Under the pieces are notes generated by a model. The model searched no databases. It was given only the letters and a program-made list of their open reading frames with translations, and was not told the DNA's origin. From an uncultured Candidatus Saccharibacteria bacterium (lineage in GTDB: Bacteria; Patescibacteriota; Minisyncoccia; Sungbacterales; JACQCQ01): a stretch of DNA of 57,437 nt. This document shows, one piece after another, positions 1 to 57,437 of the stretch. The first letter of the stretch is position 1. Each line of letters opens with the position of its first letter. A program made the position numbers and the translations under genes. The DNA is taken from the NCBI GenBank assembly GCA_964494945.1, contig CAZBTX010000005.1:1-57437 (forward strand). The letters run 5' to 3'.

Positions 1-12
1 AGGGTGTGGGGG

Positions 13-55
13 TTTATTCGTTAACTAACTCTAAAATTTAGAGAATACTGGCATG
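13..55 (+). repeat. Partial third copy of the repeat's 3' end, forming the rplF leader
   Basis: TTTATTCGTTAACTAACTCTAAAATTTAGAGAATACTGGCATG is identical to 1169-1211. Confidence 0.93.
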
Positions 56-598
56 AGCCGCATTGGGAAACAACCAATTCAAATACCGAACGCTGTTTCC
101 GTTTCTTTGGAGGGAAATTTGGTTTATATCAAAGGGCCCAAAGGAGAAATTACGAGGGCTTTTCCTTCTGAAATTAACGTTAGCGTGAAAGACGGGATTA
201 TTACGGTTTCGCCCGCGCGTGAGACCAAGAGAACCAAAGCGCTTTGGGGCTTGACACGGGCAATCTTGGCGCATTCTGTTTTAGGCGTTTCTCAAGGATT
301 TGAAAAGAAGTTGGAACTTGAAGGAGTGGGATACCGCGTGAATTTAGACGGCAAAGACCTAGTACTGCTTTTGGGATTTTCCCATCCCGTGCGTTTTCAG
401 GCACCCCTAGGCGTTGATTTTAAAGTTGAAAAGAATACCATTACGGTTTCCGGCTTTGATAAAGAATTGGTCGGCGAGACGGCCGCCAAAATAAGGGCTC
501 TTAAAAAACCCGAGCCCTACAAGGGCAAGGGCATAAAATATCAGGGAGAAGTTATACGAAGAAAAGCGGGCAAGAAGGTTACAGCTACTGTTACCTAA
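53..598 (+). CDS. rplF: 50S ribosomal protein L6
   Basis: MSRIGKQPI N-terminus and PEPYKGKGIKY C-terminal motif; spc operon position. Confidence 0.98.
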   Translation: MSRIGKQPIQIPNAVSVSLEGNLVYIKGPKGEITRAFPSEINVSVKDGIITVSPARETKRTKALWGLTRAILAHSVLGVSQGFEKKLELEGVGYRVNLDGKDLVLLLGFSHPVRFQAPLGVDFKVEKNTITVSGFDKELVGETAAKIRALKKPEPYKGKGIKYQGEVIRRKAGKKVTATVT

Positions 599-613
599 AG
601 ATCATATAAAATT

Positions 614-982
614 GTGGAAATTACCGTTAGGAGAAAACGAGAAAAACAAAGTATACGGGCGCGCCGAACGCGGGCTCGCATTCGCACGCATACTGAAACA
701 CCCCGTCTTTCCGTATTTAGGTCGGGCAAGCATATTTATGCCCAAATTATTGATGACCGGGCGAGTAAAACGCTGGTTTCAGCCCATGATATCGTAAAAA
801 ATAAAGGCAAAAAGGAAACCAAGACCCCATTAGGGGCCGCGGTATCGGTGGGAACGGCCATTGCCAAGAGAGCGTTAGAGAAAAAAATTAAAAAAGTGTC
901 TTTTGACCGCGGCGGATACAAGTATCACGGCAGGGTCAAGGCCTTGGCCGAAGCGGCGAGAAAAGCGGGATTACAGTTTTAA
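614..982 (+). CDS. rplR: 50S ribosomal protein L18 (GTG start)
   Basis: [18 protein letters not shown] and [20 protein letters not shown] motifs. Confidence 0.98.
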
Positions 983-1206
983 AGGGCTTTGTCTAAAATT
1001 ATGAGCGAAGCGAAATCAATTTTAGGAACAAAACCTTTATCCCGTTAGAAATTAACACTAGAGTCAATATGCAAAATATCCGCGACAAGCAGAATATAGA
1101 CGAAGCCAAAGGAGCGTTAGGTCATCTAGCGTTAATTTCTAACGGGATGCTCAGTATTCAACCTAAATTTTATTCGTTAACTAACTCTAAAATTTAGAGA
1201 ATACTG
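980..1206. repeat. spc-operon intergenic repeat copy 1 (186 bp, 1021-1206, identical to 2176-2361); contains an 18-bp inverted repeat at 1039-1056/1131-1148
   Basis: Direct comparison; arms ATCCCGTTAGAAATTAAC / GTTAATTTCTAACGGGAT; the 5' part TAAAGGGCTTTGTCTAAA is also shared. Confidence 0.95.
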
Positions 1207-1208
1207 GC

Positions 1209-1700
1209 ATGGCACGACCACCACGAGGCGGTATGAGACGCGGCAGATTTCCGAAAGAAAGATCGGAATTCGACCAAAAAACTTTGGATATTAGGCGTGT
1301 AGCACGCGTGGTGAAAGGCGGGCGGCGTTTTAGTTTTCGCACCACCATTGTTTTGGGCAACAGAAAAGGCAAAGTGGCGGTGGGACTCGGTAAAGGGGCG
1401 GATGTGGCGCTTTCCATTGATAAGGCCGTGGCCAACGGCAAAAAGAACATGATTTTCGTACCCACCACGAAGAGCGGCAGTATTGCGCACGATGTTTCGG
1501 CAAAATACGGGAGTGCCATGGTACTACTGCGTCCGGCCGCCGATGGTCGCGGTCTAATCGCCGGCGGGCCAGTTCGGGTCGTGGCATCTTTGGCCGGTAT
1601 TCAAAATCTTACATCTAAGATTTTATCCCGAAGCTCCAATAAACTTAATAACGCGAGAGCCACTATTGAGGCCTTGAAAAAGTTAAAACAAAACTCTTAA
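1209..1700 (+). CDS. rpsE: 30S ribosomal protein S5
   Basis: RRVARVVKGGRRFSFR and GLIAGGPVR motifs. Confidence 0.98.
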   Translation: MARPPRGGMRRGRFPKERSEFDQKTLDIRRVARVVKGGRRFSFRTTIVLGNRKGKVAVGLGKGADVALSIDKAVANGKKNMIFVPTTKSGSIAHDVSAKYGSAMVLLRPAADGRGLIAGGPVRVVASLAGIQNLTSKILSRSSNKLNNARATIEALKKLKQNS

Positions 1701-1704
1701 AACC

Positions 1705-2136
1705 ATGCAGCTTCATACTTTAAAGTCGAATACCAAAATGCGTAGAGGCCAAAGGATAGGCCGCGGCGGAAAACGCGGCACTACTTCCGGTCGGGGCACT
1801 AAGGGCCAGAAGTCCAGAGCGGGACATAAAATTCGTCCGCAAATCCGCGAGATAATAAAGCGTATTCCCAAGCTTCGCGGCTATAAGTTCCGGTCGTTCC
1901 GCAAGCAGGCCGTGTCGGTCTCACTTGCAACTCTTGAGAAGAATTTTTCAAAAGGCGATAGGATATCCGCGAGGGCGCTAATGGAGCGCGGAATAGTTAA
2001 AAATGCCGGAGGTATTAAACCGCGCATTAAGATTCTTGGTTCTGGACCCGTTAGCAAAAGTTTTTCCATTGTAGGTCTTGAAATGTCCCGTGGGGCTCGG
2101 GCGGCAATTGAGAAAGCCGGGGGCAGCATTAAGTAA
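1705..2136 (+). CDS. rplO: 50S ribosomal protein L15
   Basis: RIGRGGKRGTTSGRGTKGQKSRAG motif; directly follows rpsE with no rpmD. Confidence 0.97.
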   Translation: MQLHTLKSNTKMRRGQRIGRGGKRGTTSGRGTKGQKSRAGHKIRPQIREIIKRIPKLRGYKFRSFRKQAVSVSLATLEKNFSKGDRISARALMERGIVKNAGGIKPRIKILGSGPVSKSFSIVGLEMSRGARAAIEKAGGSIK

Positions 2137-2361
2137 AGGGCTTTGTCTAAATTTTGGAGCCGTGAAGCGACAAAATTTAGGAACAAAACCTTTATCCCGT
2201 TAGAAATTAACACTAGAGTCAATATGCAAAATATCCGCGACAAGCAGAATATAGACGAAGCCAAAGGAGCGTTAGGTCATCTAGCGTTAATTTCTAACGG
2301 GATGCTCAGTATTCAACCTAAATTTTATTCGTTAACTAACTCTAAAATTTAGAGAATACTG
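2134..2361. repeat. spc-operon intergenic repeat copy 2
   Basis: 2176-2361 is identical to 1021-1206. Confidence 0.95.
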
Positions 2362-2363
2362 TC

Positions 2364-3629
2364 ATGTTCCAGAAACTTCGCTTACTCGTTACTTCTCCAG
2401 AACTTCGGAATAAGTTCTTATTTGTAATAGGGGCTCTGGCAGTATTTAGATTATTCGCGGCCATTCCGGTGCCGGGGGTGAACGCCGAGCGTCTCAAAGG
2501 ATTTTTGGAGGGCAATCAGTTCTTCGGGCTTTTGAATATATTTTCCGGCGGGGCGCTTTCCAATCTGTCTATCGTAATGTTGGGGGTGGGACCTTATATC
2601 ACCGGCTCCATCATCATGCAGCTTTTGACCATGATATTTCCGCGTTTAAAGGAAATGTATCAGGAAGAAGGCGAGGCGGGGCGCCGACGCTTTAACCAGT
2701 ATTCCAGGATTCTTACTGTGCCCTTGGCCATTTTACAGTCATACTCGCTGCTTATCCTTTTGATAAAACAGCAAGTAATTGGTCAATTGACGCCTTTTGG
2801 ATTCGCCACGAATATCTCGGTGATTACGGCGGGGACTTTAGTATTAATGTGGCTGGGAGAACTGATAACCGAAAAAGGGATAGGCAACGGCATCTCACTT
2901 TTGATATTTGCCGGCATTGTTTCCAGATTCCCTACTGATATCCGGCAAGCCCTCATAACTTTTGATGTTTCTCAATCGCCGACTTACCTCATATTTATTA
3001 TCGTCGCGCTTTTGGTTATTGCGGGCGTCGTGATCGTTAGTGAAGGGCAAAGAAACGTTCCGGTCTCTTATGCTAAACGTATTCGCGGCATGCGGGTATA
3101 TGGCGGCGTTTCCACGCACCTACCTTTAAGAGTTAACCAGGCCGGCGTTATTCCCATTATATTTGCCATTTCTATAGTGCTTTTTCCGGGGCTTATCGGA
3201 AATGTTTTGGCGGCCGTCCCGCAGTCATGGGCGCAAACGGCCTCGCAATTTTTAATTTCGGCTTTTAATAACACCTGGGTATACGGCTCCGTGTATTTCT
3301 TGCTGGTTTTTGCTTTCACTTATGTTTACACGGCCATTACTTTTGACCCGCAGTCCATTGCCGACAACATCCAAAAACAGGGCGGATTCATTTTGGGGAT
3401 TCGCCCGGGGCGCCCCACGGCGGAGTATTTGACCTCCATTCTTTCCCGCATCACTTTGGCCGGGGCTTTGTTCCTAGGCGTGATTGCTGTTTTGCCTCTG
3501 ATTGCGCAAGGCGTTCTGAAAATCAACGCTTTCACGCTGGGCGGCACGGCGCTTTTGATAGTGGTTTCGGTGGTGCTTGAGACCATGAAGCAGATAAATT
3601 CGCAGCTTGTAATGAGAGAATATGATTAG
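2364..3629 (+). CDS. secY: Preprotein translocase subunit SecY
   Basis: LGVGPYITGSIIMQLL, GIGNGISLLIFAGI, IRPGRPTAEYL and GGTALLIVV motifs; about 10 TM segments. Confidence 0.98.
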   Translation: MFQKLRLLVTSPELRNKFLFVIGALAVFRLFAAIPVPGVNAERLKGFLEGNQFFGLLNIFSGGALSNLSIVMLGVGPYITGSIIMQLLTMIFPRLKEMYQEEGEAGRRRFNQYSRILTVPLAILQSYSLLILLIKQQVIGQLTPFGFATNISVITAGTLVLMWLGELITEKGIGNGISLLIFAGIVSRFPTDIRQALITFDVSQSPTYLIFIIVALLVIAGVVIVSEGQRNVPVSYAKRIRGMRVYGGVSTHLPLRVNQAGVIPIIFAISIVLFPGLIGNVLAAVPQSWAQTASQFLISAFNNTWVYGSVYFLLVFAFTYVYTAITFDPQSIADNIQKQGGFILGIRPGRPTAEYLTSILSRITLAGALFLGVIAVLPLIAQGVLKINAFTLGGTALLIVVSVVLETMKQINSQLVMREYD

Positions 3630-3650
3630 CTCGATAGCTTTTTGGAAATC

Positions 3651-3680
3651 AGCAAAAACCCTCCAGCGAGGGTTTTTGCT
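3651..3680. terminator. Intrinsic terminator after secY
   Basis: AGCAAAAACCCTC-CAGC-GAGGGTTTTTGCT hairpin. Confidence 0.8.
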
Positions 3681-3785
3681 TCACCGGGCTCCTCATCTTG
3701 GTTGTTTGCTTAAGGTAGCCGCTTCGCGGCTTTTATTTTACTTGCTTTTGTTTTTGTTGAATTTAGGTATGATTACGATAAGGAT

Positions 3786-4274
3786 ATGATATATACCGCG
3801 CGCCAATTTTTTATAGGCATATTAGTGGCCATTATCGTGGCGGGCGCTGTTGGCTATTATTTGGGCCAACGTAGAGCTAAAACAGAGAGCAAAGTTGAAC
3901 CCGAAGTGTCAACTGGTCTTGATATTACTTCTTCCGTATTGCCGGAGGGGGACGCGGGTATTGCGGTTGACGATCAATTGCCGGGTAATCAAGTTTTTAT
4001 TTCCAAAGTTACATTAAATGAATCGCGCTGGATCGCCATTCACGAAGACAAAAATGGCGCCCCGGGCAATATCATAGGCGCTGGACGTTATGCCAAAGGC
4101 CTTACCGCTTCCACATCCATTGAATTACTGCGCCCCACGGTGAGCGGCGTATATTACGCCATGATCCATACGGATGATGGGGATAGCGAGTTTGATTATC
4201 AAAAAGACGTTCCGGTAATTTCCGATGGTCATGCTCCAATGACGCGATTTTTGATTGGTAAGGAAGAGGAATAA
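3786..4274 (+). CDS. Membrane-anchored beta-rich hypothetical protein (CPR-typical)
   Basis: N-terminal TM helix followed by a WIAIHED...GNIIGAG / YYAMIHTDDGD domain. Confidence 0.75.
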   Translation: MIYTARQFFIGILVAIIVAGAVGYYLGQRRAKTESKVEPEVSTGLDITSSVLPEGDAGIAVDDQLPGNQVFISKVTLNESRWIAIHEDKNGAPGNIIGAGRYAKGLTASTSIELLRPTVSGVYYAMIHTDDGDSEFDYQKDVPVISDGHAPMTRFLIGKEEE

Positions 4275-4281
4275 AAATCGG

Positions 4282-4962
4282 ATGAACCCGCGTCCCTTCA
4301 TTCTTTTTATTTTCGGCCCTCCGGGGTCGGGAAAATCCACGCAGGCGGAATTGGTAGCCGGAGAATTTGGTGCTACGCATTTTAATACTGGTGAAGTATT
4401 GCGGCGCATTTTTAAAGACCCGGCCAACGCACTTGACCCCAAAATCGTTTATGAAAGCAAGGCCGAAGAGCGCGGAGAATTGACCGATTCTAACTGGGTT
4501 AAAGACATAGTTTTAGAGGAAATTGCCAAGTTGAGAGCTGAAAATAAAAGTGTTATTTTTTCCGGCTCCCCCCGAACCATTTTTGAGGCCGAGGCGGAAC
4601 TCCCGAAATTCAAGGAACTTTACGGCGAGCTGATTTTTCTTTGTATCCTGCAAATTCATGAAGAAACGACGATGTACCGCAATTCGCACCGCAAGGTGTG
4701 CTCATCCTGCGGCAAGGTTTTTGCTTGGTCATCTCAATCCGAAAGAATGATGATCTGCGATGTTTGCGGTGGGGGATTAGTGACGCGCCCCGACGACGCT
4801 CCCCAGGTCATAAAAAAACGACTGCGGGTTTATCGCCAGTTGACCTTGCCCATTTTGAAATTTCTTGAATCAGGGGGGGTGAGATCCTTCACCATTGACG
4901 GCGAGCCGCCGCCCGAGATAGTATTTCAATCTTTGAAGAAAGAACTCCAGAAGTTAATCTAA
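4282..4962 (+). CDS. adk: Adenylate kinase with Zn-type LID
   Basis: GPPGSGKSTQA P-loop; CSSC...CDVC LID; RPDD motif; start moved to ATG 4282 because the rplF-style longer ORF start overlaps the upstream gene. Confidence 0.9.
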   Translation: MNPRPFILFIFGPPGSGKSTQAELVAGEFGATHFNTGEVLRRIFKDPANALDPKIVYESKAEERGELTDSNWVKDIVLEEIAKLRAENKSVIFSGSPRTIFEAEAELPKFKELYGELIFLCILQIHEETTMYRNSHRKVCSSCGKVFAWSSQSERMMICDVCGGGLVTRPDDAPQVIKKRLRVYRQLTLPILKFLESGGVRSFTIDGEPPPEIVFQSLKKELQKLI

Positions 4963-4966
4963 CGAT

Positions 4967-5152
4967 CCCGTTAGCGATCCGCGACCGCAAAAACAACTAA
5001 AGGTACAATAGGATATCCTATTGTACCAATGAAGAATAAGATGACGAATAGCATGAATGGAATAAAATTAAAGTGGAATGATCGCGACCTGCCCGCCAGC
5101 CCGCTTCGCCATAGCTTCAGCGGGGCGAGCAGACAGGTCTGCTTCTAACAGG
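4967..5152. repeat. CCCGTTAG...TCTAACAGG element filling the adk-map gap, with an internal 26-bp perfect palindrome (5002-5027)
   Basis: Left end CCCGTTAGC, right end GCTTCTAACAGG; GATCGCGACCTGC (5080-5092) is the exact reverse complement of 57167-57179. Confidence 0.75.
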
Positions 5153-5965
5153 ATGATTACGATAAAAACTCCTGAAGAAATTGAGACATTGAAGCGCGGC
5201 GGACATATTTTGGGCCGAATTCTTTCCGAAATTGCCGAGTCCGTACGTCCCGGCATTTCCACCAAGGACTTGGATGATTTGGCCGAACGCTTGATTTTGG
5301 CATCGGGCGGCGAGCCGTCGTTCAAGGGATATAACCCATATGGCGCCAAGGCCGCCTATCCTTCGGCGCTTTGCGTATCCGTGAACGACGAGGTAGTGCA
5401 CGCCATACCGCATCGTAAGCGAATTTTAGAAGAGGGAGACATTGTGGGGCTGGATATTGGCATGTGGTGGCCCGATAGAAAATCAAAAATCAAAAATCAA
5501 AAATCAAAATTTTGGAGGCCGATGGCGACGGATACGGCCGTGACTGTCGGCGTAGGAAAAATTTCCAAGACGGCCGAAAAGCTGATTCGCGTTACAAAAG
5601 AAGCGTTGGAGCTTGGTATTAAAGAAGTGCGCGCTGGCGCCAAAATCGGGGACATCGGAGCCGCAATTCAGAAACATATTGAAAAATATGGATTCGGCGT
5701 GGTGCGTGATTTAGCGGGGCACGGCGTGGGGTATAAAGTTCACGAGGATCCTTTTGTGCCAAATTATGGAACACGTGGCGAGGGGCTAGTTCTAAAAGAA
5801 GGCATGGTGATTGCGATTGAACCAATGGCAACCGAGGGCACCTGGAAAGTTATTTTGGACAAAGACGAGTGGTGTTTTAGAACGGCTGACGGCAAGCTGG
5901 CGGCCCATTTTGAGCATACGGTGGCGGTGACCAAAAACGGCGCTAAGGTACTAACTTTACCATGA
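5153..5965 (+). CDS. map: Methionine aminopeptidase type I
   Basis: LCVSVNDEVVHAIP, DIG, GHGVG, IAIEPM and AHFEHTV motifs; start at ATG 5153. Confidence 0.96.
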   Translation: MITIKTPEEIETLKRGGHILGRILSEIAESVRPGISTKDLDDLAERLILASGGEPSFKGYNPYGAKAAYPSALCVSVNDEVVHAIPHRKRILEEGDIVGLDIGMWWPDRKSKIKNQKSKFWRPMATDTAVTVGVGKISKTAEKLIRVTKEALELGIKEVRAGAKIGDIGAAIQKHIEKYGFGVVRDLAGHGVGYKVHEDPFVPNYGTRGEGLVLKEGMVIAIEPMATEGTWKVILDKDEWCFRTADGKLAAHFEHTVAVTKNGAKVLTLP

Positions 5966-6348
5966 AGTATCTGGGGCTGGATTACGGCAGAGCGCGGGTC
6001 GGCGTCGCTGTTTCCGACGACGAGGGGAAAATGGCGTTCCCGCGGTCAGTTTTGCTTTCTCAACCGGAGGAGAAGCTTTTTAAATCGCTGGCAGAGATCT
6101 CAGAAGCAGAAAAAATTAAAACCATAGTTTTGGGTATGCCGCCAGCTATGCCGGACGTAGACCAGAGCTTGGCCGGCGAAATCAAAGAATTCAGTCGTAA
6201 ATTGAGAGAGTTGGGTATGGAAGTTCTGTTTGAAAACGAGATGTTTACGACCAGGATCGCCGAGGCGCACTCTAAGAAAGATACGGACGCCTCGGCAGCA
6301 GCCCTGATTTTGCAGAGTTTTTTAGATAGGAAGAATAAGATAGAATAA
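5962..6348 (+). CDS. ruvX: YqgF/RuvX RNase-H-fold nuclease
   Basis: YLGLDYGRARVGVAVSD, NEMFTT and DASAAALILQSFLD motifs. Confidence 0.92.
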   Translation: MKYLGLDYGRARVGVAVSDDEGKMAFPRSVLLSQPEEKLFKSLAEISEAEKIKTIVLGMPPAMPDVDQSLAGEIKEFSRKLRELGMEVLFENEMFTTRIAEAHSKKDTDASAAALILQSFLDRKNKIE

Positions 6349-6558
6349 AGTAAAAGCCCAACGGGCTACCCCAGCAAACCCTAAACGAAGAACCTCTTTT
6401 TAAAACGCTCGATTGACGAGGAGAGACGCGAGAGCGACTGCGAATGCAGAAGCTCCCGTCTTCGGCCATGGTTTCCGAAGGAAGAGCGAGGAAATCGGCG
6501 AGTCTGATTTTCTCGGTTGGAAAATCAGACGATTTTGAAAAGATGGTTCGAGTGACCT

Positions 6559-7284
6559 ATGCACTTATCCTGGATTATTCCCTGCTATAACGAAGAGCAC
6601 CGCATTGAAAAGACCATCCGCGAAGTAGCGGATTATTTACGCACCAAAGGATTTGATTACGAAATTATCGCCGTCGACAATAATTCCAAAGACCGCACAC
6701 GTGAAGTCATCAAACGATTGTCAAATGAGATAATGGGACTGCGTCTAGTGGAAGCCAGCAAGGGGGGCAAGGGAGGGGCGGTGAAGCGCGGTATGCTGGA
6801 AGCCCGTGGAGACGTACGTATTTTTTCTGATGCCGACAATTCAACTTCGCCGGACCACTTTGATAAAATGGAGCCGCTATTCCAGCAAGGTTACGATGTA
6901 GTCATTTCGTCGCGGGATCCTAAAGATGCCAAGGGCGCTGGTCGTGACGTTGAAGAGCCGTGGCATCGCGAGATATTTGCCAATGTCGGAAACCTTATCA
7001 TCCAGATTCTTGGGGTCTGGGGTATTTGGGACACCCAAAACGGCTTTAAAGGATTTACCGCCAAAGCCGCCGATCAAATTTTTGGTGCTTTGACAATTAG
7101 CGGCTGGGCTTTTGATGTGGAAGTTCTGGTATTGGCAAAACGCTTGGGGTATCGTGTGGGAATTATTCCGGTTTCATGGCGATACGAGATTGACAGTAAA
7201 ATCACCCTAGGGTCTTACGTAGAAGTCTTTAGAGACGTTTTTCGTATTCGTTGGAATATAATCACTGGAAAATATGCCAAGTAA
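6559..7284 (+). CDS. GT2 glycosyltransferase (polyprenyl-phosphate glucosyltransferase-like)
   Basis: IIPCYNE, VDNNSKD, FSDAD, DTQNGFKGF and WAFDVE motifs. Confidence 0.9.
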   Translation: MHLSWIIPCYNEEHRIEKTIREVADYLRTKGFDYEIIAVDNNSKDRTREVIKRLSNEIMGLRLVEASKGGKGGAVKRGMLEARGDVRIFSDADNSTSPDHFDKMEPLFQQGYDVVISSRDPKDAKGAGRDVEEPWHREIFANVGNLIIQILGVWGIWDTQNGFKGFTAKAADQIFGALTISGWAFDVEVLVLAKRLGYRVGIIPVSWRYEIDSKITLGSYVEVFRDVFRIRWNIITGKYAK

Positions 7285-8320
7285 AAGTATCAAAGGAAAA
7301 TACTCGGAGCTTCGCCAAGACATTGTTTCGGGCGAGTGGGTGGTGATTGCCACGGGCCGCGCCAAGCGACCCAATGATTTCATTGCCAAAGCGCCCAAGG
7401 CGCACATCAATAACAAGGATGAATGTCCCTTTGAATCATTGGAAGCGGACGCCGAGCTCGTAGTCACCAAAAGCGGTGAAATTCTGGAGAATGCCAAGGA
7501 CTCTCGCGCCAGAGATTGGTTCGTGGAGGTCATCCCGAATAAATTCCCGGCCTTTTCGCCGCGAAGCGTTTGCGCGGTATTTTACGATAATGGGCCGCAT
7601 CGGTTTACCGATGGCATCGGGTTCCATGAAGTTATCGTTTTCCGTCCGCACGAAAAGTCGCTGGCGCTGATGACGTCCGGCGAGGTTGCTCTAGTGATCC
7701 GCGCTTACAAAGAGCGCATGAAGGCCTTAAATCCCGAGGAGTGCGTGGAATATATTAGCATCATTCATAATCACGGGCCCTTATCCGGGGCTTCCGTGTC
7801 GCATCCCCATTCGCAGTTGATCGCTATTCCCGTGATACCGCCGGATGTTCTGCGCTCTTTGTCTGGTTCAGAGCGTTATTTTATTGAAAAAAAAGAGTGC
7901 GTGCATTGCGTTATGATCGCGCACGAGCTTAAAGAAAAAACGCGCCTAGTTTTTGAAAACGATCACTTTGTGGCCTTTGCGCCCTATGCTTCACGCGCCG
8001 CTTTTGAGACAAGGATATTCCCCAAACTGCATAGCGCGGAATTTCAAAATATAACAGACGAAGAGATCAATCCTTTGGCCCAGACCCTGCGGGCAGTTCT
8101 CGCCAAACTTTATCACGGCCTCGGCGATCCTTCATATAATTTTTTCATTCACACCGCTCCCACGACTTCTAAGCGCGGCTACGGGCACTATCACTGGCAC
8201 TTGGAGATCCTTCCCAAAACCGGGGTCTGGGGCGGGTTTGAGTTTGGTACGGGCATTGAGATTTCAACCATAGCGCCCGAGAACGCCGCCAAATTTCTTC
8301 GCGGCGTAAAAGTCCCATAA
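7274..8320 (+). CDS. galT: Galactose-1-phosphate uridylyltransferase
   Basis: RAKRP, CPF, NKFPA, GASVSHPHSQ (HxHxQ) and YHWHLEILP motifs. Confidence 0.93.
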   Translation: MPSKSIKGKYSELRQDIVSGEWVVIATGRAKRPNDFIAKAPKAHINNKDECPFESLEADAELVVTKSGEILENAKDSRARDWFVEVIPNKFPAFSPRSVCAVFYDNGPHRFTDGIGFHEVIVFRPHEKSLALMTSGEVALVIRAYKERMKALNPEECVEYISIIHNHGPLSGASVSHPHSQLIAIPVIPPDVLRSLSGSERYFIEKKECVHCVMIAHELKEKTRLVFENDHFVAFAPYASRAAFETRIFPKLHSAEFQNITDEEINPLAQTLRAVLAKLYHGLGDPSYNFFIHTAPTTSKRGYGHYHWHLEILPKTGVWGGFEFGTGIEISTIAPENAAKFLRGVKVP

Positions 8321-8324
8321 TTCC

Positions 8325-9128
8325 ATGTCAAAGCTTATAGTCGTTGCCAATTGGAAAATGAATCCGCAAATGGAGTCGGAGGCTCTAAATCTTTTTGAGA
8401 AAACCCTAGCCGCTGCCAAGTCCGCCCAAAATGTCTCCGTGATTGTAGCGCCCCCATACCCGTTCCTGGAATCAATTAGCAAACGCTGGGGTCTATACGA
8501 GGCCGAAAAGCGGCAAGAAGCGGCGCTGCATTTGGCGGCCCAGGATGTTTTTTGGGAGCGGGACGGCGCTTACACCGGCGAGGTCTCGCCGTCCATGGAA
8601 AAAAATATGGGCGTGGCTTACGTCATCGTGGGACACTCCGAACGCCGTCGGCATTTGGGGGAGACGAACCAAATGATAAATCAAAAGCTAAAAAAAGCGC
8701 TGGAATTCGGTATTAAGCCAATTCTTTGCGTAGGCGAGGAGTCAAGGGCTGGAGACGAAATACCCGAAAGCGTAGGTAATCAACTACGAGCCGCATTAGA
8801 CGACGTTTCAGCGGAGTCCGCGGAGTCGGTTGTCGTGGCATACGAACCCGTTTGGGCGATTAGCGGCGGCGCCAGCAGTCATCCCGATACGCCGTCCGAT
8901 ATGCATAAAGCCGCGCTTTACATTAAAAAAATACTTTTGGATATGTACGGTCGGAAGTCCGCCGACAAGATTACTGTTCTCTATGGCGGATCGGTGGATT
9001 CGAGAAACGCGGTGTCCTTTATTGCCGAAACCGGGGGTGAAGTTCACGGACTCCTTGTTGGTCGCGATTCATTAACTCCGGATTTTGCCAGGGTCATTCA
9101 ACTTCTTGATCGGTATGCGCGCCAATGA
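8325..9128 (+). CDS. tpiA: Triosephosphate isomerase
   Basis: VANWKMN, VGHSERR, AYEPVWAI and LYGGSV motifs. Confidence 0.97.
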   Translation: MSKLIVVANWKMNPQMESEALNLFEKTLAAAKSAQNVSVIVAPPYPFLESISKRWGLYEAEKRQEAALHLAAQDVFWERDGAYTGEVSPSMEKNMGVAYVIVGHSERRRHLGETNQMINQKLKKALEFGIKPILCVGEESRAGDEIPESVGNQLRAALDDVSAESAESVVVAYEPVWAISGGASSHPDTPSDMHKAALYIKKILLDMYGRKSADKITVLYGGSVDSRNAVSFIAETGGEVHGLLVGRDSLTPDFARVIQLLDRYARQ

Positions 9129-10386
9129 TCTCAACTTTCTCGTCGTTGGAGCGGGCGACAGTTACATATTTCCGCCAGATAGCCAGGGCAGAAGCCAGCG
9201 GAAGAATAAAAACAAGATATCGCAACTCCACCAAGAGTTTTAATCCCCAGGCGATAACGCCCGAGGCGCGGATGTAAATCAGGTCGGCAATGGCGTATTT
9301 TCTGCCGACCGCCAGAATGAACGGGTATTTTTTCCAGGGACGAAACGTCTCTTTTTTGCTTTGATTGATATCGGCAAGTACATTTTTGGCGGCTACCCGG
9401 GCTTCGGCTTCCGCAATGGGTACGTTCCAGGGCAGTGGTTTCCCTGTATCGGAATTTACGAACATGGCGTTATCGCCGATGGCGTATATTCGTGGCTCAA
9501 CTTCTAGAAACTCGTTTACGGGAACGGAGTTTTTGGGAGAAAGTGTTAACCCCATGGTGGTCAAAACGCTCGCGGCCTTAACGCCACCAGCCCAAATGAG
9601 AATATCGTAAGATAGGGAAGTATTATCTTTTAAGGTAATCTTGTCTTTGGATACGGCAGTAATCAGCGCCCCGGTCTTTATGGTAACGCCGATATTCGCC
9701 AGGCGCTCGCGCGCTTTTTTTACGACCCACGCGTCAAATCCTCCCAGAATTTCCGGTGAGCCCTCCAGGAGCATTATCTGCATGCGGCATACCTTACCCA
9801 CATGATACTGGACTCTTAAAGAGCAAATGAAGTTTTCCAGTTCGGCCGCGACTTCAACCCCCGAAGCGCCCGCGCCCGCTATGGCGATGCGGATGGGGGA
9901 TTTTTCCGATTCAATCGCCATTTGAATGCGGTCTCTTAAGCGCACTGCGTCATTAAAAGTTTTTAACGGGAAGCTGTACTCTTTGGCGCCCGGTGTTTCA
10001 AAATAGTTCGTTTCCGAGCCCAGCGCCAATATCAAATACTCATAGTTCAGCGCTTTGCCGTTCTCTAAAGTTAGCGTTCTGGTTTGGCGGTCAATATTTA
10101 CAATGGCGTTTTCTTTCCATTTGACATGAGTATTATGGAAAATGTCGGTTAAGGGGATAGTAATGGAAGATTTAACGTACTGGAGACCGTGCCCGCCTCG
10201 GGGTATGGCCGCGATCTCGTAAAGAGCCGGAGTATAAAGATGCGAATGGCTGTTATTTACCAGCACAATGGAGTATGTGTTGCGAAGATCCAGGGATCTT
10301 TTAAAAGCCCGGTTTAGATGCAAAGCGGCGGTTATGCCGCCGAATCCTCCTCCCGCTATAATTATGTTTTTTCTTTCAGCTTTCAT
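9094..10386 (-). CDS. ndh: Type II NADH dehydrogenase-like FAD oxidoreductase
   Basis: GGGFGG, LALGS, AGAGASGVEVAAE, IWAGG and YAIGD motifs; the quinone-site AQxAxQ is degenerate (VPIAEAE). Confidence 0.8.
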   Translation of the reverse strand: MKAERKNIIIAGGGFGGITAALHLNRAFKRSLDLRNTYSIVLVNNSHSHLYTPALYEIAAIPRGGHGLQYVKSSITIPLTDIFHNTHVKWKENAIVNIDRQTRTLTLENGKALNYEYLILALGSETNYFETPGAKEYSFPLKTFNDAVRLRDRIQMAIESEKSPIRIAIAGAGASGVEVAAELENFICSLRVQYHVGKVCRMQIMLLEGSPEILGGFDAWVVKKARERLANIGVTIKTGALITAVSKDKITLKDNTSLSYDILIWAGGVKAASVLTTMGLTLSPKNSVPVNEFLEVEPRIYAIGDNAMFVNSDTGKPLPWNVPIAEAEARVAAKNVLADINQSKKETFRPWKKYPFILAVGRKYAIADLIYIRASGVIAWGLKLLVELRYLVFILPLASALAIWRKYVTVARSNDEKVEIIGAHTDQEVE

Positions 10387-10519
10387 GACGCTTTCGTAGG
10401 CATTATACAGGGTAGTGAAACTTCGGCAATATGCTGCACCCCTGATTCTGCTTTCAGCAGAATCAGCCGAAGTTCTACTACCCCGTATACCAATATCGGG
10501 CTACAATAAGAATTGTAGT

Positions 10520-11671
10520 ATGAAGCTAAAAAGTGTCAGGAGCGTCAAAAATTTCAATGGTTCCCGTGTGATTGTCCGGGTTGATTTCAATGAGCCCCTT
10601 GATACTCGGGGCCGGATCTTGGACGATTTTCGTATTCAACATACTCTGCCGACTCTTAAGTGGATATTGGGTCATAACGGCAAAGTTTTTATAATTACTC
10701 ATTTAGGCCAACCAAAGGGCCGAGATATGCGTCTTTCCGTTAGCCCCGTAGCGCGACACCTTGCCAAACTTCTAAAGCGCGATGTCGGCGTGGTTGGCGA
10801 CCCCATAAAGCAAAATCCCTGGTCTTTTAAGGAAGCCGTGATTATTTGCGAGAACATTCGTTTTTGGCCGGGCGAGTTAAAGAACAGTGCCGGATTCGCC
10901 AAGGCCTTAGCTAAGTGGGGGGGGTTCTATGTCAATGATGCTTTTGCTGAATCTCATCGGCTGGCCGCTTCCATCGTTGGTTTGCCCAAAGTTTTGCCTT
11001 CTTTTGCAGGGATACTTTTGGAACACGAGGTTAAAACTCTCAACAGGATATTCCGAAAACCGAAACGACCGTTTTTAGTGATCGTGGGCGGCGCCAAAAT
11101 CTCAACCAAGATGGAATATCTTAAAGCGTTTGTAAAAAAAGCCGACCAGGTTGCCATCGGCGGAGCTCTGTTCAATACAATATTGGCCGCCCAGGATCAT
11201 GAAATCGGCAGGTCTCTCATTGAAAAGGGGTCTGTGTCCGAAGCCCGCCGGCTTGGGAAGCATAAAAAGTTATTGCTGCCGGAAGATGTTTGCGTTATTA
11301 GGCGGTTGGGGGACGGGATGCGCCCCGCGGTGCGTGCTATAGGCGCCATTGGGCCAAACGATTATATCTGTGATATCGGGCCGCGGTCAGTCGCGGCATT
11401 TTCCAGAGCCGTTAAGAGCGCTAAGACCATTCTTTGGAACGGACCTCTGGGATATATGGAAATGCACTATTGTCGCCGCGGTACGGTGTCGGTCGCCAGA
11501 TCGCTTAAAAAAACGCGGGCGCGGGTTGTGGTGGGCGGCGGGGATTTAGTGGCGCTTTTTGATACCGAACGCATCCTAGTGAGACGGGTATATTTTTCTA
11601 CCGGCGGGGGAGCGCTGCTTGAATTTGTGACTAAGGGTACATTGCCGGGGATAAAAGCATTGAGAAGGTAA
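10520..11671 (+). CDS. pgk: Phosphoglycerate kinase
   Basis: RVDFNEP, THLGQP, ENIRF, VNDAF, GGAKISTK, WNGPLG and STGGGALLE motifs; start at ATG 10520. Confidence 0.96.
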   Translation: MKLKSVRSVKNFNGSRVIVRVDFNEPLDTRGRILDDFRIQHTLPTLKWILGHNGKVFIITHLGQPKGRDMRLSVSPVARHLAKLLKRDVGVVGDPIKQNPWSFKEAVIICENIRFWPGELKNSAGFAKALAKWGGFYVNDAFAESHRLAASIVGLPKVLPSFAGILLEHEVKTLNRIFRKPKRPFLVIVGGAKISTKMEYLKAFVKKADQVAIGGALFNTILAAQDHEIGRSLIEKGSVSEARRLGKHKKLLLPEDVCVIRRLGDGMRPAVRAIGAIGPNDYICDIGPRSVAAFSRAVKSAKTILWNGPLGYMEMHYCRRGTVSVARSLKKTRARVVVGGGDLVALFDTERILVRRVYFSTGGGALLEFVTKGTLPGIKALRR

Positions 11672-11770
11672 TTCAAAAGTCAAAATTCAAAATGCAAAAC
11701 TTCAACTCAAAATTCAAAAGTTTTAATTTTTTAGTTGCAATTTTAACTTTTGCCTTTTGAGTTTTGAATT
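11670..11770. repeat. Heptamer-periodic imperfect hairpin (TCAAAAT-type repeats followed by reverse-complement repeats)
   Basis: AATTCAAAAGTCAAAATTCAAAATGCAAAAC...TTTTAACTTTTGCCTTTTGAGTTTTGAATT. Confidence 0.85.
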
Positions 11771-11778
11771 CTTAATAT

Positions 11779-12585
11779 ATGCGCTACGACGGTGCCGGAC
11801 ACTTCAAATCAGTATGCGGATATACAATAGAGGGAATTTGGTATCCCCGAGTGACTAAAATTCTGGACATTAAATCCAAACCCGCGCTGGATAAATTTTT
11901 CCAGGAGATGGGCTCATACGATTCGGCCGAGGCCGTGAAGAATAAATCCGCCGAGGAAGGGTCTTTGGTGCATGAAGTGGCGCAGAAACTATTAACGGGA
12001 GAAGATATTGCCATTCCGCCGGAAATGGAGCCCGCCATTAAAAAACTTCTGGAGTTCAACGAGGAACGGAAAATGGCGTTTTATCCCGAGTTCGTGGAGC
12101 GCCAAGTTTGGTCCAGAACGCACCGCTACGCGGGGACGGTGGATGCCTTGGCGGTGATTGACGGAAAGTTCGGCGTTCTGGACATCAAAACCTCACCCGG
12201 CTTTTATCCGGAATACAATCTGCAAACGGCCGCCTATATGTCGGCTTTGCAAGAATACGAAATAAAGAAAGTACTGGGCCTTACGAGACCCATAGAAACC
12301 CGCTGGATATTAAGAATTAACCAGCATAGCATTTGCGCCCGATGTGGCGCTAAACTCCGTGAAAAGGGCGGAAGGTCAAAAATCAGGAACGGCAAGTCAA
12401 ACGGCGTAAAACCCTGCCTTGAGGCCGAGCACGAGTGGGAGAGCCCTGAAGGTGACATTGAATTAAAAGAGTTCCCTTATTACTATAAAGACGCAAAAGC
12501 ATTCTTGGCGGCTAAAACTCTTTGGGAATGGGAGAACGATTATTGGTTGAGGCAAATAGGTTATCTTAAGAACGGTTATGCCTAA
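11779..12585 (+). CDS. PD-(D/E)XK (RecB/Cas4-like) nuclease with Cys/His insert
   Basis: YAGTVDAL...VLDIKTS...YNLQTAAY motifs; CARC...CLEAEH insert. Confidence 0.85.
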   Translation: MRYDGAGHFKSVCGYTIEGIWYPRVTKILDIKSKPALDKFFQEMGSYDSAEAVKNKSAEEGSLVHEVAQKLLTGEDIAIPPEMEPAIKKLLEFNEERKMAFYPEFVERQVWSRTHRYAGTVDALAVIDGKFGVLDIKTSPGFYPEYNLQTAAYMSALQEYEIKKVLGLTRPIETRWILRINQHSICARCGAKLREKGGRSKIRNGKSNGVKPCLEAEHEWESPEGDIELKEFPYYYKDAKAFLAAKTLWEWENDYWLRQIGYLKNGYA

Positions 12586-13027
12586 AGCCGTTGGAGAAAA
12601 TTTGATTGTCTATACCGACGGCGGGTCCAGGGGCAATCCCGGGCCAGCGGCTTTGGGTGTCTACATCACCGACCACTTGGGGCACCCCATAAAGTCATAC
12701 AGCGAAGCGCTGGGTACAAAAACCAACAATGAAGCCGAGTACAGCGCCGTCATTTTCGCCTTAAAAAAGCTGAAGGCCCTGGTCGGCAAAGAACGGACGA
12801 AGGAGATGAAAGTGGACATGCGGAGCGACTCGGAGCTACTCGTCCGGCAGTTGAACCACCACTATAAAATCGAAAACAAGAAAATCATTCCGCTTTTCAT
12901 TGAAATTTGGAATCTTATGATAGATTTCGGCTCGGTGACATTTACTCACGTAATGCGCGAACGGAACCGCGCGGCTGACAAATTGGTGAACCAAGCGCTG
13001 GATAAGGAATCCAAGCCGTTATTTTGA
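12578..13027 (+). CDS. rnhA: Ribonuclease HI
   Basis: YTDGGSRGNPGPAA, TNNEAEY, SDSELLVRQ and HVMRERNRAADKLVN motifs. Confidence 0.93.
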   Translation: MPKAVGENLIVYTDGGSRGNPGPAALGVYITDHLGHPIKSYSEALGTKTNNEAEYSAVIFALKKLKALVGKERTKEMKVDMRSDSELLVRQLNHHYKIENKKIIPLFIEIWNLMIDFGSVTFTHVMRERNRAADKLVNQALDKESKPLF

Positions 13028-13608
13028 TGAAGCGTGTTTTTATTGTTCATGGCTGGGGAGGGGATCCAAATGAGGGATGGTTTTCTTGGTTAGCAAATGA
13101 ATTGGAACAACGCGGTTTTATTGTTCAAGTTCCCACCATGCCGGATACGGATACCCCCGTTATAGAAAAGTGGGTTAGTCATCTTGCGCATTTAGTGGGA
13201 GAGCCGGACGAGAGTACCTATTTGGTTGGCCACAGCATCGGCTGTCAAGCGATCATGCGTTATACAGAAACACTGGATAATAAAATCGGCGGGGCGTTGT
13301 TCGTTGCCGGTTGGTTCCATCTCACCGCCGATTCGTATGAAAAGGAAGGAGATGAGGAGATTGCTAAACCTTGGATTGAAACATCCATAGATTTTCCAAA
13401 AGTGAGAAGTTCCGCCAATGATTTTGCAGCCATTTTTTCCGATGATGATCCATTTGTTCCACTAGGCGATGAGGAACTTTTTAAAGAAAGGTTAGGAGCG
13501 TCCACCATCGTTCTTTCTAAAAGAGGACACTTCAGCGGCAGCGATGGTATCACGAAATTACCCGAGGCACTTGAGGCGTTGCTTAGAATGTCACGAGACC
13601 GCGTTTAG
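13027..13608 (+). CDS. RBBP9/YdeN family alpha/beta hydrolase
   Basis: VHGWGG, GHSIG nucleophile elbow, SDDDPFVP and GHF motifs. Confidence 0.9.
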   Translation: MKRVFIVHGWGGDPNEGWFSWLANELEQRGFIVQVPTMPDTDTPVIEKWVSHLAHLVGEPDESTYLVGHSIGCQAIMRYTETLDNKIGGALFVAGWFHLTADSYEKEGDEEIAKPWIETSIDFPKVRSSANDFAAIFSDDDPFVPLGDEELFKERLGASTIVLSKRGHFSGSDGITKLPEALEALLRMSRDRV

Positions 13609-13620
13609 AAATCTCTAAAT

Positions 13621-13651
13621 CAAAATCCCCGCTTTTAGGGCGGGGATTTTG
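13621..13651. terminator. Bidirectional intrinsic terminator between the hydrolase gene and rnpB
   Basis: CAAAATCCCCGC-TTTTAGG-GCGGGGATTTTG hairpin. Confidence 0.8.
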
Positions 13652-13659
13652 ACGTTTGC

Positions 13660-14174
13660 TTTCACATCCGTAAGCCGAATTCTGTTGTCACCGTGCCTCG
13701 CTACCGCTCGGCACTCAGCAACATGGGGCAAGCGACATGCGACATGGCAGTTACGCTAAAAGCGAACAGTACCTTGTCCCTTGTCGCTTGTTGCTTGTCA
13801 CTCGTGCTGAACAATAGTGAGGCACGATGCGTGGCCATCTGTCTTGGCGTACGATTGCTCGCACGCTCCAGCGGACTACTTGTCTTAGGGCGAGTTTGGA
13901 CCTCGCACTAGTTTGTCCTTGCACCAGATAGGGTTTTCCACCCGTGTATGTTGCCAAACACGGAAGTCGCGTTCGACGCGACACTTTTCACCTTTGGTCG
14001 TGACATTATTGTGGCGGTCACAACTAGTATAGTCTCTGTGGCACTTATCCCGCCAGCGCGCTCCGCGCGCAGCGTACAGCGGTTAGCGGACAGCGGATAG
14101 TCAAAACTATACGCTACGCGCCATACGCTATGCGCTAGGTGCGAAGCACACCGGGCGGCCATCTCGATGTAAAA
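13660..14174 (-). ncRNA. rnpB: RNase P RNA (type A-like) with expanded P3/P19 and no CR-I/P4 5' strand
   Basis: Minus strand shows P1 (uuuacauc/gaugugaa), P2 (UGGCC/GGCCA), CR-II AGUGCCACAGAGA, CR-III AGGUGAAA, GGUGCAAGGACAAA, P18 with GCAA loop, CR-IV AGACAGAUGGCC and CR-V ACAGAAUUCGGCUUAC. Confidence 0.9.
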
Positions 14175-14183
14175 GACCCTCTT

Positions 14184-14212
14184 ATTATATAGTATTGACT
14201 TTAGTTTGGCAA
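14184..14212 (-). promoter_or_regulatory. sigma70 promoter of rnpB
   Basis: TTGCCA-17 bp-TATAAT on the minus strand, about 10 nt upstream of P1. Confidence 0.85.
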
Positions 14213-14243
14213 TAGGTTAGCTACGTTCTCAAAGCCAGTTTGA

Positions 14244-14366
14244 CCCCGTTAGAGGTCCGATTTGCCTGCAAATTGGCGGCAATCTTAAGTCGGTTTTCTG
14301 ATAAAATGGCGTTTAGCCATGCTAAGGGTATTATGGCACTAAAGCGATTGCCTACCCCTAACGGGG
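14244..14366. repeat. CCCCGTTAG...CTAACGGGG element
   Basis: TTGACCCCGTTAGAGG at the left end and CCCCTAACGGGGTTTGAC at the right end. Confidence 0.85.
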
Positions 14367-14448
14367 TTTGACGCATGTCTTTATTCTAAACTAAGATGAG
14401 TGTACTATTAGTCAGGCGTAACACTATAACTTCTTAAATTACTGCATC

Positions 14449-16995
14449 ATGGCGATTGATTTACTATCATGGGTGGGTAGGTTTAGAGCGATGAGTCAGC
14501 CGCCGCAAGGCGTTGAGACATCGGAAGAGGCCGTGATAATGGGGGATACTAATTGGAGGCGCGTAGCGCGCTTTGCGCTTTACGCCATTGCGTTTTTGAC
14601 GCCGCTTCTCTTTTCCACACTGACACTTCCCCCCACACTGATAAAACAAGCGGCCGTATCGGTTTTGGCCTTGATTGCTTTTATCGCCTGGCTGGGAGAG
14701 TTGCTGCTTACCGGCAGGATCTATTACAAGCGCTCCCTGATCAACGCGTTTTTATTGTTGCTGCTTTTTGTGCTTTTTCTCTCAACGCTGTTTTCTCCCC
14801 AGGCCTTGAAGGGCCTCTGGGGTATGGACCTGGCCGGAGAGCGTTTCATCAGTTTCCTGGTATTAGGTATTATTGTTTTTATTGCCGGAGGGGTGTTGCG
14901 TAAACCAGAAGAGTCCAAGCGCTTGACCATGGCTTTGCTTTGGGGGGGATTTTTGCTTTCAATATTGACACTCCTTCAACTTTTTGCTCCCCAAACCATC
15001 ACGCTGGAGGCCTTGTCGCGCATTGATTTAAATACTGTCGGCACCATCAATGCTCTAGCATCGCTGCTCGGCCTTTTTTTCGTGCTGACTCTGGCACTAT
15101 TAACCACGGGCAATAAGGATTTCTTCCCGAAGCGCGTAAGGATAGTGTTATATGCGGCCCTGGTTACTTTCCTGGTAAATTTAATAGTCATTAATTTCCA
15201 ACCAATTTGGATCGGGATAATCGTTGCCGTCGTCATAATCCTGGCCTTTAAGTTCCGTTTGCTGCATCAGGGGTTGCGCGTGGCGGGCGAGCCGACGTTA
15301 AGAGACGGCCGCGCGGCACCACTTTTTCTGATACTGGCGCTGGTAACGTTTTTCTTTCTTTCCGGCACCACGCTCGTGAGATTTATCTCCATCTCTCCGG
15401 AAATATCCCCATCTTATAAAGCTACTATGGATATCGCCGCGAAGGTCTTAAATAAGTCGCCGCTTTTGGGATCTGGCCCCGGCACTTTTGGTATTGATTA
15501 CAGCATGTATCGCGACGTTTCCATCAATAAAACAAACTTCTGGGGCGTCAGGTTCAATAACGGCAACGCTTTTGTCCCGACGATCTTAGCCACCACGGGG
15601 GTTCTAGGCGCGTTGGCACTTATCGGTTTTATGCTTGTCGCGACCTTTTCGCTTCTGCGCCAGATAGCCAAGACAACCGCTGACGACCCGATTGTCTTGG
15701 GGGGCGCGGCAGCAACAATTTTCGGGTTCTTAATGTGGTGGCTTTACACTTCCACCCCGGCCTTCCAAGTGTCGCTATTTATGGTCATTGGGATTGTTGT
15801 TTCTCGTTTGAACGAAACGACCTCGGCCGGCGAAACAAGGTCGCGTTGGCGCATCTCCGAGCGTTCCATCAGTTTTACCGCTCCCTGGGTCACCTTTATT
15901 ACTTCGCTCGCCATAATCTTTTTTATGGTGGGCGGGATAACGCTTTTGTATCACACGGCCCAGCAATATTTGGCAGCTGTTGATTTCACCAGGGGCGTCA
16001 ACACTCTTTCCGTTAAGGGTGATGTCAATGAGGCCATTTCTAGGATAACCAACGCCACTGGCCTGGATAGCGACAATGATCAGTACTATCGGGCGCTGGC
16101 GCAAGCATTACTTGCTAGGATTCAGTCCATCGTCAATCAAGCGGCCACATCCCCGAGCCCGAATGTTCAGAATGATTTCCAAACGGCGGTTTCCGGCGCC
16201 ATTTCCGCGGCACAGCGCGCCACTCAAATCAATCCGAGCGACTCTTTGAATTGGGCAACGCTGGGATTTGTTTATCAATCCATTGTGCCCTTCATACAGG
16301 GTTCGGAGCAGTTCGCCGTTCAAGCGTACGACATGGCCATCGCTAACGATCCTCAAAGCCCGTCCTACAATTTCAGTAAAGCCAATACCTACCTGGCTTT
16401 GGCTGATCGGGCTCAAGTATTGATTGACCAAGCCGGTCAAAATAAAGACCTAAGGGATGCGCTTTCCAAGCAGCGCGTGGACGCGATAGAGGCCGCGAGG
16501 TCAGCACTGGAAAAGTCAACCCAGTTAAAACCGGATTACGCCCAGGCCAATTATCTGCTGGCCCAGGTTCTGATTCGCCAGGGCAATATCGCTCGCGCCG
16601 TAGAAAAAGTTGAGGCCGTTCGCGCCTCCGCCCCCTTTGACATAGGCGTGGCGTTCCAACTGGGCGTCCTTTATTATCAATCCGGCCAATTCGACAAGGC
16701 CAAGGAGGAGTTCTTAAGAGCTCTGGGCTTGAACAACAATTACTCCAACGCCCGTTATTTCCTGGGGCTTATCTACGATAAAGAGGGTGACAAGCCGAGG
16801 GCTATAGCGGAATTTGAGCGCATTGAGATTTTAAACCCCGATAATCAAGAAGTAAAAACCATTTTGCAGAATCTTAAGGCCACTCGCCCCGCCCTTGCCA
16901 ACATTTCGCCGCCCGGGCCCAAACCTACAGAAAGAAAAGAGCCCCCGGTCAAGGATTCAGGCGGGCCGGCGACTGGCAGTCAAACCTTACCCTAG
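14449..16995 (+). CDS. Polytopic membrane protein, O-antigen-ligase-like region plus C-terminal TPR repeats
   Basis: About 12 TM segments; PLLGSGPGTF motif; TPR signatures (A..NLG..Y, NARYFLGLIY). Confidence 0.82.
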   Translation: MAIDLLSWVGRFRAMSQPPQGVETSEEAVIMGDTNWRRVARFALYAIAFLTPLLFSTLTLPPTLIKQAAVSVLALIAFIAWLGELLLTGRIYYKRSLINAFLLLLLFVLFLSTLFSPQALKGLWGMDLAGERFISFLVLGIIVFIAGGVLRKPEESKRLTMALLWGGFLLSILTLLQLFAPQTITLEALSRIDLNTVGTINALASLLGLFFVLTLALLTTGNKDFFPKRVRIVLYAALVTFLVNLIVINFQPIWIGIIVAVVIILAFKFRLLHQGLRVAGEPTLRDGRAAPLFLILALVTFFFLSGTTLVRFISISPEISPSYKATMDIAAKVLNKSPLLGSGPGTFGIDYSMYRDVSINKTNFWGVRFNNGNAFVPTILATTGVLGALALIGFMLVATFSLLRQIAKTTADDPIVLGGAAATIFGFLMWWLYTSTPAFQVSLFMVIGIVVSRLNETTSAGETRSRWRISERSISFTAPWVTFITSLAIIFFMVGGITLLYHTAQQYLAAVDFTRGVNTLSVKGDVNEAISRITNATGLDSDNDQYYRALAQALLARIQSIVNQAATSPSPNVQNDFQTAVSGAISAAQRATQINPSDSLNWATLGFVYQSIVPFIQGSEQFAVQAYDMAIANDPQSPSYNFSKANTYLALADRAQVLIDQAGQNKDLRDALSKQRVDAIEAARSALEKSTQLKPDYAQANYLLAQVLIRQGNIARAVEKVEAVRASAPFDIGVAFQLGVLYYQSGQFDKAKEEFLRALGLNNNYSNARYFLGLIYDKEGDKPRAIAEFERIEILNPDNQEVKTILQNLKATRPALANISPPGPKPTERKEPPVKDSGGPATGSQTLP

Positions 16996-17014
16996 ACGCT
17001 TATTTCACGGACGC

Positions 17015-18712
17015 ATGGTGCTTGGTCTATTGAAGAAAGAAATCCCGTCAATTCACGCAGCGGCCTTCCTCATCGGGGCCGCTGGGTTTTTGTCGCGAAT
17101 TTTAGGGCTTTTTAGGGACCGTTTGCTGGCCTCCGAGTTTGGCGCTTCCAGAACTCTGGATGTTTATTACGCTTCGTTTCAAATTCCCGATTTTCTTTTC
17201 ACCGTATTTTTGGTAGGGGCCGCTTCAGCCGCGATCCTTCCGACCTTCATTGGGTTTTGGCAGCAAGATAAAGTCAAGGCCAGATTATTTATTGGAGGGT
17301 TGCTCTCGGTATTTTCTTTGGGGGCCTTGATAATTTCTATAACGGTGGCGGTTTTTGCCCCCTTTTTGACGCGCTGGGTAGCGCCGGGATTTGACGAGGA
17401 TGGACAAGCACTTATGGTGCTTATGACCCGCATTATGATGCTCTCCCCAATATTTTTGGGAGTATCCAATATTTTTTCTTCAGTGGTTCAAGCCAATCGC
17501 CAATTCTTGGTTTTCGCGTTAACTTCCATTTTTTATAACTTGGGTATTATATTCGGCATTTTGGTTTTTGTGCCATGGTTGGGCCCTTCAGGACTCGCCC
17601 TGGGGGTGGTGTTGGGGGCATTTTTGCACATGGCCGTTCAGATCCCAGCTGTTTCTAAACTCAATTTTCGTCCCGTATTTCGGCACTGGCAAAAAATTCC
17701 CGGACTTAAAAATGTCTTAGTTTTGTCTTTGCCGCGCGTAGCGGCCCTGTCTTTGGCGCAGGTCATTATAATTGTGCTGGTGGGGCTTGGTTCTAAATTG
17801 ACGCCGGGGAGCGTGGCCGTCTTCCAATTCTCCAACAATCTGCGCTATTTGCCGATCGGTATCATTGGCGTTTCTTATGCCATGGCGGCTTTTTCTCAAT
17901 TGACTGAAGATGCGGTAAGGAAAATGGGCACTAATTTTTATACCAAGCTTTCAGCTGTTACCGAAACCATTCTTTTTTGGCTGGTGCCCATTGCCTTTTT
18001 CACGATTATCTTGCGTGCGCACATAGTCAGAATGGTTTTGGGGGCGGGGCTTTTTAATTGGGAAGACACCCGGCTAACTGCCGCGGCTCTAGCTATTTTT
18101 TCTTTGGCCATTATCGCGGAGGGCCTAAGTCCGCTTTTTTTAAGGTCTTTTTACGCTATCGGCAATACCAAGTTGCCGCTTTATATCTCTCTTTTTACCG
18201 CGACACTTGTCATAGGGTCAGCGCCCTTTTTTGTGGCTATGTTCACGACCGGACGCGCCTCCGGACACTTTATCGCCAATTTGATGAAAGTCGGTGATTT
18301 GCCGAATGTCGGGGTTTTGGGCTTGGCGATGGCGTTTACTCTGGGGAGCGTCGTTGACGCTATGCTCCTTCGCTTGGCACTATTCTCCGAGGCCAAGAAA
18401 TACTTCGGCAGCAGTTATACCAACGGTTTTGGGGTGGCTTTTGCGAAAATTATAGTGGCGGCCTTTTTGGCGTCGGTGCTGGGATACGGGACGCTTTACT
18501 TACTTTCTCCCCATATTTCGCTTTCAACTTTCTGGGGTGTCATGGGGCAGGCAACTATAACTTTTTTGGTATCAGCTTCTTTTTACGGAGCTCTTATGCA
18601 TGTTATGGGGAGCCAAGAAACGGAAGACATAATTAATCTATTCCGTCGTAAATTATTATCAAAAGAAATTGTGCCGTTGGAGCTTGACCACGAGCGCGAG
18701 TCGCTTAAGTAA
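17015..18712 (+). CDS. murJ: Lipid II flippase MurJ/MviN
   Basis: LSRILGLFRDRLLASEFGA, DVYYASFQIPD, LPIGIIGVS and LRSFYAIGNTK motifs; start at ATG 17015. Confidence 0.93.
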   Translation: MVLGLLKKEIPSIHAAAFLIGAAGFLSRILGLFRDRLLASEFGASRTLDVYYASFQIPDFLFTVFLVGAASAAILPTFIGFWQQDKVKARLFIGGLLSVFSLGALIISITVAVFAPFLTRWVAPGFDEDGQALMVLMTRIMMLSPIFLGVSNIFSSVVQANRQFLVFALTSIFYNLGIIFGILVFVPWLGPSGLALGVVLGAFLHMAVQIPAVSKLNFRPVFRHWQKIPGLKNVLVLSLPRVAALSLAQVIIIVLVGLGSKLTPGSVAVFQFSNNLRYLPIGIIGVSYAMAAFSQLTEDAVRKMGTNFYTKLSAVTETILFWLVPIAFFTIILRAHIVRMVLGAGLFNWEDTRLTAAALAIFSLAIIAEGLSPLFLRSFYAIGNTKLPLYISLFTATLVIGSAPFFVAMFTTGRASGHFIANLMKVGDLPNVGVLGLAMAFTLGSVVDAMLLRLALFSEAKKYFGSSYTNGFGVAFAKIIVAAFLASVLGYGTLYLLSPHISLSTFWGVMGQATITFLVSASFYGALMHVMGSQETEDIINLFRRKLLSKEIVPLELDHERESLK

Positions 18713-18805
18713 GTTTCATGCTCATCAGGAATTTGTTATCGTTTCATGGGAATACGCAATTTTGTTATTATTGCACAAATTGTTAGATTTCATTAGACTT
18801 ATTGG

Positions 18806-19636
18806 GTGGGGCGCATAAGGTTAAAGATAGAAAAAGAAAAACTGAAAAATTTTTACATTGAGCAAAGACTTCCTTATCGGAAAATTGCCAAGTGTTTTTC
18901 TTGCTCCCGCGATACCATACGAAATCGCTTGCTTGAGTACAAAGTTAGAATAAGGAATAGGGGTGAATCACTTACCAAATATCCTAAAGTTGATTTTTCG
19001 GGGAATAAAGTCGAAGGAGCGTACCTGATGGGGTTTAGAATCGGTGATCTTAACGTTTATAAACCTTGTGCTGGGTCATCTGTTATAGTCGCAAGATGTC
19101 ACACTACTCATCCCAATCAAGTTCGGCTTATGAAAGAACTGTTCGGGCAGTATGGGCGCGTAACAGTATCACATTCTGCCACAGGCTCATTCCATATCAA
19201 TTGTTATTTAAATCAAACATTCAATTTCTTATTTTTGAAAGATTCAATACCACAATGGGTGAAGAAAAATAGGCATACATTCTCAGCATTTATTGCTGGC
19301 TATACTGACGCCGAGGGTAATTTTATTTTGAATCAAAAGCGCGGAAGGTTTAAGATAGATTCTTATGATTTTAAGATACTAGATGGAATTAAAGACTTTT
19401 TAATCATGAGTGGCGTGGGAGTTAGGTTTAGGCGAATTGCTCAAAAAGGAGGAGAAAGAGGGCGGGGTAAAAAATGGAATAATGACCTTTGGCGTCTCAA
19501 TGTTAATGAGGCAAGGTCCTTGAAGAAATTTATTAGATTTATCTGGCCATATTTGCGGCATGAAAAAAGAAGGGCCGACGCTGGGGTAGTTTTAGAAAAT
19601 GTGAATTCTAGGATAAGCAATGAAACCACCAGATAA
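18806..19636 (+). CDS. Free-standing LAGLIDADG endonuclease-like protein with N-terminal HTH
   Basis: AYLMGFRIGDL and AFIAGYTDAEGNF motifs; LYxxQRLxYRKIAKxFSCSRDTIR HTH; AT-rich relative to neighbours. Confidence 0.82.
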   Translation: MGRIRLKIEKEKLKNFYIEQRLPYRKIAKCFSCSRDTIRNRLLEYKVRIRNRGESLTKYPKVDFSGNKVEGAYLMGFRIGDLNVYKPCAGSSVIVARCHTTHPNQVRLMKELFGQYGRVTVSHSATGSFHINCYLNQTFNFLFLKDSIPQWVKKNRHTFSAFIAGYTDAEGNFILNQKRGRFKIDSYDFKILDGIKDFLIMSGVGVRFRRIAQKGGERGRGKKWNNDLWRLNVNEARSLKKFIRFIWPYLRHEKRRADAGVVLENVNSRISNETTR

Positions 19637-21503
19637 TCATATTAGGAACTTTGTAGTTATAAGCCACGTTGACCACGGCAAATCCACACTGGCCGATCGT
19701 CTCTTGGAAATTACTCATACTATTGAGGAACGCAAAATGCGCTCTCAGGTCCTCGACCAGATGGATTTGGAGCGGGAGCGCGGTATCACCATAAAAATGC
19801 AGCCCGTGCGCATGATATATCATCCGCCATCAACGAATAGCGAATTGATTACGAATAAACGAATAAACGAATTCGCCAATTCGCAAATTCGTACAGATTC
19901 GTTATCCGCTGATGAATATGTTCTGAACCTGATTGATACGCCCGGGCACGTGGATTTTACGTATGAGGTCTCAAGGGCTCTAGCGGCGGTTGAGGGCGCC
20001 ATTCTTTTGGTGGACGCAACCCAGGGCATTCAGGCGCAGACCATCGCTAATTTGCATATGGCTCAAAAAGAAGGTCTTACCATAATTCCGGTCATCAATA
20101 AAATTGATCTGCCCAATGCCGATATTCCGGGGACGATCAAAGAGTTGGCAGCACTACTGGGAATTAACGAAGAACGCGTTATCCGTATTTCCGGCAAAAC
20201 GGGGGAGGGTGTAGAAAACCTGCTGTATGAAGTGACTCGCGTTGTTCCTCCGCCTCAAGACGAGAAGGACTCACCCTTCCGTGCGCTTATTTTTGATTCT
20301 CAATTTGACCAATATAAGGGGGTGATAATTTATGTTCGCGTAGTTTCGGGGAGTGTTAAGAGCGGAGACAAGATACGCATGATACGTACCAAAATATCAA
20401 GCGAAGTGCTGGAAGTTGGCGGATTCAAGCCGGAACTTTTTAAAACCGAGGGACTGGCGACGGGCGAGATCGGTTACGTAGCTACGGGTCTTAAAGAATC
20501 GGGTATCCGTGTGGGGGATACGATTGTGCTTGAGTCCGACAGTAAAAATGGTCTTGAGCCATTGCCGGGATACGCGGAGCCGAAACCCGTGGTGTTTGCG
20601 TCTGTTTATCCCACGGACGCTGACGAGTTCCCGCAACTGAAAGAAGCGTTTGATAAATTGCGTTTAAATGATGCCGCGCTTTCTTACGAAATTGAGTCAT
20701 CTGAAGCGCTGGGGCGCGGGTTCCGCGCCGGATTTCTCGGGCTTTTGCATTTGGAAATAGTGAGTGAGCGCATTCGCCGCGAGTTCGGCATTGATATGAT
20801 GATCTCAACTCCCTCGGTCTCATACAAAGTTAAATTGCGAAAAGGTATCGAGGAAACCGTTTATTCCGCAGCCGACATTCCTGATGAGAACGAACTTATG
20901 GAGATTGCCGAACCCTGGGTGCGGCTTGAAGTCATAACCCCCACGGAGCATTTGGGGAAAGTTCAGAAGCTCTTTGAATCTACTAGGGCTAAATTCATTG
21001 AAAAGACCTATCTTTCAGAAATACGCATCCTCGCGGTTTACCGTATGCCCTTAAAGGAGGTTATTGTGGACCTTTATGATCGCTTAAAAAGCGCTACGTC
21101 GGGGTATGCCTCCATGGGGTATGAATTTGAGGGATACGAAGCGGGGGATTTAGTGCGGCTGGATATACTGGTCGCGGGAAAAAGAGAGCGGGCCTTCTCG
21201 GCCGTAGTACCCAAAAATGAGGCCTTCAACGAGGGTAAGCGCATTGTTGCTAAGTTAAAAGAACTTTTACCCTCTCAAGTATTCGCCGTGCCCATTCAGG
21301 CATCAGTCGGGGGGCGCGTAATAGCCCGCGAAACCTTGGGTGCCATGTCTAAAGACGTAACGGGGTATCTCTACGGCGGCGACCGCACGCGCAAAATGAA
21401 GCTTTGGAAAAAACAAAAAGAGGGCAAAAAACGCCTAAAAGAACGCGGCATGGGAAGCGTAGAGATCCCGCCGGATGTATTTTTAAAAATGCTTAAGCGT
21501 TAA
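19620..21503 (+). CDS. lepA: Elongation factor 4
   Basis: HVDHGKSTLADR, ERERGITIK, LNLIDTPGHVDF, RGFRAGFLGLLH and GGDRTRKMKL motifs. Confidence 0.98.
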   Translation: MKPPDNHIRNFVVISHVDHGKSTLADRLLEITHTIEERKMRSQVLDQMDLERERGITIKMQPVRMIYHPPSTNSELITNKRINEFANSQIRTDSLSADEYVLNLIDTPGHVDFTYEVSRALAAVEGAILLVDATQGIQAQTIANLHMAQKEGLTIIPVINKIDLPNADIPGTIKELAALLGINEERVIRISGKTGEGVENLLYEVTRVVPPPQDEKDSPFRALIFDSQFDQYKGVIIYVRVVSGSVKSGDKIRMIRTKISSEVLEVGGFKPELFKTEGLATGEIGYVATGLKESGIRVGDTIVLESDSKNGLEPLPGYAEPKPVVFASVYPTDADEFPQLKEAFDKLRLNDAALSYEIESSEALGRGFRAGFLGLLHLEIVSERIRREFGIDMMISTPSVSYKVKLRKGIEETVYSAADIPDENELMEIAEPWVRLEVITPTEHLGKVQKLFESTRAKFIEKTYLSEIRILAVYRMPLKEVIVDLYDRLKSATSGYASMGYEFEGYEAGDLVRLDILVAGKRERAFSAVVPKNEAFNEGKRIVAKLKELLPSQVFAVPIQASVGGRVIARETLGAMSKDVTGYLYGGDRTRKMKLWKKQKEGKKRLKERGMGSVEIPPDVFLKMLKR

Positions 21504-21562
21504 ACAATAAACCAACCTCAGCATCTGGGTTGGCTTTTGCCCATATTCGGGTTGGATTATAT

Positions 21563-21673
21563 TTAACGGAGAGTCAGGAGCGGCAAAACAGTAAAGGCCA
21601 CCATGGAAGCAATGGCAATAACTGAGACGATCATCCAAATAAATGTCGCGCGCCGTTTGTGTTTCTTCTCCAT
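21563..21673 (-). CDS. 36-aa single-TM small protein (not in the ORF track)
   Basis: MEKKHKRRATFIWMIVSVIAIASMVAFTVLPLLTLR: basic N-terminus plus hydrophobic helix; fills the lepA-ftsB gap. Confidence 0.55.
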   Translation of the reverse strand: MEKKHKRRATFIWMIVSVIAIASMVAFTVLPLLTLR

Positions 21674-21742
21674 ATTTCGGAAATATGTTCTACAGTATTC
21701 TATTAGATTATGAATGAATTTTCAATCCTGCTTTAAACGAGT

Positions 21743-22111
21743 ATGGGGAAACGCGCCATTTGGTCCATAACAGCCATTATAATTTTAGGAGCTCTGATAA
21801 TCTCCGGGGGTCGGCTTGTCCAAGTTTGGCGCGCTTACAGCCAGTTAAAAGCCAACGCCGATAAACTTGAGAAAAAGTTGGCCGATTACGAATTGGAGAA
21901 CCGTGAATTGCGTGACCAATTGCGCATCGCTGAAACCCCCGAAGCCATTGAACGTGACAGCAAAAGCCGTCTTAACATGAAAAAACCCGGCGAGAAAGTG
22001 GTGATTGTTGTGCCCCCCCAAGTACCCTCTTCCACGGCACCCGCCGCTACCGAAGGACTGGTAGAGCGCTTGGGGCAATTTTTCCGTTCTTTAATTTCAC
22101 CGTGGCGTTAG
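21743..22111 (+). CDS. Septum formation initiator (FtsB/DivIC-like)
   Basis: TM helix, coiled coil and IERDSKSRLNMKKPGEKVVIV motif. Confidence 0.85.
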   Translation: MGKRAIWSITAIIILGALIISGGRLVQVWRAYSQLKANADKLEKKLADYELENRELRDQLRIAETPEAIERDSKSRLNMKKPGEKVVIVVPPQVPSSTAPAATEGLVERLGQFFRSLISPWR

Positions 22112-23007
22112 CGGGCCAGAAATCTTTTTATTAAACGTTCGGCCTCGGTTTCGTTTTTTATCCAATGGATATCGCGATGTCGGCGGAACCAGGTTTGTTG
22201 GCGTCTTATATAATTCCAATTGGCTTCTTCAAGTTTTTTAGACAATTGATCGCGGGTAATTTCTTTCTTTATGGCCGTAATGGCTATGCGATAATCAAGC
22301 CCAAGTTCACCTAGCCGTTTTGCCGGAACATCTTGTTTAAGCAACCTTGCGGTTTCCCGCAAGAGTCCTCGTTTCAGCCGTGTTTCAATGGCGCGCCGTA
22401 TGCGGCGGCGAAGTTCCCTGAGCGTCCGGTCAATGCCAATAAATAGCGTTTGATACGAGCTTTTTGTTTGTAGGATCGGTACTGGCTTTTTAAGCGCTTC
22501 AACGATTTCAAGTGCTCTAATCAATCGCCGCGGATTTTGCCGGTCAATCGTAGCCGCTCGTTCGGGGTCTAGACGTTTTAGCATTTTAAAAAGTCCAGCC
22601 GCACCTTTCTTAGATAATTTCTTTCGCAGTTTGTGATTGGGCGGGACCTCGGGGAAAACCATACCCCGCGCCACAGCGTCAATATAAAGTCCCGTGCCGC
22701 CGACAAGCATCGGAATCCTGTTTCGCTTATTGATTTCGCGAATGAGCGCGTGCGCTTTTTTGGCATACTCTGCCGCCGAGAAGTTTTGCCGGGGACTTAC
22801 AATATCCAAGAGATGGTGGGGGACGCCTCGCATCTCGCGCTTGGTGATTTTGCCCGTGCCGATATTCAGCCCTTTATAAATTTGTCTGGAATCAGCTGAT
22901 ATAACCTCCCCGCGAAATTTTTTAGCCAGTTTTACGGCCAACGCTGATTTACCCGAAGCGGTGGGGCCAAGGATGACGATAAGTTTTGGTTTGCGGGCAG
23001 GCGGCAT
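22108..23007 (-). CDS. miaA: tRNA dimethylallyltransferase
   Basis: GPTASGKS, ISADSRQIY, PHHLLD, VGGTGLY and RRQQTWF motifs. Confidence 0.97.
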   Translation of the reverse strand: MPPARKPKLIVILGPTASGKSALAVKLAKKFRGEVISADSRQIYKGLNIGTGKITKREMRGVPHHLLDIVSPRQNFSAAEYAKKAHALIREINKRNRIPMLVGGTGLYIDAVARGMVFPEVPPNHKLRKKLSKKGAAGLFKMLKRLDPERAATIDRQNPRRLIRALEIVEALKKPVPILQTKSSYQTLFIGIDRTLRELRRRIRRAIETRLKRGLLRETARLLKQDVPAKRLGELGLDYRIAITAIKKEITRDQLSKKLEEANWNYIRRQQTWFRRHRDIHWIKNETEAERLIKRFLAR

Positions 23008-23068
23008 TTACAAAATTGCGGTTTTTTATATACTGATTCCAGTTGTTAATAACACACTTTTTAACTAT

Positions 23069-23296
23069 ATGAAAGCAGGACGCATGGAGGAACCGCCCGA
23101 AATTGAAATTGAGAATGAAACCCCGCTTGAGAAAGCTGAAAGGTTGAAGTTAATGACTTGGGAAGAAAGACAGGCCGAAATGAAAAAAAACCGCGCTAGA
23201 TTAAGGGAGGGTAGATTTAAACTGACGCCGGAAGAAGCCGCGGCCAGGACCGAGAGACAAAAACGTCTAGAGCAAGATCAAGAAGAAGCGGCGTAA
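23069..23296 (+). CDS. Small charged helical hypothetical protein
   Basis: Open frame MKAGRMEEPPEIE... ending just before a terminator; start uncertain. Confidence 0.55.
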   Translation: MKAGRMEEPPEIEIENETPLEKAERLKLMTWEERQAEMKKNRARLREGRFKLTPEEAAARTERQKRLEQDQEEAA

Positions 23297-23301
23297 GCCA
23301 T

Positions 23302-23337
23302 AAATCCAAAAGGCCCCCACGGGGGCCTTTTGGATTT
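23302..23337. terminator. Bidirectional terminator
   Basis: AAATCCAAAAGGCCCCC-AC-GGGGGCCTTTTGGATTT between convergent genes. Confidence 0.85.
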
Positions 23338-23340
23338 GAG

Positions 23341-24489
23341 TTATTCAACTATTACAACGCCCGTCATCCAGGGATGCGGCTTACAGAAGTAAGTGAATTT
23401 ACCCCTTTGGTTGAAAGTAAAGGAGAACGAAACGCCCCCGGAAAGCAGATCGCTTGAGAACGAGTTATCATCGGCGGTCACAGTGTGCCCGACGCCGTCA
23501 GCATTAGTCCAGGTAACGGTGCCGCCGACGGGTACGCGGATTTCTTTTTCAAAGGCGAACCCCCTTATGAACGTGGAAACCCCTGATACGGGTGAGGGAG
23601 CGGGGCTTGATTCGGCGGCTGGGGGAACGGAAACATTACATTCGCCTTTGGATTTGACACCGACACCAGCCTTTCCGGCGAAGCAGGAGTTAGAGTAAGT
23701 TTTGCCGTCCAAGCCGCAGACGGGCTCAAACAAGTTTATGCAGACATTCTCGGGTTCCCCCTTTTTTATTTCGGCGGGGTGCTCCGGTTTTGTTGGCGAT
23801 GCCGCATTTTTATTATTAGAATCAGCTTCTTCGTAAAGATCTTTCAATTCCTTGAAGGCATTATCAATATCATCCTGTAATTCGCCATCATCCAATCCTT
23901 TGCCGAGTTCATCAAATTCGCCCTCATGCACGAATGACTTCAATTTCCCGAATGATTTCTTGGCGGCTTGGGCGTCAAACTTCGCCGCCTCGTTCAGCGT
24001 TTCCTTCAAGGTCTTATCTATACTCTCTAGCTCTTGGTCTGAAATGTCCGCGGCGGTTTTTACCTCTTCAAAAACGGCCTGATGCTTTTCGGCGATATCT
24101 CCCAGTTTTTCGATCAGGTCTTCCGTATTTTTGTTCTTATCTCCAAGCGAGGCGATGTTTTGTTTAAGCTTCTCAAAATTTTCCGAGTATTTTACTTCGG
24201 CTTTTTGCAGGGCCTCTTTGGCCTCCGGCGATTTCTCGGTCAATTTCTTGATCTCCGCGAGTCGCTCGCGGGCCAGTTCCAATTCCACTTTGGCTTTTCG
24301 CTCGGCGGTGAAGGCGAAAGTGCGCGTTAAGGCGCGCCGCATCTCTTTTAAGAAATAAAAGGGACTGGTGGGGAGAATTAACGGCTCTCCGCCCAGGTCC
24401 TCAAAACTTACTTGGTCGCCGTGAGCCAATGTCGGCAGGCCTAGGGCCATGATCACAACGATGAATAAAGTGATGGTAAATGATCTCAT
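23341..24489 (-). CDS. Secreted DUF5667-like + Kazal-like + cupredoxin fusion
   Basis: Signal peptide; ILPTSPFYFLKE..ERLAE; CINLFEPVCGLDGKTYSNSCFA..GEC; HTVT...YFCKPHPWMTG type-1 copper ligand set. Confidence 0.82.
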   Translation of the reverse strand: MRSFTITLFIVVIMALGLPTLAHGDQVSFEDLGGEPLILPTSPFYFLKEMRRALTRTFAFTAERKAKVELELARERLAEIKKLTEKSPEAKEALQKAEVKYSENFEKLKQNIASLGDKNKNTEDLIEKLGDIAEKHQAVFEEVKTAADISDQELESIDKTLKETLNEAAKFDAQAAKKSFGKLKSFVHEGEFDELGKGLDDGELQDDIDNAFKELKDLYEEADSNNKNAASPTKPEHPAEIKKGEPENVCINLFEPVCGLDGKTYSNSCFAGKAGVGVKSKGECNVSVPPAAESSPAPSPVSGVSTFIRGFAFEKEIRVPVGGTVTWTNADGVGHTVTADDNSFSSDLLSGGVSFSFTFNQRGKFTYFCKPHPWMTGVVIVE

Positions 24490-24504
24490 AGTTTTTTAAT
24501 TATA

Positions 24505-26247
24505 TTATATTATTTTTACGCTATTTATTCTTTCTATAAATTTAGGTATTGATTCAGCGCCCAGATCGCCCTTGCCGCGCTCTCTCACGGCCACGGTATT
24601 GGCCGCGGCTTCGCGGTCGCCAATGACCAAAAGATAGGGGATTTTTTGAAGTTCGGCGTCGCGGATTTTGCGGCCAATGGATTCGTTGCGTCCGTCAATT
24701 TCCAGGCGCACACTTTTCTCTCTAAGTGTTTTTACGACCGATTCCACGTACGTCTGGTTTTTGTCGTTTAGCGGCAGAATCGCCACTTGCACCGGCGCGA
24801 GCCAGAAGGGGAAAACGCCGGCGTAATGCTCAATCAGAAACGCGATGAAGCGTTCGTGCGACCCCAGAGGAGCCCGGTGTATTACATACACTGGTTTCTC
24901 CTTTCCGTCCTTGTCTATGTAAGAAAGATTGAAGCGCTTGGCGGCAAGAAAGTCCAATTGATTGGTAGAAGCTGTTTCTTCACGGCCGATAATGCTTTTG
25001 ATTTGGAAGTCCACCTTGGGGCCGTAGAACGCCGCTTCGCCTTCTGTCTCAACATAAGACAGCCCCGATTTTTTCATTGCGCTCCGCACAATAGCCACGG
25101 ATTTTTCCCATCCTTCGGGGGCGTTGGCGAATTTCTTTTTGTCTTTGGACGGCAGCGAAAGGCGCATGTAAAAGTTAGTAATGCCGAAAACCTGCTTGTA
25201 CCAATACTCGTGGAGTTTCATCACGTTGAGAAATTCTTCTTCTGCCTGATCTTCGCGGCAGTAAATGTGCGCATCGTTTTGCGTAAAGCCTCGTGTGCGC
25301 AGAAGACCGGCGAGGGTTCCTGAAAGTTCGTAGCGATACAGTGTTCCGTACTCGGCGTAGCGGATAGGCAGTTCCCGGTAACTGTGGGGTTCGGCTTGAT
25401 AAATAAGGTGGGTGTGCGGGCAGTTCATGGCTTTCAGGTAGTAATTTCCGTCGTCGAGTTTCATGGGGGGGTACATACTTTCAAGGTAATAGGGGATGTG
25501 CCCCGAAGTTCGGTAAAGGTCTTCTTTGGCAATGTGAGGAGTGGTGACTCGTTGATAGCCCCATTCAGTTTCTACCTTCTTAGCTCGTTCTTCGATGGCG
25601 TCGCGTATAGCAGTTCCGCGAGGCAGCCATAGCGGCAGGCCGGGGCCGACAAGCGGAGAAAAAGTAAAAAGTTTGAGCTTTTCGCCAAGAATACGGTGGT
25701 CTCGTTTTTTTGCTTCTTCCTGTTGCCAGAAATACTTTTCAAGCTCTTCTTTAGTTCCAAAAGCCACGCCGTAAATGCGAGTCAGTTGCGGGTTTTTTTC
25801 ATCGCCGCGCCAGTACGCCCCGGCCAATTTAGTTAGCTTGAAAGCATCGGGGTTTATCTCTCGGGCGCTGGCCAAATGACCGCCGCGGCAGAGATCCCAG
25901 TAATCGCCGGATTTGTAGAAACTGACTTTTTTTCCGCCCTTGGCAAATTCCTTGATGAGTTCGTGCTTATAGGGATTTTTCGGGTATTCTTTTTTGGCTT
26001 CGGCGGCAGTTAGCATGTGCTTCTCAAATTTGTCCCAAGTCGGCAGGATTTCCCGCATTTTTTTCTCAATTTTGGGGAGGTCGGCCTCGCTAATCGGTTT
26101 TTTAAACTCAAAGTCAAAATAAAACCCGTTCTCAATCGCGGGGCCGATGGTGCGCTTGGTGCCGGGCCATAATTGCATTACGGCAGCGGCTAGGAGATGG
26201 GCTAAGGAGTGGCGAAGATTTTCCAGTTCTAATCCTTCTTTTGCCAT
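24505..26247 (-). CDS. thrS: Threonine--tRNA ligase
   Basis: LRHSLAHLLA, DLCRGGH, LKAMNCP, LLRTRGFTQNDAHIYC, AAFYGPK and IHRAPLGSHERF motifs. Confidence 0.98.
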   Translation of the reverse strand: MAKEGLELENLRHSLAHLLAAAVMQLWPGTKRTIGPAIENGFYFDFEFKKPISEADLPKIEKKMREILPTWDKFEKHMLTAAEAKKEYPKNPYKHELIKEFAKGGKKVSFYKSGDYWDLCRGGHLASAREINPDAFKLTKLAGAYWRGDEKNPQLTRIYGVAFGTKEELEKYFWQQEEAKKRDHRILGEKLKLFTFSPLVGPGLPLWLPRGTAIRDAIEERAKKVETEWGYQRVTTPHIAKEDLYRTSGHIPYYLESMYPPMKLDDGNYYLKAMNCPHTHLIYQAEPHSYRELPIRYAEYGTLYRYELSGTLAGLLRTRGFTQNDAHIYCREDQAEEEFLNVMKLHEYWYKQVFGITNFYMRLSLPSKDKKKFANAPEGWEKSVAIVRSAMKKSGLSYVETEGEAAFYGPKVDFQIKSIIGREETASTNQLDFLAAKRFNLSYIDKDGKEKPVYVIHRAPLGSHERFIAFLIEHYAGVFPFWLAPVQVAILPLNDKNQTYVESVVKTLREKSVRLEIDGRNESIGRKIRDAELQKIPYLLVIGDREAAANTVAVRERGKGDLGAESIPKFIERINSVKII

Positions 26248-26319
26248 ATACCTAAAGATAAATTATGTTAAAAGAGTACCGCAAAATTCGCCCTTAGGCA
26301 AAGGAAGGAGGCGGGCTGA

Positions 26320-26547
26320 ATGAACGGGTTCTGGCGAGGGTTTTGGAAGTTCCTGAATGCCGAACTGGAGCCGGCGGATGCGATCAGAATTCCCTTTTTG
26401 GTTCTAGCACTCGTTTTGCTTTCCGTTCCGGCGTCAGTCCACCGCTGGAAGCAAAAAAGAGCCGAGAGAGCGCGCCGGCAACTGGAGGTCGCTGACCTCG
26501 CAGTGTATCGGGGGGAGATGGAACCAAAAACCGGAGAGTCGCCCTGA
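26320..26547 (+). CDS. Small membrane hypothetical protein
   Basis: AGGAGG upstream, one hydrophobic segment, followed by a hairpin. Confidence 0.55.
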   Translation: MNGFWRGFWKFLNAELEPADAIRIPFLVLALVLLSVPASVHRWKQKRAERARRQLEVADLAVYRGEMEPKTGESP

Positions 26548-26548
26548 C

Positions 26549-26578
26549 ACGGCCCCCATCGCAGACGATGGGGGCCGT
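26549..26578 (+). terminator. GC-rich hairpin terminator
   Basis: ACGGCCCCCATCG-CAGA-CGATGGGGGCCGT. Confidence 0.65.
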
Positions 26579-26674
26579 TATCAATTGTATTTATTAAATT
26601 AACTCACTCGCCCGGCCGCAAAACTTTTCTAATCAATCATTTCAATCATTCTTAGTTAGTTATTATTGATCATT

Positions 26675-26694
26675 TACATAATTTATTCCTATAG
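26675..26694. promoter_or_regulatory. 20-bp site upstream of the PaaX-like gene (direct repeat of 27270-27289)
   Basis: TACATAATTTATTCCTATAG abutting a TAAAAT -10-like box. Confidence 0.75.
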
Positions 26695-26711
26695 TAAAAT
26701 AATATGTATAT

Positions 26712-27269
26712 ATGAAAAAACTGCGACGGTTGGGGAGTGTGCAACGCGGGATTATGCAGCTTTTGGATCAAGTTGGAGCGATGAGTTTTGTGTTACTAAC
26801 TTCTGGAAAACACGCTAAAACTATTCTACGGAATTATCATCAACGTTCGCACGAGCGAGTTATTAGCTCTTTGGAGTCATTGAAACGTCGTCGGCTGATT
26901 AATATCGCGGATGACGGAACGGAAACCCTTATAACTCTAACACGTGATGGCAAACGCGAGTTGCTTCGTTACGGTTTAAATACCATGGTGCTCTCGCGTA
27001 AACAAAATTGGGATGGTGTGTGGCATATGGTAATTTTTGATATTCCAGAGCGGTATGGGAAAGCGCGACGCGCGCTGTCTTTCAAAATTCAATCTATTGG
27101 AGCATTTCGTTTGCAGGATAGCGTGTATGTGTATCCATTTTCTTGGCAGAATGAAATTGATTTCTTGAGTGAGTTTTTTCATGTAAGTCCGTTCATCCGA
27201 TACATTAAAGCCAGTTTTGTGGAAGGAGAAGAAGATCTTTTGCGGCGCTTCTCTTTGCATAAACGATAA
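26712..27269 (+). CDS. PaaX-like regulator (wHTH plus Cas2/ferredoxin-like domain), CPR family
   Basis: SLESLKRRRLI..ITLTRDGK wHTH; WDGVWHMVIFDIPE..RALSFKIQSIGAFRLQDSVYV. Confidence 0.82.
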   Translation: MKKLRRLGSVQRGIMQLLDQVGAMSFVLLTSGKHAKTILRNYHQRSHERVISSLESLKRRRLINIADDGTETLITLTRDGKRELLRYGLNTMVLSRKQNWDGVWHMVIFDIPERYGKARRALSFKIQSIGAFRLQDSVYVYPFSWQNEIDFLSEFFHVSPFIRYIKASFVEGEEDLLRRFSLHKR

Positions 27270-27303
27270 TACATAATTTATTCCTATAGGAATAAATTAT
27301 GTA
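27270..27303. repeat. 34-bp perfect palindrome directly after the PaaX-like stop codon
   Basis: TACATAATTTATTCCTATAGGAATAAATTATGTA equals its own reverse complement. Confidence 0.92.
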
Positions 27304-27343
27304 AGAATCTCTGCTATGCAGAAATCCCTGCATTGCCGCGGAT

Positions 27344-30300
27344 TTACAGAAGTTCGCTCACCTGGTCGCAAAGGACCTTGGGTTCGCCGTCTTTTTCCGA
27401 GACCTTGCCTCTGACTAAGAGCACTTTATCCATTTGCCAGATATTCGGGTTTTTGGCGAGCAGCGATGGGAATACCAGAACTTCGGTTCTGGCGGTGGTG
27501 TCTTCCATGGTTACAAATAGCATGGAGTCGCCGCTTTTGGTGAGAATTTTCTTGACTTCGGAAACAATGCCGCCAATTGAGACCTGGCGGCCTCTAACGG
27601 ATTCGGCACCAAGTCCGCGTATGGGTATAGCTTTTTCTTTGAGTTGGGAAACGAAATCAGAAAGCGGGTGCTCCGTTACATAAAGACCCAGTAATTCTTT
27701 TTCCCATTGGAGGCGCTCTTTTTTGGAGGCAGATTCAGTGGGGGTGAGACGAAGCGCCGAGGCGACCTCGGGGCTCCCGCCGAATAAACTGGTTTGATTG
27801 GCGGTATTTTGACTCGCCAAACTGCGCGCATAGTTTAAAATTAAATCCATATTTTGCAATATCTGGTTTCTTTCGCCCAAACTATCCAGTGCTCCGCATT
27901 TGGCAAGTGCTTCAAGCGATTTCCGGTTTAGGTCTTTCATCAGCAGTCGTTCTATGAAGTTAGCCAATCCCGTAAACTGGCCATCGGCTTTTCGTGCCTT
28001 GATAATGGCCTCCACAATATTAGACCCGACATTTTTTATGGCCGAAAGCCCAAAACGGATTTTCATGGGCGGCTCAAAATTGATAACGGTAAAGTTCTCA
28101 AAACTCTCATTTACATCCGGCGCCAAGACCTCGATGTCCATGGATTTGGCCTCGTCAATCAAGGTCGCCACGCGTTCAATATCAAATCCTTCCGCCGTCA
28201 TTAAGGCCGCCATGTATTCGGCGGGGAAGTGGGCCTTTAAGTATCCCGTCTGATACGCCACGAGCCCGTAGCAAGCGGCGTGCGACCGGTTAAATCCATA
28301 TCTGGCAAAAGCCGGGAAAAGTTCCCAAATATTCTCTGCCGTTTGGCGGTCAATGCCTTGCCGCACCATACCGGCTATCAATTTTTCTTCCTGCTCGGCT
28401 AAAAGCGATTTTATTTTTTTGCCAATGGCTTTTCTAAGCGTATCGGCTTCGGGAAGCGTGTAGCCCGCCAAATCGCGCGCGATTCTCATCATTTGCTCCT
28501 GATAAACGCCGATGCCATAAGTGGGGGAGAGTATGGGTTTTAATTTGGGATGCAGATAGTGTATGTCCTCTTTGCCATGTTTTCGTTTGATATAACTTGG
28601 CAGATATTCCATGGGGCCGGGGCGGTATAACGCCACCATGGCGATTAGGTCTTCCAATTCCGTTGGCCTTAGGTCTTTTAGGAAACGCTTCATGCCGGAT
28701 GACTCCATTTGGAAAACGCCGGTGGTCTTGGCATCCTGAAAAAGCTTGTATGTTTTTTTATCGTCCAGCGGCAAGTCGTCAATATTTATATCAATACCTC
28801 GCAGTTTTTTAATAATTTCCACGGCTCGCTCAATGATAGATAAGTTGCGAAGCCCCAGAAAGTCCATTTTCAAAAGTCCCAGGTCTTCCACGCCGTGCAT
28901 GTCATATTGGGTTACCAGAACCTCTTCTTGGGACTGGCCTTGGGAACGAGTGGCGTATTGCAAGGGCACGAAATTTTCCAAGGGTTCCGGCGCTATAACG
29001 ACACCCGAGGCGTGTATTGAAGCGTGCCGCGCTACGCCCTCCAGTTTTAAGGCGGCATCAATTAGGCGCTTGGCTTCGGGATCGTTGGCGTATAAGGTCT
29101 TTAATTCCTGCACTTCCCCCAAGCACTGTATCAACCATCCCTCTTTCATGCCTTGAGTGGGATTGAAAGGAATAAGTTTGGCGAGCTGGTCGCAGAAAGC
29201 ATACGGCATACCAAGGGCTCTTCCCGTATCACGAATGGCGGCACGCGCCGCCATAGTTCCAAAGGTAATAATTTGCGCCACCCTGTCGGCCCCGTATTTC
29301 TTCTGAACATATTCAATAACTTTGTCTCTCCCGGTATCGGCAAAATCCAAGTCAATATCGGGCATGGCAATGCGCTCGGGATTTAAGAAGCGTTCAAAAA
29401 GAAGATTGTAGTGAATGGGGTCAATGTTGGTAATGTTCAAAACATAAGAAATTAAAGAGCCGGCAGCCGAGCCGCGCCCGGGACCGACGATGATATTTTG
29501 AGTTCTCGCCCAATTTACAAAATCCTGCACTACCAGGAAATAAGAAATGAAGCCGGTCTTTTTGATTATTTCAAATTCGTAATTATAGCGCTCGCGGATA
29601 GCTTTTACGGCAGGGTCTTGGCTTTTAGCTAAGTCGTTTGGTTTAATGCCGTACCGTTTTTCTATGCCGCCTAAGCATAACTTTTGAAAATAGGTTTCTT
29701 GAGTAAATCCCGGGGGAGTGGCGTAGGGAGGAATCTTATTTTTGCCGAGCTCAATTTCAAGATTTACCGAATCGGCGATTTTCGCGCTATTTTCAATGGC
29801 TTCCGGCAGGTCGATAAAGAAAGAAGCCATTTCTTCCGGTGAGCGGATAGAAAGATTTGCCTCACGCATGGTCAAGCGATTTTCGTCTTCAAACCGGGCG
29901 CCGGTTTGGACCGAAACCAGAATGTCCTGGGCTTCCGCGTCATCGGCGCGGCAGTAATGAATATCGTTCGTGGCAACCAGCTCCGCCCCCGTTTTTTTGC
30001 CGAGTTCCCGCAGCATTTCGTTTTTTACTTTTTGGTCCGGGTAGTTAAAATGCGGCATTATCTCAAGGTAGAAGTTTTCTTTGCCGAAAATGGATTGGTA
30101 TTCGCGGATTAATTTTTCCGCTTTATCCAATTGCCCGGCTTCCAGTGCTCGAGACACCTCTCCGTTAAAACAGCCGGAAAGGGCTATTAACCCTTTTGAA
30201 TATTTACCCAAGAGCTCTTTATCAACTCGCGGCTTGTAATAAAAACCCTTAAGGTGCGCGGCCGTAACCAATTTGACCAGATTGTGATACCCCTCGGTGG

Positions 30301-30580
30301 TTTTAGCGAGCACCGTTAAGTGAAATCGGCGGTCATCCAATCCCGCGTCTTTATCCGTCATTTTGCGGGCCGCGATATACATTTCGCATCCGATGATGGG
30401 TTTTACTCCCGCCTTTTTGGCTTTTTGGTAAAACTCAATGGCGCCGTATAAATTGCCGTGGTCGGTGAGCGCCACGGAGTCCATTCCCAGTTCTTTTACG
30501 CGCGCGACAAGTTCATCAATTTTGGTGAGGCCATCAAGCAGAGAATAGTGAGAGTGGACGTGCAAGTGCGCGAATCGCAT
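27344..30580 (-). CDS. dnaE: DNA polymerase III alpha subunit
   Basis: HLHVHSHYSLLDG PHP domain; GPGRGSAAGSL, MPDIDLDF, LLKMDFLGLRNL and GFNRSHA motifs; start at ATG 30580; no intein seen. Confidence 0.98.
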   Translation of the reverse strand: MRFAHLHVHSHYSLLDGLTKIDELVARVKELGMDSVALTDHGNLYGAIEFYQKAKKAGVKPIIGCEMYIAARKMTDKDAGLDDRRFHLTVLAKTTEGYHNLVKLVTAAHLKGFYYKPRVDKELLGKYSKGLIALSGCFNGEVSRALEAGQLDKAEKLIREYQSIFGKENFYLEIMPHFNYPDQKVKNEMLRELGKKTGAELVATNDIHYCRADDAEAQDILVSVQTGARFEDENRLTMREANLSIRSPEEMASFFIDLPEAIENSAKIADSVNLEIELGKNKIPPYATPPGFTQETYFQKLCLGGIEKRYGIKPNDLAKSQDPAVKAIRERYNYEFEIIKKTGFISYFLVVQDFVNWARTQNIIVGPGRGSAAGSLISYVLNITNIDPIHYNLLFERFLNPERIAMPDIDLDFADTGRDKVIEYVQKKYGADRVAQIITFGTMAARAAIRDTGRALGMPYAFCDQLAKLIPFNPTQGMKEGWLIQCLGEVQELKTLYANDPEAKRLIDAALKLEGVARHASIHASGVVIAPEPLENFVPLQYATRSQGQSQEEVLVTQYDMHGVEDLGLLKMDFLGLRNLSIIERAVEIIKKLRGIDINIDDLPLDDKKTYKLFQDAKTTGVFQMESSGMKRFLKDLRPTELEDLIAMVALYRPGPMEYLPSYIKRKHGKEDIHYLHPKLKPILSPTYGIGVYQEQMMRIARDLAGYTLPEADTLRKAIGKKIKSLLAEQEEKLIAGMVRQGIDRQTAENIWELFPAFARYGFNRSHAACYGLVAYQTGYLKAHFPAEYMAALMTAEGFDIERVATLIDEAKSMDIEVLAPDVNESFENFTVINFEPPMKIRFGLSAIKNVGSNIVEAIIKARKADGQFTGLANFIERLLMKDLNRKSLEALAKCGALDSLGERNQILQNMDLILNYARSLASQNTANQTSLFGGSPEVASALRLTPTESASKKERLQWEKELLGLYVTEHPLSDFVSQLKEKAIPIRGLGAESVRGRQVSIGGIVSEVKKILTKSGDSMLFVTMEDTTARTEVLVFPSLLAKNPNIWQMDKVLLVRGKVSEKDGEPKVLCDQVSELL

Positions 30581-30649
30581 GGTGTTACTATTATAGTCAG
30601 GCGAGGGGGTTAATTGGTAGTAGACAGCCAGTTGATTTATAGTCAAATC

Positions 30650-31336
30650 ATGCGACAGCGTTTTATCCCCACATCTTCCAGAGGGCCCAGTGGTCTTACC
30701 GCGGGGATGAGGAGACATGCCTTAAGGTCATTACCACGGAATGCAGTACCCCCTAAGAAGGTGTGGGGATTTATCGGCGGTATTGATGAAGCGGGGAGAG
30801 GGCCTTTAGCTGGGCCGGTGTCATTGGCGATGGTAGTAGCTCCTAAAGGATTTAGATTTTATCATCCCGAACTGGGAAAAATCAGGGATTCAAAGAAGCT
30901 TACTCCCAAGCGCCGCGAGATCTGGCATAAGTTTTTAACGACTCATCCTAAGCTCTCGTATGTCAGGACCTATGTCCATCCCAGAGTCATTGATAGGATA
31001 AATATCGCCAAAGCCGCGCATCGGGGGGCCTTGAGATTGGTGCTTCGTTCCGAAACGCGGCCGCATTTTGTTTATCTTGATGGGGCGCTCTCGCTTCCTC
31101 CGGAAATCCTGCACAAGGTGGTAATCCGGGGGGACGACAGAATTCCTATAGTCGCGGCCGCTTCTATTATTGCCAAGGTCGCGAGAGACAGGTACATGAC
31201 GCGGCTGGCTAAAAAATTCCCCAAATATAGGTTTGACGCGCACAAAGGATACGGCACCCGCGTTCATATAAAGGCCATTAAAAAGTACGGTCCGTCTCCA
31301 TTCCATAGGGAGTCATTTATTTCGTCGTTTGTTTGA
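30650..31336 (+). CDS. rnhB: Ribonuclease HII
   Basis: GIDEAGRGPLAGPV, DSKKL, RGDDRIPIVAAASIIAKVARD and HKGYGT motifs; start uncertain. Confidence 0.95.
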   Translation: MRQRFIPTSSRGPSGLTAGMRRHALRSLPRNAVPPKKVWGFIGGIDEAGRGPLAGPVSLAMVVAPKGFRFYHPELGKIRDSKKLTPKRREIWHKFLTTHPKLSYVRTYVHPRVIDRINIAKAAHRGALRLVLRSETRPHFVYLDGALSLPPEILHKVVIRGDDRIPIVAAASIIAKVARDRYMTRLAKKFPKYRFDAHKGYGTRVHIKAIKKYGPSPFHRESFISSFV

Positions 31337-31361
31337 CCAGTGTTCAGTTTTTCCGTACTAT
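31333..31361 (+). promoter_or_regulatory. Putative sigma70 promoter for tRNA-Ile
   Basis: TTGACC-17 bp-TACTAT. Confidence 0.55.
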
Positions 31362-31411
31362 AGCGGGGTATAATTTTAGAATAGATTAGCTCAGCTTGCC
31401 CCGCCACCTCT

Positions 31412-31483
31412 GGGCGTGTAGCTCAGTGGTAGAGCGCGTCACTGATAATGACGAGGTCCCAGGTTCAATCCCTGGCACGCCCA
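31412..31483 (+). tRNA. tRNA-Ile(GAU), CCA not encoded
   Basis: Acceptor GGGCGTG/CACGCCC, D arm, anticodon arm CGTCA-CTGATAA-TGACG, T arm CCAGG-TTCAATC-CCTGG. Confidence 0.95.
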
Positions 31484-31506
31484 CCCAGAGGTGGCGGGGT
31501 GAAGTA

Positions 31507-31562
31507 GGGCGGTCCGATGTCCATCGGACAGGTCGGAAGTTCGATCCTTCCGTCGCCCACCA
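31507..31562 (+). pseudogene. Truncated tRNA-like element (acceptor stem, T arm, CCA)
   Basis: GGGCGGT/GTCGCCC-A-CCA; T arm GGAAG-TTCGATC-CTTCC; D and anticodon arms replaced by one hairpin GTCCGAT-GTCC-ATCGGAC. Confidence 0.75.
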
Positions 31563-31640
31563 GATGGAACTTTCCCGATTTTTGCCCGCTCGCCGGAAAG
31601 TGATTGCAGAAGAACGAAAAAAGAGCTATTAATATCTGCA

Positions 31641-33290
31641 ATGAAAGGATTCTCCACAATTGTATTAGCTTTGCTGTTGGTGGTCGCTTTTTCTCTGCCC
31701 GCCTCTGCTTCAGCCGCAACAAATCCAGGCGTAAAGCCTGGGAGCTTCTTTTATTTTTTTGATACGACTTTTGAGAAAATAGGTTTGTTTTTCACATTTA
31801 GTTCCGAAGGTAAAGCGAGGAAAGCATTGGAATATGCCGATGAACGCTTAGCTGAAGCGGAAGTAGTCACAGAGAATGCCGAGGCGGTAAAAACGGCCAT
31901 AACGAATTACGAGAGCAATATCGCTTTCGCGGAGGAAAAATCTAAAGATATCGGAGACAAAGAAAAAGCTGGGGCATTACTCACTTCAATTGCCGACAAT
32001 ACTTCAAAACACCAAGAAGTTTTGACGGATGTTTTAGCTAAAGTCCCCGATGAGGCGAAAGAAGCTATAACGAGAGCAATCGAAGCAAGTAGAAAAGGAC
32101 ATGAAGAAGCAATGCAGAAAATAGCCGAGCTGAAAGGCGAGGTTGAGCAGTTAAAACAAGAAGTTACCGAATTGAAAGCAAAAGACGAGGAACGAGAAAA
32201 AATAATTGAGGAACTGAGCAATCAGAAGCAAAAAACCACACCTCCGCCTGCCAAGTCATCTACCCCAAAAACCTCTGCCACGCCGATCCCTAAACCAGCA
32301 ACGATCCCATCTCAAACTCAAACGCCAGTGAACGAGCCGCAAAGCACCCTACCAACTAACCAACTTCCAAACAATACAACTAATACCACGCCGCCTCCAA
32401 CAACCCAACCCACTACCACACAACCGCCGACGCAACCCTCAGTGACGCCAGAACCATCACCAGTGGTCTCGCCTTCGCCAACTCAAACCCCAACACCTAC
32501 ACCTGCTCCAACTCCGGCTCCGACCCCAACATCCGCCCCATCGGCACATTTTTCAAAATATGGTTTTGACGCGCCGGAAATTGTTAATTGGACAACCAGG
32601 CAAGAGAGCTGGGCCCCTAATGTGGCCGAGCTTAAAATCGATTTAGTAGAAAAAGACATGAGGGAAGCTGTGGTATCGCCTACATTAACCAGTGTTAGTT
32701 TGGGTAAATTTTCTCTACATCTACCAAGAGATACCTACATCGGAAGTGATATCAGCGTTTCAGCAGCTTTTTGGAGCAATGATTTAAGCAACAGAAATGA
32801 TCAGCTCTACGGCATAAATAAAAATGTTTTCAAAAGATTATACCTGAAGAACGACATATACGGCGAAATAACTTTCCCAGCCGTGCTAACCGAATCCACA
32901 GACTACTACTTCAAAGGGAATTACTACGTTAATTTCTTTGGCGCAAAACTGACAAATACAATAATTCCAAATACTGTTGTTTCTAAAGTTAATATTTCTG
33001 GGAATAGGCTAGTTTTGCAGGATACCGAAATAGTGTTTGAAATTTTTCTTGAACTCCAGTGCACAAATACGCAGTGCCTAGACCCCGACGGTCAAAGTAT
33101 TAACTATCTTAATAATGGGCATCTGCAACCGAAGATTGGTGTTGGTTATAAAAGCTATAACTATAATCAAGAAACTAATAATTATACGAGCGTAGAGGTT
33201 CAAAATGTATTGTTAAATTCTGACGGTAGTTTGAAAGAACTCGGGATAAATTTCTTTGGCAGACTTTTAGTTTTCAAAGCAACAAATTAG
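31641..33290 (+). CDS. Secreted DUF5667-like protein with coiled coil, Pro/Thr linker and unknown C-terminal domain
   Basis: Signal peptide; GVKPGSFFYFFD..ERLAEAE; PT-rich linker. Confidence 0.8.
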   Translation: MKGFSTIVLALLLVVAFSLPASASAATNPGVKPGSFFYFFDTTFEKIGLFFTFSSEGKARKALEYADERLAEAEVVTENAEAVKTAITNYESNIAFAEEKSKDIGDKEKAGALLTSIADNTSKHQEVLTDVLAKVPDEAKEAITRAIEASRKGHEEAMQKIAELKGEVEQLKQEVTELKAKDEEREKIIEELSNQKQKTTPPPAKSSTPKTSATPIPKPATIPSQTQTPVNEPQSTLPTNQLPNNTTNTTPPPTTQPTTTQPPTQPSVTPEPSPVVSPSPTQTPTPTPAPTPAPTPTSAPSAHFSKYGFDAPEIVNWTTRQESWAPNVAELKIDLVEKDMREAVVSPTLTSVSLGKFSLHLPRDTYIGSDISVSAAFWSNDLSNRNDQLYGINKNVFKRLYLKNDIYGEITFPAVLTESTDYYFKGNYYVNFFGAKLTNTIIPNTVVSKVNISGNRLVLQDTEIVFEIFLELQCTNTQCLDPDGQSINYLNNGHLQPKIGVGYKSYNYNQETNNYTSVEVQNVLLNSDGSLKELGINFFGRLLVFKATN

Positions 33291-33300
33291 TAAAATTCTC

Positions 33301-33576
33301 ATGAAGATGTTTTCTCCCTACGCTTCAAGTCAAATCTTTAAGTTCCTAGCACTGATCGGAATTCTGGGAATAATATATTTTGTTAGGCATTGGGTAGTCG
33401 CTTCCGTTGGTATTTTTATATTGGGTACGTTCATAGCTTCAGAGGCATTTATATTGATGTTGGCTCGCTCGATGTTTAAGAATCCTACAGACGAGAATGT
33501 AGTAAAATTGTTTATGGTTTTACTCTTTAAAGACGCGGAGCAAGCCAACAAGATATTAGGTCAGTATAAGAAATAA
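33301..33576 (+). CDS. Small two-TM hypothetical protein
   Basis: AT-rich 91-aa ORF in tandem with the upstream gene. Confidence 0.6.
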   Translation: MKMFSPYASSQIFKFLALIGILGIIYFVRHWVVASVGIFILGTFIASEAFILMLARSMFKNPTDENVVKLFMVLLFKDAEQANKILGQYKK

Positions 33577-33653
33577 AATTTCTTCTTTCCGCAACCTTTC
33601 TCCAGCGAGCGGGCAAAAAATGGAGGGGGTGAGGGGGGGGAATTTTGCCCGCG

Positions 33654-33808
33654 AGCCGTCCGAAGCCCCGCCGCCCGCTCGGGAATAGCAGAGCCAAGCA
33701 AAATACTCTTTTCCTTTTAGAAGAATTTTTTGGTGGCGCGCGCAAATCGGAAATCGTAGAGAGTATTTTGCTTGGCGGCGAGCGTTAGCGAGCGGCGGCG
33801 GGGCGGCT
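33654..33808. repeat. Long GC-rich foldback (MITE-like) element
   Basis: Inner perfect 17-bp IR GCCAAGCAAAATACTCT (33693-33709) / AGAGTATTTTGCTTGGC (33760-33776); outer arms GCCCCGCCGCCCGCTCG / CGAGCGGCGGCGGGGC. Confidence 0.85.
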
Positions 33809-33869
33809 GTTTCCGTTCAGCAATTCCTGCTAAAATAGGTTCGAGCAAACTCGTAAAGATACACAAATT

Positions 33870-33899
33870 TAAACACCGGCAATGCATTGCCGGTGTTTA
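33870..33899. terminator. 30-bp perfect palindrome, probable terminator
   Basis: TAAACACCGGCAATGCATTGCCGGTGTTTA. Confidence 0.7.
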
Positions 33900-33926
33900 G
33901 GTGTCGGGTCGTGAGATGTCCTTGCT

Positions 33927-34166
33927 TCAAATCTTCGGCGTTACTTCTCCCAGTACTTTAGGATTAAACCCCATTTTCTTAATGCGAGTTCCTAGTTTCC
34001 ACTTGCCGTTCTAGAAGTGAGTTATCTGCATCTGACCTAACACGATCCTACCTTTACCAATTAATTTGGTAGCCCTATTCTTTATGAGAAAAATATATTT
34101 GTCAAGAAACTCAATTTTCTATTAGTTGCTTTTTTAATTTTCTAAATCGTCTAAGATGACACTCAC
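33927..34166 (-). pseudogene. 79-codon minus-strand frame interrupted by one TAG (34011-34013)
   Basis: VSVILDDLEIKKATNRKIEFLDKYIFLIKNRATKLIGKGRIVLGQMQITHF*NGKWKLGTRIKKMGFNPKVLGEVTPKI, ending before the palindrome. Confidence 0.35.
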
Positions 34167-34370
34167 ATCTTATTTAATTGACTTTATCCTAGTAGTATGC
34201 AATGGTAAGTATCTCCGCTCGGGTTATGCCCACACACCAATCTCGGCGAGACACTTTCGTATGCCGAGATGACAAGGCGAAGCCGCCTATCGGCTTGCAC
34301 ATCTGTTGTTGAGAATGTTTCTTCAAGATTGGTGTGGGGGTGAACCGAGAATTAGTGCAGGGGACGTTTA

Positions 34371-34476
34371 ACCCGTTAGAAAATTTATGGCAGGATTTAT
34401 ATCTGGTTAAAGCTCTAGATTTTAAATCCGGAGGACTTAACCTTTTTGAGCCCCTAGTTAAATTTTCTAATTGGGT
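34371..34476. repeat. Degenerate CCCGTTAGAAATT element in the helicase leader
   Basis: ACCCGTTAGAAATTTA ... TAAATTTTCTAATTGGGT. Confidence 0.7.
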
Positions 34477-34549
34477 CTAGCCCCACCCCCTCGACAAGCT
34501 CGGGGCAAGTCCGCACTAATGGCGGAGTTATAGATTAGGTTATAGATAG

Positions 34550-35800
34550 ATGAAAACATTTGATGAGTTAGCGATTTCTCCTTTGATAAAGGAGAATATT
34601 GCACGCGCAAAATTAATAACGCCAACGCCCGTTCAAGCCGGAGCCATTCCGCCGGCTCTTTTAGGCAAGGATGTTTTAGGGACAGCCCAAACGGGGACAG
34701 GCAAAACGCTGGCTTTTGCCGTGCCTATTTTAGAAAGATTGATCAGTTCTCCAACGGTTGGCGTTAGCGCCTTGGTTTTAATACCTACAAGGGAACTGGC
34801 TATGCAGGTTTACGACACTTTCGCGCACATCGGTAAGGGCTCGCGGCTTTCCGCGGTTCTCGTTGTCGGGGGGCTGGCTGAATCGCGCCAATTGGATGAA
34901 ATTCGCCGCGGCGCCCAAATCATAATCGCCACCCCCGGACGTTTAAATGATTACATTAAAAGACATTTGGTTAATTTGCAGAATGTAAAAGTTCTAGTGC
35001 TGGATGAGGCCGATCGCATGGTGGACATGGGATTTTTGCCGCAAATGCGAAGTATCATGAATGCTTTACCAAAACAAAGGCAAACCATGTGTTTTTCTGC
35101 CACGCTGGAAAAATCCGTAGCGCATTTGGTGCATGACTATCTGAAAAATCCCGTGCGAGTGGAAATCGGCTCAACCCAAAAACCGGCCGAGGGTATCACG
35201 CTCCGCGTGTATGAAGTATTCCGCGAACAGAAAGTGGCGCTGATATTGCATATGCTTGCAACCGAGCCGGGGACATTTTTGATATTCACGCGCACCAAAT
35301 ACGGCGCGGACAAATTGGCGAAGAAAATAATTCGTGGAGGGTTCAACGCCTCTGTGATTCATGGCGGCCGTTCGCAATCGCAACGCACCGCCGCACTTCA
35401 CGGTTTCAAAGAGGGGAAACACCGCGTGCTCGTGGCGACCGATATTGCCGCGCGCGGTATTCATGTTTGGGGCATTGCGCATGTAGTGAATTACGACTTG
35501 CCGCAAGCGCCCGAAGATTTTATTCATCGCGTGGGTCGCACGGGGCGCATGGATGAAAGCGGCATTGCTTCAACCTTCGTCACGCCAGAAGATATTTCCG
35601 AGATGCGCGTAATTGAAAGAATGCTGGGAGCCAGAATCGAACGTTTACCCTTGCCTAAAAATCTCGCGGCCGAACCAAGATCGCTCCATGAAGAGCACGC
35701 CGAGCGCCAGGCCCGAGGATTTGGGAGCTTTCGGAGCGCCGGTGGACCAAGTGCCCGTCCTAATCGCAGGCAAGAGCGCCGCCGATTCCATTTGCGTTAA
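34550..35800 (+). CDS. DEAD-box RNA helicase (RhlE-like)
   Basis: AQTGTGKT, PTRELA, TPGRL, DEAD, SAT, ARGI and HRVGRTGR motifs. Confidence 0.95.
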   Translation: MKTFDELAISPLIKENIARAKLITPTPVQAGAIPPALLGKDVLGTAQTGTGKTLAFAVPILERLISSPTVGVSALVLIPTRELAMQVYDTFAHIGKGSRLSAVLVVGGLAESRQLDEIRRGAQIIIATPGRLNDYIKRHLVNLQNVKVLVLDEADRMVDMGFLPQMRSIMNALPKQRQTMCFSATLEKSVAHLVHDYLKNPVRVEIGSTQKPAEGITLRVYEVFREQKVALILHMLATEPGTFLIFTRTKYGADKLAKKIIRGGFNASVIHGGRSQSQRTAALHGFKEGKHRVLVATDIAARGIHVWGIAHVVNYDLPQAPEDFIHRVGRTGRMDESGIASTFVTPEDISEMRVIERMLGARIERLPLPKNLAAEPRSLHEEHAERQARGFGSFRSAGGPSARPNRRQERRRFHLR

Positions 35801-35873
35801 GGAAATTGATCTTAACTGCGCCTGGGGATAGGCCCTTTCCTTTTTAAGCTAAATAGGTTAATATGGGAATACT

Positions 35874-36041
35874 ATGGCTGAAGAAAAAGTAATGGGGTAT
35901 TGCGTAAAGTGTCGAGACAAGCGCGAGATGAAAAACGCGCAAGAAGTGTCAATGCCTGGCAAGGGCGGCCCACGCCGTGCCATGAAAGGCAATTGCACGG
36001 TCTGCAACACAGGTATGTACAGGATTCTCGGCAAGAAATAA
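35874..36041 (+). CDS. 55-aa zinc-ribbon protein (DUF5679-like; not in the ORF track)
   Basis: MAEEKVMGYCVKCRDKREMK...KGNCTVCNTGMYRILGKK with two CxxC motifs. Confidence 0.85.
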   Translation: MAEEKVMGYCVKCRDKREMKNAQEVSMPGKGGPRRAMKGNCTVCNTGMYRILGKK

Positions 36042-36058
36042 GCCAACTCCCTATTAGC

Positions 36059-36095
36059 AAACAAAAGAGCCCCGCTTCGGCGGGGCTCTTTTGTT
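36059..36095 (+). terminator. Intrinsic terminator
   Basis: AAAAGAGCCCCGC-TTCG-GCGGGGCTCTTTTGTTT. Confidence 0.9.
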
Positions 36096-36550
36096 TTTGG
36101 GTCCAATAGCTATTTTAAGCTAAAAATCTGCCTTATCCACAATCATTGACGGACAGAACTTTTCAATGCATAAAACCTGCTATATACTTTAAAACAAGGT
36201 TTACCAGTATATCGGTATACCTGCCCGCATGAAGCAGGCCGCTAGGGAATGGACTAAGCTCTAAAACTTTCAGTCCTATCCTTAGTGAAGTAGGCGAGAA
36301 ACATACTTGGCTAAGAAGACGGGGCGCTCGAAAGAGCGTTTTTCGTTTTTATCCGCCGTCGCAGAAAACTTTGGATGTAGGCCCAGAGATGAATGCGAAA
36401 AAGCATTAGATAATCCTATGCGAAATTAAACAGTAGATGCTTTGGCGGATTCCGCCGATCTCACAAGAGTTCGTCCGCCCCCGGCGGACGAAATGCGAGA
36501 TGACACGGCCTGAAGGCCGCGGGCTTCATTTCTAAGATTGTTTCTCACTC

Positions 36551-39500
36551 ATGGAATCCGAACATTATCAATTGGTAGACATCATCAAAAGAACCGGTCG
36601 TCCCAAGACGACCCTTTTGCGTTGGGAGCGGGAAGGCAAAATTCCCGTGGGACAGAGAGACGTACACGGATGGAGATATTACACGCGTGGCGAATTTGAA
36701 ATGATAATCCAATTTGCCGAGCGAATGCAGAAAAATATTTTTACTTACATCCCGAGGCATACTCGCATGGTCGCACAGGACTCCGCGCCCAAACAAAAAA
36801 AGATTTTCAACACGGTGCTGGCGCGTCTCGGTATCCGGATGTTCCTTACGATATTAATTTTCGTGGCTATTGCGGCACCCCTTAGTTTATCCGCGACCGC
36901 GGGTGTCCCGAGTGTTATAAATTATCAGGGACGACTTTTGAATTCCAGTAGTAGTCTCCTGGGCGGCGCCGGAACCAATTACTGCTTTAAATTTTCGATT
37001 TACGACAATCCGACAGTTGATTTAGGAACGAAGCTCTGGCCCTCGGGTTCACCCGCCACTACCACCATCAGCGTCAAAGAGGGCGTTTTCAACGCGGCCA
37101 TCGGCGCGGGCGACGACGCCTTGACTTATGATTTCAAACAAAACAACACGATCTATTTGAACGTTGAGGTGGGAAGTCAGGTAAGCGGATCGTGCGCCTC
37201 GGCTTCGTTTGAAAATCTTAGCCCGCGGCAAAGGATAGTTTCATCCGGTTACGCCATCACTGCCGGTTCTGTTTTTGGCACGGCGCAGTCCGCCGTTGGC
37301 ACTACTTCACTTATTGCCAGCACTTCTCTAACCGTAGAAGCTACTTCCACGTCCGTCATTCCTTTGACACTTCGCGGATTCGCCAATCAATTGGCCGATC
37401 TCTTCCGCATTGTAACCGCGGCCGGTTCTCAACTTTTGACGTTCACGAGCGGAGGATATTTAGGCATCGCGACATCTTCCCCGTCGGAGGCCTTGTCGGT
37501 CGCAGGAAATCAATATGTTACGGGGACCGGACTTTTTGGCGGCGCTTTGAGTGCTGGTACCATCCTCCTTAATGGTTCTTCTACTTTCCAAAACTTCACC
37601 TTCATAAATGCCACGGGTACGGCGGCTACCACGACCTCTTTGACTGTCACGGGCTATGCTTCCACCTCGGCTTTGACGGTGTCCAACTTGAACGCCGCCA
37701 GCTGCGACGTCAAATCCAGCATCACTGGCGTGCTTTCCTGCGGCACGGACGCCGCAGGCGGCGGCACCGGTTCCAACTGGTCCTTCTACTCCCAGTTCGT
37801 TATCACGCCTTCCACTACTCCCATCGGCGTCATCGTTTCGGCCGCCTCCTCCACCATTCCCGGTCTTAGCATGACTTTTTCCACGACGACATATGCCACC
37901 ACCACGTCCCTGGCTGTTACCGGCGCGGCTTCCACTTCTGTTCTCACTGTATCTAACGATGCCACTCTCATGGGCGGCCTCACTCTCACCTGCACCGACT
38001 GCCTCACCGACACCAACGTGGCCAACGGTCTCACCATCTCCGGCGGCAGTATCAACTCCACCCCCATCGGGGCCTCCACCGCCAGCACCGGCGTCTTCTC
38101 CAACGCCACTTCCACCAACTTCTACATCTCCGGGAACTTCCTATCAGGTGCCGCCTCTTCCACCATTACTTTCCTGCAGACATCTTTCTCCACCACCACC
38201 GCTGCCACCACCACGTCCCTGGCGGTGACGGGCTATGCTTCCACCTCGGCTTTGACGGTGTCCAACTTGAACGCCGCCAGCTGCGACGTCAAATCCAGCA
38301 TCACTGGCGTGCTTTCCTGCGGCACGGACGCCGCAGGCGGCGGCACCGGTTCCAACTGGTCCTTCTACTCCCAGTTCGTTATCACGCCTTCCACTACTCC
38401 CATCGGCGTCATCGTTTCGGCCGCCTCCTCCACCATTCCCGGTCTTAGCATGACTTTTTCCACGACGACATATGCCACCACCACGTCCCTGGCTGTTACC
38501 GGCGCGGCTTCCACTTCTGTTCTCACTGTCTCGGGCGCCTCCATCCTTAACGGCAATGTCACCCTGGGCCAGTCCAAGTTACAGACCCTAACCTTAAATG
38601 CCGGACGGCTGGACTTCATCAATGCCGCCACCTCCACCGTCATCAATGACATCGCCACCGCCTGGAGCATCGCCACTTCCACTACCGACATCACTCCCAT
38701 ACTTGTCATCTCCACTGCGTCCACCACGCCCGCCGGCGAGGGAGCGGTGGGCATCGGTACCTCATCTCCGGTCCAGCACCTCTCGGTCTCGGGCAACGCG
38801 TACTTCACCGGAGGCCTGGGAGTGGGAGCAGCCACCAGTACCAACGGCAACTTCCAGCTAACTGGGGACGCTCAAATCGGGACCGCTCTCTCGGTGGGAG
38901 GCATCGCTTCCTTCGGAAACACCATCACCGGCACCGTCTTGAACAGCACCACCGGTATCAACACGGGAGCGGGCGCCGGCACCCAAAGGATTGACTCCTC
39001 CGGCAATCTTTCCAGCATCGGCACCATCAGCGCCTCGGGCCTGGCCACTCTCTCGGGCGGCATTCTCGCCAACTACGCTTCTTCCACCATTCGGGGACTA
39101 TTCGTGGACATGGGGACGACGACATACGCCACTTCCACTTCTCTGGCGGTCACGGGATACGCCTCCACTTCGGCCTTGACGGTGTCTAACCTCAGCACGC
39201 TCATGGGCGGCATCCTTTCTAACTACGCCTCCTCCACCATTCGGGGACTATTCGTGGATATGGGCACCACCACCTACGCCACCTCAACCTCTCTTGCCGT
39301 TACCGGAGCCGCTTCTACTTCAGCGCTTACGGTTTCCAACACATCCATTCTTAACGGCAACGTAACTCTCGGCGCCACTTCGGCGCAGACGTTGACGGCG
39401 AACGCTTCTTCCACTTTTGCCAATAGTGTTGCTCTCAACGGGGATATTGCCATGGGGAATGCCATTGGAGACCGCATTTCCATCAGCGCCGGACTCGTAA

Positions 39501-41470
39501 ATTACGGAAATAATTCCACTACCACGATCCCTAATAACTTCGTCAACGCCTGGAGCATAGCGACTTCCACGGGCGTTATGCCGATTCTTTCAGTGAGCAC
39601 CTTTAGCGGCACGGGCCTTGCCAGTTCCACCAGTCCCGGCCGCATCGGAATTGGCACGACCACGCCCGAAGCTCGTCTTTCCATTGACAGCCGGACGGCC
39701 TCGGACGTCGGTATCGCGGGAATTCATGAGGTCTTGACGATACAACCGACGGCTGGCGGCACGCAGTTCGGCAATCGCTTGGTCGTGGTGAATAGTTCTC
39801 AATTCTCGGCCAATACCATGGTGGGGCAATTCATCCGCGTGGTTGATGATTCAGGCCTGGCTAATACCGTAAGAGGTCTGGAGATACAATCCAATAGCGG
39901 CACCACCACTCTAGGTGTTAACACCGGCCTTTACGCCCAGGGAAAAACTTTCGGCGTCCAAGGCATTTCCACCGGTGTCGCCGGTGGCTCGCTCATTCCA
40001 GCGGAGGTCTATGCTGAAATCCAGGAGCCCACGCAGGGGCAAGCCCTCCGCGTTTACACCGCGACCACCACCACTTCGGACTTAGCGCTCTTTTTCCAGG
40101 AAGGGTCGCAAACATTCTCGGGCACGGGGCTTAAGATGAACTTCCATAAAGGCGCGGGAACGTTCACGGGCAACTTCCTGGACTTGCAGGATAACGACAC
40201 TTCCAAGTTCCGCGTTACCGCATCGGGCAATCTGGAGATCGGCAACGGCAGTATCTGCGTGGACTCCGACGGCAGCTGCACCGCCTCCACTTCGGGCGGC
40301 GCCATTTCAGCCAATCGCTACAACACCGGTTCGGCCGACATTGCGGAAAATTATTTCTCAAATTCTTTGCTGGAGAAGGGCGACATTGTGAGTACCAAAG
40401 GCGGCCTCATGGTGGATAAGGCAGAAAATTCAACCGACCCCATCATCGGCGTTGTTTCAACCAAACCCGGTATTGTTCTGGGAGAAGACGAGGACGTAAC
40501 CGTTCCCGGGGCCAGCGCATATCCCATAGCGCTGGCGGGGCGGGTCCCCGTGAAGGTGTCCGATGAGAACGGGACAATAAAGATAGGCGACAAGCTCCAG
40601 CTCTCGTCACTCACGGGCATCGGCATGAAATACTTGGCTTCTTCCACGGGGGTTACCGTTATCGGCGTGGCCTTGGAGGACTTTGACGGAACGAATTATC
40701 TTTCTGAAGTCACGGTAAAGGTGGAAACCGAAAAGAAGATCTTGATAACTGAAGAAATGGTGCCATCCGACGACACCCAGGATTACAGCGGTGGTGAAGG
40801 CGGCACCAGCGACCAAAACGCGGGAGCGCTGATAGAGAAAAAATCGGTGGCGCGGCTCGCCGCTTCCACCACGATTGAGAAAATCTTCATGCCCCCCGCG
40901 AATTCTCCGGCCCAAGATGCCAATATCTCGCCTGGACGCACGGTTAAGGTCGGAAAAGTCATGGTTTTCGTAACACTCGGCTGGTCGCGACTGGACGAAA
41001 GGATTTCGCAACTTGCGACAAGTGGCACGGGGCAAGTGGCAACGAACGGTTGGAGCGTGGATCAGTCCACTGGCAAGGTGAATGTCAATTTCTACGGGGA
41101 TGTAAGTTTATCCGGCAACAACCTTATAAATGTAAAGAAGATCGTGGGCGCGGACGCCAAGTTTGTTTTGGATGAGACCGGTAAGCTTGTCGTAAAAGAA
41201 ATTGAAGCCGATGCGGTTAGAACGAAAAAACTGGAAATAGGGGATACGGCGACACCGGCGGGTATCATCCTCTATGACCAGATAACCAAAGAGCCGTACT
41301 GTGTTTCAATCGCGAACGGCGAATTCGTAAAAGTCGCGGGCGTTTGCGGTGCTGTTTTAAGTCCACCGCCCGCGCTGGAGCCGCCCCCCGCCGAGCCAAG
41401 CGGGACAGAAACCCCGCTCGTTTCCGAGCCGACTTCTGGGGTCACAACTGAACCGGCAAGTGCGCCATAA
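36551..41470 (+). CDS. Giant Ser/Thr-rich surface fibre protein with N-terminal MerR-type HTH and a C-terminal autoproteolytic-chaperone-like domain
   Basis: IIKRTGRPKTTLLRWEREGKIP..HGWRYY; hydrophobic segment at about aa 97-117; ATTTS/ASST repeats; SADIAENY..IGVVSTKPG..IALAGRVPVKV..IKIGDKL. Confidence 0.8.
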   Translation: MESEHYQLVDIIKRTGRPKTTLLRWEREGKIPVGQRDVHGWRYYTRGEFEMIIQFAERMQKNIFTYIPRHTRMVAQDSAPKQKKIFNTVLARLGIRMFLTILIFVAIAAPLSLSATAGVPSVINYQGRLLNSSSSLLGGAGTNYCFKFSIYDNPTVDLGTKLWPSGSPATTTISVKEGVFNAAIGAGDDALTYDFKQNNTIYLNVEVGSQVSGSCASASFENLSPRQRIVSSGYAITAGSVFGTAQSAVGTTSLIASTSLTVEATSTSVIPLTLRGFANQLADLFRIVTAAGSQLLTFTSGGYLGIATSSPSEALSVAGNQYVTGTGLFGGALSAGTILLNGSSTFQNFTFINATGTAATTTSLTVTGYASTSALTVSNLNAASCDVKSSITGVLSCGTDAAGGGTGSNWSFYSQFVITPSTTPIGVIVSAASSTIPGLSMTFSTTTYATTTSLAVTGAASTSVLTVSNDATLMGGLTLTCTDCLTDTNVANGLTISGGSINSTPIGASTASTGVFSNATSTNFYISGNFLSGAASSTITFLQTSFSTTTAATTTSLAVTGYASTSALTVSNLNAASCDVKSSITGVLSCGTDAAGGGTGSNWSFYSQFVITPSTTPIGVIVSAASSTIPGLSMTFSTTTYATTTSLAVTGAASTSVLTVSGASILNGNVTLGQSKLQTLTLNAGRLDFINAATSTVINDIATAWSIATSTTDITPILVISTASTTPAGEGAVGIGTSSPVQHLSVSGNAYFTGGLGVGAATSTNGNFQLTGDAQIGTALSVGGIASFGNTITGTVLNSTTGINTGAGAGTQRIDSSGNLSSIGTISASGLATLSGGILANYASSTIRGLFVDMGTTTYATSTSLAVTGYASTSALTVSNLSTLMGGILSNYASSTIRGLFVDMGTTTYATSTSLAVTGAASTSALTVSNTSILNGNVTLGATSAQTLTANASSTFANSVALNGDIAMGNAIGDRISISAGLVNYGNNSTTTIPNNFVNAWSIATSTGVMPILSVSTFSGTGLASSTSPGRIGIGTTTPEARLSIDSRTASDVGIAGIHEVLTIQPTAGGTQFGNRLVVVNSSQFSANTMVGQFIRVVDDSGLANTVRGLEIQSNSGTTTLGVNTGLYAQGKTFGVQGISTGVAGGSLIPAEVYAEIQEPTQGQALRVYTATTTTSDLALFFQEGSQTFSGTGLKMNFHKGAGTFTGNFLDLQDNDTSKFRVTASGNLEIGNGSICVDSDGSCTASTSGGAISANRYNTGSADIAENYFSNSLLEKGDIVSTKGGLMVDKAENSTDPIIGVVSTKPGIVLGEDEDVTVPGASAYPIALAGRVPVKVSDENGTIKIGDKLQLSSLTGIGMKYLASSTGVTVIGVALEDFDGTNYLSEVTVKVETEKKILITEEMVPSDDTQDYSGGEGGTSDQNAGALIEKKSVARLAASTTIEKIFMPPANSPAQDANISPGRTVKVGKVMVFVTLGWSRLDERISQLATSGTGQVATNGWSVDQSTGKVNVNFYGDVSLSGNNLINVKKIVGADAKFVLDETGKLVVKEIEADAVRTKKLEIGDTATPAGIILYDQITKEPYCVSIANGEFVKVAGVCGAVLSPPPALEPPPAEPSGTETPLVSEPTSGVTTEPASAP
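37649..38529 (+). repeat. 302-bp identical intragenic direct repeat (37649-37950 and 38228-38529)
   Basis: Direct comparison; period 579 bp = 193 aa. Confidence 0.92.
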
Positions 41471-41494
41471 AAATAAAACTGCGAACGTCCAGCT

Positions 41495-44400
41495 ATGAAT
41501 AAAATTAACAGGTTTAAATATCTTTCCGGGGCAATCTTGTTTTTGACGTCCTTCGGATATTTATTCGTCGCGTTCCATATTCCAGAAACGCAGGCGTCTG
41601 TTTACACGGCGCAGGGGACGTTTACTAAGTGCTCGGGTTATTGCAGTTCAACGGTCAATATCGGATTTCAGCCCAAAGCCGTTTTCTATTATTGGAACAC
41701 GGCGACCGCCAACGGTTTCGTGGCTGACGCCTCCGCCGGGTACGGGTTTGCTGCCTCCACCACCGCCGCCAATCCGGTGAACCGGTCGGTGGCCGTGGGG
41801 TCAAACGACGCCGACACCACTTCCGAACATTCATCCGTCATATCGGCGACGACTTCCATAATTATGATCACCCAGGGAGCTTCAGCCGGAACGGTAGATG
41901 CGTTCGCGAGCACCACGGCCTTCACCGCCGACGGTTTTACCCTCGGCTGGGGAGGAGACGCAAATGCTTACATTATCCATTATTTCGCGCTCGGCGGGGA
42001 TGATATCACGAATACCGACGTTGACACGTTCTCGGTTACAACTTCGGGCACCTCCCAGGCGGTTTCGTCGCTCTCGTTCCAGCCGGATTTCCTGATGTTC
42101 ATTTGGGGCGCCACAACTACGGCAATGGCGATAAATAACTCGTCCATGCAGATCGGGCTTGGCATTGCCACAAGTTCCACGGGCCAGGCAGCCATCGCAA
42201 TGGCATCGGGGGACGCCAACGCCAACAACACCAGCAAGGTCTGGCAGCAGCAGTCAACCTCAACCATACTCACGATTCAGCCATCCCTCGCGCCTACACA
42301 GGATTCCATCTTGAGTTTGTCCACTATGGACCCTACCGGATTCACCATGAACAAAATTGATCCTCCGGCGGCGACCTACCCTGTTTATTTCATGGCCATC
42401 AAGGGCGGCCGGCACCGCGTGGGCGGGTTTGGCCAACCGACTTCCGCCCAGGATCAGGCAACCACCACTCTCGGTTTCCAGCCCGACGGACTTTTCCTGA
42501 TGACGGCTTCTTCCACGTTGGACGGCGCGCTTTTTGGCGTGACGGCGGTTACAACTGGCGCTAAACCGGGCGGCAGTATCTCGGTCGGTACGGCTTCTTC
42601 CACCGCCAACCAGAGCGCTGTTTGGTTCCAGGACATCAACCTTGACTCTTCGGACGCCAACATGCATTCAACTACCACGGTTCTCGCCGCGAAATTGAAT
42701 CGTTCAACGGTGTATCTATCACAGGCAAAACTTAAAAGTTTTGATACGACCGGCTGGACGCTGACCTGGCTGCAGGCCGATGCCTACGGAGGCCAGTTCT
42801 TCTATTGGGCGGTGGGGGACAATCCGGCCTCAAATATCACTATTTCGGGGAATGCTTACGAAAACGATTCCGGCACGGCGGCTTTGCAGGCCTGCGACGA
42901 CGCTACGCCGAATATAAAGCTTATTGTCGCGACTTCCACTCCCGGCCAGTATTCCACCACCTGCGCTGACGTGACGGGGCTGTATCAATTCTCCAGCGTT
43001 TTTCTTGCTCCCGCGGCCGATACCAAAATGTTCGCCTACATTGACGACTCGGCCTCCACCTACGGCGCGACATTGACGCTTTATGCCGGCTCGGGAAATC
43101 TTACCGGTCTGGATATTCGCGCCAGCACCACCATTGTGAGAAGCGAGACGGCGACTTCCATTGGCACCGAGGACTTCGGTTATTGGGAAAACGCCCAGGA
43201 TTCCGACATCCTCTGGGAAGTTACGGCCGAGGGAATTACGTTTGAACAAAATACGAAACTCTGGATAAATTCCGGCGATACATTTGTGGCATCCAGCACG
43301 GCTTCCACCACGCCCGGCGGGACGTTCGCGCGGGGCGGCGACGTACAGATTGACGGAACATTGAATATGGGGACGCAGGGGCTCACAGTCGGCGGGAATT
43401 TAATGAACTTTGGAACGCTTACCGTCTCCGCCGGGCAAACCACTACCTTTAACGGTACTAGGGCCGGCGGCAACAGCTTCGCTCCCGGCAATGATTTCAC
43501 TTTTCAGGGGCTCACTGTCGGCGGGTCGGTGGCTATAACGGCATCCAGCTCGGTTAATGTCGCCCAAACCTTAACGGTGGGGAGCGGGGCGGTACTAACC
43601 GTGCCCTCCGGCAAAAACGCGACTACGACTTCAACCGTAACTTTGACGGGCACTATCAACGGCACCGGCACCACCACTTTCGGAAGCGCCGCTATCGCCT
43701 GCACCAACGTGCCTTCGGGCGGCACTTTGTCCGTCAACGTGCGGGTGGAGGCGACATTTGGCGGGTGCACCGTACCGTCCAGAACCTACGGGGCTAATCT
43801 GGAAATCCACAACGGCGGTACTACCGTTACGGGTGTTTCAGCCGAGACCTCGGGCACGCTATCGGTAAGCGGCAGTTTATATTTAAGGGCCGACGGCACG
43901 GCCAATACGACTTTCAGCGGAACGGGTAGCGCTTTAAGCGTTACCGGGGGTGTTCTTTATAACGGCGGCGGGTCGGGCAGTGAAATAATCCTGACCGGAG
44001 CCGGCGCTTGGACAGTTTCGGGCAACACAGATTTTACCGGCGGCACTTTTGCCGCTTCTTCCACCAATGTTTTTACCATGAACGGTACCGCTAAAACCCT
44101 GACTTCCGCCGCGCAGGCCTTCGCGGGATTGACACTCTCCGGCACCATCACAGTGGCCGACGCCGCTTCTTCCACGGCCTCACTTGTGCTTTCGGGGAGC
44201 GCCATAACTTTAAATTCCACCGCGAGCACCACGGGAGACGCCACGCTTTCGGGGACAATTTATCCTCAATCGCAAGCAGTAGTTTTGAACGGTGCATCAA
44301 AAACACTAACGGGAGGAGGCATTGTAGGTTCACTTCGCACTAACGGCTCCTACACGCTCTCGGGCGCCGATCTTACCGTAGGTACCTCAACCATCTATAC

Positions 44401-46588
44401 GAACGGGTCTTTAACCATCGGCTCCGGGCGGTTCTACACTTCCACTTCCACGCTTACGCTTTCCGGGACGCTTGCCAGCGCTTCGCTGGGGAACGGGACA
44501 ACCACCATCCAGCATTCCAACTTAAGCACGGGGGGTACTTTGAATTCCAATCTCCGGTTTGACGCGACCACTGCCTCCTCCACCATGCCCAATAGAACTT
44601 ACGGAGGCAATATTGAGATTTATTCCAACTCCGCGTCAGCCCGGGGTGTCGCAATGACGGCGGGGACTTACACCATTGGTTCAAGCCACTTGATACTGAA
44701 CGCCGCCAATTCGGGGAATCTTACTCTGGACGGAGGAACGAATAACGTAACGCTTACCGCCGCGAGCACAACCTTCATCGGCGCTGGCGCGGGAAGAGAA
44801 ATAATGCTCGCCGGCACCAATCCCTGGACGTTCAATCAAAACTTAACTACCACGGCCGGGACGTTCAAGGCCTCTTCGGCGACAACTTCCATCGCGGGGG
44901 ATTACGACAATTCATCGGGACTTTTCGTGCATTCTTCCGGTGTGGTGGTTTTGGACGGGCTGAACCAGCAAACCGTATCGGGAAATGCCACGTCCACTTC
45001 CGCGTTTTATGACCTCACCATTTTCAACAATTCCGGCACCAACGGCACCACCAGTCCCTCTGTGATATTCACCGACTCCGCTTCTACCACCAATTTGTTC
45101 ACCGCCACCACTACGGGGGTGAAAATACGCTTGGCGCAGGGAGCGGGGAAAATGCACACCTTCCAAAATATCAAGTGGGACGGCTTAAACTCGGTAATGC
45201 CCTTGATGTTCCGCTCCGCCAATTCCGGCTCGCAGGTGTCTATCCACGTTCCGGGGACCCAGAACACCGTATCGTTTACGGACTTTATGGACATGAACGC
45301 GTATGTAACGGCGATTACGGCGGACGACGGAACGAACGTTGATTCCGGCGATAACACGAATATCACTTTCCCCGCGGCTTTCCAGGCCCCCACCGCCGTT
45401 TCGGCCGCCAATCAGGTTTTTGAGGTCGGGCAGGCAGCGACCACCAATTCACAGATCACGGTTACCGGCGGGGCGGCCGCGGGCGCCATCACCGCCTCCG
45501 GCGGACTTCGTATCGCCATTGCCACTTCATCGGCTATGACGGCAAGCCCGGTTGATATGCGCTGGGATAAGACCATTACCACGGCCAAATTCGGCGGCAC
45601 GGCTTCATCCACGGCCGTGACCACCGCCACCGTTTCTTATGAAGGACTGGACGCGAGCGGAGACGCCAGCGTCCTTTCCATAGCGGTGGCCAACAATTTC
45701 AGCACCGGCAATACTCTTACCATTGATAATCTCAAGTTCAAGAGTTTTGGTACGGCCGCGGCTTCATCCTCGGCCTTGGTACTTTTCCTGAACGGGGCGA
45801 CCGACCAGAGTTCCAACGCCACGAATACGAACCAGTACGTCGCCATCAAGGGCGCCGAGGTCCTGGCCAATCAAACCGCGACACAGGAAGCGAATAAATT
45901 GAACATTACGCAATCAAGCGTTACGGACGCTGAACTTTTCGCTTTCAAATTAACGCCTGCCAGCGAGAGCGTGAATGTAACAGGACTCGTTATCCAAATC
46001 CCAGACGTCAACGGATTTGCCTGCGCGAACATCACCGCCAATATGGGATTATACGCCGACTACAGCGACAACGGCGACGTAGACGGCTTGGAAGCGACTT
46101 TCGGCGGCACGCCAGTCTGCTCCATCAGTGCCTCCACTCATACCGGCACTCTGACCTTCAGCGCGGCTTTTGCTACCTCCACGGCCCGCGGTTATATTTT
46201 GCGCTCCGATATCGCGAGCAACGACGCGGGTGATAAGATACTGTTCTCCATCAGCCCCTCCGATATAACCGCCTCCGGCGTCGTGTCTTTACAGACCATT
46301 ACGCCTTCCGGTAGCGCATCACAAGCCGCGCAATTTCGTGAGAGTAACTTGATAGGTAGTGGCAGCACCGGGGCCTCTCCGGTATATGAAACGCCCGTCG
46401 GTGGCGGGACACCCGGCGGTGGAAGTACTCCGCCTCCGTATGAACCGCCCACCGGCGGCGGGGTAGATCAAAGCGGCGGCGGCGGGAGCGTGCAAGCGCC
46501 GGACACTCGCTTCTTCGCGGGCATTGGGTTTGCGCTCGGTGACATTATTGGGAAAGTCATTGACCTTTTTAGGCCCCTAGGTAAGTAG
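41495..46588 (+). CDS. Giant secreted Thr/Ser/Gly-rich beta-solenoid-like surface protein
   Basis: Signal peptide; recurring (L/I)GFQP(D/K)-type modules; long GTLT/GSLT beta-repeat region; Gly/Pro-rich tail. Confidence 0.78.
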   Translation: MNKINRFKYLSGAILFLTSFGYLFVAFHIPETQASVYTAQGTFTKCSGYCSSTVNIGFQPKAVFYYWNTATANGFVADASAGYGFAASTTAANPVNRSVAVGSNDADTTSEHSSVISATTSIIMITQGASAGTVDAFASTTAFTADGFTLGWGGDANAYIIHYFALGGDDITNTDVDTFSVTTSGTSQAVSSLSFQPDFLMFIWGATTTAMAINNSSMQIGLGIATSSTGQAAIAMASGDANANNTSKVWQQQSTSTILTIQPSLAPTQDSILSLSTMDPTGFTMNKIDPPAATYPVYFMAIKGGRHRVGGFGQPTSAQDQATTTLGFQPDGLFLMTASSTLDGALFGVTAVTTGAKPGGSISVGTASSTANQSAVWFQDINLDSSDANMHSTTTVLAAKLNRSTVYLSQAKLKSFDTTGWTLTWLQADAYGGQFFYWAVGDNPASNITISGNAYENDSGTAALQACDDATPNIKLIVATSTPGQYSTTCADVTGLYQFSSVFLAPAADTKMFAYIDDSASTYGATLTLYAGSGNLTGLDIRASTTIVRSETATSIGTEDFGYWENAQDSDILWEVTAEGITFEQNTKLWINSGDTFVASSTASTTPGGTFARGGDVQIDGTLNMGTQGLTVGGNLMNFGTLTVSAGQTTTFNGTRAGGNSFAPGNDFTFQGLTVGGSVAITASSSVNVAQTLTVGSGAVLTVPSGKNATTTSTVTLTGTINGTGTTTFGSAAIACTNVPSGGTLSVNVRVEATFGGCTVPSRTYGANLEIHNGGTTVTGVSAETSGTLSVSGSLYLRADGTANTTFSGTGSALSVTGGVLYNGGGSGSEIILTGAGAWTVSGNTDFTGGTFAASSTNVFTMNGTAKTLTSAAQAFAGLTLSGTITVADAASSTASLVLSGSAITLNSTASTTGDATLSGTIYPQSQAVVLNGASKTLTGGGIVGSLRTNGSYTLSGADLTVGTSTIYTNGSLTIGSGRFYTSTSTLTLSGTLASASLGNGTTTIQHSNLSTGGTLNSNLRFDATTASSTMPNRTYGGNIEIYSNSASARGVAMTAGTYTIGSSHLILNAANSGNLTLDGGTNNVTLTAASTTFIGAGAGREIMLAGTNPWTFNQNLTTTAGTFKASSATTSIAGDYDNSSGLFVHSSGVVVLDGLNQQTVSGNATSTSAFYDLTIFNNSGTNGTTSPSVIFTDSASTTNLFTATTTGVKIRLAQGAGKMHTFQNIKWDGLNSVMPLMFRSANSGSQVSIHVPGTQNTVSFTDFMDMNAYVTAITADDGTNVDSGDNTNITFPAAFQAPTAVSAANQVFEVGQAATTNSQITVTGGAAAGAITASGGLRIAIATSSAMTASPVDMRWDKTITTAKFGGTASSTAVTTATVSYEGLDASGDASVLSIAVANNFSTGNTLTIDNLKFKSFGTAAASSSALVLFLNGATDQSSNATNTNQYVAIKGAEVLANQTATQEANKLNITQSSVTDAELFAFKLTPASESVNVTGLVIQIPDVNGFACANITANMGLYADYSDNGDVDGLEATFGGTPVCSISASTHTGTLTFSAAFATSTARGYILRSDIASNDAGDKILFSISPSDITASGVVSLQTITPSGSASQAAQFRESNLIGSGSTGASPVYETPVGGGTPGGGSTPPPYEPPTGGGVDQSGGGGSVQAPDTRFFAGIGFALGDIIGKVIDLFRPLGK

Positions 46589-46797
46589 CGCCGAGGCCGC
46601 GTGACGGAGTCCTCGCGGCGATTAGTGGAAATTCTGGTATGGAACATACCGGTAGTATCGAGGTACGAGATTAAGCTAGGAAAGTGCAACACCGCTGATT
46701 ATCTTGTAAAATCAAAGGTGAGTTCAACGTTCTTATTTAAGGAAACAGTGAGTTTATAACGCACAGCTCGCGGATAAAGCTCGCTCACGATATTTCA

Positions 46798-48135
46798 ATG
46801 CCAAAATCTGGTCGTTTAATAGGGATAGTGGGTGGGACAATTCTTATAGCATTTAGTTTTAGTTCTCATATTTCGTGGGCTGATGATTTTACAAGCTCCA
46901 ATTTTATCGTGAGGGATCCCGTAATGAACATCGGCGGCGAACGTTCCACTTCCACGGCCTTTGAGTTATTCAGCAGTTTGGATTCACAACCTATCGGCGA
47001 AAACTCCTTTGGCGCTTTCATTTCACGTTCTGGGTTTATCTATTTTCCCGTTGTAAGTTCTCCCGTGGTCTCGGCCACGGCGGGGGATAGTCAAGTTTCT
47101 CTTTCCTGGTCAGCCGCGGTAGGGGCTCTGGGCTGGGTCGTATCCGGTTACAATGTGGGACAATCAACAACCGCTGGCGGGCCGTACACTTTTTCAGCTT
47201 CTTTGGGGAGTGATACGAGTTCAACGCGGACAGGCCTCACCAACGGCACCACTTATTACTTTGTGGTAAGGGCTGAAGATGCCTTCGGCAACTTTATTGC
47301 TACCTCAACCGAAACATCGGCAACCCCGGTTGCCGCGACACCAGCTCCAACGCCAGCTTCTTCGTCAGGAAATAGCGGAGGAGGTGGTGGTTACATTACG
47401 CCATCAGGAACTAGCGATGTTATTTTTTCCGGCCGCGCCTATCCCTTAAGTACCGTAGTACTTTTAAAAGACGCTCAAATCGCTGTTTCAACCATTGCTG
47501 GTCCAGATTCAAATTTTCAGATTTCTCTTACCGGTCTCTCAGCGGGCAGTTACACATTTTCTTTATACGGGCAGGATAAAAACGGCTTGAGATCTACGCT
47601 TTTTACTTTTTCTGTTACTTTAACAGCCGGCGCTGCTACAAATGTAGGTGGTATTTTTGTTGCTCCGACAATTTCAGCTGATAAAATTGAAGTAAAAAAA
47701 GGCAACGACATATCGATTTTCGGGCAGACCGCCTCACAAAGCGAGGTTACTATTATAGTAAACTCTGATAAAGAATATTTTGCTAAAACCAGATCTGATA
47801 AAAACGGTGTATATTTGTATAACTTTGATACTTCTCCTCTGGATTTGGGGAATCATAGCACGAAGTCAAAATCAGCTATTAACGGTTCTGCGTCAAGTTT
47901 CAGCAGTATTATATTGTTTAAAGTTGGCATGGAGAATGTTTTAGCGTCGAAACGCGTAGACCAGATAATTTTAAAGGGAGATGTTGACGGTGGCGGTCGG
48001 GTTAACTTAGTTGATTTTTCCATTATCGCGTATTGGTATCAAAGACCGTCCCCTCCGTCAAAAGTTGATTTAAACGGCGATGGTGAAGTTGATTTAGTTG
48101 ATTTTAGTATAATGGCTTATTATTGGACTGGCTAA
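46798..48135 (+). CDS. Secreted FN3 + dockerin-type protein
   Basis: VSLSWSA..GLTNGTTYYFVVRA (FN3); duplicated DxxGxGxVxLVDFSI.AY.W Ca-binding repeats. Confidence 0.85.
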   Translation: MPKSGRLIGIVGGTILIAFSFSSHISWADDFTSSNFIVRDPVMNIGGERSTSTAFELFSSLDSQPIGENSFGAFISRSGFIYFPVVSSPVVSATAGDSQVSLSWSAAVGALGWVVSGYNVGQSTTAGGPYTFSASLGSDTSSTRTGLTNGTTYYFVVRAEDAFGNFIATSTETSATPVAATPAPTPASSSGNSGGGGGYITPSGTSDVIFSGRAYPLSTVVLLKDAQIAVSTIAGPDSNFQISLTGLSAGSYTFSLYGQDKNGLRSTLFTFSVTLTAGAATNVGGIFVAPTISADKIEVKKGNDISIFGQTASQSEVTIIVNSDKEYFAKTRSDKNGVYLYNFDTSPLDLGNHSTKSKSAINGSASSFSSIILFKVGMENVLASKRVDQIILKGDVDGGGRVNLVDFSIIAYWYQRPSPPSKVDLNGDGEVDLVDFSIMAYYWTG

Positions 48136-48138
48136 AAT

Positions 48139-49026
48139 ATGAATTACTTCATGGAAAAAATAATAATTATTTTTATTACAGTAATTTTGTTGTTTTCAGC
48201 CAATCATGTCTTAGCGGCACAGCTCTATTTCTCGCCCGTAGAAGGCAACTTTTCACAAGACCAAACCTTGGTCGTAGAGTTAAAAATTAATACTGAAAAC
48301 GTGCCGGTGAATACCATTGAAGGATATCTGCGATTTTCGCAAGATATTTTTTCTTTAGAAGGATTGTCAGACGGTAATTCTATAATTAATTTTTGGGTAA
48401 AAAAGCCGATTTCTAAAAACGGATTAATTTCTTTTATCGGAATTATCCCGGGCGGTTATAATGGCAAGGACGGCACCTTAATAAAGATCCTTTTAAAACC
48501 AGTTAAAGTTGGGCTCGGCGAAATTAAGATTGAACAAAATTCCCAGGTTTTACTTAACGATGGCCAAGGTACCAAGGCAAAAATAAATTATGGTATCGCT
48601 TTTTTAAATATCATTAAAAACGGCATTTATCTTGAGGTTAATAAAGATGTAGAGCTTCCGGAATCATTTTCCCCACAAATTGCGAGAGACCCAGATATTT
48701 TTGGCGGCCAATGGTTTTTAACTTTTTCCACACAAGATAAAAACTCCGGCATTGATCACTACGAAGTACAAGAGACAAGAGATAAAGAACAAAGAACAAA
48801 CCGATGGATTGTAGCAGAAAGCCCCTATGTTCTAGAAGACCAAAAATTACATAGCTATATATATGTAAGAGTCGTTGATAAAGCAGGAAACAAAAAAATA
48901 GCATCACTATCTCCGACATTTGTACCTTGGTATAAAAAGCCAATTGTACGTACATACGTGGTTTTGGCAATTGTAATTGTGCTATTATTACTTGAACGGC
49001 TATGGAAGAAGTTAAAACGCAAATAG
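48139..49026 (+). CDS. Cohesin-like domain protein with C-terminal TM anchor
   Basis: VELKINTE..VNTIEGYLRFS..GNSIINFWV..FIGIIPGGY..VLLNDGQGT. Confidence 0.75.
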   Translation: MNYFMEKIIIIFITVILLFSANHVLAAQLYFSPVEGNFSQDQTLVVELKINTENVPVNTIEGYLRFSQDIFSLEGLSDGNSIINFWVKKPISKNGLISFIGIIPGGYNGKDGTLIKILLKPVKVGLGEIKIEQNSQVLLNDGQGTKAKINYGIAFLNIIKNGIYLEVNKDVELPESFSPQIARDPDIFGGQWFLTFSTQDKNSGIDHYEVQETRDKEQRTNRWIVAESPYVLEDQKLHSYIYVRVVDKAGNKKIASLSPTFVPWYKKPIVRTYVVLAIVIVLLLLERLWKKLKRK

Positions 49027-50060
49027 TCGCTAAACAAAATTATACGCAAAACAGACGCAAAATCTTTAGCGTTTATTCGGTGTTTTTATTTGGCGTCAGT
49101 TTGGCATTGCCCGCAATAGCAGAAGCGGCAAGTTTACATTTTTCTCCTTCTTCGGGGAGTTATGCGCATGGCCAAAATTTTAGCGTTAGTGTATTAGTAA
49201 ATGCCGATCAATCAGCAAATGCAGTTCGCGGGGTGATTTTATTTCCCACCGAATATATTAGCGTTATTTCAGTAGATTATACGGATACAGTCGTTGACCT
49301 TTGGGTTCAAAAACCGTCATTTTCTAATTCCAGCGTTGACGGGAATGTTATTTTCGAAGGGGTTATATTAAACCCCGGTTTTACGGGATCGGGCGGCAAA
49401 ATATTTAATATTATTTTAAAAGTAAAAAAACAAGGTTCTGCCAGCGTAAGAATGACTGATTTTGCCGTACTTGCCAATGATGGCTTGGGAACAAATATAG
49501 CAGTCGCCAGCGATGATGCTAATTTTGCTTTTACAAAGCCGCTTCCGCAGGGAGAAAGTAAATCAGTTGAAGACAAAATAAACACAATAGGGGAGAAAGT
49601 TAAAAAAATTGAAGAACAAAACAAATTACTACATTTAGTGCAAGAATCCGATTTTTATCAAAGGATAGATAATCTTTGGAAAATTTTGCCGCTTTGGATA
49701 AAATTTGTCGCAATAATTCTTATTGGCGCGGCTATTGTATTTTCATTGTTTGTTTTCAGTTTGATAATAGTGCTGGTTATATGGGCTTGGAATTATTTAA
49801 GATACAGACGTGAATACGTAAGATTTCAATTTGAACATTTTATTAAGACTATTAAACTTTTCAGCCGCAAAATAATGTTGTTTTTAGGTATGGTGGAAAA
49901 AGAATTGGAAAGTGACATAGTTTACGACTACGATCAACTTAAAGAAAATTATCGCGAAGCTAAAAGACATTTATCCATAAAAAAATTATTAAAAGATCAT
50001 TTTTCTATGTCTACACGTATTATTAAAAGATTTTTTATTATAAACAGTAAAAAACGATAA
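49002..50060 (+). CDS. Cohesin-like domain protein with TM segment and basic tail
   Basis: FSVSVLVNADQSANAVRGVILFP..LWVQKP..VLANDGLGT; start uncertain. Confidence 0.75.
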   Translation: MEEVKTQIVAKQNYTQNRRKIFSVYSVFLFGVSLALPAIAEAASLHFSPSSGSYAHGQNFSVSVLVNADQSANAVRGVILFPTEYISVISVDYTDTVVDLWVQKPSFSNSSVDGNVIFEGVILNPGFTGSGGKIFNIILKVKKQGSASVRMTDFAVLANDGLGTNIAVASDDANFAFTKPLPQGESKSVEDKINTIGEKVKKIEEQNKLLHLVQESDFYQRIDNLWKILPLWIKFVAIILIGAAIVFSLFVFSLIIVLVIWAWNYLRYRREYVRFQFEHFIKTIKLFSRKIMLFLGMVEKELESDIVYDYDQLKENYREAKRHLSIKKLLKDHFSMSTRIIKRFFIINSKKR

Positions 50061-50187
50061 GGAATTTATGAAAACAAATAAGGGAATATATTCTCAAAAA
50101 AGAGATTGAGGACATAGAGAAGCTGGGTTAAATTTTAGGTAAAAATGCCCTGATGGGCGGGTCTGTCTTTGACTAGGTCTCTATTTT

Positions 50188-51390
50188 TTGTGTACTCTTT
50201 TAGTCATGTATCTCCCAGCGGAGATTAGTAAAAAGAAAAAAGTTATAGTGGGGATGTCTGGGGGCGTGGATTCATCTGTCGCCGCGGCTTTGCTGAAACA
50301 TGCCGGATATGATGTGGTCGGCGTTTTCATGAAAAACTGGGCTGACCCCAAGTATCCCTGTCCGTGGGAAGACGACCGGCGGGACGCCATGAGAGTGGCG
50401 GCGATTTTGGATATTCCTTTTCAGACATGGGATTTTAGCCGCGAATACCGCGCGGCCGTGGTTTCTTATATGATCCGCGAGTACGCGGCCGGTAGAACTC
50501 CCAATCCAGATGTGATGTGCAACCGGGAAATTAAGTTCGGCATATTTTTGAATAAAGCACTTTCGCTAGGCGCGGATTTCGTGGCGACGGGGCATTATGT
50601 CCGGCTGTTGCCGGAATTCTCAATTTCCAATTCTCAATTTTCAAACAGTGAAAAAAACTTGGGAAATTATGAAATTGAAAATTCATTGAAAATTAAAAAT
50701 TATAAATTGAAAATTGCAAAGGACTTGAATAAGGACCAGTCGTACTTTCTCTGGACTTTAACGCAGGATCAATTAAAGCACGTTCTGTTTCCCATCGGAG
50801 ATTACACCAAACCCGAAGTTCGCAAAATGGCGGCGGAATTGGGATTGCCAACGGCGGAAAAACCGGATTCGCAGGGCGTTTGTTTTGTGGGCGAAATTGA
50901 CGTGGTTGAATTTTTGAAAGATCACATTCCCACGGAGAAAGGCAAGGTACTGACGACAGCTGGAAAAATAGTAGGGGAGCATGACGGCGTTTCTTTTTAC
51001 ACCATTGGCCAGCGGCACGGCATGGGCGTCGGTGGCGGCATTCCCTTTTATGTCGCGGAAAAAGATATTAGAACAAATACGCTGGTAGTCGCCCAAGGCC
51101 CGAATGACAATAAGCTTTTTGCCAGGGAGCTTGTAGCTATTGATGTTAACTGGATTAGCGGTGTACCTAGTTTTCCGTTGAAATGCGAGGCACGCATTCG
51201 GTATCGCCAGCCGCTCCAACGATGCAGCGTTCGGCGACAAGCGACAAGTGACAAGCGACAAAGTAAGGGGACATATCACATATCACATGTCACATGTCAC
51301 TTTGAGGAAGACCAGCGGGCAGTAACACCGGGACAGTCGGTTGTTTTCTATAAAAATGGGGTGATGCTGGGGGGCGGAATTATCGCTTAG
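50188..51390 (+). CDS. mnmA: tRNA 2-thiouridylase with two repeat-derived insertions
   Basis: GMSGGVDSS, TPNPDVMCNREIKF, ATGHY, KDQSYFL, DSQGVCF, TIGQRHG and AVTPGQS motifs. Confidence 0.97.
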   Translation: MCTLLVMYLPAEISKKKKVIVGMSGGVDSSVAAALLKHAGYDVVGVFMKNWADPKYPCPWEDDRRDAMRVAAILDIPFQTWDFSREYRAAVVSYMIREYAAGRTPNPDVMCNREIKFGIFLNKALSLGADFVATGHYVRLLPEFSISNSQFSNSEKNLGNYEIENSLKIKNYKLKIAKDLNKDQSYFLWTLTQDQLKHVLFPIGDYTKPEVRKMAAELGLPTAEKPDSQGVCFVGEIDVVEFLKDHIPTEKGKVLTTAGKIVGEHDGVSFYTIGQRHGMGVGGGIPFYVAEKDIRTNTLVVAQGPNDNKLFARELVAIDVNWISGVPSFPLKCEARIRYRQPLQRCSVRRQATSDKRQSKGTYHISHVTCHFEEDQRAVTPGQSVVFYKNGVMLGGGIIA

Positions 51391-51459
51391 TTAAGCCAAA
51401 TTTTTCCATATTCCACACTTTATCCTCATTTGATACACAGCTTGACCCAATTTTTGGTG

Positions 51460-51488
51460 TTGACAAAGGAAGACCCGGCGGCTAGAGT
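51460..51488 (+). promoter_or_regulatory. sigma70 promoter
   Basis: TTGACA-17 bp-TAGAGT. Confidence 0.8.
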
Positions 51489-51493
51489 GACAC

Positions 51494-51988
51494 ATACCAG
51501 AAGTCCTGGAATTTACAAGAATCCAATCGCGGGGTGCCTCTCGGGGTGCTGCGCGTGCGGGTGGGAAGGCAGAGAGGTAAGCCTGAGAGCCGGAGCTAGA
51601 AGGCGAGGGTAACCTCAAGGCCGTTCTAGGTCCAACTTTATCCCCTCTGATCCGTGTCGGCACGCAAAAGCCGACGCTATACTTCGCAAGCGACCCACAG
51701 GGTCGCGGGCAGGTAAAATGATCAGGGCTGGAAAGCATCTTTGCTACGCTAAACAATGCGGCGCGGGTTACACCGCGCGGCTAGTAAGGCGAGTATCCTC
51801 TATGGCGGAGGATACGGCAGGATGCAGTTGGGCTGTAGGGAGGCGCGAGTCTCCAAGACAGTCCTGGTGGCGAGTTAAAAGTAAGCCGCCTAGCTGACTC
51901 CGGAACACCAGCTCTCTCTGTCTCCCACTTCGTTTTCGATGGACGCCCTGCGATGTGGGGCGGGGCCCGTGCGCAAGCCGGGCCTTTA
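51494..51988 (+). ncRNA. Unassigned large structured RNA candidate (~490 nt)
   Basis: Promoter upstream, at least 10 helices, GNRA loops (GTAA, GCGA, GCAA), terminal hairpin followed by TTT, no credible ORF. Confidence 0.65.
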
Positions 51989-52026
51989 ATTTTGGAGAAA
52001 ATCGGAAAATCTGCTTTAATACCCAA

Positions 52027-53952
52027 ATGGACTCGCAGGAGATACGCAAACGATTTCTTAAATTTTTTGAATCAAGAGGACATACTATCGTACCTTCATC
52101 TTCACTAATCCCGAGTGACCCCTCGGTGCTTTTAACCACAGCGGGCATGCAGCAATTCAAGCCCTACTACACCGGCGAAGCAGACCCCCTTTCAACCACA
52201 CATCCCACTCTTGGTAAACCGCTGGGGTCAAAAAATGCCGTTTCAGTCCAAAAATCATTTCGCACCTCGGATATTGACGAGGTCGGGGATGAAACGCACC
52301 TGACATTTTTTGAGATGCTCGGCAACTTCTCGTTTGGCGGGTATTTTAAAGAGGAGGCGATTAAACTTGCTTACGATTTTTTTAAGGAAATAGGACTTTC
52401 TATTGAGTATGTAACCGTATTCGGGGGCGATTCTGAAGTGCCGGCCGATACCGAATCTGAAGAAATTTGGAAGAAATTAGGTATTACCGATGTACAGAGA
52501 AGGGGCCGTGAAGACAATTTTTGGGGGCCGACGGGCACTGAAGGTCCTTGTGGCCCGACAACAGAGATTTATGTTAGAGATACGGAAATTTGGAACATTG
52601 TTTTCAATGAATATTATTGCAAGTCAGATAAAACCCTAGAGCCGCTTCCGCAAAAGGGCGTGGATACTGGCATGGGGCTTGAGCGGCTAGCTATGGTTTT
52701 ACAGGGCAAGGAAAACATTTTTGAAACTGACCTTTTTGCGCCCCCGCTTGAGCTTTTGCCGAACGAAGTTGATGTCCGCCACAAACGGATTATTACCGAT
52801 CACCTTCGCGGTTCAACTTTTCTGCTGGCTGACGGAGTAAGGCCGTCAAATAAGGAAGCTGGTTTTATCTTAAGAAGGCTTATGCGCCGGGCCTTTGGAT
52901 ACGAAAAGTTATACAATATTCCGGCTCATGTTTTTGACGCGATTGTTCATGATATTGTACAGGAATACGGTGAATCTTATCCTGAACTTCTGACGCATAA
53001 CGAAATAATTCGGGAAGAACTGCATTTAGAAAAGGAGCGCTTTATTAAAGCTAATGAGATAGTGACAGAAGCCGGAGAAAAATTGATTATCGAAAAAGCT
53101 AAAAAAGCTAAACCGGAATTAAAAATCACAAAGATGAACGAAGAAAGTCGGCATCAGCTAATTGAGCTATTCAGTGAGTTAAAAAAAGAGAAAAAGGCTA
53201 GATTACCATTAGGTCAGTCTATTCTTATACCCGGCAAACCGGTTTATCCAGTTCCATATCAGGATTTAATCGAGGCTACGACAGTATCTGGAAAAGAAGC
53301 TTTTGATATGCACCAAAATACTGGAGCTTCTCTGGAGTTGGTCGTTCAAATCGCTCAACGATTCAATCTGGACGTTGATGAAGAGGGTTTTTGGCAGGAA
53401 TTCGAAAAGCACCAAGAGATCTCTCGGGCCGGAGTTGAGAAAAAATTCGGAGGGCACGGGCTCCTGCTTGATACGGGAGAGTTAAAAGCGTCTGACGAGG
53501 GTGAGCTGAAAATTGTTACTCGTCTCCACACGGCGACCCACCTTCTCAATGCGGCGCTTCACAAGGTTCTTGGTGACGAAGTTGAGCAGCGAGGGTCGGA
53601 TATTACTGTGGAGCGGACGCGTTTTGATTTTCTTTTTCCCAGAAAATTGACACCCGAAGAAATTTCAAAAATCGAAGATTTAGTTAATTACGCAATTCAA
53701 AAAGATTTTCCGGTAACTATTCAAGAAATGGACGTAGAGGAGGCCAAAAAATCAGGAGCTTTGTTTTTCTATAAAGGGCACTACCCGGAACGCGTAAAAG
53801 TGTATACAGTAGGTGAGAAGGCGGAGGTCTTTTCCAAAGAGCTTTGCGGCGGGCCGCACGTGGCTCGTACGGGAGAAATAGGCATTTTTAAGATAATCAA
53901 AGAAGAAGCGTCATCGGCCGGCATCCGGCGTATCAGAGCCGTTATCTCGTAG
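52027..53952 (+). CDS. alaS: Alanine--tRNA ligase, short form (no C-Ala domain)
   Basis: LLTTAGMQQFK, HLTFFEMLGNFSFG, DTGMGLER, HTATHLL and ELCGGPHV motifs; ends at GIRRIRAV. Confidence 0.97.
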   Translation: MDSQEIRKRFLKFFESRGHTIVPSSSLIPSDPSVLLTTAGMQQFKPYYTGEADPLSTTHPTLGKPLGSKNAVSVQKSFRTSDIDEVGDETHLTFFEMLGNFSFGGYFKEEAIKLAYDFFKEIGLSIEYVTVFGGDSEVPADTESEEIWKKLGITDVQRRGREDNFWGPTGTEGPCGPTTEIYVRDTEIWNIVFNEYYCKSDKTLEPLPQKGVDTGMGLERLAMVLQGKENIFETDLFAPPLELLPNEVDVRHKRIITDHLRGSTFLLADGVRPSNKEAGFILRRLMRRAFGYEKLYNIPAHVFDAIVHDIVQEYGESYPELLTHNEIIREELHLEKERFIKANEIVTEAGEKLIIEKAKKAKPELKITKMNEESRHQLIELFSELKKEKKARLPLGQSILIPGKPVYPVPYQDLIEATTVSGKEAFDMHQNTGASLELVVQIAQRFNLDVDEEGFWQEFEKHQEISRAGVEKKFGGHGLLLDTGELKASDEGELKIVTRLHTATHLLNAALHKVLGDEVEQRGSDITVERTRFDFLFPRKLTPEEISKIEDLVNYAIQKDFPVTIQEMDVEEAKKSGALFFYKGHYPERVKVYTVGEKAEVFSKELCGGPHVARTGEIGIFKIIKEEASSAGIRRIRAVIS

Positions 53953-53968
53953 TCCATGGAGGAAGACA

Positions 53969-54412
53969 ATGCTCCATCTCCGTATAGTCGCGGTTCTTTG
54001 TTTCGCGGTGATGTGTTCGGCTACCGATCTAAGGGCGGGCCAGTTCTCGCTTGAACGGCTCTGGGGCGCCGAGCGTTACGATATGCGCGTGGTGATAGAC
54101 CCCAAACCGCCGCGTGAGCGCGGTATCACCGAGCATCTGTTGCTCTTTGTTCGTCGGCTTTCCGATCCGGCGGAGGCGCTCGTTTGGGAATTGGAAGTAA
54201 CGCCCCTCTCGGCGGTATCAAATATGGTGGCGTGCGATCCACCACCGGCTGCTGCCCGCGTTTACTTCTACCAATTCACCCAGGACGGGTTAGTCATCCG
54301 TTCATGGACGCGCGTCCTTGACTGCGAACTCTTCGCCGATCCATTGCGGCTACTCTGGACGGACGAAGAAGCCCTGGGCGCCGTACGAAGTTTCCTGGAT
54401 TTGCGCATATAG
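53969..54412 (+). CDS. Secreted hypothetical protein
   Basis: GGAGG RBS, signal-peptide-like N-terminus, downstream hairpin. Confidence 0.6.
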   Translation: MLHLRIVAVLCFAVMCSATDLRAGQFSLERLWGAERYDMRVVIDPKPPRERGITEHLLLFVRRLSDPAEALVWELEVTPLSAVSNMVACDPPPAAARVYFYQFTQDGLVIRSWTRVLDCELFADPLRLLWTDEEALGAVRSFLDLRI

Positions 54413-54430
54413 GGCGATGTTTAGGTTCCA

Positions 54431-54463
54431 CGCCCCCTCCCGACAACGTGTCGGGAGGGGGCG
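54431..54463 (+). terminator. Intrinsic terminator
   Basis: CGCCCCCTCCCGACA-ACG-TGTCGGGAGGGGGCG. Confidence 0.7.
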
Positions 54464-54507
54464 CTACTTTTGGGGATAGGATAGGGGAGCTATACTGAAA
54501 TAAGTTT

Positions 54508-55683
54508 ATGGCTTCAAGTGTTGGCAGAACGTCACGTATTCAAGTCGTCGCCGATTTTGGCGCGGTTTTACCGAGCGTTCTGGCATTTAGATTTTCCAAG
54601 AGAGATAAAAACATCCTATTTCTGGAACGTGAATCTTTGCACGTTCCGTCCTCGCTGGAAGGGCTGGAGTTTTTTCGTGCTTCTTTAAAAGCGCTGATTG
54701 ACTTTACGGATGGTCTGGGGCGTAAAACCGGAGATAAGGTCAAGAATATTCTTGTGGCCTTGCCTAATGATGCCGTTATTCGCTCTGTCCCCAGGCAAGT
54801 TAGGGCTACTCGTCCTCATCCTAACCTTCCCACGAGCCAAGAAGAACTTAAAGCACTCTGGAAAAGAATTTCAAGCCCTGAAACTATGGGCCAATTCATG
54901 GAGAACGGTACATTAAATCATTACGAGCCGATATCATACGAGCTTGAATCCATTGAACTTGATGGGTATCCCTTAGAGAACTCTTACGGCGCCAGTGGCA
55001 AAGAACTTTCAGTTTCGTTTATTGCCACGTTCTGGCCCCGTTCATATCGGGAAGTCGTTGAAAAAATCAAGCCGGCAGTACATTCGTCAAATTTGGATTT
55101 CATGCCAAGGATTGAGGCGCTCCGTTCCTATTTTCTTTTTTGCGAGGGGAGCAATGCCTCGGGGATATTTTTGGATATCGGTTTTAGGGATTCCCTTATT
55201 TTAGTATTTAAAGACGGCATAATAGCCGCTTCAAGTATTTTCCCGTTTGGCGCCGGCAATATTATGCGTTCTATTGGTGAACATTTTAAATTAACGGCAG
55301 ATAACGCTAGAGTTATTTATGGCCAATGGATTCGGGGAGAAGCGGATGCTGGTGTCGCGGGTCGGCTGGATAAGATCGCAACCCGCCAAATAGAGCTTTG
55401 GGAAAGAGAATCATCGTTCTTTTTGGGTAAGATCGCGAAACATCACGTTTTGAATCCCAACATTTATTGCACCGGTTGGGGCTCAACATTGCCAATATTG
55501 CTCGCTGAGCTTTCCGAGCCCAAGTGGCGGGAACATTGGTCGTCGGGCAGCGGTGAAGTTTCAGTGCTATTTCCTAGAGAACAAATATCCAAAATATTCT
55601 GCAACAACTCTATATTCAAAACCCCAGATGACTCCGTACTTTTCGCTTTGGTTTTACGTATGATGCAAAAGGATATAAAATAG
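54508..55683 (+). CDS. Divergent FtsA/actin-like protein
   Basis: VADFG, FLDIGFRDS, FPFGAGNI..IGEHFKLTADNA and CTGWGSTLP actin-fold signatures; C-terminal amphipathic helix. Confidence 0.7.
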   Translation: MASSVGRTSRIQVVADFGAVLPSVLAFRFSKRDKNILFLERESLHVPSSLEGLEFFRASLKALIDFTDGLGRKTGDKVKNILVALPNDAVIRSVPRQVRATRPHPNLPTSQEELKALWKRISSPETMGQFMENGTLNHYEPISYELESIELDGYPLENSYGASGKELSVSFIATFWPRSYREVVEKIKPAVHSSNLDFMPRIEALRSYFLFCEGSNASGIFLDIGFRDSLILVFKDGIIAASSIFPFGAGNIMRSIGEHFKLTADNARVIYGQWIRGEADAGVAGRLDKIATRQIELWERESSFFLGKIAKHHVLNPNIYCTGWGSTLPILLAELSEPKWREHWSSGSGEVSVLFPREQISKIFCNNSIFKTPDDSVLFALVLRMMQKDIK

Positions 55684-55704
55684 CGGAGGGTCTGGTAATT
55701 TCAT

Positions 55705-57141
55705 ATGGCAAGTATTTCACCAAAAAATAATTCTGGCTCACTCAATAATTCGCGGCGTGTTAGCGATATCCGCGTACGAAAGTCGCCCAGCGAATCGCGG
55801 AGTTTGCCGATTTCACGTCCGTCTCACACTAAAGAACCCTTGGCGGAGGAAAGTTTGGATAGAGTCAAGGAAACCGCGAATGACGCCAACATAAAAGATT
55901 TTTTCGCTCCCAGGGCGCCCGCCGAAACAAAATCATTCAAATCGGCTGATCAACTCAAAATTCGGGCCTGGCGTCCCCAAAGTCGCGTCAAATCAAAGAT
56001 ATTTATCTGGGGTGGAGGAATTCTCGGGGGTCTTATAGGTATTGCGGTTATACTTTCAACAGTTTTCGCGAGGGCCATTATCATTATTCGTCCGGGAACG
56101 GCCACTTTTGCCATCCCCGCAACCGTCCTTCGGGTAACACCCGATGCCCGCGCTATTGATCTCGCGCGCGGCATTATACCGGGGGAACTTATAGAATTTT
56201 CGGAAACGGGCCAGTTGGGTGCCGCCACGGCCACCGGAAAAAAATTCATAAAGGAAAATGCCAGGGGCAAGATAATAATCTCTAACGCCTACAGTTCCCA
56301 GCCGCAAGTGCTGGTGACGGGAACACGCTTTGAAGGTCTGGAGGGAAAAATATTTAAACTGGAAAAGGGTCTTACGGTACCGGGGGCTAAGGTAAATAAC
56401 GGAGAAATTGTGCCTAATGTCATTGAAGCGACCGTAATTGCCGCCGAGCCGGGAGCCGAATACAATATCGGCCCCACAAACTTTAAGCTCCCAGGATTCA
56501 AAGGAACTCCTAAATATCAGGCCTTCACAGCCAAGTCAGAAGCGGATTTCCAGGGCGGTTTTAACGGTGAGGCGGCTGTCGCCACCGAATCGGATATCGC
56601 CAAAGCCAGCGAGCGCGTAACATCCGAGCTTTATAATTTCCTTAAGAACGCCCTGCAGGCAAAAATTCCGGAAGGATTTTTGGTGATTGAGGGAGCGCGT
56701 GATATCGCGATAACCAGTGTCGTACCGCCGCCAGTGGGGACGCCCGGCGAGAAATTTTCCGTAACAGCCGCGGGCAGGGTCCGGGCTTTAGCGTTTCGAC
56801 CGGTTGACGAGGGGAACTTCATAGCGGCGTCATTTTCAACTTCCACGCCTTATACTCTGGTTCCCGAAAATAGCGTTATCAATCACTCTTCCATAAATTT
56901 TGATTTGAATAAGCGGCAACTATCCTTGACACTTTCGGGGAATGCCGCGCTCGGCGCCCGCGTAGATTACGATAAGCTAAAAAACGACCTAGCCGGAAAA
57001 TCCAAGGATGAGATAAAACAAAAACTGGATACTTCGCCGGGTATCAGTTCTTATGAGCTTAAATTCTTTCCGTTTTGGCTGACAGGTGCTCCGCGGGACC
57101 CCGAGGGAGTCAGGATAACCATTGAGCCCTTCACATTTTAG
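55705..57141 (+). CDS. Bitopic membrane protein with baseplate-J-like beta domain (CPR-typical, follows ftsA-like gene)
   Basis: Disordered N-terminus, TM helix, ATGKK..ARGKIIISN..GTRF..VIAAEPGAEYNIG. Confidence 0.65.
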   Translation: MASISPKNNSGSLNNSRRVSDIRVRKSPSESRSLPISRPSHTKEPLAEESLDRVKETANDANIKDFFAPRAPAETKSFKSADQLKIRAWRPQSRVKSKIFIWGGGILGGLIGIAVILSTVFARAIIIIRPGTATFAIPATVLRVTPDARAIDLARGIIPGELIEFSETGQLGAATATGKKFIKENARGKIIISNAYSSQPQVLVTGTRFEGLEGKIFKLEKGLTVPGAKVNNGEIVPNVIEATVIAAEPGAEYNIGPTNFKLPGFKGTPKYQAFTAKSEADFQGGFNGEAAVATESDIAKASERVTSELYNFLKNALQAKIPEGFLVIEGARDIAITSVVPPPVGTPGEKFSVTAAGRVRALAFRPVDEGNFIAASFSTSTPYTLVPENSVINHSSINFDLNKRQLSLTLSGNAALGARVDYDKLKNDLAGKSKDEIKQKLDTSPGISSYELKFFPFWLTGAPRDPEGVRITIEPFTF

Positions 57142-57150
57142 GCATCTTTG

Positions 57151-57437
57151 GTTGACCCCGTTAGAAGCAGGTCGCGATCAGATTAACTTTTTTCTATACA
57201 ACATCTTAAATGAAACATTGTTTGTATGCTGTTAAAGAAACTACCGCGATCGCGGCTTCTAACGGGGTTGACCCCGTTAGAGACCCGCATAGAATCATGT
57301 CTAATTCCATGACAAGCCGAAACAAAAAACCACCCTTGATCGTTGTTAACTTCCAGAAATGCGGAACGTCGCATTTCTTGTCTCTAACGGGGTTGACCCC
57401 GTTAGAGACCCGCATAGAATCATGTCTAATTCCATGA
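57151..57437. repeat. Head-to-tail array of GTTGACCCCGTTAGA...TCTAACGGG units
   Basis: Units start at 57151, 57267 and 57392; junctions form TCTAACGGGG-TTGA-CCCCGTTAGA; 57383-57437 duplicates 57258-57312. Confidence 0.92.

Follow-up and report, generated by a model that had tools for sequence, protein, structure and literature searches.

A candidate family of large structured RNAs encoded upstream of alaS in a Parcubacteria/Paceibacteria subclade

The question raised by this locus is what fills the 636-nt gap between mnmA (50188–51390) and alaS (true start 52027) in the window, that is, the whole 57,437-nt stretch of DNA from an uncultured Candidatus Saccharibacteria bacterium that was analysed. 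In the first-pass annotation, the gap was proposed to hold an unassigned structured RNA of about 490 nt, considered to be either a new large ncRNA class or an atypical tRNA-sensing leader of alaS. Large structured RNAs of unexplained function are seldom met in bacteria, and the earlier cases have been ribozymes, RNP scaffolds or self-assembling cages. The genomes of CPR/Patescibacteria are tiny, with little space for dispensable sequence, and to our knowledge hardly anything has been learnt of the non-coding RNAs that they encode. On balance, the + strand from about 51495 to 51990 appears to encode, as a gene in its own right, a large structured ncRNA (~490 nt), a member of a previously uncatalogued, fast-evolving family that so far comprises six genomes of one Parcubacteria/Paceibacteria subclade.

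The transcription unit and its predicted fold

The gap is GC-rich (0.57–0.60, as against about 0.30–0.50 nearby), and a promoter scan of positions 51000–52300 gave TTGACA-17-TAGAGT as the sole promoter-like match on the + strand. The TTGACA at 51460 and the TAGAGT at 51483, separated by a 17-nt spacer, place the predicted transcript start at about 51495, and at the other end a terminator hairpin (GGGCCCG..CGGGCC, 51963–51985) is followed by TTTAATTTT; both transcript ends are predictions made from the promoter and terminator sequences. The two elements had been pointed out in the first-pass annotation and are indeed present, and its view of a structured, apparently self-contained transcription unit is supported. 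The + strand reaches an MFE of −246 kcal/mol where dinucleotide shuffles give −195 ± 8.5 (z −6.0), and for the minus strand of the RNA region z is −2.8. Energies far below those of shuffles are also seen in other long intergenic gaps of the window, so that the folding z-score by itself is not distinctive here. The features of the locus are as follows.

51411–51439, +: DnaA-box-like elements TTCCACA (51411), TTATCCTCA (51420) and TGATACACA (51431), from sequence, with a putative function
51460–51488, +: sigma-70-type promoter TTGACA-17-TAGAGT, from the promoter scan, with equivalents in five other loci
51497–51509, +: 5' hairpin CCAG/CUGG presenting AAGUCC (51501–51506), a copy of the motif WAGUMC, from the MFE fold
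51522–51529, +: 5' strand of the outer helix P1, UCCA[A]UCG, partner 51937–51943, from comparison with the relative L090
51530–51555, +: GC-rich 'hairpin b' between P1 and P3, from the MFE fold
51557–51576, +: 5' strand of the long-range helix P3, GCGG-GUGGGA-A-GGCAGAGAG, which includes the AGAGA of the proposed T-loop, from pair probabilities and comparison with L090
51568, +: start of the 24-mer GGCAGAGAGGTAAGCCTGAGAGCC (GGC-AGAGA-GG-TAAG-CC-TGAGA-GCC), sequence verified
51577–51913, +: variable multi-branched central domain, from MFE and centroid folds
51596–51629, +: central-domain hairpin with a GUAA loop, from the fold; CTAGAA (51596) / TTCTAG (51624) around GAGG[GTAA]CCTC (51605), sequence verified
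51645–51727, +: central-domain hairpin enclosing those at 51654–51677 and 51690–51706, from the fold; CTGATC (51647) / GATCAG (51720), sequence verified
51656 and 51670, +: GTCGGC / GCCGAC, sequence verified
51690 and 51701, +: GCGACC / GGTCGC, sequence verified
51761–51778, +: central-domain hairpin, from the fold; GCGCGG (51761) / CCGCGC (51773), sequence verified
51793–51815, +: central-domain hairpin, from the fold; GTATCCTC (51793) / GAGGATAC (51808), sequence verified
51830–51864, +: central-domain hairpin enclosing 51839–51854 (GCGA loop), from the fold; GGAGGC[GCGA]GTCTCC (51839), sequence verified
51864 and 51906, +: CTGGTG / CACCAG, sequence verified
51866–51890, +: central-domain hairpin, from the fold
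51914–51933, +: 3' strand of P3, CUCUCUGUC-UCCCAC-U-UCGU, from the fold, pair probabilities and comparison with L090
51937–51943, +: 3' strand of P1, CGAUGGA, from comparison with L090
51944–51962, +: penultimate hairpin CGCCCUGC-GAU-GUGGGGCG, from the MFE fold
51963–51993, +: intrinsic terminator GGGCCCG-UGCGCAAGC-CGGGCC, then UUUAAUUUU, from sequence and MFE fold
51992–52029, +: alaS promoter, with a weak −35 TTGGAG (51992–51997), an extended −10 TGCTTTAAT (52012–52020) and the start codon (52027–52029), a conserved element

All of the strings named in the first-pass annotation were located where it had placed them; among the hairpins that it built from these strings, CTGGTG/CACCAG is out-competed in the ensemble, with a pair probability of at most 0.002. 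The pairing of 51561–51576 with 51914–51928 in P3 has probabilities of 0.98–1.0, with 0.50 at the A-U pair beside the bulged A. In L090 the corresponding strand is GGCGGCGCG and its partner CGCGUCGCC, and comparison of this 15-bp helix with that of the window gives four compensatory and two one-sided changes, with no pair disrupted. Support for P3 comes from this one relative, because the longest uninterrupted long-range helix in the window (11 bp) is not significantly longer than in shuffles (mean 10.4). The outer helix P1, whose ensemble probability in the window is modest (0.1–0.33), corresponds to UGAAUUG/CGAUUCA in L090, with two compensatory pairs relative to the window, and the CGAU motif of its 3' strand is common to five of the six family members. 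The position of hairpin b is also occupied by a hairpin in three relatives (L082, L085 and L090), and an equivalent of the penultimate hairpin precedes the terminator in the relatives. Within the central domain, only GAGG[GUAA]CCUC and a UAUCCUC hairpin are recognisable in L090, the remainder being not alignable to relatives.

Relatives, covariation and turnover

Counterparts of 500–1000 nt were found directly upstream of alaS in five other Parcubacteria contigs (L082, L085, L090, L092 and L175), and the family is known from these six members, all retrieved through AlaS. An upstream TTATNCNCA box, a sigma-70 promoter, a 5' WAGUMC motif and a 3' hairpin with terminator are shared by all six loci. 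The promoters of the five relatives (−35 TTGAC, −10 TAGGGT-like) lie at the equivalent place, and each of these RNAs ends in a GC hairpin followed by a T-run. The WAGUMC motif is found 2–17 nt from the predicted start in every member, and elsewhere in the RNA sequences (about 3.8 kb) it turns up just twice. Two of the relatives fold at z −4.6 and −5.5 against shuffles.

Pairwise global alignments scored against dinucleotide shuffles link the six members in a chain with z values of 3.9–14.8 (window–L090, 6.2; L090–L082, 3.9; L082–L092, 14.8; L082–L085, 5.3; L085–L175, 10.6). Long-range helices that close the ends also belong to the design shared by the six loci, with explicit comparison of these helices in two pairs, window/L090 and L082/L092. 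The L082/L092 consensus holds 130 pairs, 32 of them compensatory, against 1–5 in slid controls and with none of 500 shuffles giving as many, a score that is inflated by the derivation of the consensus structure from the same two sequences. Homologues and covariation, by which the first-pass annotation had proposed to judge the RNA, are at hand in the form of five relatives and of compensatory changes in L082/L092 and window/L090, at the pairwise level only. With five or six members as input, neither MAFFT nor E-INS-i gave an alignment that could be relied on, and RNAalifold output on the MAFFT window/L090 alignment was discarded on account of its misaligned 3' halves. Mapping the MFE pairs of one member onto another via sequence alignment is a biased test, because an identity-maximising alignment suppresses compensatory pairs, and its outcome was left out of the evidence. 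A covariance model of a 181-nt L082/L092 sub-domain (R1) had no significant match in the window, L085, L090 and L175 RNAs, so that conservation is not demonstrable for most of the central domain.

The sequence itself turns over rapidly. Searches with the window RNA by nhmmer and blastn against 80 GTDB alaS loci, and then against all 175, returned the self-match from the same genome only, and with each relative as nhmmer query L082–L092 was the only link; members from genomes whose AlaS proteins are 70–75 % identical go undetected by one another in nhmmer. No blocks of 12–16 nt were conserved above chance across the window, L082 and L085, and tblastx found no similarity among the members' regions. 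With a clade-specific AlaS fragment as query, 80 loci were drawn from JGI metagenomes, and in these the RNA was absent as judged by nhmmer, GC excess and folding energy. Two loci of GC-rich appearance (L055 and L072) were rejected as carriers, one holding a different element of ~190 nt and the other a small reverse-strand ORF.

Such turnover, together with a length range of 490 to 1000 nt and a patchy presence in close relatives (L084, L086–L089, L091 and L093 lack the RNA), is also what is expected of a dispensable element, and the gap could be read as a dispensable or selfish GC-rich insert, such as a mobile-element remnant or spacer, or as a transcription unit that only insulates or occludes the alaS promoter. 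The overlap of the terminator T-run with the alaS −35 and the unusual foldability of other intergenic regions of the genome fit this reading, which nevertheless sits poorly with the retention of promoter, upstream box, 5' motif, closing helices and terminator across RNA-bearing lineages whose neighbouring proteins are only 14–34 % identical, and with the maintenance of helices by compensatory substitutions. Furthermore, the RNA is single-copy in the window, is devoid of terminal repeats and had no match in phage and plasmid collections. A dispensable insert is accordingly regarded as unlikely, and a functional RNA gene is preferred.

Relation to alaS and to known RNA families

A cis-acting leader of alaS, either a T-box-like tRNA-sensing riboswitch or another attenuator, would use the terminator to set read-through and a double T-loop to grip the tRNA elbow. 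In all six loci the RNA has the same orientation as alaS and is found directly 5' of it, with its terminator 35–270 nt ahead of the gene (about 270 nt in L082, a distance that speaks against a leader), but this adjacency is an ascertainment effect, present by construction in loci fetched with AlaS and thus uninformative in itself. The alaS gene has a conserved promoter of its own (TTGAAA-like −35, 17 nt, TGCTTTAAT, 6–7 nt before the start codon), located downstream of the RNA terminator; it is not part of the RNA, whose downstream boundary it forms, and a leaderless mRNA is predicted from it. The TGNTWWAAT element is conserved 6–7 nt 5' of the alaS start whether or not a locus carries the RNA. 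As to the linkage to alaS that the first-pass annotation had proposed to check, the RNA is present at 6 of about 175 related alaS loci and missing at about 165, most of which have gaps of <100 nt or an mnmA gene that directly abuts alaS.

The double T-loop is not supported. In the window, AGAGA and UGAGA do stand on either side of a mini-hairpin, but AGAGAG (51571–51576) forms part of the 5' strand of the 15-bp helix P3, with a pair probability of ~1. For both pentanucleotides to be presented, a local GGC..GCC / GG..CC hairpin would be needed, which has a probability of at most 0.004 and costs 12 kcal/mol to force. L090 reads GGCGCG where the window has AGAGAG, its partner strand carries four compensatory changes, and the double-pentanucleotide arrangement was found in none of the five relatives. 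The interdigitated double T-loop is a module of T-box stem I, of the RNase P S-domain and of the L1 stalk; the likeness to it is confined to two T-loop-like pentanucleotides that flank a short hairpin. In the orphan RNA these are taken up by a long-range helix that covaries, and no relative has the arrangement. With a T-box leader (RF00230) the orphan RNA shares its place ahead of an aminoacyl-tRNA synthetase gene and a terminator at its 3' end. It differs in having no specifier loop, T-box sequence or antiterminator, and in the alaS promoter that follows its terminator. The lack of a UGGNACC T-box bulge, noted in the first pass, is upheld, and neither the gathering score nor a cut-off of E≤10 brought up RF00230 for any of the six. 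Taken together, these findings make an alaS leader highly improbable.

No Rfam 15 family was matched by the RNA at gathering scores, and at E≤10 the six members gave just chance hairpin or terminator matches, the sole near-match at the window terminator being a terminator-like sRNA model (14.5 bits). With homologues and compensatory changes in hand as well, the new large ncRNA class put forward in the first-pass annotation stays viable. Its exclusion of tmRNA ends and group II domain V also stands: ARAGORN reported only a tRNA-Ile in the window and the Rfam tmRNA models were unmatched, there was no Intron_gpII match, and the 5' ends do not fit GUGYG. The only group II-related match was a partial D1-D4 match in L175 (11.5 bits, E 1.1). 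Among the OLE, ROOL, GOLLD, HEARO and raiA models, nothing was found at E≤10 apart from one 14.4-bit raiA-hairpin match, which falls on the minus strand of the 3' hairpin and terminator of L090. Neither the tblastx comparison nor a scan for TGA-recoded ORFs showed a sign of coding, and the longest stop-free frames lie on inconsistent strands. The literature searched does not describe an RNA of this kind; its single relevant paper deals with diverged RNase P RNA of CPR (PMC8172020).

Another rival is a housekeeping RNA that has diverged strongly, with RNase P RNA as the foremost candidate. The RNase P RNAs of CPR are known to be diverged and to escape Rfam thresholds; Lui et al. (2021, PMC8172020) report helices that are missing or extended and, for 10 of 35 circular genomes of CPR, no RNase P match at standard cut-offs. 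The size range of the orphan RNA and its gene form, with a strong promoter and a terminator, are compatible with RNase P RNA. Several of its strings can also be likened to conserved parts of that molecule: the 5' AAGUCC to CR-I (GGAAAGUCC), AGAGAG..GUAAG to J11/12 and J12/13, and the 3' CCUAG..UGACUCC-GGAAC-ACCAGCU to the CR-V region of the E. coli RNA, whose 3' string we take to be CCUAG..UGACUGUCC..ACAGAAC-CCGGCUU. In a manual inspection for a P4-type pairing of CR-I with CR-V (ACAGAA..CCGGCUUA), AAG[UC]CUGG was able to pair with CCAG-CU in the window, with an analogue in L085, but the strings vary from member to member and no consistent pairing was found in L082, L092 and L175, and a manual fit of the window RNA to the type A scheme was rejected as inconsistent across members. 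The helix order is also unfit, with no P1-P3 before AGUCC and a predicted start only 6 nt upstream of it, and the closing helices are nested rather than arranged as a P2/P4 pseudoknot. The CR-like strings themselves vary, AGUCC being AGUAC in three members and AGAGAG being GGCGCG in L090. Moreover, the turnover is far faster than that of the RNase P core, as judged from the failure of nhmmer at 70–75 % AlaS identity, and one member is about 1000 nt long. Neither RF00010 and RF00011 nor the other RNase P models were listed for the six members at E≤10, a listing that reaches down to roughly 10–13 bits. An RNase P RNA, or another diverged housekeeping RNA, is on this evidence given very little credence, and an uncatalogued RNA family remains the favoured reading.

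A possible role for the RNA

Each of the six RNA loci has a TTATNCNCA-type 9-mer ahead of its −35, which matches the DnaA-box consensus TTATNCACA exactly in three and with one mismatch in the other three, and no enrichment of DnaA boxes was found in 1.6 Mb of related loci. The conservation of this box suggests, at the level of sequence, that synthesis of the RNA may be coupled to DnaA and replication status. An origin of replication, which the boxes also brought to mind, was rejected: there are only 1–3 boxes without enrichment in the window, and the cumulative GC skew rises without a sustained reversal here.

In the model proposed for this family, transcription would start from the sigma-70-type promoter, with the conserved DnaA-box-like element ahead of it, and would stop at the intrinsic terminator, short of the separate leaderless alaS promoter. 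The RNA would carry the short WAGUMC motif near its 5' end, single-stranded or presented in a loop, and the nested long-range helices P1 and P3 would join its 5' and 3' parts, enclosing the variable central domain, which is multi-branched and has GNRA loops on several of its hairpins; a hairpin and then the terminator would form its 3' end. Such an RNA would presumably have a structural role in trans, with a ribonucleoprotein scaffold as the most plausible form, rather than regulate alaS in cis. A tentative extension, put forward as a possibility, is a new CPR-lineage class of large RNA, unrelated to catalogued families, with a DnaA-box promoter that ties synthesis to replication or cell-cycle status and with a trans-acting role as RNP scaffold or ribozyme.

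In its general design, the orphan RNA resembles OLE, ROOL, GOLLD and raiA-motif RNAs, being a relatively GC-rich stand-alone gene of several hundred nucleotides with its own promoter and terminator, whose multi-branched product has GNRA-capped hairpins and long-range 5'-3' helices and whose neighbours do not reveal a function. Unlike these RNAs, whose Rfam models it does not match and which keep many invariant nucleotides across phyla, the orphan family keeps few short motifs (WAGUMC, GAUGG/GGGUG, CGAAAC and CGAU), lacks an association with phages or tRNA genes and has so far been seen in six genomes of one CPR subclade. A likeness to 6S or Ms1-type RNA lies in the predicted stand-alone structured form and in the position immediately downstream of rpoD in three of six loci; this adjacency is not universal, mnmA being the upstream neighbour in the other three, and the orphan RNA is much longer, shows no rod with a central bubble and has no Rfam 6S match.

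A 0.5–1 kb RNA gene whose promoter, box, closing helices and terminator persist while its sequence drifts further than nhmmer can follow would give RNA structural biology a new object of study, and it could offer a handle on DnaA-linked regulation in uncultured CPR organisms.

A candidate RNA gene between mnmA and alaS

The 636-nt gap between mnmA and alaS in this genome, which belongs to the Parcubacteria (Patescibacteria/CPR), is best explained from its sequence as encoding an independently transcribed, lineage-restricted, large structured non-coding RNA of a family not included in Rfam. Sequence comparison establishes the gene architecture, its non-coding nature, homologues, pairwise covariation and independence from the alaS promoter. 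The G+C content of the gap (0.57-0.60) exceeds that of most of the surrounding sequence, and the neighbouring AlaS shares 55-74 % identity with proteins from Sungbacteria, Giovannonibacteria and related MAGs.

Features of the mnmA-alaS locus
50188-51390, mnmA, upstream neighbour of the gap, with tRNA_Me_trans domains
51411-51439, DnaA-box-like elements of the RNA gene, a few nt upstream of the TTGAC -35
~51495-51990, + strand, predicted RNA
52027, start of alaS, downstream neighbour of the gap, conserved N-terminus MDSQEIRKRF

The window AlaS (52027-53952) is short (641 aa), with only the tRNA-synt_2c and tRNA_SAD domains; it lacks the C-terminal C-Ala/DHHA1 domain and, compared with its ~575-aa relatives, carries an extra insertion that splits BLAST alignments. 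Close to its 3' end, mnmA contains an in-frame insertion (51237-51300) of near-identical heptamer runs (GACAAGC, GACAAGT, GACAAGC, GACAAAG, then CATATCA, CATATCA, CATGTCA, CATGTCA), and a complementary run (CTTGTCC, CTTGTCG, CTTGTTG, CTTGTCA) is present at 13729-13800, in the 13.7-kb intergenic region of the window.

The sequence strings listed in the first-pass annotation were all found in place, and its promoter, TTGACA-17-TAGAGT, is the sole promoter-like site that a promoter scan detected on the + strand within 51000-52300; the region closes with the predicted terminator, GGGCCCG..CGGGCC and a T-run. The claimed dense folding was borne out against dinucleotide shuffles, the + strand MFE being -246 kcal/mol vs -195 +/- 8.5 for shuffled sequences (z -6.0), with a z of only -2.8 for the minus strand, and strong folding is predicted among the RNA members (z -4.6 to -6.0). 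Other long intergenic gaps of the window also fold far better than dinucleotide shuffles (15 shuffles only), namely 13609-14448 (z ~-10, both strands) and 33291-34549, 35801-36550 and 26248-26711 (z -5 to -8). Because several such gaps exceed shuffles too, good folding by itself does not set the region apart in this genome; these four gaps, which gave no Rfam match at gathering scores, may be further unannotated RNAs or repeat structures.

The RNA region had no Rfam 15 match at gathering scores, and at E<=10 only a terminator look-alike was returned, likewise in all five related loci that carry the RNA. ARAGORN detected no tmRNA, and searches of phage and plasmid collections returned nothing resembling the RNA. 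With respect to coding potential, members share no tblastx similarity and their stop-free frames lie on inconsistent strands.

Relatives and shared gene architecture

Neither nhmmer nor blastn matched the window RNA to any of 80 GTDB loci with a related AlaS; most of these loci have <100 nt 5' of alaS. Homologues were instead found by walking the contigs that encode the most closely related AlaS proteins; five of these contigs contain a GC-rich non-coding stretch directly 5' of alaS.

Counterparts of the RNA at related alaS loci
L085, ~550 nt, order mnmA-RNA-alaS
L090, ~500 nt, order mnmA-RNA-alaS
L082, ~640 nt, order mnmA-rpoD-RNA-alaS
L092, ~610 nt, order mnmA-rpoD-RNA-alaS
L175, ~1000 nt (190-1198), order rpoD-RNA-alaS

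The RNA is missing from seven other close relatives, where alaS follows mnmA directly or after either a short AT-rich gap or a histidine kinase; one of these, L091, cannot be reliably scored, since the rpoD 3' end is duplicated on either side of an N run (3619-3717), indicating a scaffolding gap. A further 80 loci, obtained from metagenomes by searching with an AlaS fragment specific to the clade, all lack the RNA, which is thus carried by ~6/175 alaS loci; its adjacency to alaS is by construction, as every locus was fetched through AlaS. In a GTDB MAG, a different GC-rich structured element (L055, 5765-5960; ~190 nt, terminator-ended) lies directly 5' of alaS.

Only L082 and L092 are linked by nhmmer, the remaining pairs having diverged beyond its detection. 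Global alignments outscore dinucleotide-shuffled, reversed and reverse-complemented controls in a chain joining all six members (window-L090, z 6.2; L090-L082, 3.9; L082-L092, 14.8; L082-L085, 5.3; L085-L175, 10.6). The first ~600 nt of L175 are L085-like, its terminal ~110 nt are similar to the L082 3' end, and two CGAAAC motifs separated by ~360 nt in L175 are 18 nt apart in L082.

All six regions share a TTGAC-type -35, a TAGRGT-like -10 and, at the 3' end, a GC hairpin followed by a T-run. A WAGUMC motif occurs 2-17 nt from the predicted start in 6/6, with just two other occurrences across the six RNAs. Furthermore, a TTATNCNCA box precedes the -35 by a few nt in every region; it is identical to the DnaA-box consensus TTATNCACA in three of them and one mismatch away in the other three. 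Over 1.6 Mb of alaS loci the consensus shows no enrichment (37 observed vs ~50 expected). An exact TTATNCACA copy is also found at 36133 (36133-36150), upstream of giant ORFs (36551-46588), and another a few nt before a TTGAC -35 on the minus strand of a further locus, L013 (~position 7894 of the reverse complement).

Putative conserved frame, covariation and the proposed T-loops

Covariation was recovered as pairwise compensatory changes (L082/L092 and window/L090), but six-way alignments of the members are unreliable. Of the 130 pairs in the consensus structure obtained from the sequence-based L082/L092 alignment, 32 are compensatory, compared with 1-5 in slid alignments and 0/500 shuffles reaching 32; this is supportive rather than conclusive, because the structure came from the same two sequences. 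None of the other members was picked up by a covariance model built on a 181-nt sub-domain of these two.

An inner long-range helix, P3, dominates both the MFE fold and the ensemble of the window; it pairs 51561-51576 (GUGGGA-A-GGCAGAGAG) with 51914-51928 (CUCUCUGUC-UCCCAC) at probabilities of 0.98-1.0, except for an A-U pair beside the bulge (0.50). L090 folds independently into an uninterrupted 15-bp helix in the corresponding position (GUGGGUGGCGGCGCG with CGCGUCGCCACCCAC); relative to the window helix, four of its changes are compensatory, two are one-sided and none is disruptive. P3 rests on this single comparison, as the long-range helix of the window does not exceed the length expected by chance. 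Two positions of the outer helix, P1, covary as well (window, UCCA[A]UCG/CGAUGGA; L090, UGAAUUG/CGAUUCA). Apparent conservation is confined to a frame that runs from the 5' motif through P1, a hairpin and P3 to the 3' hairpin and terminator, around a variable central domain with a ~400-nt expansion in L175.

The double T-loop of the first-pass annotation did not withstand this comparison. Its AGAGA is part of the 5' strand of P3; the local stems needed to display the loops have a pairing probability <=0.004, and a fold forced to contain them is 12 kcal/mol less favourable; L090 has GGCGCG at the AGAGAG positions, covarying with the distal strand. A scan for two T-loop-like pentamers flanking a hairpin inside a closing stem matched the window and 0/5 relatives. 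According to these predictions, the double T-loop exists as a string, is not conserved and most likely does not form.

That the RNA is a very diverged RNase P RNA was considered, given that window strings are reminiscent of CR-I, CR-V and J11/12 and that CPR RNase P RNAs are reported to be diverged, with no hit at standard Rfam cut-offs in 10/35 circular genomes (Lui et al. 2021, PMC8172020). However, no RNase P model matched any of the six members at E<=10, the CR-like strings vary between members, and only 6 nt separate the predicted start from the AGUCC motif, so that no RNase P P1-P3 precedes it. Instead of a P2/P4 pseudoknot, nested closing helices are predicted, and turnover among genomes with AlaS 70-75 % identical far exceeds what is expected of an RNase P core, making this identity highly improbable.

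Relation to alaS and possible function

After the terminator, the window contains TTGGAG, 14 nt, TGCTTTAAT, 6 nt and ATG (51992-52029). Loci with and without the RNA alike have a TTGAAA-like -35 together with TGCTTTAAT, exact or slightly varied, 6-7 nt ahead of the alaS start codon; the clade promoter (TTGAAA-like -35, 17 nt, extended -10 TGCTTTAAT) was noted in the window, L004, L082, L085 and L090-L093. Such spacing implies a leaderless alaS mRNA transcribed from its own extended -10 promoter, and the RNA terminator therefore sits upstream of that promoter, overlapping its -35 only. The tRNA-sensing alaS leader offered in the first-pass annotation is thus unlikely, because alaS has its own promoter after the terminator, most related alaS loci lack the RNA and no T-box feature is present; the accompanying suggestion of a new non-coding RNA class is still tenable, the family being absent from Rfam.

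The RNA would rather act in trans, as an RNP scaffold or a ribozyme, and its expression may be linked to DnaA. Although it has few members and its most striking claimed feature was not upheld, it represents a credible new RNA of moderate interest.

Follow-up and report, generated by a model that had tools for sequence, protein, structure and literature searches.

The stretch of DNA analysed here (57,437 nt; the window) ends in an array of short hairpin-forming units (57150-57437). We consider it probable that this array consists of two, perhaps three, copies of a dispersed MITE-like hairpin element that inserted next to one another in succession. The element itself can be classed with fair confidence among the MITE or foldback transposable elements, being small, non-coding and hairpin-forming, with its adjoining copies at a promoter. 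Taken on its own the array is ordinary, and if nothing beyond these basics holds, the finding is an ordinary pair of adjoining MITEs. Its interest is the family to which the copies belong: its spread, its covarying 13-bp stem, its start-codon niche and its mover. CPR genomes are tiny and streamlined and are generally assumed to contain little mobile DNA; an element in ribosomal-protein operons, in -35 boxes and on the start codons of essential genes is an appreciable burden for them and may provide a further level of gene control.

Concerning the array, the sequence GGTTGACCCCGTTAGA occurs three times, at 57150, 57266 and 57391, with spacings of 116 and 125. A 24-nt palindrome, TCTAACGGGGTTGACCCCGTTAGA, is present at 57258 and 57383, the gaps are 92 and 101 nt, with no more than three units, and the final 55 nt (57383-57437) are an exact repeat of 57258-57312. 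The terminal sequence CCCGTTAGA was counted 11 times in the window (0.41 expected from shuffles), and seven occurrences of the 16-mer with up to three mismatches were found (0.36 expected). The first complete unit, E5 (57156-57267, minus strand, 112 bp), has the ends C-CCCGTTAGA-AGC and GCT-TCTAACGGG-G and an asymmetric inner module, GATCGCGACCT, which adjoins the element end on the minus strand. The second, E6 (57272-57392, plus strand, 121 bp), has the ends C-CCCGTTAGA-GAC and GTC-TCTAACGGG-G, with a small hairpin (GAAATGCG-GAACGT-CGCATTTC) immediately inside its right end. The start of a third unit (57397-57437, plus strand, 41 nt) is identical to the start of E6 and is truncated by the contig end. 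The sequence TTGA is found before E5 (57152-57155), between E5 and E6 (57268-57271) and after E6 (57393-57396). The arms pair over 19 nt in unit 1 and over 27 nt in unit 2, and similarity between the two interiors was not detectable. The description given in the initial annotation, three units with periods of 116 and 125 that each fold on themselves through co-varying ends, with unrelated interiors in units 1 and 2, was thus borne out, the repeats lying where they had been placed and far above shuffles.

Solitary copies are also present in the window. E1 (1040-1147, 108 bp, T..A ends, no clear duplication) is situated in the spacer between rplR and rpsE, in a repeated block of ~230 bp, and the identical E2 (2195-2302) in the second copy of this block, in the rplO-secY spacer. 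E3 (14244-14366, 123 bp), which has the variant right end CCTAACGGG, separates the RNase P RNA gene from a TPR gene and is flanked by TTTGA on both sides (14239-14243 and 14367-14371), its right flank forming a promoter-like TTGACG-18-TAAGAT ahead of the TPR gene. E4 (34372-34475), upstream of a DEAD-box helicase gene, is decayed, with the right end TCTAATTGGG and no duplication. All of these solitary elements have the form CCCGTTAGA...TCTAACGGG, and none has the full palindrome on both sides. The window elements fold as long, very stable hairpins (z-scores -3.0 to -7.8), and the genes downstream of all copies are on the plus strand. The 5-7 copies in the 57-kb window correspond to one per ~8-11 kb. 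Other contigs encoding identical S5 and helicase proteins come from the same population and display the same element state. A predicted empty site for E3, AAGCCAGTTTGACGCATGTCTT, matched one metagenome contig (L129) with unrelated flanks, and was rejected as a chance 22-mer match.

In order to examine the distribution of the element, CCCGTTAGA-N80-110-TCTAACGGG (element lengths of ~100-128 bp) was searched in one genome per species, and at least 120 loci were obtained. The copy set used below consists of 132 copies from 120 loci among the matches listed, plus the window. Judging from record titles, about two thirds of the listed loci belong to CPR/Patescibacteria (Saccharibacteria, Parcubacteria groups), and the remaining ones mainly to Omnitrophota, Planctomycetota and Deltaproteobacteria. 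By our arithmetic ~270 chance matches are expected in the whole genome collection; nearly all retrieved copies have features beyond chance, and real copies therefore far outnumber chance matches. When the criteria were relaxed, 149 copies were found in 0.9 Mb of listed loci and none in shuffled sequence. Copy sizes range from 27 to ~280 bp (longest 279 bp), with only short leader-type ORFs and no transposase coding capacity. Excluding the copy that triggered retrieval, carrier loci contain about one element per 30 kb. Viral contigs gave three matches, at least one of them probably due to chance, and the junction pattern had no match in 2.9 million viral contigs. Directly abutting copies were found in 2 of ~121 loci among the matches listed, the window and L033. 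We also observed 27-nt mini-hairpins with the family ends nested in larger copies (L017, 5795-5821; L085, 6560-6586), that of L017 being flanked by CGAG on both sides. The layout proposed initially, a constant palindromic junction joining variable cassettes, has to be abandoned: the same termini bound solitary elements at at least 120 other loci, never with the palindrome on both sides.

The element has the form Y-CCCGTTAGA-RRY...RYY-TCTAACGGG-R. Its terminal inverted repeat is 13 bp long, and the stem consists of the outer Y:R pair, CCCGTTAGA and the variable RRY positions. Over 90% of the 132 copies (among the matches listed) have Watson-Crick pairs at stem positions 0-12, and positions 10-12 covary (A-T/G-C, A-T/G-C/C-G and T-A/C-G). 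Pairing collapses at position 13, which is C at one end and T at the other, and the element ends therefore differ inside. One end carries a module of the form ACGG-stem-loop-stem-CCT adjoining the repeat; like the interior motifs CGGGA and GTCG, it recurs in subsets of copies. The interiors are weakly structured and unrelated: 111 of 132 gave no match (among the matches listed), E1, E5 and E6 are mutually different, and in a MAFFT alignment of 85 oriented copies the ends alone align.

The sequences flanking the elements were then examined. The six bases on each side agree at five or more positions in 75 of 131 elements among the matches listed, and in about two in shifted controls. The signal resides in left -5..-2, which equals right +2..+5 and has the form T-N-N-A. 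Left and right flanks agree at both variable middle bases in 52 of 67 and 42 of 64 elements among the matches listed (22.6 and 8.7 in shuffles). The modal duplication is TNNA, and the outer flanks favour R and Y, resulting in a target of RTNNAY; the duplicated sequence itself changes from locus to locus. Base -1 (Y) pairs with base +1 (R), and both therefore belong to the element, with the qualification that the exact boundary is ambiguous, as the invariant A and T can be counted with the element or with the flank. Nor is the duplication uniform, some copies displaying 2, 3 or 5 bp and E1 and E4 none. These short direct repeats are a target-site duplication. In the array every junction in the window is G-TTGA-C, which fits RTNNAY, and consists of a right end (TCTAACGGGG), TTGA and a left end (CCCCGTTAGA). 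As the 4-nt TTGA is the locus-variable duplication, the "palindromic junction" is a by-product.

The position of the array could be addressed through relatives. Homologues of the last gene in the window were found at 48-54% protein identity, and the contigs that carry them share the order mnmA-alaS-ftsA-like-X-infA-(rpmJ)-rpsM-rpsK-rpsD-rpoA-rplQ. In these relatives a conserved promoter-like TTGACN-17-TACCAT forms the end of the spacer before infA. Because of this synteny, the array is placed in the TTGAC -35 box of the predicted infA promoter. L133 carries no element in this spacer (TTTA-TTGACT-17-TACCAT), in L142 a single decayed element is bordered by TTGA left and right, in L130 an unrelated element of 150 nt runs up to G-TTGAC, and the window has at least two; the relatives are distant, and the comparison is not one with a strain-level empty site. 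Empty and filled orthologous sites, like the duplication and the dispersed copies, are observed directly, and the promoter location of the array is predicted on the basis of synteny with the relatives. As the interiors at this site are unrelated, they represent independent insertions into a favoured target. The duplication leaves the TTGAC -35 hexamer intact, and E3 likewise abuts a -35-like TTGACG.

Two further features of this operon were noted in the relatives. In L139 (2125-2560), and also in L140 and L141, a different non-coding element of ~290 bp lies between the -10 box and infA; its ends, GAGTGTAGGATTCGAAC...GTTCGAATCCTACACTC, resemble a tRNA T-arm, and TAG or CTAG borders the element. 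The infA spacer hosts a second MITE family in these relatives. In L130 and L133-L136, the spacers among rpsM-rpsK-rpsD-rpoA-rplQ are ~100-170 nt, which is long for this operon.

Each insertion of the element copies a few target bases, usually TNNA within RTNNAY. Since the end bases of the element are Y and R, RTNNAY is restored at both new junctions, and the rebuilt target lets a second copy insert beside the first, leading to the arrangement end-TTGA-end. Going by synteny, the target in the window is the TTGAC -35 hexamer in the predicted promoter of the infA-rpsM-rpsK-rpsD-rpoA-rplQ cluster. The presence of a duplication speaks for staggered cleavage of both strands, the mode used by DDE transposases, and the mover may be a transposase acting in trans that cuts in this way, probably of the DDE type. 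Recombinase, transposase, cas, intI, Nop, Y1 and RAYT genes were not found in the window, and no copy with a transposase gene was found in ~0.9 Mb of listed loci. All-against-all BLASTP of 1306 ORFs gave housekeeping families only, with no recurrent neighbour gene. Candidates for autonomous copies, selected as long-range terminus pairs, were either false or longer non-coding copies of 209 and 279 bp. As a lead to the enzyme, the element ends (CCCGTTAGARRY) seem to us to recall the piggyBac/IS1380 DDE superfamily, presumably in having CC(C) followed by TAGA. The piggyBac end is CCCTAGAAAG; the element is eukaryotic and its duplication is TTAA. The likeness, as we take it, extends to a T..A duplication of 4-5 bp and a palindromic motif of ~19 bp just inside one end, and the looser target (TNNA) would be a difference.

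The closest kind among known systems is the bacterial MITE, the hairpin-forming representatives of which include Correia/NEMIS of Neisseria, ERIC and RUP (review PMC10969869). The elements described here share with these a small non-coding size, terminal inverted repeats, a short target-site duplication, many copies per genome, both intergenic and inside operons, occasional tandem or nested copies, and transcripts able to form long hairpins; presence and absence at orthologous sites was also found. They differ in that conservation is limited to 13 bp per end, that the interiors are unrelated even within one genome, that three stem positions vary yet stay paired, that the same ends occur across several phyla, and that one branch resides on start codons; the term 'start codon' is absent from the 2024 review of prokaryotic MITEs (PMC10969869). 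Copies within a genome do not resemble one another as those of a MITE do, and no parent insertion sequence is known, ends shared with an autonomous insertion sequence being absent from the ~0.9 Mb of loci.

Some of these features do not sit easily with a MITE. Copies in one genome with unrelated interiors are unlike a typical recent MITE burst. Where the stem varies it does so in pairs, which suggests that base pairing itself is under selection, as in a hairpin of ssDNA or RNA; such selection is not obviously required by a transposase that binds two separate double-stranded ends. Hairpins of 27-29 nt with duplications are too short to join two dsDNA ends, unless they shrank after insertion. 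We therefore considered whether the same elements move as folded ssDNA hairpins by means of an HUH (Y1, RAYT, IS200/IS605-like) nuclease or an integron-type tyrosine recombinase. A 13-bp stem that is perfectly paired where its sequence varies and 27-nt hairpins with the same ends are in agreement with such a mode, as is orientation: copies follow gene direction in 39 cases and oppose it in 4, and away from gene starts they follow neighbouring genes in 19 and oppose them in 7, a pattern that strand-specific, replication-coupled transposition would give. To our knowledge, however, these enzyme families leave no target-site duplication, and here a strong, locus-variable one is present. Moreover, the ends are true terminal inverted repeats instead of a pair of dissimilar subterminal hairpins, G-T pairs are no more favoured than A-C mismatches, with no evident one-strand selection, and Y1, RAYT and integrase genes are absent from the window and none is recurrent near the elements. 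We regard this mode of movement as unlikely. The same balance is seen against REP/REPIN-RAYT and IS200/IS605-derived elements, which are also dispersed non-coding hairpins moved in trans, with recognition of structure and an orientation bias, but which carry a conserved GTAG or subterminally placed hairpins and are not known to duplicate their target, whereas the elements here have terminal inverted repeats and duplications and no Y1 gene was seen with them. The initial annotation had suggested that a recombinase or HUH nuclease drives the system; some nuclease or recombinase must indeed act, and the duplications favour a staggered-cut transposase over an HUH enzyme or a tyrosine recombinase that reads the single-stranded hairpin. 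The co-occurring tyrosine recombinase or TnpA/RAYT genes expected on that basis were found neither in the window nor recurrently near elements.

As regards the genes that follow the copies, 68 of the 132 (among the matches listed) have an ORF of 60 aa or more that opens at the base directly after the element, compared to ~2% expected by chance. Fifty-eight of 68 copies with T..A ends (85%) are at an ORF start, whereas only 8 of 57 with C..G ends are, most of the latter lying elsewhere and many not beside genes (both counts among the matches listed). At the same loci, free ATGRR sites number 126 at ORF starts and 516 between ORFs, corresponding to an expectation of ~20%. The downstream genes are ordinary and varied, among them those encoding ribosomal proteins L17 and L1, IF3, RuvC, RNase H, YqeY, amidase, prephenate dehydratase and holin. 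Pfam matches begin at residues 1-4 (YqeY, RuvC, RNase H, amidase, prephenate dehydratase, holin), indicating that the ATG after the element is the true start. This new ATG is composed of the terminal A of the element and the TG of the duplication, and the old ATG remains on the left; where C..G-ended copies occupy a gene start, ATG is retained on the left and GTG stands on the right. In the frame set by the old ATG (M-x-P-V-R...), 24 of 67 copies among the matches listed are open over their entire length, compared to 6, 0, 10, 9 and 0 in the other five frames (shuffles, 6.5±2.5). The resulting leader ORF ends in 15 copies at a conserved TAA (UAACGGGAUG) located 4 nt before the new ATG, and in 5 at an AUGA overlap. 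Copy lengths favour the frame ending at the TAA (33:22:12), and none of the 12 in-frame copies is open.

These features raise the possibility that T..A-ended elements of the CPR branch persist chiefly at start codons, where the old ATG would open a leader ORF running to a UAA 4 nt before the new ATG, and the gene would stay translated by termination-reinitiation coupling. We infer such coupling for the copies with leader ORFs. Shine-Dalgarno-like motifs occur at normal spacing from the element boundary in 12 cases and from the old ATG in 5, numbers that are small and mixed; this spacing suggests a hairpin that bridges the motif and the start codon rather than coupling through the leader ORF. 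As an element on a start codon would be lost by precise excision alone, a retention bias may add to the excess. Mycobacterial interspersed repetitive units (MIRUs) are reportedly intergenic repeats in operons that are oriented with the genes and contain small ORFs overlapping or adjoining the flanking genes, with coupled translation. They are tandem minisatellite units without inverted-repeat ends or duplications, and are not known to rebuild start codons.

Taking the family as a whole, we raise as a tentative and rather doubtful possibility that it represents an undescribed cross-phylum family of hairpins moved by an enzyme that reads the 13-bp stem, with a CPR branch specialised for start codons that inserts at ATGRR, rebuilds the ATG and leaves a leader ORF ending 4 nt before the gene. 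If true, a selfish element would live on essential genes (L1, L17, IF3, RuvC) without silencing them and might tune their translation. The start-codon habit would constitute a natural case for studying bacterial translation initiation across a 100-nt hairpin, and the conserved, covarying 13-bp stem provides a defined substrate for finding the enzyme. In the part of the literature covered, exact matches to the terminus strings were limited to primer or shRNA sequences of no relation, and nothing relevant on MITEs or hairpin repeats in CPR was found. The element family has probably not been described before.

The abundance of copies at gene starts could also be read in terms of RNA, the hairpins being fixed cis-acting signals in 5' leaders, such as a site for RNase III or an RNA-binding protein, an mRNA stabiliser or a fold placing the Shine-Dalgarno sequence beside the start codon. 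Flanking duplications and empty and filled orthologous sites are not explained in this way, and many C..G-ended copies are not beside genes. All copies in the window do lie upstream of plus-strand genes, over half of all copies adjoin a start codon with a set orientation, Shine-Dalgarno-like motifs are found at normal spacing from the hairpin base, and the hairpins are very stable (z-scores as given above); nevertheless, the downstream genes are mutually unrelated, and neither folding energy (p = 0.065) nor G-U use distinguishes the two strands. No Rfam family was matched; for the array, nothing was obtained at the gathering threshold, and the best permissive hit (16.9 bits) was to an unrelated microRNA hairpin model. 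We judge a primary role as RNA signals to be highly improbable, although an RNA role could have been acquired secondarily by the transposable element.

That the array is of an integron, CRISPR or TIGR-like type, with the palindrome as the functional repeat and the stretches of ~100 bp as captured cassettes or guides, is scarcely credible. The repeats are regularly spaced with unrelated interiors and their GTT/AAC triplets resemble attC cores, but solitary elements indicate that the unit is GTTAGA...TCTAAC, and arrays are rare and short. The resemblance to attC pointed out initially fails on the order of the core triplets, which is reversed (attC is RYYYAAC...GTTRRRY). Even when the junction is read as attC, the 12 nt between the cores leave no room for L boxes and the outer base is Y and not R. 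Imperfect palindromes, conservation of structure over sequence, GTT/AAC triplets and the possibility of arrays are common to attC sites, CALINs and the elements here; in the latter the stem is fully paired without extrahelical bases, flanking duplications are present, the window contains no integrase, interiors are ~90-100 bp and the neighbours are housekeeping genes in conserved order. CRISPR arrays have repeats of ~24-48 nt, spacers of ~26-72 nt, many units and cas genes, and were rejected on the basis of gaps of 92/101 nt, at most three units, dispersed copies and the lack of cas genes in the window. TIGR arrays are known in CPR and consist of 36-nt units or stem-loops with UG/CCA boxes, two spacers flanked by box C/D-like motifs and a location beside a Nop-domain Tas gene (PMC12045711). 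With a period of 116-125 nt and no Nop-domain protein, cas or intI in the window, a TIGR array was also rejected. The earlier view of a mini-cassette system that is neither CRISPR nor integron is thus sustained in its exclusions and not in its cassette architecture.

The adjacency of E5 and E6 is found without mismatch in three further assemblies of the same organism. NCBI contig JACOYZ010000006.1 stops inside unit 2 (window 57356), and two Logan contigs stop 6 nt past the opening CCCGTTAGA of unit 2 (window 57287). The third unit is present in this assembly alone, the other three all ending within the array, and could reflect a genuine second E6 in tandem, a looped assembly graph, or reads derived from a dimer or an excised circle; the earlier caution about a contig break in a repeat of k-mer length (55) remains valid for this unit. 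That the whole array is an artefact, a single element looped by the assembler, is least probable of all, as units 1 and 2 differ and their junction is found in the three other assemblies, which confines to the third unit the doubt raised by a terminal repeat of exactly 55 nt and by the break of every assembly of this organism at this point. Both ends of this contig and the contigs of the three other assemblies stop in such repeats, and the element family thus breaks assemblies at its repeats.

At the other end of the contig, the ~230 bp block containing E1 or E2 (975-1208 and 2136-2363, 95% identity) fills the rplR-rpsE and rplO-secY spacers. In addition to the element it contains the hairpins TCTAAAATT...AATTTTAGG and CTAAATTTTA...TAAAATTTAG and ends at the start codon, and its last ~45 nt are also found ahead of rplF at the contig start (1-52). 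The block is a repeated leader within the ribosomal-protein operon and is probably the reason why the contig starts there. The RNase P RNA beside E3 (bacterial class A, 13655-14175, minus strand) scored 94.7 bits and was absent from the default Rfam scan because this is just below the gathering score of 100; it covers 521 nt compared to the 367 positions of the model, indicating large insertions. The region preceding E4 (33577-34370) is a long gene-free stretch with a GC-rich long inverted repeat (~33590-33830) and other hairpins, and gave no Rfam match at an E-value below 0.1. A free-standing ORF between murJ and lepA (18806-19636) has a weak LAGLIDADG-type homing-endonuclease domain (E = 5e-5). 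Two giant ORFs (36551-46588 and 55705-57141; 1639 and 1697 aa) are nearly without Pfam matches, and one of them holds a 150-bp tandem repeat (39055-39340). The last ORF in the window comes after an FtsA/PilM-like gene in conserved order, and its relatives are called 'baseplate protein' by one source, some of them having Baseplate_J/GlxA domains.
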